57,404 nucleotides of DNA from Nemertoderma westbladi (Eukaryota; Animalia; Xenacoelomorpha), in assembly GCA_032718475.1 (NCBI GenBank), contig JAUCBJ010008256.1, positions 1 to 57,404 of the forward strand. Reading direction: 5' to 3'. The translations under genes and the position numbers were made by a program. Within the stretch, counting starts at the first letter, position 1, and each line of letters starts with the position of its first letter. Shown in pieces: positions 1-57,404 of the stretch. Below the pieces are notes generated by a model. The model saw only the letters and a list, made by a program, of their open reading frames with translations. It did not search any database and had not been told where the DNA came from.

Positions 1-481
1 ACCTGAAACCGCAAATCTCAACTAATTGGTTGTTTCTAAATCAAATCAACCCTAACCACCATCCATAAGTTATCACCTTATACATAAATACGGCCCATGG
101 CCCTACCAAACCAACCCCCCCCCCCCCCACTTCCTAATTAGGCCCACCCATTAACTATATATTTCAGAAAACCCACCCTCCAATGTGTTTACTCTTATAA
201 CATGGCTAAGGTGTCAGCCCACCCACCCACATTAATGCCCCAACCCCTACATATTTGTATTATTACGTTGTTTCCATATCTGCACAAGGTAGAATTCTAA
301 GATGGACACCGAAATGCGGCATTCTAAAACATTAACACGCAGTATCGGACACGGTCGCAATCCAAAACAAATTACAATCCGAAAACTAAATAATAAAATA
401 ATGCGTTGGTTCCATCTCATTGGTTCCAACAGTTCTCCATATATTATATAAATATAGAATAATAAATTCTTTATTACCTAC

Positions 482-1499
482 TGTTAAACAACCGCGACAC
501 CTATACTAACAGCAGAACTGTTGAACAGACAAATACCCGTATACCTCTCTGCCAACCTAATGAGCTCTCGCCTAACCAATAAGACACAAAGACTGCTCTA
601 CTGTTAAGTAAAGGGGATCAGGAGTGTGCTATTACTAAATTGTAAGGGTTGCTAAATACAAAACCGCTACTTACCGTTGGATGGCGCTAATCTGCCGTCC
701 GCTAATATATTTTACTAAATTTACACAACTCCTGCAAAATCGCTTGTTCCTTTCTCTACCGATCGCTCGATAGAGAGCTAACTGTTCGAATCTATGAGCC
801 ACGCGGGAATAACCAAAACAATAAACCCGAGTCGGCTCCCTAAGCTTACTTAAGACGAGTGCGAGGGGCTTTGCACTCAGAGTATATTCTTACGCCTAAT
901 TTTACTACTGAAATACGCCAATGCTTACGTCTTTTCTAATCGCGAATACTGAGGGTTCCCTAACGGAATGTGTGAATGCGAGAATATTTAAAATAATCAA
1001 AATTGGTACAGTACAATGTCTTTCGTAGGTGATACCGCTCTGGGTCTAAACTTGCCTGCAGCTGGCTTTAGGCCAGCAACTTACTAGTGTCTTGCGTACT
1101 GACTACTGCGATCTAGCTTATTGCCCGCTAATGCAAATAACCGCTTAGCGTGAATAGTTTACGGTACTCTAAATTATTACCTTAGCTACTCTCCGCTATG
1201 CTGCGTACTAATTCTTAATTTTACTAATTAATTACAGTCACAAATATGTAACAGCCTAAAATACTGTATTACTTTGACCTAATCAGTAATTATTTACGGT
1301 AAACTAAGAGATAGAATCAATCAAAGGGAAAAGAGCGCCTATCTAAGCATTCGTAATCATAGGCACACTTTAGTAACACACCAATCAGCGTCAGCAATCA
1401 CAGATCACAATAGCACGACTTGCAATTATACAATCTGCAATTATATAATTCGCAACATAATAATTCGCAATTGACTAATTCGCAATCTACTTACTCGCA

Positions 1500-1534
<35 letters not shown>

Positions 1535-2553
1535 GTGAGGTATGCAGGCCCCTCCCGGGTACATCTAGGCTTCCTAACTAACCCAATTCCTGCCCCCTAA
1601 TACTAAATAGAGACAAAACCTTGGATCATCAGTCCCCTAATTACTGTACCGGCGAGCGGTCTCCAACCCACAGTCCAAACTGCCCGACCACAACGTTGAC
1701 CCCCGCCAGCGTTGCCCGCTTTTGAATCCTCCGCACTCCCTTCGTCGCTAACCCCCCGATGAGCCCACCGCCCACTGGCACCTTAGCCCTCCATTATGCT
1801 AATAGCTACCGTAGCGGCGCATGCAAATCACAAAGTCTGACAGTCTCAGAAATCCCTTAGGATTATTGCGCAGAAAGGAATCACATAGAACCATTAATCA
1901 AAAGGTAGAAATCATAGTTCAGTTGTAATTAGCAGTAATAAGGAATTAATTGAGAAACACAATCAAAGATAATCGCACATGTGAGGTGATCATGTGAGGT
2001 TCTACCGGCACACCGCCAATTTATAGGTGATCCGGATGGGGTGATGCAATAGGGTGACGCAATCGCTCTCCTATTGGCTCTCCAGTCCGCGCTAGCATTA
2101 GACCAACCTGGAAGCAGTTAATCCAATAAGGAGGCCGGATTGTAGCCCTATGCCCTCAAATTATTACCATATATGGTAATGGATCACGTCCCTGGCTGCT
2201 GAATGGCCAGGACGGCGTCCCTATATGCTAGCCCTATCAAACTAATATCAGCAAGCACAAAATCCAGGGTCCGAATAAACTCGCTACCCTGGAACTATCT
2301 ACATATATCCTAATACAAAATTACGTAGGTAGGGCTACATACTATACAAAATGGATGGACTCAAATATATGGGCGTTTTGATTTCCCTATCTAAATACCA
2401 CTGCGTTATTATGCCTTATCTAAAATATCACGCTGCACAATGGACTAATATTACGTACAGTATAACAGACTAATATTGCATACTGCACAACGGACTAATA
2501 TTGCATACTGCATGATGACTAATAATATGGATACAGCGCCATATACCGTAACA
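482..2553 (-). repeat. 3' LTR of element A (2072 bp)
   Basis: 1541-2553 matches 20144-21156 (I saw about 4 substitutions); 482-1771 recurs inverted at 18849-20130. Contains ~15-bp repeats and (CTTA)n at 1420-1533 and ~25-bp repeats at 2430-2525. Confidence 0.93.
1995..2078 (-). promoter_or_regulatory. Candidate LTR promoter of element A (CCAAT, TATAAA, initiator-like CA)
   Basis: Minus strand has GCCAATAG near 2078-2071, TATAAA at 2025-2020 and TCA with the A at 1995, 30 nt from the TATA. The same TATA is in the 5' LTR at 20628-20623. Motif-based inference only. Confidence 0.5.
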
Positions 2554-2560
2554 CCGCTCC
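2554..2560 (-). promoter_or_regulatory. Polypurine-tract position of element A (GGAGCGG)
   Basis: Directly precedes the TGT start of the 3' LTR; the same GGAGCGG precedes the 3' LTR of element B (26877-26883). Confidence 0.7.
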
Positions 2561-2711
2561 AAGGGAAATCATATAATGTTTCCCTCCAATTGTAGAAGAG
2601 TATAAGGTGATGTATACAAAACAAAATAAATTTCTTCCAACCAATCTAAATACTTGATACTATAAGTCCTACTATTTACAAATATTGCTATAGATATTGC
2701 ATAATGAATTG

Positions 2712-2900
2712 CATACAAATTAAATTTACAAAATATTATCTCTCTCACTGTTTAACGATTATTACATACAAATTAAATTTACAAAATATTGTCTCTCTCA
2801 CTGTTTAACGATTATTACATACAAATTAAATTTACAAAATATTGTTTCTCGTTCATTCTACATAATGATTACTACATACAAATTAAATTTACAAAATATT
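2712..2900. repeat. ~53-bp tandem repeat (4 units) in the 3' UTR of element A
   Basis: Core CATACAAATTAAATTTACAAAATATT recurs at about 2712, 2765, 2818 and 2875. Confidence 0.9.
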
Positions 2901-3887
2901 ACTTCCTTTATTTATTTACAAATTGACGGTCTACCTATTGAAATGGAACATGGCTAGGACAATGTCCCCCATTTCCCATCTCAATTAACGATCAACATTA
3001 ACAAGATAAACTAAATATAAACGTATTTGAGGCTAAATTTTTAACTAAATTGCATTAAAGGCCGATAATCAAATTAAATATAAAATACGTAATAATTTCT
3101 TTCATTTTCGGACTTTACTTAATTTCTTATAAAAACGCAAATCATCTTGGTTTGATGATTGCTCAGGTAAGTGAAAGGAGTAAGCCAAACCCGCGGGTTT
3201 GTCTCCCCAATCACTTCCTTTGCCTCTTTCAATAAACTTTAGAGCAAATAAAGTCATATACACAAAATCAAATATAATATAGGCTCAAAATCATATTTCC
3301 AACGGACTATAAAGTAAAGTATTTCCTTTCAATATTTTTCGGCTTTCGAAAATAAAATTCTAAAATATGGATACGACTAGTGTATATGAGTCCAGTCGAA
3401 AGATTGATCAAAACCTATGATATACATCAGAGCGACGATGATGTATATGTCTAGAGTCTGTCGCTCCGTGATATTATAGTCTCATCGGCTAGCTCCTGGG
3501 TCTCTCGGGCTCGCTCCCCTCTCCAGATACACCAGTCTACCCCCTGTAGACTCTGTTGACGGCGTCTTTGAGGCGTCACTTCCCGGAACCGGCGACGACG
3601 TTCCCTAGGCACCGACTATCTCCCGACTGGTGCTCCTCCCTCGGCCTCGTCCCATTTGCCGTGTCCCTGTGGGCGCCTCCGCCAACTCCTTTTCTTCAAC
3701 CGTAGAATAGAACTGCTCGTCCTTGGCTTGACGCTTGCCAAGGACTCCTCCTTCTGGTACTTGCCGCGAGCTGTGAGCTCCGGCTGTTGTCTCTGTGGGC
3801 GCGGCGGTCCTGATCCTCCACTCGTTCAGAGGTCAATGACCCCAAACGAGTCTCCTTAGGCCGCCAATTGTGCGCTGGGTAATAAAT

Positions 3888-4190
3888 CTAGACGTATATA
3901 TCAGAGCGACGATGATATATAAAGGATTGGACATATTCGGGCTTAATAATGCGTTCGTCGAAACTTCCCGAAATAATTTGGAGTAAATATCGTATAAACC
4001 GCGGATCGTGGGTATAGTTAGTAGACGGATGGACGGCGCGAATCTCGCCTGGATACTCAGGCGTGACCTTCCTCTCCTGGTGAAGCGAAGTGAACGTAGT
4101 CCAGGAACTCGAGTCCCGTGCCGCTTCGCGCCGCGCCTCTAGGTCTTTATAGGCTCGGTATAGCGAAATGGCCGCCGCCGTGTCTATCAA
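3888..4190 (-). CDS. Hypothetical 100-aa accessory ORF in the env position of element A (non-ATG start)
   Basis: ORF track; GC-rich coding-like block between pol and the 3' LTR; no recognised domain. Confidence 0.35.
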   Translation of the reverse strand: MIDTAAAISLYRAYKDLEARREAARDSSSWTTFTSLHQERKVTPEYPGEIRAVHPSTNYTHDPRFIRYLLQIISGSFDERIIKPEYVQSFIYHRRSDIYV

Positions 4191-4227
4191 AGCGGGTGTC
4201 GAACAGGTTTAATCTCTGTATACGGAT

Positions 4228-4548
4228 CTAAAGTCGTAACGGTCGGCGTAATGGGTCTCGGAGGTCGCTTTCGCCGAAGTCGATACTGATCATCGGGTCG
4301 CTCATCGGGTAACCTCCCTCGTTATATCTAAGGAACTGGTGAGCTTGACAACGCGTTAATATCGGTTCTGGATGTTGCTCGTCTAGTCGGTCGGGAATCG
4401 TGGGTTTGTATTTCCCATTTAGCTCCATCACCGACCGCCCATGGTAGTAAACGTTCGAATCTTTACATCCCGGTCGCGCGAATGGTAACTCCGCCTCCTC
4501 TCTGGCAGTAAATCCTCTGCGCGGTTGCGCTCTAATATCCTTCTCCAT
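4228..4548 (-). CDS. Hypothetical 106-aa accessory ORF in the env position of element A
   Basis: ATG in ATAATGGA context, same strand as pol; no signal peptide, TM segment or recognised domain. Confidence 0.45.
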   Translation of the reverse strand: MEKDIRAQPRRGFTAREEAELPFARPGCKDSNVYYHGRSVMELNGKYKPTIPDRLDEQHPEPILTRCQAHQFLRYNEGGYPMSDPMISIDFGESDLRDPLRRPLRL

Positions 4549-5312
4549 TATGCCCCGCGTATATACATATATATCCCAATAAGTGTTCCGTTACGCAAAC
4601 CAATTACACTGTGGGTAATCAGTTAGATGTCGCCGAAGGACAGACCTCCCCTCCCGAACCCCCCCCGCTGCCTTCCAGCAGTTCAGGTTCGACTCTCTAG
4701 ATCCCGTCTCTTCCTAACTAACTATCCTCTAACCTATTCCCATGCATAGCGCAAAAACTTTGGAGATAAACTGGCCGTGACCAACTCACTTTTTGATGCC
4801 CAAACTACTCCCATTACTCGTACTAAACTACAGTAGTTAGAAAGGACTATAGCCACAATACTCGACTATACCAAACCCACAGGTTTGATAATCGAACATC
4901 ACACATCCTGCAAACTACTGAGTGGGGTCCATGTACGCCTCTGGTGCTACTAACCTTTAGCACCTTAGTTGCACTGTTGGCACCAATCTGTGGAAGTTGC
5001 TAAACTCAATTTACACTCCTACGTAATATAGCCGTCACCATGGTTTCTAAATGCTATTTTCCAGGCTTCACGACTTTTCAAATTACTGTTTATCTATAGA
5101 CGAATTCTAAAACGCGTCTATACACAGCGTCTGGAATTGTCTTGGGTTCACTTCTAATTTTTAAAATTTTTAAATTTTCCAAAATTTTTGAAAATAAAAT
5201 TTTGTTTTGATACCCACCAGACAAAACTCAACGCAAATCACCACAACCCGCTCCTATGCATTTCGTTGTATTTGCATACGAGGAATGCATACGAAGTGAG
5301 TTGCGTCCAACA

Positions 5313-8300
5313 CTAATTCTGTTTTGAGGCAGGAGACAAATTATAATCTCCCGTCTCGATACGTGTCTCCTCTAATAACACAATATCTTGGACCGGTCGG
5401 TCCAAGGTGTGTAAACCATTAGTTTTACACTTCTTTGGGTGTGGACACTTGCACCTAATTTTCACAGTGACTGTGCGCACTATGTTTTGCACGTCTGGGT
5501 GTGTGTGCAAGATAACTCCAGTCTCCCAATACTTTCTCTTGACAATCGGCTCGGTTATCAATACGTAGTCTCCCCTTTGGAGACTCCGAACCGTTTTGTA
5601 CCACTTTGTTCTGGTGGATATGGTGGGAAGATAGTATTCCCGCCAATATTCCCAGAATGTGTACGCCACAAACTGTGTTACTTTCCAGCTCTTACGACTA
5701 TATAGGTCGGCACTAATGGGTTCTGATGCCGGCACAAGAAATGCTGGACTCTGCATTAGCAAATGATTCGGCGTTAATGCAACACCGTCTGGCAACATAG
5801 CTATCGGCCTCGAGTTTAGGGTATGCTCGATTTCAATGAAAGCTGTAACCAGTTCGTCGTCGGTAAGTTGTTTGTTCACAGGCAATGTTTTGGCAATGGC
5901 CTGCTTCACAGAGCGAACCAAACGCTCCCAACTTCCTCCTCTCCAAGGACTTTCTGGAGTATTGAATCTCCATTCTACTCGTTGCGGCAAAAGTGCTGCA
6001 GAAATTTCCTTATTCTGTGCTGCTTTATGAGCCGCGTTCAACTCGCTATTCCCTCCGACAAAGTTTGTACCCTTGTCAGAGTAGAACGCCTTTACTAGTC
6101 CTCTCCTGGCCATAAATCTCTTTAAGGCCAGGAGCAGAGATTTAGTCGACATGTCTGCCACACGCTCGATGTGTATGGCTCTACTAGCCATGCATGTCAG
6201 TAGCAGACCCCATCGCTTGTGGGTCAGCCGTCCACTCTTTGCTTCAATCGGACCAAAACAGTCCACCCCTGTGTTCGTAAAGGGTGGGTCATATGCCTGC
6301 ACTCTCGCTTCCGGGAGTTCAGCCATCTCCTGTTCCAATACTCTGGCGTTCACCCTCTTGCAAACCAGACAGGCGTCGTACATGGTGCCGACTGCCCTGC
6401 TTGGCTGCAATAGAATGAATCGCTGTCTCGCTGCCGACAAACAGTGTAACCTTCCCGCGTGATGCAACCTCTTGTGTATATCCCATAGAATCGCTCTTTG
6501 CAATTCTATTGGGTGACTAGGGATTATCACTGGGAACCGAAACTGTGAGTTTATGTCGACAGTCTGGATTCTCGATCTATGACAAATCAAACCCTTATGG
6601 ATTAATGGACTCCATTTTCTAAGGGGTTTATAGAGAACTGGTCGTTGAGCCGATAATAGATGGAATTCTTTGGGGAAGGCACACATTTGATAATGCTTCA
6701 AATGCTTTAATTCCGCTTGATCAATCTCATCCTCTGTCAGAGGTTGTTTCAATTTCCGAATTCGCTCACTATTGGTGCTCAATGGTTCTCTCAAATGTTT
6801 CGAATGTTTTAAACAAAGGTACGAAACGTATCGGCTTAACCATGCAGTTCTTTTACAAATTGTCAGCCAAGAGGCAGACGAATTTAGTAATTTGTCATAA
6901 ATACTGCATGACTCTAATGCCAGCGACGGTTGTCCGCTAGTTAATGGAAGTTTCGAATCCAAACCCGCAGGTTTGGAAACCAAAGACTCCATTGTGTCGG
7001 TCATTTTCTGTCCGTCACTTACCAATTGTGACTCCGGTTTAGTCTGTAAGGGTGGTTTTATGTCATAACTTACCCTTCCTGACCTAGTAGTCACGTAAGT
7101 CTGTAGGTCTGACAGGTCTCCGGGCCGCTCCAATGACTCTTCAGGCCGCTCCAATGACTCTTCAGGCCGCTCCAATGACTTAAGTTTGGCTTTAGACTTC
7201 GACTTAGAGACTTTCTCCACCTTGACTTCTGCATCTTCAGGCATCGGATTGGTCACTATCTTTAGTCGCTCTGGCCAATGTTCCTGTGTCCTCGTTAGAA
7301 AATCAGGTCCATGCAACCAAAACTCCTGCGACTCTTCCTGACAGAATTCCGCCGGCATTGCACCTCTCGAAGTTATGTCGGCCGGGTTCAACACTCCCGG
7401 ACAATGTCTCCATTGTTCCTTCGTCGAAAAGTCAACGATCTGAGCGCGTCTGTTGGCCACAAATGTCTTTAGTGCAATATTGTCGGCCGCAATGTATACT
7501 AACACCAAGGATGCGTCCGTCCAATAAAATAAGGTCAATGTCGTGTCTAATTCCTCAGTTATTTGCTTACTTACCTCGACTGAAACCACAGCCGCCTGTA
7601 ACTCTGCACGAGGGACAGTCATGTATTTGACCGGCATTGTCTTTGATCTAGAAGTCACAAAAGCCGTCTCAAACTTGTCCTGACTTACCTCTCGGCGAAG
7701 GTAGGCTACCATACCAAAGCCGGTGTCACTTGCGTCACTAAATAGGTGGAGCTCTAAATCAGCTGGGAATACCAGCTGATTCGGAAAGTAGGAACGGGGT
7801 ACATCTATGTTTTTCAATAGATGTAACTCGGCTTCCCACTCCCTCCACTGCTTTGCATGTATAGGAGATATTGGTTCGTCCCACTCTACGTCGGACAACC
7901 AAATTTTCCTCATGCACGCTCGTGCCTGTAATATTACCGGACTGATAAAGTTCATCGGGTCAAATAGTCTACTTAATGTCGATAAGCAAATTCTCTTTGT
8001 CAAAACTTTGTCTGGGCGACTGGGCTCAAATCTAACTCTTACCTGGAACTTATCCGAGTTCGGATTCCAAGCGAGTCCCAGTACTCGCGCCATGGGGATT
8101 GGTTCTACCCCCAATTCTATGTCTCCGCTCCCGCGATCTTTTACCGGGAACGATTCTAATAGGGCCTCCGAATTAGTAGTGAACTTGGTCAGAGGAAATC
8201 CCCCTGTAGCCAAGCACTCTTGCAGGCCGTGAGCCACTTCTATGGCTTGTTCCGCTGTGTCCTTGGACACCAATCCGTCGTCCATATAGAAGTTTCTCAA

Positions 8301-11300
8301 GATGGACTCGATTACTTCTACTGGGTACTTACCAATCTGGGCTGTTGCCGTTTTCTTTAGCACAAACAGCGTGCCATTCGGACTATCGCGGGCGCCAAAT
8401 ATCCTAACGTACATCTGGTATGTAACCACTGGGCCGGATAAGTCTTCATTCTCGTACCAGAGAAATCGAAGGCTATCCTGGTCTGCCTTACAGGCTCTTA
8501 CCTGGTGGAACATCGCCTCGATGTCACAAGTAAATGCGAATCGCCGCTGTCTAAAACGCAACAGTATTCCTATCAAATAATTGTTCAGGTTGGGACCATC
8601 CATCAACTCTGAATTCAGGGACATACCTCTATAGACTGCTGCGCAGTCGTTGACTACTCGGACTTTGTCTGGCTTGTCAGGGTGAGTCACATAGTGGTGT
8701 GGAAGGTAATAAGTCTGGTCTGTCACTAAGTCAGGGTCCTCTACCTTCCCAGCAAATCCCTTGGCGAAATAGTTGTTGATCTGGGCGCAATACTTCTCCC
8801 TAATGTCCGGATTCTTCAACAACCGAGCCCTTACTCCGTTTAATCTTTTCAAGGCTAAGTTATAGTTGTTCTCCAACTTAGGTGGTTGTCGACGCCACAA
8901 CATTCCAACTTCAAAATGTCCAGTCGGTAGTAGACGTATGGTATCTTCCATCATTTCCAGCGACCGCTTCTCATCAGTAGACATGGCTAGGTCATATCCA
9001 CCGGGTTCCATTGCGTCCCTATCCAGCCATTCGACGGTTCTGGCTCCTGTCTCGAGGTCCTGGCGTATCAATTCCTTCTGTAATTCCTCCTCACTGTATT
9101 GGAAAATGTCTAGGTCTCGATATTTAGCCACTTGACCCTCCACTATGTCTGTATAAGTCAAAACGTTAGTCAAATAGGTAGCGTGGACCGTTGAACCAGA
9201 CCCACGGGTCTGATAACAGTAGTCCTCGGGTTCACTATCTGTCCGGTCATTATGAAGTGGTTCCGACAACCTAACATTATCAGGAATCAACTCCTCGTCC
9301 GACTCGCTAAAGTCACTATAGTGGTCAATACAGGTTCTCCTAAACTCGTCTATGTCTGGTGGTTCTACTAACGGTGGTTGAATTATAGGCTGTAATTCGT
9401 CGTATCTGTTTGTTGGCTTGTCGCCACCTGTAAACTCATAAGACATGGGTACTCGTGTATACCAACCTAGTATGGTCCTATGGGCATGTGGTCCATTGAC
9501 ATGCGGCTCAGCTGGTCTCGTTTCCCATATCTGGTGTGCGATCAGCTGTTCTGCACCAATCAACATAGAAACATTCCTATAACCTACCTGGTGTCTGGGT
9601 ATCCTGAGCTTGTCAAAATACTCCTGTGCTATGGGACTCATCGGCGGCACCTTACCTAACTGCCTGCCGAATCCCTTCATAGCTAGACACTTAAATCCGT
9701 CCAATGGCAAAGCTTTCCGTTCTTGTCGAGTGTGTTGGTCTCTCGGAAGTAGGGAATCTAGATCCACCGAAATTCTGTGTCCCTTGAGGTCTCCTACCCC
9801 ATGCATAGACTTCAACTCTATTTGGATCTCCTCGGCGTCCTGGAAGCTAGAAACGGCTCTCGCCACTTCCTCGTCGATATAAGATAATGTGGACGCAGTG
9901 TCCAACATCACATATATTCGCTTCGATCCCTTATCGCCAGTGAGTTTCACCGGAATCACGCTAAATATTTCCGACGTGGCCGATGATAAATACGTCCGCG
10001 CGCTGGTCGATGAACTATCCGCGGTGAAACCTTGGCAGGTCACTTCTCTCGCGCTCGACTCGCCATCCTCGTCCGACGAACCTGGTTGGTAACCATCGTC
10101 CTGGATGCCAGTGTACGTATTCCTCCTTATCGATATGGGTTCTTTGCTCCCCTTCCTGTGAGGATTTCGCTGTAAGTAACGGTCCGTTGGGGTGTGGAAA
10201 TCCGCATGTAGCAACTTGTGATGTAGTCTGCCGCATTCCATGCATCCGTCCTTGCTGTTCGGGCACTGCCGCCGTACATGACCTGGCGCAAGACATGCCC
10301 AACAGGTGTCCAACGTCCGCACTTGAACTCTTCTCTGTTCCGAATTTAATTCTTTGAACCGTCTGCAACTATCTAACTTATGGTCGTCAGATCTTACCTC
10401 CTTTAGTAAACAGTATTGGCAACCTACAAATCCATCCGGCAACTCCTGTTGCTTTAACCTAGGTCTATCTAACCGCTCACCTGACCATACTCGCGAGTCT
10501 GATCTAAAGGCTGGGGTATTCGAATTATATCTGTCTACTGAGTTAAATGTCACAGTGGTCCTGTCATCGTCAAAACTTACCATAGACTTACCGGTAACAG
10601 GTTTAGACTCCCTCATATTCTCTTCTGAGAAGTTTGATTTCATCTCTGCTACTGCGTCTGTGGCTATCATGTCATGAATATGCTGAAGTGTCAACACCTT
10701 ACCTTGGCCCTCCAACTTATTCTCTAATTTGCGCCATTTCTGTCTGTAACGCATGTTTAAACGTCTTATTACGCTTTTCAAAACTTCGGCGTGATCACCA
10801 TGATGAGGTAGATTCACCGTCCTCAAGATGTCCAATGCGTTCGAAATAGCGTTCGCTAAGTTCAATAGCTCTAACGGAGTTGTAATCCTTCCGCCCTTAC
10901 CCAAGTCTTCTACTATCGACTGCGCCATCTTGGTTTTATTCCCGTAGATGTCACTAAGCGTCTTCATCGCTAACTCAAATGCTCTTTCATTGCCGACGAA
11001 ATTATCAGCAATGGCTCTAGGTTCTCGATGGAGCATCTGAAGCAAATAGTTGAACTTTTCGTTGGGAGTAAAGGTGCTGTTGGTTAGCTGCTCGTCGACA
11101 TAGGTTTTGAAGGTCCTCCAATGTTTATGGTTACCCATAAACTTCTGGGGTTGCTGCGTCGGCAGTCCTTGCCTAGCAGCAAACTTACCTATGTCCCTAA
11201 GGGTTGCGTCGTTCCGGGTTAACAAATGGTTTAGTTCCGCAGGGTTGTTAAGTCTGGTCCTTTCCCGGTGGTTCCAACTTACCTGCTCCGCGTCCGTCCT

Positions 11301-11618
11301 TCTTTCCTTATAGTTTCGGGACTTCTGACGTCTCATTTCTTCCTCTTCATCGCTTGACTCAGTGTCAGTCCTTAGCGCTCGCGATGGTTTGCGCGCCGAG
11401 GCCCTGACCCAAGCTTCTTCAATAAATCTTTCTGCCGAATTTTCGAAATTGGGATTATGGATATTCGGGACAGGCGTCCTTACCTGAGGTCTATGTGGTA
11501 TAGTCTCCTCCGATATGCGTACTCGTTGACTAGGCTGGACTTTATCTAACTCAGGCCTGCTAGGATTAGAATTACTTCTTACCTGGGCTGCTTCCTTTAA
11601 CCGTAGGTTGCTAAGCAT
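5313..11618 (-). CDS. pol: BEL/Pao Gag(core)-Pol polyprotein, 2101 aa
   Basis: Three Zn knuckles (CQYC..H..C, CWAC..H..C, CMEC..HHKLLH); protease LDTAS; RT (YLPHH, DIEAMF, FYMDD); Pao RNase H (FSDAS, RAELQA, WTDAS); integrase (H..H..CLVC, DCFGP, SDKGTNF, WERLVRSVK). Confidence 0.96.
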   Translation of the reverse strand: MLSNLRLKEAAQVRSNSNPSRPELDKVQPSQRVRISEETIPHRPQVRTPVPNIHNPNFENSAERFIEEAWVRASARKPSRALRTDTESSDEEEEMRRQKSRNYKERRTDAEQVSWNHRERTRLNNPAELNHLLTRNDATLRDIGKFAARQGLPTQQPQKFMGNHKHWRTFKTYVDEQLTNSTFTPNEKFNYLLQMLHREPRAIADNFVGNERAFELAMKTLSDIYGNKTKMAQSIVEDLGKGGRITTPLELLNLANAISNALDILRTVNLPHHGDHAEVLKSVIRRLNMRYRQKWRKLENKLEGQGKVLTLQHIHDMIATDAVAEMKSNFSEENMRESKPVTGKSMVSFDDDRTTVTFNSVDRYNSNTPAFRSDSRVWSGERLDRPRLKQQELPDGFVGCQYCLLKEVRSDDHKLDSCRRFKELNSEQRRVQVRTLDTCWACLAPGHVRRQCPNSKDGCMECGRLHHKLLHADFHTPTDRYLQRNPHRKGSKEPISIRRNTYTGIQDDGYQPGSSDEDGESSAREVTCQGFTADSSSTSARTYLSSATSEIFSVIPVKLTGDKGSKRIYVMLDTASTLSYIDEEVARAVSSFQDAEEIQIELKSMHGVGDLKGHRISVDLDSLLPRDQHTRQERKALPLDGFKCLAMKGFGRQLGKVPPMSPIAQEYFDKLRIPRHQVGYRNVSMLIGAEQLIAHQIWETRPAEPHVNGPHAHRTILGWYTRVPMSYEFTGGDKPTNRYDELQPIIQPPLVEPPDIDEFRRTCIDHYSDFSESDEELIPDNVRLSEPLHNDRTDSEPEDYCYQTRGSGSTVHATYLTNVLTYTDIVEGQVAKYRDLDIFQYSEEELQKELIRQDLETGARTVEWLDRDAMEPGGYDLAMSTDEKRSLEMMEDTIRLLPTGHFEVGMLWRRQPPKLENNYNLALKRLNGVRARLLKNPDIREKYCAQINNYFAKGFAGKVEDPDLVTDQTYYLPHHYVTHPDKPDKVRVVNDCAAVYRGMSLNSELMDGPNLNNYLIGILLRFRQRRFAFTCDIEAMFHQVRACKADQDSLRFLWYENEDLSGPVVTYQMYVRIFGARDSPNGTLFVLKKTATAQIGKYPVEVIESILRNFYMDDGLVSKDTAEQAIEVAHGLQECLATGGFPLTKFTTNSEALLESFPVKDRGSGDIELGVEPIPMARVLGLAWNPNSDKFQVRVRFEPSRPDKVLTKRICLSTLSRLFDPMNFISPVILQARACMRKIWLSDVEWDEPISPIHAKQWREWEAELHLLKNIDVPRSYFPNQLVFPADLELHLFSDASDTGFGMVAYLRREVSQDKFETAFVTSRSKTMPVKYMTVPRAELQAAVVSVEVSKQITEELDTTLTLFYWTDASLVLVYIAADNIALKTFVANRRAQIVDFSTKEQWRHCPGVLNPADITSRGAMPAEFCQEESQEFWLHGPDFLTRTQEHWPERLKIVTNPMPEDAEVKVEKVSKSKSKAKLKSLERPEESLERPEESLERPGDLSDLQTYVTTRSGRVSYDIKPPLQTKPESQLVSDGQKMTDTMESLVSKPAGLDSKLPLTSGQPSLALESCSIYDKLLNSSASWLTICKRTAWLSRYVSYLCLKHSKHLREPLSTNSERIRKLKQPLTEDEIDQAELKHLKHYQMCAFPKEFHLLSAQRPVLYKPLRKWSPLIHKGLICHRSRIQTVDINSQFRFPVIIPSHPIELQRAILWDIHKRLHHAGRLHCLSAARQRFILLQPSRAVGTMYDACLVCKRVNARVLEQEMAELPEARVQAYDPPFTNTGVDCFGPIEAKSGRLTHKRWGLLLTCMASRAIHIERVADMSTKSLLLALKRFMARRGLVKAFYSDKGTNFVGGNSELNAAHKAAQNKEISAALLPQRVEWRFNTPESPWRGGSWERLVRSVKQAIAKTLPVNKQLTDDELVTAFIEIEHTLNSRPIAMLPDGVALTPNHLLMQSPAFLVPASEPISADLYSRKSWKVTQFVAYTFWEYWREYYLPTISTRTKWYKTVRSLQRGDYVLITEPIVKRKYWETGVILHTHPDVQNIVRTVTVKIRCKCPHPKKCKTNGLHTLDRPVQDIVLLEETRIETGDYNLSPASKQN

Positions 11619-11786
11619 GTCCGTTATAGGTTGGATGTGCGGCGATATAGCTTGCGCTAAACTAGCACTTAACTCATCCCTCGTAATAAATTCCTGGCTA
11701 GGGTTCTGTTGTATAGTCGGCTCTATCTGAGTAATCCGCTGTCTCTCATATGATCCCTCTTCCGGTTTAACCCGGAAGTTCTCCGT

Positions 11787-13628
11787 CTAACTGGGTCGGC
11801 GCTCAGTCCGCGTATTCCAAACCCGCGGGTTCGGTTCGCCAAGTACTCGTCCCGTCGGAGTTTCTCTAAACTCTTCATTCTCTCGTTCGGTGTATAGTGG
11901 TGCGGTGTTCCGATGACGTAGATCCTGCGCGATAGGTGAAGCACTAATACCAACTGGCGTGCGATATGTAGAGAATGGTTTAGCGATCCGTGTACTCGTA
12001 ATAGCTGGACCGGGTATAGGAATTCTGGTCGTCGTCGACTCGCGTATAGTCGGAGTTCTCGCTTCCTGTTCAGCCTTCTGCAGTGCGAACAGTTCTCGCA
12101 ACTCTGTCCCTACACTCGCCCCACATTCTTCGATCATTCGCATCCCCTTCTCGGCGATTTCATTCGCCTTCCTAGTCCGTTCTTCGCTCTCTAAACTTAA
12201 TCTCGCACTTTCCAACTGCGCCAGTTTACGTTCTTCTTCTTCCCTCGCTCGTCTCGCTGCGCTCTCTTCTTCCACACGCGCCTTTTCTTCATACAACGCT
12301 TGTCGCTCTTTCTCGATCTCGAGTTCGCGTTCCTTACGTTCGCGTTCAAGTTGGAATTCGCGTTTCTTCGCTTCCCGTTCGCGTTCAAGTCGGAGTTCGC
12401 GTTCTTTCTGTTCGCGTTCTTTCTGTTCTCGTTCAAGTTGGAGTTCGCGTTCCTTCTGTTCGCGTTCCGCTTGCTCACGCTTACCTTTCTCTTCCAACTC
12501 CCGCAACTTTGCGTCTAACTTACGTGTTCGCTCCCTTTCCCGCTCGGCTTCCTTCCGTGCTTCCGATGCACGCAAAACTTCTGCCTGTTGTTCGTCCAGT
12601 CGGCGTCTTCTCTCCTCCGCCGAGTTGTGAGAAACAAGGGATCTAGCACATATAACCTTCCCTCGCGCGTGACTAACCTGGGAATCGCCGCTGTCTCTGG
12701 ATGCATCGTCGGGTGGAGTCAACGTCCTCTGTTGGATGTTCTCCGTCGTCGGTAGCACCTGGCCCGGTACCACCACTCCATTCTGCATCAGCCAGCTAGT
12801 AACTTCCCTTTGATACCGGCGCTCTTCTTTATCTTGGATCTCTTCCCGCTCCACTAAGTCTCTCAACTCTGCGTCACTCACTTGAGTCGCCTGCGCTTGT
12901 GATGCCCATAGCAGCCAGTTCTCCGTCCTAACTCGTCGGAATCGCTCCGATAACTCGCGGTGCTCCAACAAGGCTGCTAAAACCCTGTCGTAAATCCTCG
13001 TCGCCACGTCGCTCGACTGAGACTCTACTGCCTTCTTCGCTAGGACTGCAAGCTCCTCCGTCTGCTTGAATAACGCTGAGTTATATCCTCTTCTAATCTC
13101 TACTAACCCTTCCCTGTCGATGTTCGCTGAATCGGCCAACATCTTCCTTACCTTGTCCGTCGTCCGAGTTATATGTCCGGCATGCGCGCGAAGTTTCTTC
13201 TTTATCGCAATGTCTAGTTCTCTCTCGCTTACCTGACTCACACTCGGTGGACTTGAAGGATTATTTCGGGAACTACGGGTACTCCTAACAGCCGCTGGGA
13301 CCACGGCACTTACCATACCCACAGGTCTGGAAACCGGGCTCCGGGCTCTCGCTTCTGCTACACTACCCTCCCTATCACTCACCTCTGTCCGGGTTGCTGT
13401 ACAATCCTTCCTTACAGTAGCGGTAGGGGATCCTAATACTATTACCTGAGGTAGTTCTTCTTCCTCACTAGTCACTGTCTCGTCCTCCTGTTCACTTACG
13501 TCAGCGTCGCTCGCTGCGTCGTCATAGTCGGCATTGTCGTCAACAGTAATATTTACGCTATCGTCAGTCGGCGGTCCGGCCGCCGTCTCATAGCTGTCCT
13601 CTAGTGCCTCTTTGTCTGAGACACTCAT
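11787..13628 (-). CDS. gag: N-terminal Gag portion of element A (613 aa, acidic N-terminus, E/R-rich coiled coil)
   Basis: Same frame as 5313-11618. I translated 11786-11619 by hand and it is open, so only the TAG at 11789-11787 separates the two ORFs. Confidence 0.85.
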   Translation of the reverse strand: MSVSDKEALEDSYETAAGPPTDDSVNITVDDNADYDDAASDADVSEQEDETVTSEEEELPQVIVLGSPTATVRKDCTATRTEVSDREGSVAEARARSPVSRPVGMVSAVVPAAVRSTRSSRNNPSSPPSVSQVSERELDIAIKKKLRAHAGHITRTTDKVRKMLADSANIDREGLVEIRRGYNSALFKQTEELAVLAKKAVESQSSDVATRIYDRVLAALLEHRELSERFRRVRTENWLLWASQAQATQVSDAELRDLVEREEIQDKEERRYQREVTSWLMQNGVVVPGQVLPTTENIQQRTLTPPDDASRDSGDSQVSHARGKVICARSLVSHNSAEERRRRLDEQQAEVLRASEARKEAERERERTRKLDAKLRELEEKGKREQAEREQKERELQLEREQKEREQKERELRLEREREAKKREFQLERERKERELEIEKERQALYEEKARVEEESAARRAREEEERKLAQLESARLSLESEERTRKANEIAEKGMRMIEECGASVGTELRELFALQKAEQEARTPTIRESTTTRIPIPGPAITSTRIAKPFSTYRTPVGISASPIAQDLRHRNTAPLYTERENEEFRETPTGRVLGEPNPRVWNTRTERRPS

Positions 13629-14701
13629 AGTCTAAATAATGTTTTGCCTTCCGGCAAAATATCTCGCAAAGTTCGAGATATAATTATAATTTAACCGAAA
13701 ATACGGTCAAATTATTTGTCAAATAATCAGTTGGTCCAAAATGTCAAAATAAATTCGCAATGCAATATTGTGAATTTAATGGGGTATATAGTTATAGCAA
13801 ATACTAGCACAATATTTAAACAAAATATTATTATATAGCTACTATATAATATTAAATACCGGTATAGCACAAAATAACCTTGAATCTAATACAAAATATT
13901 CAAAATAAACTTGCCACCCGAATATTTCTAATTTTATATATAGCTCTAATCAACGTAATTTTAATTTCAAATATTATATGTATCCACTAGCGCGTGGCTA
14001 CATCTTCGGGTTGCGACTCTCTCTAACTCTCTCTCTAACTTGAGCGATTCAAAAAACCATGGCCGGCTAAACCTAAATATCCTAACTAATAAATTGAGTT
14101 CAGCTTCGCAGTTAAACAACCGATAATTTTTTACTGCTTCCACAAACACACTGGTGCCAACAGAACAACTAACCTTGTTTGCTGTGAGATTCCACGTCCG
14201 CGTCCAAAGATTCAGGCCCTTCGCTGATTGCAAACCGAACCCGCAGACCCACACGAACCCCAAACTCAGAAGTTCCGTCTTGCCATGTATCTCCAGATGG
14301 TATAAAAAAACTAAGCGGTTACCTAACATACCGGTACAAAACTCTAGAATTTTACAAATAATTTTGACCGAAACTGAATTCTCGCAAACCTAGCTAAAAT
14401 TTTCAAAAACTTACTAATTACAATTTGCCCTAAGGCCTAAGGAACTGCTGTATTCGCAATTAGTAAAAACGCACTACCGTACATCCACTGTATGCAGTAC
14501 AGTAAGTAAAACAGTACACCAACCTAACAGCCTAATGATACTGTGTGTGTGGTACGGCAAACAAATGTCCTTCTACCGTACGCAGTAACAGCAATCAGCC
14601 TAATGTACTACTGTACTATTGTACGCGACCAGTGAATACAGTAATCTAAACTAACAGCCTAAGAATACACTATTGACCGCTGCAAGCAACAGCCAATAAA
14701 A

Positions 14702-14717
14702 ACATACCTTACTGTTA
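14702..14717 (-). promoter_or_regulatory. Original 5' LTR/leader junction of element A; non-canonical PBS position GTAAGGTATGT
   Basis: Minus strand reads TAACA|GTAAGGTATGT. The inverted LTR copy ends the same way (TTTAACA|GTAAGGTATG at 20124-20140). Confidence 0.75.
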
Positions 14718-14744
14718 CGAAGTATCAGTACCAGTATCAGTATC

Positions 14745-16303
14745 ATTTCCGAATTCGCTCACTATTGGTGCTCAATGGTTCTCTCAAATGTTTCGAATGT
14801 TTTAAACAAAGGTACGAAACGTATCGGCTTAACCACGCAGTTCTTTTACAAATTGTCAGCCAAGAGGCAGACGAATTTAGTAATTTGTCATAAATAATGC
14901 ATGACTCTAATGCCAGCGACGGTTGTCCGCTAGTTAATGGAAGTTTCGAATCCAAACCCGCAGGTTTGGAAACCAAAGACTCCATTGTGTCGGTCATTTT
15001 CTGTCCGTCACTTACCAATTGTGACTCCGGTTTAGTCTGTAAGGGTGGTTTTATGTCATAACTTACCCTTCCTGACCTAGTAGTCACGTAAGTCTGTAGG
15101 TCTGACAGGTCTCCGGGCCGCTCCAATGACTCTTCAGGCCGCTCCAATGACTCTTCAGGCCGCTCCAATGACTTAAGTTTGGCTTTAGACTTCGACTTAG
15201 AGACTTTCTCCACCTTGACTTCTGCATCTTCAGGCATCGGATTGGTCACTATCTTTAGTCGCTCTGGCCAATGTTCCTGTGTCCTCGTTAGAAAATCAGG
15301 TCCATGCAACCAAAACTCCTGCGACTCTTCCTGACAGAATTCCGCCGGCATTGCACCTCTCGAAGTTATGTCGGCCGGGTTCAACACTCCCGGACAATGT
15401 CTCCATTGTTCCTTCGTCGAAAAGTCAATGATCTGAGCGCGTCTGTTGGCCACAAATGTCTTTAGTGCAATATTGTCGTCCGCAATGTATACTAACACCA
15501 AGGATGCGTCCGTCCAATAAAATAAGGTCAATGTCGTGTCTAATTCCTCAGTTATTTGCTTACTTACCTCGACTGAAACCACAGCCGCCTGTAACTCTGC
15601 ACGAGGGACAGTCATGTATTTGACCGGCATTGTCTTTGATCTAGAAGTCACAAAAGCCGTCTCAAACTTGTCCTGACTTACCTCTCGGCGAAGGTAGGCT
15701 ACCATACCAAAGCCGGTGTCACTTGCGTCACTAAATAGGTGGAGCTCTAAATCAGCTGGGAATACCAGCTGATTCGGAAAGTAGGAACGGGGTACATCTA
15801 TGTTTTTCAATAGATGTAACTCGGCTTCCCACTCCCTCCACTGCTTTGCATGTATAGGAGATATTGGTTCGTCCCACTCTACGTCGGACAACCAAATTTT
15901 CCTCATGCACGCTCGTGCCTGTAATATTACCGGACTGATAAAGTTCATCGGGTCAAATAGTCTACTTAATGTCGATAAGCAAATTCTCTTTGTCAAAACT
16001 TTGTCTGGGCGACTGGGCTCAAATCTAACTCTTACCTGGAACTTATCCGAGTTCGGATTCCAAGCGAGTCCCAGTACTCGCGCCATGGGGATTGGTTCTA
16101 CCCCCAATTCTATGTCTCCGCTCCCGCGATCTTTTACCGGGAACGATTCTAATAGGGCCTCCGAATTAGTAGTGAACTTGGTCAGAGGAAATCCCCCTGT
16201 AGCCAAGCACTCTTGCAGGCCGTGAGCCACTTCTATGGCTTGTTCCGCTGTGTCCTTGGACACCAATCCGTCGTCCATATAGAAGTTTCTCAAGATGGAC
16301 TCG
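14745..16303 (-). pseudogene. Duplicated pol segment (RT C-terminus to RNase H), copy of 6752-8310
   Basis: Near-identical at constant offset 7993; gives the 516-aa ORF. Confidence 0.95.
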
Positions 16304-17531
16304 GTGGAGAGGGCCCTTTCCCTGCAAGAAAACCGGCGCGGTAGCTACCAAGATAAAGCGCCGTCCCAGATTGTGAGAACCCTATACCCATGACCTAGGC
16401 ACATTGTAGTACATCTCAGCAACTGCCCAGACGATTTTCTTGAAATTTGCACACGACCTGCGCCGCGGTTCCATATAACCCTGTACCAAATTTCAAATAA
16501 ATTCATAAATTAGGGGCCGAGTGAGAATGTTTTAAAGTTATTAAAAATTAATAAAAACTATTAGAAATAAATCTTGCCGATATCTGATTGGGAAGAGCAC
16601 CGAGGCAGTTCGCTGGTAGAATTAATTCAGAGTTGGCTTGGCAACCACAGTAGGTAGGTAGAGCTGCTAGTATGCAGTTATCTCAGTAGTAATATGGCCG
16701 CCATCTAATGTGTACTATTTATAGACAATTTGATTTAATGATAACCTCAGTGTCTGACTACTGGGGTTGTTTAATGACAGATGTTATACTATAGCCAGTC
16801 TGCCCAGCAATACACATATCCATTATATGAACAATGTTTACAGTTAATCTATTGAATGGGGCTAATCAGTAGTGGGTAAATAATGCGAATTATAATTGTA
16901 GTGGCAAGCAGTATATATGCACACTCTAGTCCAAAATCAGTCGATCTCAGGAACTGCAGATACGATTTTTTTTAAATTTGCACACAATATGAAGGGGGGT
17001 ACCAGAAATACGTGTACCAAATTTCAAGTAAATTGATCAATTTACTAATATATTTATAATTAAAAAGGTAATAAATTTCGCTCTTTAAGAAAACTATAGG
17101 TCCTATGGGAAAGTGATGAAATTCAAAGTTGTAGATAATCATCCGCGTAGCCCATCGGTGGAATAAAATTTTCACTTTATTTATAACTAATATACTTATA
17201 ATTAGAAAGGTTATAAATTTCACTATTTAAGTAAATAATCCGAAATGTTTATTTCTGAAATGTTTAATTGGACAATGCGAATTCGAATCTACCAATTATT
17301 TTTTGGAACGATTAGAAGACCACCAGGACTACATGTTTAGATTATGATTTCTTTGTTCCAGAACGTTGTTACAGGGTGGGTGGGCAATTTGGTGCAAGTG
17401 AATATTTACAGTTCATTTATTTAGCTCAAAATGCTTAGAATTCTCAAGTTGTTTACATTGATATCACAATTTTGAAAGAAATATTCATCAAGAAGGTCAA
17501 AACTGAAGCCATTCTCGGACGTCCGCTCTTG
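16304..17531. mobile_element. 1228-bp non-coding insertion, Helentron/HINE-like
   Basis: Interrupts the duplicated pol between equivalents of 8310 and 8311 with no clear TSD. Two copies of AAATTTGCACAC..TGTACCAAATTTCAA (~16443, ~16974); terminal palindrome CGGACGTCCG followed by CTCTTG. The family call is inference. Confidence 0.55.
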
Positions 17532-18850
17532 ATTACTTCTACTGGGTACTTACCAATCTGGGCTGTTGCCGTTTTCTTTAGCACAAACAGCGTGCCATTC
17601 GGACTATCGCGGGCGCCAAATATCCTAACGTACATCTGGTATGTAACCACTGGGCCGGATAAGTCTTCATTCTCGTACCAGAGAAATCGAAGGCTATCCT
17701 GGTCTGCCTTACAGGCTCTTACCTGGTGGAACATCGCCTCGATGTCACAAGTAAATGCGAATCGCCGCTGTCTAAAACGCAACAGTATTCCTATCAAATA
17801 ATTGTTCAGGTTGGGACCATCCATCAACTCTGAATTCAGGGACATACCTCTATAGACTGCTGCGCAGTCGTTGACTACTCGGACTTTGTCTGGCTTGTCA
17901 GGGTGAGTCACATAGTGGTGTGGAAGGTAATAAGTCTGGTCTGTCACTAAGTCAGGGTCCTCTACCTTCCCAGCAAATCCCTTGGCGAAATAGTTGTTGA
18001 TCTGGGCGCAATACTTCTCCCTAATGTCCGGATTCTTCAACAACCGAGCCCTTACTCCGTTTAATCTTTTCAAGGCTAAGTTATAGTTGTTCTCCAACTT
18101 AGGTGGTTGTCGACGCCACAACATTCCAACTTCAAAATGTCCAGTCGGTAGTAGACGTATGGTATCTTCCATCATTTCCAGCGACCGCTTCTCATCAGTA
18201 GACATGGCTAGGTCATATCCACCGGGTTCCATTGCGTCCCTATCCAGCCATTCGACGGTTCTGGCTCCTGTCTCGAGGTCCTGGCGTATCAATTCCTTCT
18301 GTAATTCCTCCTCACTGTATTGGAAAATGTCTAGGTCTCGATATTTAGCCACTTGACCCTCCACTATGTCTGTATAAGTCAAAACGTTAGTCAAATAGGT
18401 AGCGTGGACCATTGAACCAGACCCACGGGTCTGATAACAGTAGTCCTCGGGTTCACTATCTGTCCGGTCATTATGAAGTGGTTCCGACAACCTAACATTA
18501 TCGGGAATCAACTCCTCGTCCGACTCGCTAAAGTCACTATAGTGGTCAATACAGGTTCTCCTAAACTCGTCTATGTCTGGTGGTTCTACTAACGGTGGTT
18601 GAATTATAGGCTGTAATTCGTCGTATCTGTTTGTTGGCTTGTCGCCACCTGTAAACTCATAAGACATGGGTACTCGTGTATACCAACCTAGTATGGTCCT
18701 ATGGGCATGTGGTCCATTGACATGCGGCTCAGATGGTCTCGTTTCCCATATCTGGTGTGCGATCCGCTGTTCTGCACCAATCAACATAGAAACATTCCTA
18801 TAACCTACCTGGTGTCTGGGTATCCTGAGCTTGTCAAAATACTCCTGTGC
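17532..18850 (-). pseudogene. Duplicated pol segment (protease tail to RT N-terminus), copy of 8311-9629
   Basis: Near-identical at constant offset 9221; gives most of the 444-aa ORF. Confidence 0.95.
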
Positions 18851-20140
18851 GGTGGGCTCATCGGGGGGTTAGCGACGAAGGGAGTGCGGAGGATTCAAAA
18901 GCGGGCAACGCTGGCGGGGGTCAACGTTGTGGTCGGGCAGTTTGGACTGTGGGTTGGAGACCGCTCGCCGGTACAGTAATTAGGGGGCTGATGATCCAAG
19001 GTTTTGTCTCTATTTAGTATTAGGGGGCAGGAATTGGGTTAGTTAGGAAGCCTAGATGTACCCGGGAGGGGCCTGCATACCTCACAGTAAGTAAGTAAGT
19101 AAGTAAGTAAGTTGCGAGTAAGTAGATTGCGAATTAGTCAATTGCGAATTATTATGTTGCGAATTATATAATTGCAGATTGTATAATTGCAAGTCGTGCT
19201 ATTGTGATCTGTGATTGCTGACGCTGATTGGTGTGTTACTAAAGTGTGCCTATGATTACGAATGCTTAGATAGGCGCTCTTTTCCCTTTGATTGATTCTA
19301 TCTCTTAGTTTACCGTAAATAATTACTGATTAGGTCAAAGTAATACAGTATTTTAGGCTGTTACATATTTGTGACTGTAATTAATTAGTAAAATTAAGAA
19401 TTAGTACGCAGCATAGCGGAGAGTAGCTAAGGTAATAATTTAGAGTACCGTAAACTATTCACGCTAAGCGGTTATTTGCATTAGCGGGCAATAAGCTAGA
19501 TCGCAGTAGTCAGTACGCAAGACACTAGTAAGTTGCTGGCCTAAAGCCAGCTGCAGGCAAGTTTAGACCCAGAGCGGTATCACCTACGAAAGACATTGTA
19601 CTGTACCAATTTTGATTATTTTAAATATTCTCGCATTCACACATTCCGTTAGGGAACCCTCAGTATTCGCGATTAGAAAAGACGTAAGCATTGGCGTATT
19701 TCAGTAGTAAAATTAGGCGTAAGAATATACTCTGAGTGCAAAGCCCCTCGCACTCGTCTTAAGTAAGCTTAGGGAGCCGACTCGGGTTTATTGTTTTGGT
19801 TATTCCCGCGTGGCTCATAGATTCGAACAGTTAGCTCTCTATCGAGCGATCGGTAGAGAAAGGAACAAGCGATTTTGCAGGAGTTGTGTAAATTTAGTAA
19901 AATATATTAGCGGACGGCAGATTAGCGCCATCCAACGGTAAGTAGCGGTTTTGTATTTAGCAACCCTTACAATTTAGTAATAGCACACTCCTGATCCCCT
20001 TTACTTAACAGTAGAGCAGTCTTTGTGTCTTATTGGTTAGGCGAGAGCTCATTAGGTTGGCAGAGAGGTATACGGGTATTTGTCTGTTCAACAGTTCTGC
20101 TGTTAGTATAGGTGTCGCGGTTGTTTAACAGTAAGGTATG
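18849..20140 (+). repeat. Inverted distal part of the 5' LTR of element A plus 10 nt of leader
   Basis: Reverse complement of 482-1771, followed by GTAAGGTATG, which matches the leader at 14712-14703. Confidence 0.92.
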
Positions 20141-20143
20141 CAC

Positions 20144-21156
20144 TATGCAGGCCCCTCCCGGGTACATCTAGGCTTCCTAACTAACCCAATTCCTGCCCCC
20201 TAATACTAAATAGAGACAAAACCTTGGATCATCAGCCCCCTAATTACTGTACCGGCGAGCGGTCTCCAACCCACAGTCCAAACTGCCCGACCACAACGTT
20301 GACCCCCGCCAGCGTTGCCCACTTTTGAATCCTCCGCACTCCCTTCGTCGCTAACCCCCCGATGAGCCCACCGCCCACTGGCACCTTAGCCCTCCATTAT
20401 GCTAATAGCTACCGTAGCTGCGCATGCAAATCACAAAGTCTGACAGTCTCAGAAATCCCTTAGGATTATTGCGCAGAAAGGAATCACATAGAACCATTAA
20501 TCAAAAGGTAGAAATCATAGTTCAGTTGTAATTAGCAGTAATAAGGAATTAATTGAGAAACACAATCAAAGATAATCGCACATGTGAGGTGATCATGTGA
20601 GGTTCTACCGGCACACCGCCAATTTATAGGTGATCCGGATGGGGTGATGCAATAGGGTGACGCAATCGCTCTCCTATTGGCTCTCCAGTCCGCGCTAGCA
20701 TTAGACCAACCTGGAAGCAGTTAATCCAATAAGGAGGCCGGATTGTAGCCCTATGCCCTCAAATTATTACCATATATAGTAATGGATCACGTCCCTGGCT
20801 GCTGAATGGCCAGGACGGCGTCCCTATATGCTAGCCCTATCAAACTAATATCAGCAAGCACAAAATCCAGGGTCCGAATAAACTCGCTACCCTGGAACTA
20901 TCTACATATATCCTAATACAAAATTACGTAGGTAGGGCTACATACTATACAAAATGGATGGACTCAAATATATGGGCGTTTTGATTTCCCTATCTAAATA
21001 CCACTGCGTTATTATGCCTTATCTAAAATATCACGCTGCACAATGGACTAATATTACGTACAGTATAACAGACTAATATTGCATACTGCACAACGGACTA
21101 ATATTGCATACTGCATGATGACTAATAATATGGATACAGCGCCATATACCGTAACA
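20144..21156 (-). repeat. Proximal ~1 kb of the 5' LTR of element A
   Basis: Direct match to 1541-2553; ends at the CCTAC TSD. Confidence 0.95.
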
Positions 21157-21296
21157 CCTACTGTATATATTTAAATAATATGTGCTTTTATAGGTCCTGC
21201 AGAACTACCCCAAATCCAGTAATTCAGACTTTTTGTTTACCATTCACAGTACCGGTATGTGAACAACGGACATAATTTATTTAAAATAATATTTAT

Positions 21297-22286
21297 TTAG
21301 TTGCAAAAGTCTTCATTATTGCAGCAAATTAATTGGCAATCCTCCATGTGCTCTTTACATATCGATGGTTTTACCAGGACGTCGCAAACTTATCTGAGAT
21401 TTGATGACACAAAATCCTCAAAATTCCTTGCGCACCAATATATTATTCTTCTATCATTTCCCATCTCAGTCGCAGTCTGAAATATGAATATACATTTAGA
21501 ATATTAGGCTATTTTTATTTTAACACAGAATAATAAATTTCAACCAAATGTAAATTAACATGTCCGTTTAACGCATAGATTGACAGCTTTCCGACCCGTA
21601 CAATAATTCAAACCTATATAAAAGTTAAACTCGGAAATTATTTTGATATTATTGACTTTTAGGATTTAGATTGCCGAAATTTCAGAATAGTTTAGGATTG
21701 GGATATCCCCAAAGAGCACCGACCGCTAAACAATGGCTTTCATACTTGGACTCTTTGTATAGTACTTCAGAATTATTGAAGTTGTATAAATTTGTAGACA
21801 AAGTTCTACCCTAAGGTATATGAATAATGAAAAAAAAAAAAATAATTTAAATAGTCACTGTACTTTCATAAATATTAATATTAATTAATATTAATCTTGT
21901 GCTTTTGCGTTGAAATTTATCTTTGTAATATTAAGTGAATTGTTGTGCGGTGAGCGACGCGGTGTATTAAATATACAATAGGTAAATAAGTAAATTGTAA
22001 TATCCCCAATTATACTTTGTAGTATTGGTTTGATGTCTTGTGATTAATTAAATAGCGATTCTGGAGCTACCTACTATATTACTGTAGGCCTACTGTAGGC
22101 CTACTGTAGGCCTACTGTATGCCTACTGTATGCCTACTGTAGGCCTACTGTAGGTCTACACACACATACCACGCAAAAGTCGCATCCATTTCCAACTTTG
22201 ACGTCTCCATCGTGCGGCATAGTGTTTTTACAACGCAAACTGAATCCAACTACAACAAATGTTGCAAATACAAACAATTTCAACAT
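21297..22286 (-). pseudogene. Secreted three-finger (Ly6/uPAR-like) protein gene, 2 coding exons, premature TAA
   Basis: Exon 1, 22286-22170: MLKLFVFATFVVVGFS-LRCKNTMPHDGDVKVGNGCDFCV. Phase-0 GTATGT...TTTCAG intron. Exon 2, 21476-21297: TATEMGNDRRIIYWCARNFEDFVSSNLR*VCDVLVKPSICKEHMEDCQLICCNNEDFCN*. Signal peptide, 10 Cys, CC..D.CN end, AATAAA at the stop. Confidence 0.8.
22080..22154. repeat. 11-bp tandem repeat (CCTACTGTAGG)n in the Ly6-like intron
   Basis: About 6-7 adjacent units visible. Confidence 0.9.
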
Positions 22287-24236
22287 TTTCTCAGAAATGT
22301 TATGTATAGTAACCAAATAATATTTAAAAACAAAATAATTTGTTAAAACTTCAAATCAAAAGGGGTAGTCGATTTAGGCGGAAAAATCGATGTTTTGAAT
22401 TATACGTAATCTAAATATGTTATCTTATTTTATTTAATTTCTTATTTATCTTATGGAAAATAAATTATTTCAATCTTGAAAATTGCCTTTATTAACCCTA
22501 TTTGGACCGGGGGTGGGGGAGGGGGGGGGATCATTTTAGAAAATTTTTGTAATTCATCTGTATCTTTGAGTCAGGTTTGTTGGCAAAACCGAGATTTCGT
22601 GACTTTTCAAAAATTTTATGGGCTATCCAACAGAGAAAACCCTATTTACATGGCTACTGTACGTTAGTTTTCGCGCGGTTGTCCCTATGCTGAAACATCT
22701 CTGAGTTGTATAATTATTCATTCAACACACATTAACACAAGCAAATGCTGATTTAGCATTTTTGCTAAATTGATTTAAGAAATTGCTAGAACTATTACTG
22801 TAGGCCTACTAGAATTTGCTAAAAACTTTATTCAAGTGAAGTTCAGTAATAATTTCTGACAAAATCTTAAGTTTTTTCAAAAAGATTTTTGAAATTCAGA
22901 GAGACTTTCAAGGAATCAAAATTAAAAGATCTCCACAAAAAAGTAGCAGACACGTGTGAGTGTATTGAACGAGTTAACCGTATGTATACAGTACATACTG
23001 CACTGTACTGTTCATATATGGGCGAAAATACTTGGCCTACAGTAAGACACGTGGAGTGTGTTGGACAGACCAACTCCTATGTGTACAATGTACAGTACAT
23101 TGCATGGCAGTATGTATACTGCCATACTGTACTGTCTGTTGTACAGAACGAAAGACATGTGTGAGTCTATAAGTGTGTTGAACGAACAATATATCTGAAT
23201 GTGCAGTATAACTGTAGGAAACGTGATTGCGTGGCAGGTGTCTGAGTTATTTAATAATCGTAAATTATAAATCCCAGGCTGCAATCTCTGTGACTTAGAG
23301 CAATTCTATGTAGCAACAAACTTATACTGTATAGTTATGACACTACATGTAGCCACCGATGTGCTCACCGATATACAGTATATACTTTGCTTTTCATGAA
23401 ATAATTTATGTTGCGTGGAGTTAGCCATGTCTGTCGGAGAGAGTTTTCATTTCTTTCAAAAATAGTCTTTGGCATCTAAATGTCAAATGTTGCATGAAAA
23501 AAATCACCAAAATGTTTCTCATTAAGTCCCAGAAACCCTAATTTTAAACTTTTGAGTAAAAACCAACAACGTGTGTAACTGAACCAACCTGCGCATTCAG
23601 AAAACGCCATGGAAATCCAACAGCACATTGTCTGTATGCTGTCGAAGTGTATTTACCGCCCGGGCTAAATAGGATAATTCTTTTAACGCTCCATTATTGG
23701 TTTGTCCCTTTCTCGGAAAAGATTACTTAGAACATTCATATTACTGCCCTCCTCTACCTGGAACGAATAAAGGTTGTTACTTAATAAGATATTTTAACAT
23801 GACCTACTCGTCCGTGACCGGTTTAAGATCCGCTCTTCTGTAGTCGAAGTATTGATCTTCATTCGTTACTAGAACTTCGTCATCCCTTTGTATTTTCCCG
23901 TTTCCGCACTCTCCCTTGTAGCATGACACTCAGTTTCGGATATTTGCATCCATTTAAGCATTATTCCTTCTAAGGACTTACTGTATATCCAGTGGTCCCG
24001 GTATTTGTAGCCGATTGTGTTTACTTTTTGCTGTTTCGATAACAATGGTAACTACCGTTGTCGCGCCTCGTAGTCAATGACCCTATATTAATCTCGCCGG
24101 CGATCGGAAAATGAAATGCCTCGATAATAGTGAAAAAAGTTTTATTTTTTTCCCATGTAATAAACTGGAGACGGTCTAGGAGGTCCGATATGGAACCGCC
24201 GTATATTTCATAAAAAAAACTCCCTCAACTGGTACC

Positions 24237-24510
24237 GGTTACGAATTTGAGTTCCTTGTTACAAATCTGAGTTTCTAGTTACAAATCTGAGAGTTTTGTT
24301 ACAAAACAGAGTTCCCGGTTACAAATCTGAACGCCTAGTTACGAATTGGTGTTCCCAGTTACGAATTTGAGTGCCTGATTATAAACTTGTGTTCATGGTT
24401 ACAAATCTGTAGGTTTGGTTACAAATAACAGCACTCTGTCCCAACTTTATGTCCCTTGTTAAGTTTTATAAAAAAATGTCACAAATCTGAACACCCAGTT
24501 ACAAATTCAA
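24237..24510. repeat. Degenerate ~20-bp minisatellite (GTTACAAATCTGA core)
   Basis: GTTAC(A/G)AAT recurs about every 20 nt. Confidence 0.85.
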
Positions 24511-25135
24511 CTTATTAGTTATAAATCCAAGTAACCAGTAATAAATCCAAGCACCATGTATCCCAGTCTTAGAACCCATGAGCATATATCAGACTGTTCA
24601 GTTACAAATTCGATTACTCAGTTACAAAATATGAGTATAAGTCAAGATTGTATCTGCAACACAACTTATACTTATACTGTATCTTACACTGGCTAAGAAT
24701 CTATTAAAAAAATCACATAAGTAGGCCTACTGTGAATGCAGTTGGGATCAGTTGCTTTAGATTCCCGTATAATAGCCACAGCGGATATCTGTTTGGTGTA
24801 AATAATAAATAGTTGAAAATTCAACTTATTAGTTATAAATCCAAGTAACCAGTAATAAATCCAAGCACCATGTAACCCAGTCTTAGAACCCATGAGCATA
24901 TATCAGACTGTTCAGTTACAAATTCGATTACTCAGTTACAAAATATGAGTATAAGTCAAGATTGTATCTGCAACACAACTTATACTTATACTGTATCTTA
25001 CACTGGCTAAGAATCTATTAAAAAAATCACATAAGTAGGCCTACTGTGAATGCAGTTGGGATCAGTTGCTTTAGATTCCCGTATAATAGCCACAGCGGAT
25101 ATCTGTTTGGTGTAAATAATAAATAATTTGAAAAT
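24503..25135. repeat. 314-bp tandem duplication
   Basis: AAATTCAACTTATTAGTTATAAATCC at 24503 and 24817; the following sequence is near-identical. Confidence 0.92.
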
Positions 25136-25718
25136 TGTAAAAGCTTTTGCGGACATAATAAGTCATTTTTCCCGCAATGCGCAGTGTAGGGGCTTTTGCG
25201 GACATAACAAGTCCTTCTCCCGCAATGCGCAGAATACTCTAAAATAGCCCTAAATTTATCCAACTACGTGAAGGGGAGGAATCAGAGCCCAGATGATAAA
25301 ATCTATCAGCTGATTCTTTGTGGTCGTGGAACTTCTTTGTTCTGCTCAGCCAATCAGAGCGATTTTCACTTTATGTCTGACAGAGGCCTATGGAAACTCG
25401 CGCAATGCATTACGGTCTTTGTTCACCTTTTTCTGAGCCTCAGAACCGGCTTGGAATCTTCTGTACTTCTGTGTAGAAGTTTCAGACTTTGGCCTAAACA
25501 TCAGATGGCTTTGATTATAGGAACGTAAATCTATTATCCGATCACATCATATCATATTACGGTATTTTCATAACCGCATAAGTAACACATGCGACTGTTC
25601 ACCGCATTATTTTACTTCTGTTATTAATTGTTGTTATATTGATGGATATGTTGCCATATTTGGAGAATACCGATAAATAATCATAAAACCCCCAATCTTC
25701 TTGATTACTGAAGGTAAG

Positions 25719-26876
25719 TGTTTGCGCTTTTAAGACCTTTGACAGTTTAACCTGCCAAAATTAGAATGTCTTTTGGATGATAAATAGTCTTTAGCCTATG
25801 ACGAGTATTTGATACACTACATTAGCCGAAGCCAGTCTATGCGCAATCATTCACCCGTTGGATATACCCGGGAGACTGAGTTCGGAGCTTAATGATTGAT
25901 GGTGTAAGCCTACTGTATTATTCGACTGATCGTAATATATAATCTCTGACAAATATTATTCACTTTCGGGAAATATTAACAGTTCCTTTAGGACGTGGCG
26001 CTCTAAATATGTAAACAGAGTTATGACTTAAACTAGACGCAATGAGATGGCTATAGATTCACGTATATGGCGCATTCTTTAGGAGATGCTTTGTTATCAG
26101 TCACAATCATACACAATGCTGCACAATGCTGCACACCAATCTGCCGACCTTCACTAATTTTAGTCACATACAAAGAGAATAACAGACAATACATGTAGGG
26201 CCTATAAAATAGCATTAGATTCACTTCACACCACTTAACATAAGTCGCAATCGTTTATCTGTAACCGGTCTCTCTAACCTTTAGTATATATCTGACTATT
26301 GATCAGTATTCCAAATATAATCTTCCATCAACAAATATAATGAATAACCGACAGCAAAAGCAGTAATGTTAAGTAAGATATGCATGATATGTTTAGTAAG
26401 CATTGAGATATGAATTGCATTGGTATGGTTAGATAACAGATATACGTTCTATAATTAAGCCTACTAATGTAAGACTAAAGACTGAAACACGGAGGTGCCA
26501 AAAGCCGGTGTTCTTAGGCTCTGGGCAAAAACATAACACTGAATTCCTGAGTTTCTGTATCCACCTCCAACACAGAGACAAAAAACGCTCTGATTGGTCG
26601 ACCGAACAACGAGAGAACAAAGAAACAAAGAAATGTCGACGTGGCAATATCAGCTGTTAGCCGTCGTCATGGTAGCGACACTGTTTTCAAGAGTATCGAG
26701 CTTTTTGCATCACGAAATTGCGGATTATGTCCTCTAAAGTACAAATACAGAAGAAATGGCTTTTATGTCCTCTAAAACACCAGTACAGCAAGGACACGGC
26801 CTTTTTATGCCTGGTAAACCAACCACAGAGTACTTTACGGGGTTAATAACCGGCTAATTACGCAAAAGCTTTTACA
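25719..26876 (-). repeat. 3' LTR of element B (1158 bp)
   Basis: Matches 36753-37924 except a 14-nt indel and about 3 substitutions seen; preceded by GGGAGCGG. Confidence 0.95.
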
Positions 26877-26902
26877 CCGCTCCCAGAAAATGGGATTTAA
26901 GT

Positions 26903-28499
26903 CTATAAAATATAACAAATCACAGTTTCTAAAATATAAAGATACTCTAAACAGTTAGTCTTTCTTACGCAGACGGCGTTTACGCAGTTTTTTGAGGCTA
27001 GCAAGAGTCCTTTTCTCTTTGGGGCGAGCCACTTTACTAGGAGGGCTATAAATCCTGGGTGAAGGGTGCAATATGATTGCATCAGAAGGTGTAGGATTAT
27101 GGTCGGGGTATCCGCCGTTTCGATATGCTTCTCCTCGAGCTGATTTTCCTCCGCTCGTAGCTGGATACGTTCATCCAAAAACTCTCGCAGAGAATGGGGT
27201 TGTCTAAGTTCGATATCTTCTTAGAGATTCTGGATTTCACAATCGAACTGAGATAAAGACAATTCGTTTATCGCTTGGACTTGCTGTTTCAACTTACGTT
27301 TATCTGAACAAACGCAGGTTTCCTTTCTGATCTTTGTAGAATAGCGTTTAACTCGTTTGGTACAACGTTCTCCGCCACTTTGGTGACAGGTTATATCGTG
27401 TTAAGCCGGGACGATGGTAAGGGTTAAACGGCGATATTAAATGTCCGCGTCCCAATCCTGCTAGGTAGAATGGGCTAATATCTAGGAAGCCCACAAATGG
27501 GGTGCCACCGACTAATTGTTCAGGTAACACTAGATCTTTGAGCAGTGAGTGCAGCTCGGGAGGATCCGTCATACTAATAGGATCAAGAGTCTGAGGTCTC
27601 ACTAGGGAATGAGGAGCTCTGATCGAGTATTCCGAAACTCTGATCATTGGTTTATTTAAGGATCGTCTGAGTCGAACGAGCGTAGGTGATACATTGAACA
27701 AGTTTCGCTCGAAACTCCCGTAAGTATAGCGAGTAAAAACGTGTTTAAAACAACGTCTCCGCGGATGTTTATGTCTTTCCGTTTGTTGGTTGGGTCTTGG
27801 GCATTCCTCGCAATAATACCAAAAACGCACATCTTGTAGGGGAAACTCGAGTAATCTTTCTCCAGCTTACAATATTCCTCCATCCGTTCGAAGCTATCTG
27901 GTACAACAGGTAGCGGTCGATCGGCGGTAAGATACATCATAGTGGAATAGAGCCGTTTGAGTTCTACCATGCGGTCATGATGTATACCTTGAGGATATCG
28001 AGTTTCTAGATTCTGTTGACTGGTAATATCGAGATAGGTTTCTCTCAAGAATTCCAGGTATTTGGTGAAGTCGCTGCGTTTATCCGGCTCTTCAACATCT
28101 GCACTTTCGAGTCGGTTTCGAATAGAATTTTCGTGTTCGAGTCTCAGTTTATCGTTCCGCTTCCGCTGGGTATGATATTTAAATAAACCATTTCCCTTTT
28201 GGTGTCTATATCGTTCGTATCGTGTAGGTCGATAGGATGACCAGTAGTTAAGAAGTCCATATACGTACCATTACGATGCATATAGCGAGCGGTAAATTTT
28301 CTGCAGTCCAACCCACGCGCAAGTTGCTCCCGGGAGATTGGCGGTTAGATATAACGACCATCGTCCTCCGTAGTAGTTGGACCAGCGTCGCCGCGTATCA
28401 AGCTATCAACAAACGCTTGTAAAGGTAGAGTATATCGCTCCCTGATACCAAGATCATCTTCTATCAACTCAATAATATCTGCTATATAAGTTTATCCAT
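26903..28499 (-). pseudogene. Broken accessory reading frame(s) in the env position of element B
   Basis: Series of same-strand ORFs (27656-28048, 27348-27830, 26903-27178). The 130-aa frame is open upstream to about 28270, and there is an ATG in ATAATGGA context at 28499. No recognised domain. Confidence 0.45.
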
Positions 28500-29313
28500 A
28501 TTATACTGTAATGAGTTTATATTTAGGCGAGCGGGCGTCGCTGCCTACCCCTCTCTGCCCCCGGACAGTGCGAGATCCTCAGCGCTGGTGTACTTTCGCC
28601 GATGTGCCTATCGCCAACGTCGTAGCTGCACAACGACTACAACAACCAGCACGAGCCACTCCACCGTCCGTCCCAAAGGCTTAGATATACTTCAGGTTCT
28701 TACTGGAGAGTTAGGGTTACTTTCACAATTGCGACTCGCTACTGTAAACACACCTTAGTAGTAACATTCACCTACAAACGCACAAATTCCACGTAACAGT
28801 CACAAATGGTACACATTCTATCACACATTCGGGTCATTTGTCCGTTAGTCAAGTGCCTTCCAGAATGTCACGTTGTTATTATGTATCCTTGGATACTAGC
28901 GGTGTGCTATTTATTCCGTATGCTATTCAATGCGCAAGCCCTTTATTGTTCTTTTAAGTCACTTCTAATTCTAGCGTGGTTGTTGCCATGGTGACATTAT
29001 GGAAAGCTAGCGGTAGAATTAGGGTAATTCTCATGCGTACAGATCTGGGATGCTATTTAATAGTAATTCTTTAATTGTCAATATCCTCTCTATATATGAT
29101 TTTATGAATTTTATCGGCTATTGACTATACATTGGAGATTCTCACACACAAATACACTTAATAGAGTGAATCTCCGCTCCCATGATCTATTAATTAATGG
29201 AATTTTGGGAATGTTATAAATTGTATAAAATGACAATTTATTAAATTCATTGAAATATATGAATTTAAATTTATTCCCGTAAATTTTATTATTTAATGTT
29301 AAATAGACGTAAT

Positions 29314-29606
29314 TTTATTCCAGAACGTGTCTGGGGACTGGGATCCTTGATTCTAGGAATTTTGTCTTTTAAAGAGTATCGGTAAGTGCTACGATATCTT
29401 AATCGACTAGAATTTTAAAGGATCTGATATTTGACAGATTTTGTAAATATTAATAATTAATATTTAGGATGGGCACCAGTTTATTCCAGAACTTGTCTGG
29501 GGACGTTAACCGCTGATTCTAGAATTTTGTCTTTCAAGTATATCGGTGGGTGCCGCGATATCTTAATCGACTAGAATTACAGATGGTCAAAGGGTTTAAC
29601 AGATTT
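29314..29606. repeat. Two diverged ~130-bp direct repeats with internal hairpins
   Basis: TTTATTCCAGAAC.TGTCTGGGGAC...CGATATCTTAATCGACTAGAATT at about 29314 and 29480. Confidence 0.85.
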
Positions 29607-30120
29607 ATTTGCGTTGTACGCTACTGTTAAAGGGACATCACGCTACTATATGTATTATTTAATATACGGTATGAGAGCAATATCGCACGAAGCAATGTCA
29701 GTGTGAAGAGGCAAGTCGTTTCCAAGGTCTACCCAGAGCTTGGTTTAGCCGAGACACGAGGATCTGAACTTTGCATTCCTAATACTCTGCCTACCAATAA
29801 TACTTGAATATAGTAGTGGCTTTATTGTACTTTAATAAGTACGGACATTTCATCTTACTGTAGTTACGTATTTATAATATAACACGGACAGTAAGGAAAG
29901 ATAAAATACTTGTTTCTCACCGTCACACTAAATATAATATAAGTAATTACGTACGCAATAAACACGAATATATTGCACTATTCTACTAAATAATCGCTAA
30001 ATAATATTCTACTTAATTAAATAAAACGATTATAATAAAATTACATAGTAATACATACAGAAATATAAAAATAATAAAATAATATAAAATAATAGAGTCA
30101 CACACCCACTCCATATGTTG

Positions 30121-33100
30121 TTACGTTATGGAGTCCCTAGATGTTTGAAGGATTAGGGAGGTGGTCGTGGGAAGAGAATCTTGCCTTCCACAGTTTCCGG
30201 AGAGTCCTCCATTCCCTTCCGGTAAACACAAACGACCGACTGGGTGATTGAGTCGCTGCATCCCGAATACAATTCCAGGTTTCCTCTTCGTCCTGGAATA
30301 GTTACGATAGAAACATCGCTCTAGATACACGACGGCCTTACAAAGCCGATTCCAGGAGCTATAGTGGTCCGTCGCTCCCTGCAGGAGAGGTGAGAGTCCC
30401 TGCGAGACGTCTGATGTTCCAGAGCTCCAATCGCTCTCTCTGATCTTCATGAAGGATCCACTCGCGGTGGGGAGGTCCAGATCCACGGCGTCATCCCTGG
30501 CAATATGTAATACCGACAGATCTATCCCGGGTTCAAATAACTCCGATCCACCCGTCCGGGTTTTAGGTTTGACTTTCTCCGCTCCCTTGGCTGGTCTAAT
30601 CTCAGTCGGAGTAAGATGGGGAGGCCATTCATCCTCCTTACTCAGGAAGTCGGGTTCACCTAACCGGTCTGTAGTATCTGTCAGTTCTTGAGGAGTTGCT
30701 CCTCTGGAAGCGATGTCAGTTGGATTAAACTTCTTGGGGCAATATCTCCATTGATCTACATTGGAGCTAATATCGTCATTATCTGAGGAGTATGGTGTTC
30801 CCTCAGTTGGGTCGTCTCCCTCACTAGTATCATCTTCCCATTCACTCACCTGGCAGACGCGATCTTGAAGCAGTCTTTCTCTGAGCGTTCTTCGGGAAGG
30901 TCCAGTAAGGTACCAACCTACTCTAGTTCTTACCGCATAGGTCTGAAGTGGTTGCGGTTGAGCAGGTCGTATCTCCAATGTCTCCAGCGCCTCATGCGCG
31001 TTTTGACTGATTAATATTTGTACTCCAGGATAATCGGTGTCGAATCTAGGAATGTTAAGTTGTTGGGCATGATCATCTTCGTCCCAATTATAAGGTTCCA
31101 CTTGGGTGGTAGCGAAGTTCTTTATTGCCACCATTTTGACTGACCTTATACTGTGTTCTCCTAGTTTATCCTGTGGAGTGGACAACTCACCTATATAATA
31201 GTCGGCAGCCACAGCAGATTTCCAAACCTGCATGATCCCTGACATGTTTAGCTTGGTTCGGAACTTGGGTTGTCCAGCAAAGATGTCTTCGGCTAGTTCT
31301 TTATCGATGAATGTTCCTGTGCTGCCGGAGTCCAGGAGGGCGTTCACTATATAGCTCTTCTGAGGTCCGTGGACCCGTAACTGGACTACAAGAAATTCTC
31401 GGATTCCTACATTGGAAGTTGGCGCTTTCCAAAATGGTTGTCGATCAGAAGTGGTTAGAGCGAGGTCAATGTCTGTATCTTTTTCATAGATGAGTGCTCG
31501 ATACACTGTGGTATTTATCATGTAACAGGATTCGTTTTCGTCGGAGAACTCGTCCGTATAGAATCCTTCCATCTCAGATTGATCAGTGTCGTTCACATCA
31601 CTGAATTGGACATGTAGTTTGGAATCACTTACCTGACTCGGACTATTTCGCTCGAATTCAGTGTGCAACAAGATATGATGTTTCGCACCGCACTTAGCAC
31701 ATCTTGTGTCAGAGTAACAGGTTCGCCGTTGGTGTCCTTGTCTGAGGCAATTATAGCACAACCGCTTGTCCCACATGACTTCACATCTCTCAGTTAATGA
31801 TTTCTTTAGAAATTCATCACACATATTTAAGCGATGGGTCCCATCACATAGCGCACATTTCGGTTTGATGTTACTTACCTTACTCTGAGTAACATTGTGT
31901 ACACTTGTCCTTTCTTCGGGCTTTCTCACCTGAATTCTCTTGGGAGACGTAGGAGGAGTTTTTTTTACCTGTTCTCTCCTGTCATTTGTTCGAGACTTGA
32001 ATTTACTAACCTGATCTTTAGGCATTTTATTTACGTAATAAGATTTGTCAGTGTCTTTCCCGCTATCTTCTCTTTGAGAAGTCTGGCTTTCGCCATCATC
32101 TGTATAACACACTGGTGTTACCTTTCTCCTAGAGACGGGTTTTTCACTTACCTTGTTTTCCGGTGTCTTCTCTCTGGACAGTTTCAGGAGCTGTAATTTC
32201 ACTTCTCCATCTAGGAATGACATGAGATCAGCCATGGTAGGGTCTCGTCGTTGTTGTTCCATCATATATAACACTTTCTTATCCCAGCGTGTACCTACTC
32301 CACCCTTCGGTAAAGTAGAAGCCACTGCTCTAATAACCATAGCATTCTGATACTCATGAGACTTACCTAGCCAATCTAATTGTCTGCAGATCTCCTGAAT
32401 CTCATCGGAAAACTCTATAATTCCGCTGCTAATAAACTTTCGGGGCGCTACTAACTTTGCATACAAATACCCAGCTATGTTATTCCTATTACCATACCTG
32501 ATGTTTAGTGTATCCCAAACTTGTCTTAATCCGTCTGGATGTCCAATAAACTTTAACGCCATTAACTTGGGAGATCCTTCCAAGCACTCGATGAGGAACC
32601 TAAGTTTCTCTCCATTAGATAGTACAGAGTTCTGTATGTTATCTTTGTAATATTCATTAAAAGGTAACCATTTCATCTCATCTCCATTGAACTTGACGAT
32701 CTCTCCCACCTTTACTGCTTGCCGGGCTTCGGTTCTAGCCATTTGACGCGTAAAACTTTCTTGGGCCATCGTGTTATTTAATATCGAGTTATCGGTATAT
32801 AAATTTCTCGGATTATGATCCGGTCTATAGGGAATATCATTATCAACAGGCCTATAATTACCCTTAATAGGGTTCACTATAGGAGTTTCTACTTCGCTAG
32901 CAGTATAGATGCGTGTAGGCTCCACACCTTGCGCATGAGATACTTCAGACCTAACAGGTTGACACATTGTTACAAGGGGTGGTGGTATACCCTTTTGTAA
33001 ATTTACTAATTTATCACGTTCTAGCGCGATATTTTGCTGTACTTCTTGCAACTCTAACCTACTTTCCTTTACGGTTCCCTTTAACTGTTGAACAGTCCCT

Positions 33101-34551
33101 TCTAACTCTCGGACCTGTTGGGAGGAGCGTACTCGATTCTCCTCCATCTTTTCGAGGAGAATGTCCATCCCCCGCCGTCTCTCGTCCACCCAATCAACCG
33201 CCGAAACGGGATCCGCCAACGTTGTAGCGGGCGGACGAGGGACAACGGGCGACAAATCATGAATATTTCGCTCGGAGTCCAAGGCATGAACTGTCTCATG
33301 GGCTGTTCTGCTGGGCACAGGTAGCTTAGTGCTGTGCAACGGGAATTGAGAGGTAGGTTCAGGGAGTACAGGTGTCTCTACGACCGAAAAGGTGGCTTTG
33401 GGAACAGGCCTAACTATTTCAGGCTCATCTACTATAGTAGGGAGTCTCTCTATTGTAATTATTTGGTCTGTGGGTTCTGTACTACCTAAGTTGGTGTTAT
33501 TTAGTTGCCTTCTAACAGCTGGAGGCAAATCAGGCAATTTCTGACGGTGGAATGTTCTTTTACGTCGGCTTAGGTGAGATCTATTTCCTTTGCCTTCAGT
33601 GTCGGTGGTATCGCCTTCCTCAGATGATGTATAACCCTGTCTTTTGGGAGTAGATCTATTCATCATCTGCATATTACTAGCTGTTAACTGTTTATTAACA
33701 TTATCTTGTCTCTCTTGAAGATTTTCCAACTCTAGTTGGGTTGTCTCTTCAGATGCCCTCCGTTCTGCTTCTGCCACTGCTATTTTTCTTTCCGCTTCAG
33801 CCGCCTTTCTTTCCGCTTCTGCTGCTGCCACCTTTCTTTCCGCTTCTGCCGCTGCCACTGCCGCTGCTGCTGTCTTTCTATCTTCTATACGTTTTTTCTT
33901 CACCCTTTCTTCTTGGTCTCTAGCAATGCGGAGTTGTTCATCGAATTTAGCTTGGTTCGCAGCTAACATTTCCGCATCGATTGCGTCCAGCACAAGCTTG
34001 GTTCCTTCACTATTAGGGCTAAGCCCCTCCAACCTTCTCCTCAACTCTTCATCTCCTACAAAGCGTTGATAGTCTGACAGATAGATGTCAATAGCATCCC
34101 TCTTATGCGGTTTCTCTGCTGTCACTTCGCTTTCTTCTTGAGAAAAAGTGGCGTCGGTTGATTCTTCATAGGTTGGCCGCTCATCATAAACCTTATCCAC
34201 CATCTTCACTCCGCGTTCGGGCGTCCGCTCATCAGTATCCGAACTACTGGAGCTATCGGGCCGCTGAAAAATAGGTTCTTGGCTAGGATGTTGCTGCTGT
34301 TTGACAGCTGCTTCTTGATCCCGCTTGACTTGGGCCCGAGTGCCGATGATAGACCTACGATGTTGGACTAGCCTAGGATCTGACACTACTTCTGTAGGGA
34401 TGGCCTTTCTCACAGCAGGAGGTGACTTAGACTTGGATCTAGGATGTTCTCTACTTGGATCTGGGTCACTGATCTTTTTAAGACACTGTCTAACAGTCAT
34501 TCTAACACTATCTAGGAGACTATCCGACAGTGATTGGGTTGTGTCAGACAT
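30121..34551 (-). CDS. gag: BEL/Pao Gag-protease (1476 aa) fused in frame to an RNase H-tail remnant
   Basis: Zn knuckles CALC..H..C, CYNC..H..C, CAKC..HHILLH; protease LLDSGS; then jumps to QWRYCP..NPTDIASRG and YSSW remnants. No YxDD, DAS or integrase core. Confidence 0.9.
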   Translation of the reverse strand: MSDTTQSLSDSLLDSVRMTVRQCLKKISDPDPSREHPRSKSKSPPAVRKAIPTEVVSDPRLVQHRRSIIGTRAQVKRDQEAAVKQQQHPSQEPIFQRPDSSSSSDTDERTPERGVKMVDKVYDERPTYEESTDATFSQEESEVTAEKPHKRDAIDIYLSDYQRFVGDEELRRRLEGLSPNSEGTKLVLDAIDAEMLAANQAKFDEQLRIARDQEERVKKKRIEDRKTAAAAVAAAEAERKVAAAEAERKAAEAERKIAVAEAERRASEETTQLELENLQERQDNVNKQLTASNMQMMNRSTPKRQGYTSSEEGDTTDTEGKGNRSHLSRRKRTFHRQKLPDLPPAVRRQLNNTNLGSTEPTDQIITIERLPTIVDEPEIVRPVPKATFSVVETPVLPEPTSQFPLHSTKLPVPSRTAHETVHALDSERNIHDLSPVVPRPPATTLADPVSAVDWVDERRRGMDILLEKMEENRVRSSQQVRELEGTVQQLKGTVKESRLELQEVQQNIALERDKLVNLQKGIPPPLVTMCQPVRSEVSHAQGVEPTRIYTASEVETPIVNPIKGNYRPVDNDIPYRPDHNPRNLYTDNSILNNTMAQESFTRQMARTEARQAVKVGEIVKFNGDEMKWLPFNEYYKDNIQNSVLSNGEKLRFLIECLEGSPKLMALKFIGHPDGLRQVWDTLNIRYGNRNNIAGYLYAKLVAPRKFISSGIIEFSDEIQEICRQLDWLGKSHEYQNAMVIRAVASTLPKGGVGTRWDKKVLYMMEQQRRDPTMADLMSFLDGEVKLQLLKLSREKTPENKVSEKPVSRRKVTPVCYTDDGESQTSQREDSGKDTDKSYYVNKMPKDQVSKFKSRTNDRREQVKKTPPTSPKRIQVRKPEERTSVHNVTQSKVSNIKPKCALCDGTHRLNMCDEFLKKSLTERCEVMWDKRLCYNCLRQGHQRRTCYSDTRCAKCGAKHHILLHTEFERNSPSQVSDSKLHVQFSDVNDTDQSEMEGFYTDEFSDENESCYMINTTVYRALIYEKDTDIDLALTTSDRQPFWKAPTSNVGIREFLVVQLRVHGPQKSYIVNALLDSGSTGTFIDKELAEDIFAGQPKFRTKLNMSGIMQVWKSAVAADYYIGELSTPQDKLGEHSIRSVKMVAIKNFATTQVEPYNWDEDDHAQQLNIPRFDTDYPGVQILISQNAHEALETLEIRPAQPQPLQTYAVRTRVGWYLTGPSRRTLRERLLQDRVCQVSEWEDDTSEGDDPTEGTPYSSDNDDISSNVDQWRYCPKKFNPTDIASRGATPQELTDTTDRLGEPDFLSKEDEWPPHLTPTEIRPAKGAEKVKPKTRTGGSELFEPGIDLSVLHIARDDAVDLDLPTASGSFMKIRESDWSSGTSDVSQGLSPLLQGATDHYSSWNRLCKAVVYLERCFYRNYSRTKRKPGIVFGMQRLNHPVGRLCLPEGNGGLSGNCGRQDSLPTTTSLILQTSRDSIT

Positions 34552-34679
34552 GTTTGATGGTACAGTTGAATGCCTACTGCTATATTACAGTTAAAGCAAG
34601 TCTAGTAATTCAGTATCACTGTTAGCCTAGTAATTAATTACTGATACTGCTACTCAGTGTAGCGTGATATATATATAAT

Positions 34680-34935
34680 ATATTAGAATACCGGTATGCT
34701 TATAGTATATATATAAGTATTATTACAGACTAGATTTGTCCAGAGTACCGGTATATAATTTTAGCACAAATATATATAAATATAATAGGCCTATCGTGAA
34801 TACCGGTATACAACTGACACTTATAGTATATATAAGTATAATTATTACAGACTAGAATTAATTACAGAATACCGGTATGCTTTCAGCTCAAATTTATAGA
34901 AATAAATATAATAAGCCTATGGTAAATACCGGTAT
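34680..34935. repeat. ~125-bp duplicated AT-rich unit (AATACCGGTAT motifs) in the leader of B
   Basis: CTTATAGTATATATA..TTACAGACTAGA occurs twice; TACCGGTA occurs five times. Confidence 0.75.
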
Positions 34936-35925
34936 GTCAATTATTTTAGAATAATTGAATTTCTGAATTTTAAGGGTTACTTGGTTACTTTAACTTACTT
35001 TATTACCGTTATTTGAGCAGTAGTCCAACTGATATTGAGACCTAATTGTTATATGGCAGGCCTACTATTTATAAATCGTTTGAGTTGATTTATAATATAT
35101 ATATATACCCGTTTAATGGGTTTTGTCAATGTTTGAAATAAATGTTATTATTTCTGGGGGAGTCACTACACATAAGCTGTGCGCTCTCAGTGGAGTGCTA
35201 CTTGTTAGACACTAAAACAAATAATTCTAATTTACCTAAGTTACTTAATACTACAAATTACGTACAATTCGGGTTGAGATTACAATCTCTAAATAAACAC
35301 AAAAATTTAATTACAAATACACAAATACAAATTTTTAGGGTAATTTTACAAGAAGTCTACTAACCAGCCTAACAAAGGGTTAGAATATCTGGTTATTACA
35401 ACGGACAGGTTACTACGGTATTTGAAAATAATAAGTAGTAGTAAATATACTGCGCTGTCCAGATAGGAAAATACCACCGCCTGACGACCTATAACCGTAT
35501 CGCTATAGGTACTACGTTATGTATCACGGAGTGTCCCTACCTAGAAGTTAATTACCGCGGTCTACCAGAACCAACGTGCCTATTAACCACTTTACAACAC
35601 AAATACACTGTCTACACACTAATTGCTTTCGGAAAGCACTGTACACTAAACCCTAAATTAGGTACAAGTACTTGTACAACAAATAATCAGTAGTTAAAAA
35701 TACTTGAACAGCCAAAAGAACCAAGGTATCTGCCGGAGTGACCAAAGCACAAAATCTCCAGTCTTTACCTACGCCGAGCAGCCCTGATGTAGTACCGGGG
35801 TTAGTTTAACTATAACGGTATGTATAACAAACACAATTACTGTAGGAATAAACTTGGGGATATGAATGTTGCGAATAATCGCATAAACTCTGAATAATAA
35901 ATATTACGCTACGCGTACAAACCAT

Positions 35926-36471
35926 TCAAACAAAATGCAGACCAAATACTGACAGACTACTATCAAGCCTAAACAAACTACGGTATATGCAGACTCCAAA
36001 ATGATTAGTTAGTATGCGTTCTAACCCAGTAGTACGACTTATTCTTTCACAGGGGGTTTACCTCACAGCACTTGAAGCCCCTACTTTCCTAACTTAGCAC
36101 TTTATCGGACAGATGCTCTACACACACCGAAATTTCCTCAAACCCAACAACAGCCAGACAACTATCCAGCCTACAAATTATCTAAATAAAATGATACGCT
36201 ACCCGTACAGACTACACAAACAAAGTACAGACCAAACGCTGGCGGACTCCTATCAGGCCTAAATAAACCACAGGACATGCAGACTCCGAAATGGTTAAGT
36301 AGTATGCGTTCTAACCCAGTAGTACGACTTATTCTTTAGATGGGGGTTTACCTTACAGCTATGGCTGCCCCTACTTCCTAACCGTTCTTTATCGGACATA
36401 CACTCTACATGCACTGCAATCCGTTCAGACCTAATCAACAGTTAGCCAACAGTCAAGCCTACAAATTATCT
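35926..36471. repeat. ~290-bp diverged tandem duplication in the leader of B
   Basis: AGTATGCGTTCTAACCCAGTAGTACGACTTATTCTTT at 36011 and 36301; flanks align. Confidence 0.88.
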
Positions 36472-36741
36472 GTACAATCTGAGCAGGCTTACACGCCTTC
36501 TGCTCAATACTGGCCTACAAATAAATAAAACTGGCAGAAATAAGTAAACTATACAAAAGAATGAGGGGTGATCAATCCCTATTCTCTTAAACAGCCCACC
36601 GGTATACAATACCACAATCGAATAATACTGCTGTACCTGTACTACTGTAGGTACCGGTCCGGATGATCAGGCAGTCAGGCCTACTGGTTACCGATCGACC
36701 GGTACTTTCGACTAGATTGCTTACACCGCAATCCAGAAGCA

Positions 36742-36752
36742 ATATCTGTTAT
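36742..36752 (-). promoter_or_regulatory. Non-canonical PBS position of element B (ATAACAGATAT), complementary to its own LTR
   Basis: First 11 nt after the 5' LTR; exact reverse complement of the minus-strand LTR sequence at 37491-37481. Confidence 0.7.
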
Positions 36753-37924
36753 TGTTTGCGCTTTTAAGACCTTTGACAGTTTAACCTGCCAAAATTAGAA
36801 TGTCTTTTGGATGATAAATAGTCTTTAGCCTATGACGAGTATTTGATACACTACATTAGCCGAAGCCAGTCTATGCGCAATCATTCACCCGTTGGATATA
36901 CCCGGGAGACTGAGTTCGGAGCTTAATGATTGATGGTGTAAGCCTACTGTATTATTCGACTGATCGTAATATATAATCTCTGACAAATATTATTCACTTT
37001 CGGGAAATATTAACAGTTCCTTTAGGACGTGGCGCTCTAAATATGTAAACAGAGTTATGACTTAAACTAGACGCAATGAGATGGCTATAGATTCACGTAT
37101 ATGGCGCATTCTTTAGGAGATGCTTTGTTATCAGTCACAATCATACACAATGCTGCACAATGCTGCACACCAATCTGCCGACCTTCACTAATTTTAGTCA
37201 CATACAAAGAGAATAACAGACAATACATGTAGGGCCTATAAAATAGCATTAGATTCACTTCACACCACTTAACATAAGTCGCAATCGTTTATCTGTAACC
37301 GGTCTCTCTAACCTTTAGTATATCAAGAAGGTTGGGTGTCTGACTATTGATCAGTATTCCAAATATAATCTTCCATCAACAAATATAATGAATAACCGAC
37401 AGCAAAAGCAGTAATGTTAGGTAAGATATGCATGATATGTTTAGTAAGCATTGAGATATGAATTGCATTGGTATGGTTAGATAACAGATATACGTTCTAT
37501 AATTAAGCCTACTAATGTAAGACTAAAGACTGAAACACGGAGGTGCCAAAAGCCGGTGTTCTTAGGCTCTGGGCAAAAACATAACACTGAATTCCTGAGT
37601 TTCTGTATCCACCTCCAACACAGAGACAAAAAACGCTCTGATTGGTCGACCGAACAACGAGAGAACAAAGAAACAAAGAAATGTCGACGTGGCAATATCA
37701 GCTGTTAGCCGTCGTCATGGTAGCGACACTGTTTTCAAGAGTATCGAGCTTTTTGCGTCACGAAATTGCGGATTATGTCCTCTAAAGTACAAATACAGAA
37801 GAAATGGCTTTTATGTCCTCTAAAACACCAGTACAGCAAGGACACGGCCTTTTTATGCCTGGTAAACCAACCACAGAGTACTTTACGGGGATAATAACCG
37901 GCTAATTACGCAAAAGCTTTTACA
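36753..37924 (-). repeat. 5' LTR of element B (1172 bp)
   Basis: Direct repeat of 25719-26876. Confidence 0.95.
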
Positions 37925-38634
37925 GTAAGAGGAAAAGGTTACCGGTAGCAACTGCGACTTAAATTATAGTGGTTTTTGTGTGAATTAAATGCTATTTCAT
38001 AATCCCTACATGTGTCAGTTGCGATCTTCCTTATATATGATAAAATTCAGTGACGGTCGGCAGATTAGTGCGCAGTAGTGTGAAGTAGTGTGAAGTCGTG
38101 TGAAGTAGTGTGAAAGATAATAAAGCATCTCCTAAAGAATGATGCGCTATTTACGAAACTCTGTGGCCATCTAGTTGTGATTAGTATAAGTCATAGCTCT
38201 GTTTTTTATACTTAAAGCGCCACGTCCTAAAGGAACTGTTAATATTTCCCCGAAAGTAAATATATTTGTCAGAGATTATATAGTAACGATCAATCAAATA
38301 ATACAGTAGGTCTACATTGCAATAACTCTCAAGGCTCCCGAATCCAGTCTCCCTTAACTGTGGGTGAATGATCGCGCACAGACTGGCTTCGGCTGATGTA
38401 ACTTCAGTACACTGAATAATCGATATAGGCTAAAGTCGATTTATAAACAAGAGGACAACTAAAATTGGCAGGTTAAACTGCTAAAGGTCTAAAAGCGCGA
38501 ACAAAAATATACTGGAGAAAACAATACTTGTTTGTGTTTGTGGTTGTCGTGACAGACTTGTTTGCTATCTAACTTTGTTCAACTATTATAATTAAATTCA
38601 CTCTACGAAAATGATTTAAATTATTAAATACATT

Positions 38635-38703
38635 CAACAATGTAGCTACCATGTAAAACAATGTAGCTACCCTGTAAAACAATGTAACTACCATGTCAAA
38701 CAA
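38635..38703. repeat. 21-bp tandem repeat (AACAATGTAGCTACCATGTAA), resuming at 39845-39880 after the solo LTR
   Basis: Units visible on both sides of the LTR insertion. Confidence 0.85.
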
Positions 38704-39844
38704 TGTAAAAGCTTTTGCGGACTCTGCGATGTGCTGTGTAGGTGTTTTAGCGGTCATAACAAGCGATTTTTACCCGCTATGTCTGCATGTGTGCTTTAGC
38801 GGACATAAAAAGCCAGTTTTGACGCAATACGCTTAAATACTCTAAACGATGACTCATATGACGCAATCTACCAGCTGATTTGCTGACGTGGAACTTTCCC
38901 TTCTCCTCTGTGTTCTTTGTTCGGCTCGGCCAATCAGAGCGATTTTCATTTTATGTGGGACAAGAGCCTACGTAAACCGTGCCAGGCAAGTCAGTGTTAG
39001 TTTTTATCTTTCCAAGCCCAGAACACCGGCTTAGGATTCTTCTGTGCTTCTGTGGAAGTTTCAGACTTTAGCCAACATTAGATGGCTTTGATTATAGAAA
39101 CGTAAATCTATTATCATACCAGCACTGTATACCATACCTGCATACCAGTTGACGGACACAGTGCAGTGTTACACCTTGCACAAACTATTTTACTTCTGTT
39201 TACCGTTTGTTATTAATTGTTGTATATGAAGAGATATCTTGTTATATTTGGAGAATAACGATAAATGATCATAAACCCCAATCTTCTTGATTACTGAAGG
39301 TAAGAGGGACCGGTAATCGGTAGCAATTGCGACTTACATTACAGTGGTTTTGTGTGAAGTAAATGCTATTTCATAATCCCTACATGTGTCAGTTGCTATC
39401 CTCCTTATATATGATCAAGTTGGGTGACGGTCGGCAGATCATTGTGAAGTAGTGTGACAGATAATAGAGCATCTCCTAAAGAATGCGCCATTTACGAAAT
39501 TCTATAGCTATCCCGTTGTGTTTAGTGTAAGTCATAACTCTGTTGATATACTTAAAGCGCCACGTCCTAAAGGAACTGTTAATATTTCCCCGAAAGTAAA
39601 TAATATTTGTCAGGGATTATATAGTAACAATCAATCGAATAATACAGTAGGTCTGCAACGCAATAACTTCAAAGCACCCGAATCCAGTCTCCCTTAACAG
39701 TGGGTGAATGATCGCGCATAGACTGGCTTCGGCTAATGTTAGTTTATGTGTACTAAATAGTTGTTGTAGGTTAAAGTCGATTTATAAACAAGAGGACACC
39801 TAAAATTGGCAGGTTTAACTGCTAAAGGTCTGAAAGCGCGAACA
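38704..39844 (+). mobile_element. Intact solo LTR (1141 bp), B-related family
   Basis: TGTAAAAGCTTTTGCG...AAAGCGCGAACA; TSD AACAA (38699-703 and 39845-49). Confidence 0.93.
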
Positions 39845-40157
39845 AACAATGTAGCTACCATGTAATACAATGTAGCTACTTCATGTACATTTACAGGCTA
39901 ACCAATAATACATCTATCTATCTAGTTGTTTAGGCGTTTCATTGTTTAGCCGATAAATTTACATAAAGTAGCTACATTTATTCATTTGATTTGTTTGATG
40001 CACACATGTTGACAACATGTAAAATAAATATAAGGGAAGATATTAATATTAATCTATCAAACAATCCCAACACTGTCGAACCAAATAAATAATAGTAATG
40101 CTTCTAAATTTACCCAACAAACTCCATTGACCAAATTTTTCCTGCTGTCCGAATAAT

Positions 40158-40306
40158 AACTATTTACATACTTGTGTGTAAAGTCGCACTTTGATGATTG
40201 ATGAGTGTGATGATCCGAGTGGCTTTGTTACACGAACGAACGTTAGTTAGTGAGTGAAAATCTAGCCATGAGGATCAGAACACTGTAAAGTACTTTGCAA
40301 CAAGTA
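40158..40306. repeat. Unclassified dispersed repeat, inverted copy at about 56676-56815
   Basis: GAGGATCAGAACACTGTAAAGTACTTTGCAACAAGTA and its flanks recur as the reverse complement. Confidence 0.8.
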
Positions 40307-40585
40307 TGTATGTAGTTTTATTCCAAAATTTTAACATTACGAAATGATTGTACATATACATTATAAGTGATAGAAACTGCACAAATTATATTAGTTGCTG
40401 TATAAATAATTGTAAAATTGACATAAATTATGTAATAAATAAGTTAGCTTATATTTATGGTGGCGTTTGGAGCCATGTTATAATAATATAGCTATGCCCT
40501 ACTGGTTATTAATAGCTATACCCCGCCTACCGGTAGGTAATGCAGTAGGCCTATCTGGCTGGCCGTCAGGCAAATTTCCACCTAT

Positions 40586-40668
40586 TGTTTACGTGGTAAC
40601 CATGACGGCGTTAAGTAATATCCACTAGGGGGACATTACTTAACGCCGCCATGGTTACCACGTTAACA
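40586..40668. repeat. 83-nt inverted repeat (38-bp arms, 3 mismatches, 7-nt loop)
   Basis: TGTTTACGTGGTAACCATGACGGCGTTAAGTAATATCC / GGACATTACTTAACGCCGCCATGGTTACCACGTTAACA. Confidence 0.9.
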
Positions 40669-41549
40669 GAAACACCAAATACAATACTAAATGTACAGGC
40701 CAATACAATGCTGTAATGTCCTCTAAAGTTGTAAAGAGCTACATAACAACTCGCTTTTACTAACGGTGTTGAGTAATGTTACAATTTTGGAATAAAAGAT
40801 TTTACACTGATCAGTAATGAAGTCTATACGATAATGGGTTTGTTTCGAATTCCGGAGGAGAAGCGACGCTTAGTTAACCCACCAGAAACTCATTCTAATC
40901 AATATCTCTCAACACATCCTCTCTTAAGGATATGGCATTTCTACATACTTCCATTCCTAATTCGTCATTACAAGAAGCCGGTTACTCCAGATACATTCTA
41001 TCGTCCACTTTCCCAGAACTTGGATTCCAGAATATCCATAGAAAAACTTCTCAATAATTGGAAAAAGGTAATTTGTAAAAGAAAAATTATTACAGTAAAT
41101 TTATTCATAACAATGAATTAAATGACCTTGGGAGTATTTTCATGTAATGTTTTAGTCGCATTAATTGCATACATGTATTGTAGAATGAAAAGCAGTAGTA
41201 GACCCTATACAGTTGATCTACAGTCGGGTTATTCCTCCCCCAGCCGGAATCAGTACAGTGTTCAGTTATACAGTAGAATATGTGTCTAGAACAAGGCGAT
41301 ACTTAGTACGTGTCTCCTTCGTCTATGATAAAAAACTGGTTTATATTCGAACTTTCCTAGAACTTCTACGAAGTAAAAATTAAATTGAAAAGTAAAATGG
41401 CAAATCAGGAGTATTTGGAAATCCACTAATTTAGATTATGAAAAGGATCGAAAGTTTTAGGCAAACAACTACTGCATAAGTTCATGCTTGGTTTGTGTTT
41501 GTGTTTGTGTTTGAGATTTAATGTTTAATAGTGAAATATATTGCAACTA

Positions 41550-42561
41550 CGCGTCTAACTCATAGCTGAGATGACGAAATCTACTAGCTGTTTCTTTGTG
41601 CGTAGGACCTGTGTTAATTGTTGACATATTTCAGCCAATCAGCGCGATCTCCCTTTACCTGTGCTCTGTAGCCTATGTAAAATGACGCAATGCGGCAAAT
41701 TTCTCAGAATTCCTTCATTCTGATTTTCTGTCTGTTCTGACTTCGCCCGGAAACATTAGTGGCTGGAGAGAGTCATAAGAACGCAAATCTATTAACAATT
41801 CAATTCGTAACACTGCAAACGAACTCACATTCAATTAAAAGCGCATAACTTCTGACGTACTGACCCTTGCGCACAAACTGCAACACTGCTGTTGCGCCGC
41901 TAACACCGTTTTAACTGTCTTATACTATTGTTATTTGTTGTTATATATTAATGGTTGTTATATTTAGAGAATACTGACTGATAAACGTTAAATTCCCCTT
42001 AACTTTTTTAATTACTGAGGTAAGCAGAAGGGTGTATCACTAGCAATTGTGGCTCAATTTATAGTGGTCTGTATGGATATAATCAATGCTATTTCATAAC
42101 CCCAACTTATGCGAGTTGCAATCCTCCTTATATATGACTAAAATCGGTGACAGTCAGCACATCAGTGTGTGTTAGTGTGAATATTAGTGGAGAAAGTTAG
42201 TGTGAAGGTTAATAAAGCATTCCTAAAGAATGCGCCATTTGCGTTATCTCATTGCCACTCGTTGTAATTAGTGTCAGTGATAACTCTGCGTGATACTTAA
42301 AGTACCACGCCCCAACGGAACTGTTAATATTTCCCTGAAAGTAAATATAGTTGTCGGAGATTATATAGAAGTGATCAATCGAATAATACAAAATAGCCTA
42401 CTCCTCTCTCTACAATAGAATCCAGTCTCCCACACCCGTGGGCGTCATACGCCGTGCTAGACTGGCTTCAGCTGATGTCAATTAGAACGGGCGATTATCA
42501 ACTCATAAGATACTTAAATTAGCAGGTTAAACTGTTAAAGGTCTGTCTAAAAGCGCGAACA
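41550..42561 (+). mobile_element. Older, 5'-truncated LTR of the B-related family
   Basis: Collinear motifs GCCAATCAG, TTACTGAGGTAAG, GGAACTGTTAATATTTCCC and end AAAGCGCGAACA; start boundary approximate; no TSD found. Confidence 0.8.
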
Positions 42562-42799
42562 AGAAATGTTATTGAAATCATCTTGCCACTGTCCAAAGTC
42601 TTGTCCATTCCCATTCTTTTAATTGTGTTTCTTGTCAATAAAGTAGGATTTGGGAAATATTAGATAATAATAATATTTAATAATAATCATAATAATAATA
42701 GATAGATAATAATAATAATATTAATAATATTTATATGAGAAAACCTGAATGTCGTTTATACTTTCATATCATTTTATGTTAGTGTCACATTTTCAACCT

Positions 42800-43490
<691 letters not shown>

Positions 43491-44736
43491 TTCGTGTAAT
43501 TATATATGGTGAAGTGCAAGGTTTTCAACATTTTTTTTGACAAAGTTGTGGGGCGAGCGACGAAAGTAAGCGAGCTTTACATACAGGAGCATACAGGTAT
43601 CACTAACTCAATAAGTCAGTTGCCAGCTTGTTTATTATTTATCTCGCAAAATAATTGCCTGGAGTATTTAATCATATTCTTTAGAATCATTAGCTAAATA
43701 ATTTATTTGAGGTGTTGACCTTATAAATTAATATTTTAGTATCAATACTATCGGCATAAGGTAAGTTTTAATAATTTTTACATATTTGGTTGCCTCCACA
43801 CCTAAAAATATATTACTTTTAAAACACAAATTTCCTGTTAATACATACCTCTGCCTTTCATTAATCCTCTGTGCTCCTTTGGTTTGGGGTGCGTGGTGCA
43901 GATTAAGAGATTTATTCTTATTGGCAGTTTGGTTAAATTTCTTATTTATTTATTTAAATTTCTTAAGTACCGATTTTGGGATAGATTTGCTCAATTTGAA
44001 TCTGTATCTGATAACTGAGCCTCGTGCCGCGCGAAGGCCCCACGAACGTGTTATCTACAGACAGATGATTAGTGAATATTCACTTTGCAGAAACCATAAA
44101 GTTTATCTTTAATAAGATAAAGAAATTCTTGGTGAACAAGTTATACCATAACAATGGCTTATGGCTTTAAAGATGTTGAAGGCCGAGGTATTGTGTCGAA
44201 GGTCCTATTCGGACCTTCATCCTGGAACCTCATGTACTCAATTTTTTCGAACCTAAGTCCTCTTCGGATCTTCGACCTGGATGTGTGAGGCCTTCGATGA
44301 CGGCCAGGCTCTGTACTTTATAGAAGAGGTCTGCATTACCTGGAAATCTTTCTCACACCGTCGTGTGAATTGTGAAACACGATAAATGAAAATCTCGTAT
44401 TGACAAAGTTAATAACGTCATACATTGATCTACTTAAAAAAGATACAATTACTTTTAAATCGCTTCAGGCTGTAAATCTCACTTATACAGTAACATACTG
44501 TAGGCCGTACTGTAGGGCAGTATCTAATTTCAGTCACATTATAGCCTTGTTCACTCGTCGAAGGAATTTAAGCCTATCGCTCTGATTTATTGTGCATCCC
44601 ACAATCGTAAGAACAAAATTGTTCAGTTTATCTAGAGTGTCAGATTTTTCAGGAAAAATTAAGTGACGGATGGCCATAACATATCAATTTACTATTACAT
44701 AAATACATGTTCTGGAATATGTAATAGTAGTAGGGT

Positions 44737-45040
44737 CTTGGGCGGCTTTGTGACACTTGGACCCAACTGACACCCATTGGGTGTCATATGACACCCAATT
44801 ATCACCCTATGGGTGTCAATGGGTGTCATTGGCGCCAGGCTGTCTGTGTGACTCCTCCTAATTAGGCCAATTAGACCCTAATTGACAGGTGTCATCAATT
44901 AATTAGTACAATTAAACCATAAGAGGTGTCTTATGACTCCTAATTAGGGTTTAATTGATTATCCTAATTAATTAGACTGATTAGCGCCCTGACACACAAT
45001 GGGTCATCAGTTGGGTTCAAGTGTCACCTAGAGGCCCAAG
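44737..45040. mobile_element. ~300-bp foldback/MITE-like element
   Basis: Imperfect ~50-bp terminal inverted repeats (CTTGGGC..GTGACACTTG.ACCCAACTGA), internal TGACAC/GTGTCA motifs, AGGGT on both flanks. Confidence 0.65.
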
Positions 45041-45045
45041 AGGGT

Positions 45046-46012
45046 GTCATAAGTGCTGATTGTTTAGGGGGCCGATATAAAGTACCGATTAAAATAGGTT
45101 TAATTTTAGGAAGTAAAAGTTCCACCAGTAAAACTTCGTCACAAGTCTCTAAATCTTCCCTACGATTAAAAGTTAAATCACATCGAATGTAAGTACAGAC
45201 ACCACCACCGTGTCTGTCCCTATCCTTACGTAAAACTACGTAATTATCAATATAAATTTCTCCATCAGAAACGCTATCATCGAGCCAAGTTTCAGAGATT
45301 GTTAAACTGCTGGGTTGGATTTATTGATTAAAATACGAATTTCGGAAAGTTTGGGAAACAGAGATCGTGCATTTAAATGCAAAAAATGCAGACCTTTTTT
45401 CTTAAAAAATTTAAAAGTTTCACTCTCAGCATCACTTAGAGTTTGCAGAGGCGATGTGAGGAATGAATCGTCGGTTTCTGATTCTAAAATAGTATCATGA
45501 AAGGGAAGTTCGGTAAAAATACAGCTATTGCAGAGAAAACTTGGCTCAAGATTGTTTCTGGTGGAGAATAAATTACTGCTTTTCCTATGGTAACATTTTA
45601 AATGTACAAATGTGTCACAACTCTCGCATTGGACGATCTTACTCCGAGAGTTTGTTCCTCGTTGACAGACGGAACAGTTGATCTTCGGGGCCCGCGTCCT
45701 GCTGGGTCCTGGGTTGATCTCAATATCCCCAGCCAGAGACAGAAGAGAGAGTTTGGCGATTAGGCCTCTAGTTCGTGGAGAGGAGACCCAAGATCTTCTT
45801 CCCCGACGAGAGCAGTAGAGGCTAAATCCACTCGTCGACCACATCTCCGTCGATTCGGCGCGGCAGTTCGAAACGGTAGCGACAGGGTGTTCCGCAAACC
45901 AGTCCAATACGGGTATTGGTTGGGTTGCAGGGTTACCCCGCGGATCGGATGGTTCTGCCACAACGAAACGGCCCAGAACGATGAAAATAGTGGAGATTAA
46001 AAGCGGTGACAT
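45046..46012 (-). mobile_element. 5' fragment of a CR1/L2-group LINE ORF: leader peptide, 2A, PHD finger, APE endonuclease (frameshifted, truncated)
   Basis: LSLLSLAGDIEINPGP; PHD-like CSVC..CESC..H..C..CNSC; HLNARSL. After a frameshift near 45302 the frame continues ISETWL..RKDR..GGGV..YRPP. Confidence 0.88.
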
Positions 46013-46264
46013 TGTGCTGTCTGGGGGGGGGGGGGGGGGCTCAAAATGGAACTCGCCCAGGGGCGCAAAAAACGAAGCTCCGCCTCTGCGCTGCCCATGC
46101 CTCCCCCTTACGTATCCGAAGATCTTCACCTGACTTTCTGAACCATGATCCCAAGTAGCAGAAATCATCCACATGCTCAAGCAAGCCATCCTTAGAGCTC
46201 ATGCCCTTACGATTAGACATTTCTTAAGGGCTGTCTAGGTTCACTGTCATGATTTTGGTCTTCT

Positions 46265-46327
46265 TGGAGTTTACAAAAAGAAGCTACCTGCAATAAAGTA
46301 GATCGGTATTTCAATAAGGGTCAAGTG
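46265..46327 (+). other. Possible upstream exon remnant of the ABCC gene (WSLQKEATCNKV...)
   Basis: Resembles the MRP L0 segment WSLNKEDTS; a phase-0 GT donor at 46328 would join the acceptor at 46484. An in-frame TGA lies upstream at 46250. Confidence 0.3.
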
Positions 46328-46484
46328 GTAATGTTTAAATGAATGAGCTGGTAAGTGATATAGAGTTTTGAAAAATATTGAATATATTGTGCTGTATATA
46401 AATACTCTAATTCTAATATTATTCTTATATTAAATTTCGTATTCTTATACGAAATCTAACTTAAAATATTTTGGATTTTTACAG

Positions 46485-49400
46485 AAAGTGTCTCAAACGA
46501 AACCCAATGCTACATCTTTACTACGTGTTATTGTTCGAACCTACTGGCGTTGTTACATAAAGAACTCGAGTCTTATGTTACTTGGATATTGTTGCATGAC
46601 CATAAAGGCGTTACTTCTATGTGAGATATTGAAGTACTTTATGCCAGATAGTACCATTTCCACCCCAAATGCATATTTGTATACCTGCTTAATTGCTTTT
46701 CTAGATATGGTATATTTATTATCGAATAACAATTCAAAATTGCTTAATACAATTCTACTTACTGAGATACAAACAGCATGTTGTTCATTGATATATGATA
46801 AAATACTTTCATTATCAATTATAGACGACCAAGAGAAGATGAGTGTGGGTTATATAACTAATTTGGTTTCAAATGATTTGGGTCGTTTAGAATCAATGTC
46901 TCGCACATTTGGTTATTTGTTTGTATCTCCATTAGTAAATCTAGTTATAACTTGTCTTCTTGTATACATGCTGGGTTTAGCTGGAGGGATTGTGGCACTT
47001 TTGATTTTGTTAATTGTTCCTTTGCAGATTTGCATTGGAAAATTATTTGCTAAGTTGAGATCCACCGCCGCACAATTAACTGACAAAAGGATATCAAATA
47101 TAGATGATATTATTAATGGAATCTCTGTTATTAAGATGAATATTTGGGAGGAGGTATATATATCAGTAATCAAAAAATTACGTCAACTTGAAATTAATCA
47201 AATTTCCAATATATTATACTTGAGGTCATTTTATAGTCTAGACTTGAATGCATTCGTTGGATTCTTGGCGTTTTTTTCTTACTCAACCCTCGGTGGTGTT
47301 TTAGATCCTACAACTGTATTCACCTGCCTGTATCTTATTAATCTTTCATGTCATTTAAGTAATCGCTTAGGGATCTTATTAGGAAACATGTCTGAAGTAT
47401 ATATTAGTTTTTATAGAATTTGCAAATTTCTTTTGGTTCGGGATAAAAACGTATTCGAAGTATTGAACGTAAAAGAAGAAAGAGTAAAAATCAATGTTGG
47501 TGAAGTAGTATTATCTAATTTATCTGCTGGTTTCTTAGACAGAGAAGAAATTATCAGAAACATCAGTATATCAGTGAAAGCCACTGAAATCTTAGTTGTT
47601 ATTGGGCAAGTTGGTTCAGGGAAGACAACTTTGCTTCAAGCTATTTTAGGAGAAGTTCCAGTTACATTCGGTTCGGTAACTTTATCAGGAAAGGTAGCCT
47701 ATGTCCCCCAATCCCCTTGGATATTTAGTGGAACAATAAGAGATAATATTATATTTGAAAGAGAATTCGAGAAGGATTGGTACAATAGATGTCTGGCGAT
47801 GTGTGAACTCAGACTAGATATAGCAGCTATGCCCAATGGTGACTTTACTGTTGTTGGTGAAAAGGGAATAGCTCTATCCGGTGGACAGAAAGCTAGGATC
47901 AATTTGTGTAGAGCCTTATATTCGCGTGCTGATATTTACATATTAGACGATCCATTTTCATCACTTGATAATAATGTTGGAAGAGCTATTTTCGAGCAGT
48001 GTTTGGTAGGATATATGTCAAAGTGTTCATCTATAATTGTGGTCACTAATGATAGTAAACATTTACAGAGTGCAGATAGAATATTAGTTCTAGAAAAAGG
48101 TATGGCAAAGGTATATGGTAAACAAACAGATGTCAATTCCGAGACAAATAAATTACTGAATTTGCTGATGAATCACAGAAATGAAAATGACATTCTTTCA
48201 GAAAATGTATTTGATGATAAGGAGAAAGAAGAAACCATGGATAGTATTGTATTAGTACATAAAGGTGTTGCTGTGGATATTATGGAAGAATCGAATGAAG
48301 TTTCTAAAGATCCTATTGAAAAGGGTTCTATTAGCAAACATATTTACTTGCATTATATAAGATCAGGTGTAACCATTCCTATGGCAACTTTATTGATGCT
48401 CGTGTCTATATTTTGCCATGGCAGTGAACCATTTATTAATTATTGGTTGGCAGGTTGGGCCACTACTGATTCACAAAATGCATATGCAACTGCGACTAAG
48501 ACCAAAACTCCAACAATTTTTGGATGGTTGACATGGAGCAGCATAATTCTGGTGTATCTTGCGATCGTTGTTTTCAATTGGTTAACTATCATAGCTAAGT
48601 TCTGTTTTGGTTATGCCCTATTTCTAAAAGCCAGTCATAAAATGCACAATGTAATAATCAAGAAAGTCATTGAGGCTCCTAAGAAATTTTTTGACTTTAC
48701 GCCTGTTGGGCAAATTCTTAACCGATTCTCAAAAGATATTGGCGTTATGGATGATATGTTACCTGACCTTCTTTCAGATATTATGCATAAAGTATTATGT
48801 ATAACAGTTGTTATTATAATATCAGTATGTGTAACCCCATGGATTTTCTTACCAACTATCCCATTGGTTGCAATGTTGTGGTGGGTTAGGAAGATTACAT
48901 TGAGGCCTATGCGTGATGTAAAGATAATTGAGGGAGTTCTTCGAAATCCTATATTTGATCACATATCACAGACATTGGAGGGACTTCCTGTGATACGTTC
49001 TTACAAAGTGCAGAATTCTTACAGAAACTATATTTTTTAATTATCTTGATAGACACAATGAAGCCTGGTTCATGATCCAGCCCATTAAAATGTTCCTCGC
49101 TATTAACATTAATATTATCTGTTTAGTTTTTGCAATGATCAATTACTGTTTGTGTATATTAATATCAGACTCTCTGCTCGATTCAAATATGACATACCTT
49201 TCATTGACTTATGTTTTAGGATTGTGCGTTTTAGTAGATAGAGCTGTAATCCTATCAGCTGATATAGATGTAACCATGACATCTGTAGAAAGAGTCATGC
49301 AGTACACTAGGATTGATGAGGAGCCATATATGCGAAAGGATTACATAACACCACCAAATAACTGGCCCAACAAAGGGATTATATCGCTTATTAATGTTTG

Positions 49401-50166
49401 TTTAACTTATGATATGAGTAAACAGGTCCTTTACAATATTAATCTTAAAATAGCTGCAGGGGAAAAAATAGCATTTATTGGTCGAACTGGGGCTGGAAAG
49501 ACATCTATCTTCATATCAATGTTAAGGTTAGCTAATTATGAAGGTATAATTGAGATGGATGGGATTGACATAGCTAACATACCGCTGAAGTCACTTCGTG
49601 GTGCCATTGCTGTAGTACCCCAAGGTGCTGTGTTATTCGCAGGATCATTGCGTGATAATATGGACCCATTCAATGATCATTCTGATAGTGACATATGGGA
49701 TGTATTAGAAGCAGTTCAGATGAAGAATGAAGTTGTCTCTCGTCTACTAATTATGAAAAAAGAAAGGTTTTCAATACCAGATAGTAAAACCATCAACAGT
49801 AACATAGATTATAATGATTTGGATATAATTCGTGTCCATTCTAGGGGTTCCAATTTCAGTACAGGCCAACAACAATTGTTATGTTTGGGCCGGGCAATTC
49901 TAAGAAAATGTAAAATTATGTTAATGGATGAAGCTACCGCCTCTATTGATTTGGAAACACAAAGTGTTATTCAAGGGGTAATGGAGACTAAATTGAAAGA
50001 TTTAACTGTTTTGATAATTGCTCACAGAATTGAAACAATAATGGGCAGTGATAGAGTAGTAGTTGTTGCGAATGGAAAAATAGTTGAACTTGATAAACCA
50101 CAGGAGCTTTTAAACAACTCAGAAAGTTATTTTAGCAAAATTATGTCCAGCTTTGAAACAAATTAA
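46485..50166 (+). CDS. ABC transporter subfamily C (MRP4-like, TMD-NBD-TMD-NBD), single large exon, 1-nt frameshift at 49032-49038
   Basis: NBD1 GQVGSGKT / LSGGQ / IYILDD; FFDFTPVGQILNRFSKD; NBD2 GRTGAGKT / FSTGQ / LMDEATA / AHR. Branch-like CTAAC and TTTTTACAG acceptor at 46484. ORFs 46488-49040 and 49072-50166 join by a +1 shift. Confidence 0.92.
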
Positions 50167-50360
50167 AATGCATTAGTAAAAAGGAATTAGACCTGCATTT
50201 AAGAAAATCGTGTATTCACAATTAATCATATACTATACATTTAATGTCCTATTTAAATATTATTAAATTTAAATATTAAATATAATATAATATATTATAT
50301 TATATAATATATAATGTAATAATATAATATATTATATATAATATTAAATGTCCCATTTAA

Positions 50361-52202
50361 AGGTCCCTGAACAGGCAGTACTCTGTTAATCTACAGGAGC
50401 TAATAAACCAACAGGTTGATGCCATCAATGATGCTGACGACAGCAGGCAATCATCCCAGGCATGGAAATCGATCAATCTGCTTACTGGGCGGAAAAGCCA
50501 ACCAACCACCAAGGTTAAGGCTGAATCACCAGCCGATCGCCTCAATGGTTGGAAAGCCCACTTTGAAAAGCTCCTCAATAATGACAGGGTATTGCCTGAT
50601 AACTTTATAGAAGTAAAAGTGTCTGAGTCTGTACTCCCAGATATTCCCATTGGCGATATCTCCTTTGCAGAAGTGAAGGCTGCTGCAAAGAGCATTAAGA
50701 CCAATCGTGCCAGTGGAGTAGATGGTGTTCCCCCTGAGGTCTTTAAAATACCTGAGTGTTTAAAGCTCATCTATCCCATCATAGTAGACATGTACCGTAC
50801 AACAAGAGTCCCACAAGAAATGAAAACAAATAAGTTGGTGCCAGTTCCCAAGAAGGGCAACCTAACACTCTATGGTTCTTTTCGGGGAATCTCATTGATC
50901 TCGATTGCTGCAAAACTATACAATAGAATTCTATTAAATCGCATCAGGGATCCCATTGAGAGACTGCTCCGTGGAAATCAGAATGGGTTCCGTAAAGGTC
51001 GTGGGACCATGGAGACCATTTTGGCACTTAGAAGGATAATTGAAGAGTTATCAAAAAAGAATGACAGGCATCTGGCTGTTATCTTTGTTGACTTCTTCAA
51101 GGCCTTTGATTCAGTCTCTCGCTCACGTATGTTCCGCATACTTTCATTATATGGGATTCCTGATGAAATTATTGCAGCAATCAGATCAGTATACGATGGT
51201 TCGACAACATTTGTGTCTACTGTTGACGGTGACACAGAACCATTTGAAGTGTTATGGGGCGTCCTCCAAGGAGACACACTTGCACCATTCTTGTTCATTA
51301 TTGTGGTTGACTATGTTCTACGCATGTCCTTAGATCATCATAATGATGATGGGGTGATGATAACTCCACCTACTGGCTCCAGAAGTCGAGGAAATCCTGC
51401 CAAGTACCTAACTGATCTAGACTTTGCTGATGACTTAGGAGTACTCTCAGAATCATTAGAGGGAGCCCAGCGGCTCCTCAGCTCATTAGAACATGCTGCT
51501 TCTAGTGTTGGTCTTTTTATTAACTCCAGAAAGACCAAAATTCTGACAGTTAACTTTGAAAGTCCTCAGCAAGTCTCTGATCGGATGAGCATAAGCTCAA
51601 AGGATGGTATGCTTGAGCATGTGGACGACTTCTGTTACCTGGGATCATGGATCCGGAAGTCAGGTGAGGACCTTCGAATACGTACGGGAAAGGCATGGGC
51701 AGCCTTGAATAGGCTTTCCAGGATTTGGAAATCACCTAGAATTAATCGGAAACTTAAGGTCCGATTATTTAGAGCAGCAGTAGTTCCAGTACACCTCTAC
51801 GGGAGTCCATGCTGGGCTCTAACTGCTGAGGACACCAAATCTCTGGATGGCACATTCACAAGAATGCTACGCCGGGTACATTGTGTCAAGTACAATGCAC
51901 ACATCTCCAACCAGACACTATATAACATTGGAGGTGTCTCATTGGTTCCCCCAAGCTTGACACTAGAACAAAATCGCCTCCGCTTTGCAGGACATTGCTT
52001 TCGCCGTGAGGACCAGCCAGTGCATAATCTTGTACTTTGGCAGCCTCATGGAGTGAATAAGCATGGTGGACAGCCCATGACTTTCTTGAGACGCATCTTA
52101 AAGGACACTGGCCTTAAAGATGCGGATGATCTAGCAAATGTCATGGGTGATAGGGAGTTGTGGCGGTGCAATTTTGTTGACAAGCCGGCACAGCATTCTT
52201 AA
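50361..52202 (+). mobile_element. 5'-truncated RTE-group LINE; intact RT frame, endonuclease missing
   Basis: Frame open from 50361; ASGVDG, PKKG, FRGISL, QNGFRKGR, FVDFFKAFDSV, GVLQGDTLAPFLF, LDFADD, FCYLGS, RLRFAGHC. Confidence 0.92.
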
Positions 52203-52615
52203 AAATGCAGCTGCAATGCAGCATGCCGATCCTAGTATACATTTAATATTATTATTAATATTTAAATTGATGTATCGTTATGAACAAAAGTATACTATAA
52301 TAATACATCACATATATAATATTTCATTACAAACCATGTTGGATTTTGCTATATTAATATCCAAAAATGTTGACTGCCTTTATTTTACATCATCCTGCAC
52401 TCATGCAATAGTGCGGGGCGAGCTACGACTTTGGGTTGAACCTTGTCATACGGTACCATAATTACACCATTTCTCATCCTTTGGCTCCATCACATATGCA
52501 GACCCGTGATTAATCTGTGATCTGCAATAAGCTCAACAAACCATGATCGCTGGTAGAAAAGCCAGGGGACACAGATACACTAGAAACAATAATTTCGTCA
52601 GTGGTAAATAATAAG

Positions 52616-53840
52616 TGTGACGGGATCCGGGGATCCCGATTTATCCGGTGTATTCGCTTACGCGTCCCTTTTTATGTTTTTCATATAAATGAGATAATAT
52701 TGATGGGATAACACAGTTGATGTTTAGTTAAGGTTACCGGTAATATGGTAGCGGCAATGACGGTAACGAAAGTCACCGCTCTGCCCTCTAACTGTACTGG
52801 GATAACTGAATGAAATGACACGGTTACCAGTAATATGTATTGCACCGTTGGCTGTATTGTGTCACTCAGTCGATGCCTTCCCCCCATTGGCTAATAACTC
52901 ACTTCTCACCCTCATTTCCCTGGGTGTACTCCCCCCCCCCCCCCCCGCTGCTGTCTCTCTCTCCCTCCCTGAGGTATAACCTCTGACCCCCGCTGTGTGT
53001 GTTCCCTTGGGGCCTATTGTCCCCGCTTATTGGGGTGATACAAGGTTGATTGGTAATCAACCTTGTAGTTCCAATATTGCTTAAGGCGCTCTTTCCCACT
53101 TTGTTGGGGTGACACGAGGTTGATTGATAGTCGACCTCGTGTTCCCCAATATTGCTTAAACCTCACTTTATGGGGCTAGATGTGGCGGAATTGAATACGC
53201 TCACACTCCCCCCCCATGCTATCTTCCCGGTGAGAAGATAGCATCAACCTCAAGTGCGCTTCAATTCCGCTGGAACTCGATCTATTATCGGGTGTGTGGT
53301 GGAGTTATTTTCTTGGAGTCGGCTTTCCAGGCCGCTCCCTATGTGTATGATGTCACTACCCTCTGGCGTCTCGTGTCGGGCCAATCGTGCGCTTCTCTCA
53401 CACAATTTTTGTTTCCCCAACATTTTCGCCACTCCAACTCCACTCTAACTTCTCCACTCGAACTCCTCTCTAACTCTGCTCTAACTCCGCTCTTACTCTC
53501 TCCCCACACCTAAATCGCACTCGCCTGTCCTCTCTCTCGCCAGCAGCTCCTCTCCATGCTCCTCTCTACTCTCTGCCACTCCCTAAGGCCCTAATCTCTA
53601 ATGCTACCCCTGTGCTATTATACTATCTACCTTACTATTTACTTGCTAACTATCTAACTCTCCTACTCTCTACTAACTCTCTGACTCTAACTAGCTCTAC
53701 TAAAAGACCCTCTAACTCCTACTAACTCTTCTAAGTCTCTAACTGCTAACTCTACTAAGTCTACTGACTCTTACTACTTCTAGCTCTAACTAAAAACCTC
53801 TAACTCTCTACTAACTCTAACTCTACTTACTACTTTCTAC
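52616..53840. other. Unclassified GC-richer repeat-like block with an LTR-like end (TGTGACG) and G-poor plus strand
   Basis: Abrupt composition change at 52616; ~75-bp internal duplication (53030 and 53104); no partner LTR or TSD found. Confidence 0.3.
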
Positions 53841-54710
53841 GTGGCGCTTGCGGTGCCCACAACCACTCTGCTTACTACTAACTTCCGTCTACGTGGCGCT
53901 TCCGGTGCCCACAACCAATCTACTATCTGGCACCCTATGTGCCCGCTCTACTACTCTACTACCTGGCACCCTATCTGCCCTCTTTACTACTCTACTACCT
54001 GGCAACCTATGTGCCCTCTCTACTACTCTACTACCTCTAACTCTCTAACTCTACTACCTGGCACCCTATGTGCCCATCTCTACTACTCTACTACCTGGCA
54101 CCCTATGTGCCCTCTCTACTACTCTACTACCTCTAACTCTCTAACTCTACTACCTGGCACCCTATGTGCCCTCTCTACTACTCTACTACCTCTAACTAGA
54201 ACTCTCTAACTCTACCCACTCTTCTAACTATGTGGCGCTTAGGGTGCCCACAACCCCTTTACTACTACTTCCATCTATGTGGCGCTTCCAGTGCCCACAA
54301 CCTCTCTACTACTTCCATCTATGTGGCGCTTCCGGTGCCCACAACCACTCTACTACTGCTTTCTACGTGGCGCTTACAGTGCCCACAACCCCCCTACTAC
54401 TACTCGTGGCATGACAATATGCCACACTCCCTATACCCCGCTGCCTTCTAACCTAACTTCTACTTACTATACTCTCTACTACTTCTAACTTCTACTAACT
54501 GTCTACGTGGCGCTTGCGGTGCCCACAACCACTCTACTACTACTTCCTACGTGGCGCTTCCGGTGCCCACAACCCCTCTACTACTCGTGGCATGTTAATA
54601 TACCACACTCCCTATACCCCACCGCCTTCTAACTTTCCCGGTACTACGTACCCTCTACTCTCGTGGTATGTCTATACCACACTCCCTATACCCCGCCGCC
54701 TTCTAACTCT
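53839..54710. repeat. Array of about 17 short hairpins separated by (CTA/CT)-rich, G-poor linkers
   Basis: 8x GTGGCGC-N5-GTGCCCAC, 6x TGGCAC-CCTAT-GTGCC, 3x GTGG(C/T)AT-N4-6-AT(G/A)CCAC. Confidence 0.9.
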
Positions 54711-54821
54711 ACTTCTACCTTCTAACTACTTACTATCTTCTACTTTTATTTTTATTATTTAATTATTTTCTTATTTATTTTTAATTAAATAATTAATTTT
54801 TTGTGGGAAGGGCGTCTTGCC

Positions 54822-56675
54822 TGTTTGCGCTTTTAGACCTTTAGCAGTTTAACCGGCCAAATTTGGATGTCTTCTAGATAATAAATCGACTTTAGCCTAT
54901 GACGAGTATTTGATACACTACATTAGCCGAAGCCAGTCTATGCGCAACCATTCACCCGCTGGATATACCCGGGAGACTGGATTCGGAAGCTTAACTTGAT
55001 TGCGGTGTAAGCCTACTGTATTATTCGACTGATCGTAATATATAATCTCTGACAAATATTATTCACTTTCGGGAAATATTAACAGTTCCTTTAGGACGTG
55101 GCGCTCTAAATATGTAAACAGAGTTATGACTTAAACTAGACACAACGGGATGGCTATAGATTGAGCTGACATAAGTTTACTTGGTTTTGCCAAGTCTCGT
55201 TTTCCGTAAGGAGATCAATTGTATTCTCCTCATCGAAGAGTTGGTGTATATCGTCGTTGTCTGAGGAGTATGGAGTTCCCTCAGTTGGATCGTCTAACTC
55301 ACTGTTCTCAACTTCCCATTCTCGTACTTGATATACCTGATCTTTCGGTAATCTTTCCATGAGAGTTCTACGGGAAGGGCCAGTAAAGTACCAACCCACT
55401 CTAGTTCTTCCCGCATAAGCTTGTAATGGTTGCGGTTGAGCAGGCCGTTTCTCCAATGTCTCGAGCGCTTCATGCGCGTTTTGACCGATGAGTATTTGCA
55501 CTCCAGGGTAATCGGTGTTGAATCTAGGTATTTCCAGCTGCTGGGTGAAATCGTCCTCATCCCAGTTATAAGGTTCCACTTGGGTGGTAGCGAAGTTCTT
55601 TATCGCCACCATTTTTACTGACCTTATACTATGTTCTCCTAGTTCATCTTGGGGGGTGGACAACGCACCTACATAATAATCCGCGATTACTGTAGATTTC
55701 CAAACCTGCATAATTCCTGACATGTTTAGCTTAGTTCGGAACTTGGGTTGTCCAGCAAAGATGTCTTCGGCTAGTTCTTTGTCGATGAATGTTCCTGTAC
55801 TACCAGAGTCAAGGAGGGCCTTCACTACATAACTCCTTTTAGGTCCGTGGACCCTTACCTGTACTACAGGAAATTCTCGGATTCCTACATTGGAAGTTGG
55901 CACTAGCAGTATAGATGCGTGTAGGCTCCACACCTTGCGCATGAGATACTTCAGACCTAACGGGTTGACACATTGTTACAAGGGGTGGTGGTATACCCTT
56001 TTGTGTATTTACTAATTTATCTCGTTCTAGCGCGATACTTTGCTGCACTTCTTGCAACTCTAACCTACTTTCCCTTACTGTGCCCTTGAACTGCTTAACA
56101 GTCTCCTGCATCTGCCCGAGCAGGAGATCCATCCCCCGCCGTCTCTCATCCACCCATTCGACCGCCGAAGCTGGAGTCGCCAATGTTGTAGCGGGCGGAC
56201 GAGGGACAACGGGCGACAAATCATGAATATTTCGCTCGGAGTCCAGGACATGAACTGTCTCATGGGCTGTTCTGCTGGGCACAGGTAGCTTGGTGCTGTG
56301 CAGAGGGAATTTAGAGGTAGGTTCAGGGAGCACAGGTGTCTCTATCACCGAAGGGGTGATTTCAAGAACAGGCCTAATTATTTCAGGCTCATCTACTATA
56401 GTAGGGAGTCTTTCTATTTTAATTATTTGGTCTGTGGGTTCTGTACTACCTAAGCCTGCGCTAGTTAGTTGTCTTTTAACAGCTGGGGGCAAATCAGGCA
56501 ATTTGTGCCGGTGAGATGTTCTTCTACGCCTACTTAGACGAGATCTATTTCCTCCGCCTTCAGCATCGGTGGTATCGCCTTCCTCAGATGATGTATAACC
56601 TTGTCTTTTGGGAGTAGATCGATTCATCATCTGCATATTACTAGCTGTTAACTGTTTATTGAAGTTATCTTGCCT
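54822..56675 (-). mobile_element. Deleted relative of element B: LTR end (54822-55162), protease region and gag fragment
   Basis: LTR matches 25719-26059; the 262-aa and 282-aa ORFs align with the 1476-aa protein; internal deletion of about 1.5 kb at about 55901. Confidence 0.9.
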
Positions 56676-57404
56676 TACTTGTTGCAAAGTACTTTACAGT
56701 GTTCTGATCCTCGTGGCTTTATTTTCACTCACTCACTAACGTTCGTTCGTGTAACAAAGCCTCTCGGATGATCACACTGTAAAGTGCTACTTTACACACA
56801 AGTATGTAAATAGTTAAAAATTGAAAATGTAATAATTTTCGAAATTGCGTTCAATATTATACATAGTAATGATGAAATTGACAAAACACAAAGTGCAAAC
56901 TACCGGGACATGCAGTACATGACATCCTAATATTAATATTTTATGCAATTAATAAGATGATTTTCTGTAAATATCTACTATTTAGGCCCCCCTTACATGG
57001 AGCAACTTGTTTCTGAAACATGTTGCGGGAGGACCCCCTCACACACAGAAACTTGTTGCTGCGACTTGTTTCTGTGTGTGAGTGTGAGGGGCGCCTAAAA
57101 GTAAACTTTATATAAAAAAAAATAGGAAATTTATTTCCGGAAAAATATCTACTGTAGGAAAGTTCTTGACTCACATTCTTAAACCAGAATCATAGGTTAT
57201 TAGGCACTAAGTATAGCTTGTGTGACCATTTTTCAAATTTTAAAAATAGGGAAATTTGTGTTATTTTTGTTATTGGTAAGTGTTCTAAAACATTAGTAGA
57301 TATGTTTTTTATGGTAGCTAGTGTTTTTGAAATCATATAAAAATGTGAAAACATTGATATTTCAAGTTTAAACTGTCGCAGAATAATATTAATTTTTTAA
57401 AATT

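Follow-up and report, generated by a model that had tools for sequence, protein, structure and literature searches.

How does an LTR retrotransposon start the copying of its RNA when the sequence adjoining its 5' LTR does not resemble a tRNA-binding site? This question is raised by element B, located in a stretch of 57,404 nucleotides from Nemertoderma westbladi, which was analysed as a whole and is called the window below. The features of element B and of a second element of the window, element A, are listed in Table 1.

Element B is derived from a BEL/Pao element, as it has TG..CA LTRs, a target-site duplication (TSD), a polypurine tract and a BEL-type Gag. Its two LTRs are identical at 1154 of 1158 aligned bases (99.7%), with one 14-nt gap in addition. 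The open frame encodes a BEL-type Gag, in which DUF1759 was recognised (E 1.4e-10) and three Cys-His boxes were read, followed by a protease-like motif that gave a weak match only, and then by a remnant of the RNase H end. For this remnant, which the frame reaches by a jump from the protease, alignments were obtained with the same part of RNase H in element A and in relatives. Integrase and RT are missing, as is most of RNase H, and with them the full PR-RT-RH-IN order of pol; because it has neither RT nor integrase, the element was classed as non-autonomous. The Pao-specific domains PF05380 and PF03564 were present in all homologues found for the element B protein (8/8), and an ancestry in Ty3/gypsy chromoviruses was ruled out by the BEL/Pao domains and matches.

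The long 3' region of element B (26900-28500) is made of broken open frames with no Pfam match, which possibly represent an extra gene. It is unlike the 3' region of element A, and a tblastx comparison of the two 3' regions gave no match. ARAGORN and Rfam, run on the window, found nothing. Elsewhere in the window, positions 45302-52202 contain a PHD-finger frame, two long ABC-transporter frames and a LINE-like RT frame, and a (GTC)n tract is present at 42874-43118.

Table 1. Positions in the window of the features of elements B and A (PBS, primer-binding position)
Feature	Position	Strand	Remarks
Element B	37924-25719	-	Non-autonomous BEL/Pao derivative
5' LTR, element B	36753..37924	-	1172 bp, TGT...ACA
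3' LTR, element B	25719..26876	-	1158 bp
TSD CTTAC, element B	37925..37929 and 25714-25718	-	5 bp, flanks both ends
Polypurine tract, element B	26877..26884	-	Adjoins 3' LTR
Open frame, element B	30121..34584	-	1487 codons
PBS, element B, ATAACAGATAT	36752-36742	-	Directly abuts 5' LTR
Candidate self-primer (motif), element B	37481..37491	-	Exact 11-nt complement of PBS, in 5' LTR
Same 11-nt motif, element B	26433..26443	-	In 3' LTR
CCAAT box	37638..37645	-	Common to element B and older related LTRs; 154 nt upstream of motif
Likely poly(A) signal position	37124..37129	-	350 nt downstream of motif; inferred
Possible LTR intron, element B	36786..37312	-	Donor-like and acceptor-like sites common to C-type LTRs
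Element A	482-21156		BEL/Pao, 2072-bp LTR, TSD GTAGG
PBS, element A, GTAAGGTATG	14703..14712	-	After last 5 nt of LTR; no TGG
LTR motif, element A	1535..1544	-	Complementary to element A PBS at 9/10
Rearranged left end, element A	18846..21156	.	Turns back on itself at PBS/motif pair

An earlier note on this DNA had claimed that no TGG follows the 5' LTR of element B, and that each LTR carries an 11/11 complement of the sequence that stands there instead; both points were confirmed on recomputation. TGG is absent from the first 8 nt after the 5' LTR, and no PBS of 18 nt that would pair with the 3' end of a tRNA, as the ICTV requires, was found in element B. A TGG located 17 nt after the LTR is presumably not tRNA-like, as judged from T-loop spacing. 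The motif is at position 434 in each LTR and has no further copy on that strand of the window, so that element B presents a PBS complementary to its own LTR over at least 10 nt and lying 0-5 nt after the LTR. The note had put the chance of such a match at about 3e-4, a value five times too low: when the LTR was shuffled by dinucleotides, 31 of 20,000 sequences reached at least 11 nt (P ~1.5e-3). Inside element B, 3 of 9,836 internal positions reached 11 nt, the PBS itself being counted in. In conclusion, the 11-nt match is real and improbable by chance, and a single element is insufficient to settle the question. A primer formed across a splice junction was also considered for element B and rejected, since the junction gives at best 10 nt, fewer than the contiguous 11.

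Contigs of public DNA runs from two samples (339 + 119 records) were compared with positions 36700-36810. Two indels were listed among these records, both of them inside the LTR; the LTR/PBS junction was free of listed indels. The LTR end and the PBS are spanned by an exact 46-nt contig at a depth of 3831, compared with 36-44 over nearby unique junctions; this contig has under 31 letters to either side and is not long enough to be counted as bridging, and its depth does not equal a copy number. In one listed contig record, the likeness to element B extends through the LTR and a further 12 nt, with a single difference, before other sequence takes over, and 3 contigs depart from element B immediately past the 3' end of the motif.

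The window also contains sequences related to element B. Three older solo LTRs (C-type), about 70% like element B, are present on the + strand (25137-25718 and 37925-38503; ~38704-39844; ~41500-42562), and element B is inserted in the opposite orientation into the one that is split between 25137-25718 and 37925-38503. The C-type LTRs have two changes in the motif; their pairing with the PBS of element B is poor and amounts to -2.9 kcal/mol versus -10.5 kcal/mol for the element B motif. Among element B and three older LTRs, conservation is 0.86 in the motif block versus 0.33 and 0.49 in the flanks. A truncated relative, B2 (54822-56681), has about 85% DNA identity to element B and runs about 80 nt past the point where the pol of element B is deleted.

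Several signals surround the motif in the LTR of element B. The CCAAT box may have a promoter role. The likely poly(A) signal position reads AACAAA in element B and AATAAA in two related LTRs. It is bracketed by the donor-like and acceptor-like sites that element B shares with the C-type LTRs, and we speculate that these sites may hold back premature polyadenylation within the 5' LTR. A TATA-like word is found only 10 nt before the motif, and the motif could on that account fall in U3. For the helix between motif and PBS, the predicted probability depends on how far upstream of the motif the RNA starts: at distances of 0-17 or 35 nt it is 0.91-0.95, at 23-29 nt it is 0.28-0.40, and at 42-109 nt it is close to 0.

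Element A, the LTR of which is unrelated to that of element B, has the full PR-RT-RH-IN order, with one stop in gag at 11787. A portion of its pol occurs twice, with an interruption by 1.2 kb of other DNA. Named matches to its RT region at 37-41% identity came from cnidarians, echinoderms, molluscs and hemichordates, and the match with the highest score was an arachnid protein (29%). Its PBS also has a partial complement in its own LTR (Table 1); 216 of 5000 shuffles equalled this 9/10 match, which is therefore weak alone. The PBS of element A overlaps a strong donor-like site (8/9 consensus positions), and a splice-junction primer was sought for this element and not found. Directly after the motif of element A there is a tandem AGTA run (1505-1533) with eight overlapping splice-donor-like sites.

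The left end of element A is rearranged. Read on the + strand, it consists of part of U3, the motif, R-U5, a 12-nt copy of the PBS, an extra C, and the reverse complement of the whole U3. At the fold-back, the PBS is followed by two bases that match the motif and not the genomic leader, and then by the extra C. This arrangement would fit an aberrant reverse-transcription product, such as a folded-back plus-strand strong-stop DNA. The copied PBS retains its mismatch to the motif, which counts against an origin by reverse transcription; DNA-level repair or misassembly is a possible alternative.

The pairing of PBS and LTR was also scored in BEL relatives from outside the window. An alignment of the RT region of element A and 21 homologues led to 80 metagenome loci, at 35-43% identity. 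The 13 loci used were those whose contig contains the 3' ends of both LTRs, a choice made before the swap test, and the other 67 of the 80 were left out. The score was the longest exact complement of the post-LTR sequence in the LTR, which could be uninterrupted or span a GT-AG junction. TGG was absent in 12 of the 13 relatives; the sole TGG relative, L038, has it at +6, and its best self-match is 4 nt. Pairing with the own LTR over at least 10 nt at offsets 0-3 was observed in 9/13 relatives, versus 1/156 swapped pairs. At offsets 0-5, a range adopted post hoc after L017 was seen, the figures were 11/13 versus 2/156, with two sister families (L046 and L065) that are not independent, and with L044 scored as a miss because its 11 nt, across the junction only, appeared after the LTR end had been moved by eye. 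None of 100,000 permutations reached either count. When the own LTR was compared with shifted windows, the figures were 6/1105 and 5/741, and the same-sense control gave 0/13. A search of metagenome contigs with the exact LTR-end pattern returned 0 matches, and viral contigs gave 86 pattern matches, none confirmed as a relative.

Two forms of self-pairing were found. It is contiguous, as in element B, in L005, L046, L048, L059 and L065, and exists only across a splice junction in L007, L017, L020, L030, L034 and L077. The LTR introns of the latter are 76-186 nt long, with canonical donor and acceptor, and 11-15 nt across the junction are complementary to the PBS. L048 resembles an intronless counterpart of L034. 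The LTRs of L005, L017 and L044 appear to end in TA, not CA. The two forms are interspersed on the RT tree, a quick version from which L077 was dropped by the length filter and on which element A occupies a long, unsure branch. Since element B has no RT and the branch of element A is unsure, it is a weak similarity in Gag and protease (~20-26%) that links element B to these relatives.

The pairing occupies a defined place in these elements. It ends 0-4 nt from the LTR end in 12/15 of them and is limited to 10-15 nt, with no significant extension beyond the core (Fisher P 0.26). AATAAA or ATTAAA is present downstream of the motif in 8/11 matching LTRs, the motif ending 11-13 nt before the poly(A) signal in three relatives, and a TATA box is present upstream in 3/11. 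A motif placed between TATA box and poly(A) signal would fit a location in R. In L020 and L048 the TATA box is about 125-130 nt before the motif, which would thus be internal, unlike that of Tf1. Transcription start sites tend toward a pyrimidine-purine step, and such a step begins 11/12 motifs (background 0.51, P 0.004, post hoc). In L030, the helix is predicted not to form (0.01-0.07).

The earlier note had proposed a self-primed BEL lineage, in which PBS and LTR motif should covary. This covariation holds across families and supports the proposal. Another possibility considered there, a normal TGG site deleted from element B, left no sign: no indel is listed at the junction, and 12/13 outside relatives have no TGG either. 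Since self-pairing is kept with different letters in most of the distant relatives compared, this BEL group likely self-primes its DNA copying.

For element B, it appears probable that the PBS pairs with its own LTR and not with a tRNA end, and that minus-strand DNA would be self-primed in a Tf1-like manner. The position of the pairing, the signals, the start-like step and the predicted helix together speak for a Tf1-like priming in which transcription starts close to the motif; the chances that it starts at the motif itself are about even. Further points in favour of self-priming are the motif block being more conserved than its flanks, the 3 contigs that depart from element B past the motif, and the turn of the rearranged element A at its own PBS/motif pair, whereas the poor pairing of the C-type motif and the helix predicted not to form in L030 count against it. 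The pairing could also be real and selected but structural, serving RNA circularisation (by the 3' LTR copy with the leader) or the control of splicing or packaging, with another primer in use. Three observations agree with such a role, namely the TATA-like word just before the element B motif, the three relatives in which the motif ends close to the poly(A) signal, and the overlap of the element A PBS with a donor-like site. We nevertheless regard a structural role as unlikely, because the pairing ends exactly where the 3' end of a primer should be, a place where a merely structural helix need not sit, and because no other primer site is visible.

A host RNA, either a tRNA half, a mitochondrial tRNA or a small RNA, might instead be the primer, the match to the LTR being incidental. 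Half-tRNA priming exists in Ty1/copia lineages, according to the accessible part of PMC6317226. One shared host primer would, however, predict a conserved PBS, whereas the PBS letters differ in each family and match its own LTR and not those of the others, which makes a host primer very improbable. Finally, a chance match could have arisen in an AT-rich LTR beside a decayed or deleted tRNA site; a P of ~1.5e-3 for one element is attainable in a scan of many windows, and element B is indeed deleted elsewhere in pol. This seems barely credible, given that the LTRs are 99.7% alike and the TSD is intact, that contigs of two samples list no indel at the junction and that the exact 46-nt contig described above lies over the site, and that the same trait is present in most outside relatives.

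Self-priming of element B could proceed as follows. The motif would be part of the transcript, probably lying at the 5' end or close to it, and would fold onto the PBS, looping out about 730 nt. The RNA would be cut where the motif ends on its 3' side, in a step analogous to the RNase H cut of Tf1, and the resulting 3'-OH would face the first base past the LTR. An RT acting in trans from an autonomous relative would copy U5 and R, and the ~370 nt of R downstream of the cut would serve strand transfer. Plus-strand synthesis would then copy the primer back into the PBS, so that motif and PBS would stay matched while drifting. Either LTR copy of the RNA, 5' or 3', could supply the primer. About half of the relatives would have a primer only once the LTR intron has been spliced, element B being the contiguous form.

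A more general reading joins these observations, and we put it forward as tentative, with somewhat more doubt than belief. A large and widespread animal branch of BEL/Pao would have left tRNA priming, and its primer would be the capped first 10-15 nt of the RNA, which in many families the spliceosome would build by joining a micro-exon to the beginning of the following exon. Contiguous forms like element B would derive from intron loss by reverse transcription, and the left end of element A would be the fossil of a plus-strand strong-stop DNA that copied the primer to the 5' end.

Priming by tRNA has so far been assumed rather than demonstrated for BEL/Pao elements, and the nematode element Cer7 reportedly encodes its own tRNA-like primer. 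For the Belpaoviridae, the ICTV gives the PBS as 18 nt long, for tRNA-Arg or tRNA-Gly, and describes replication as tRNA-primed and poorly understood (PMC8742986); in contrast, element B, element A and 12/13 outside relatives are all without TGG. No report of self-primed BEL/Pao elements was found in the literature searched, outside of which lay most subscription papers, Repbase, GyDB and supplements, and they are absent from the accessible parts of PMC554778, PMC3118150, PMC8220671, PMC3286476, PMC3601003, PMC6934838, PMC5006619, PMC9094657, PMC13524379 and PMC5443660. The mechanism of self-priming is already known; its occurrence in BEL/Pao would be new, as far as the literature searched shows. 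If true, it would place self-priming in a third LTR superfamily, by repeated origin or as an old trait, and would free these BEL/Pao elements from the host tRNA supply and, possibly, from silencing by tRNA fragments. Annotation based on tRNAs would miss their primer sites, and the splice-junction form would link the initiation of reverse transcription with host splicing.

The system closest to that proposed here is Tf1, which, according to the accessible parts of the sources, primes with the first 11 bases of its own RNA, cut by RNase H (PMC7175516, PMC5341516, PMC4600332). From the same accessible parts, Tf1/Tf2 of Schizosaccharomyces pombe, Tj1 of S. japonicus and the Tf1/sushi chromoviruses are like element B in having no tRNA site and an 11-nt PBS beside the LTR, complementary to their own LTR (PMC7175516, PMC4600332, PMC5341516). 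The Tf1/sushi group belongs to Ty3/gypsy, whereas element B is BEL/Pao-derived, and the primer and RNase H cut of Tf1 have been demonstrated, whereas those of element B are putative. The loop of about 730 nt in element B and the need for splicing in several BEL relatives are also unlike Tf1. In the plant Ty1/copia TAR lineage (Houba, Osr-1) and in Tcn1 chromoviruses, self-priming was predicted by a near-identical rule, which asks for 10 nt or more beginning 0-5 nt past the LTR; these elements belong to other superfamilies and hosts than element B, and no splice-junction form was found in the accessible part of this study (PMC6317226). From these comparisons, we infer that element B works in the manner of Tf1 self-priming, outside the Tf1/sushi group.
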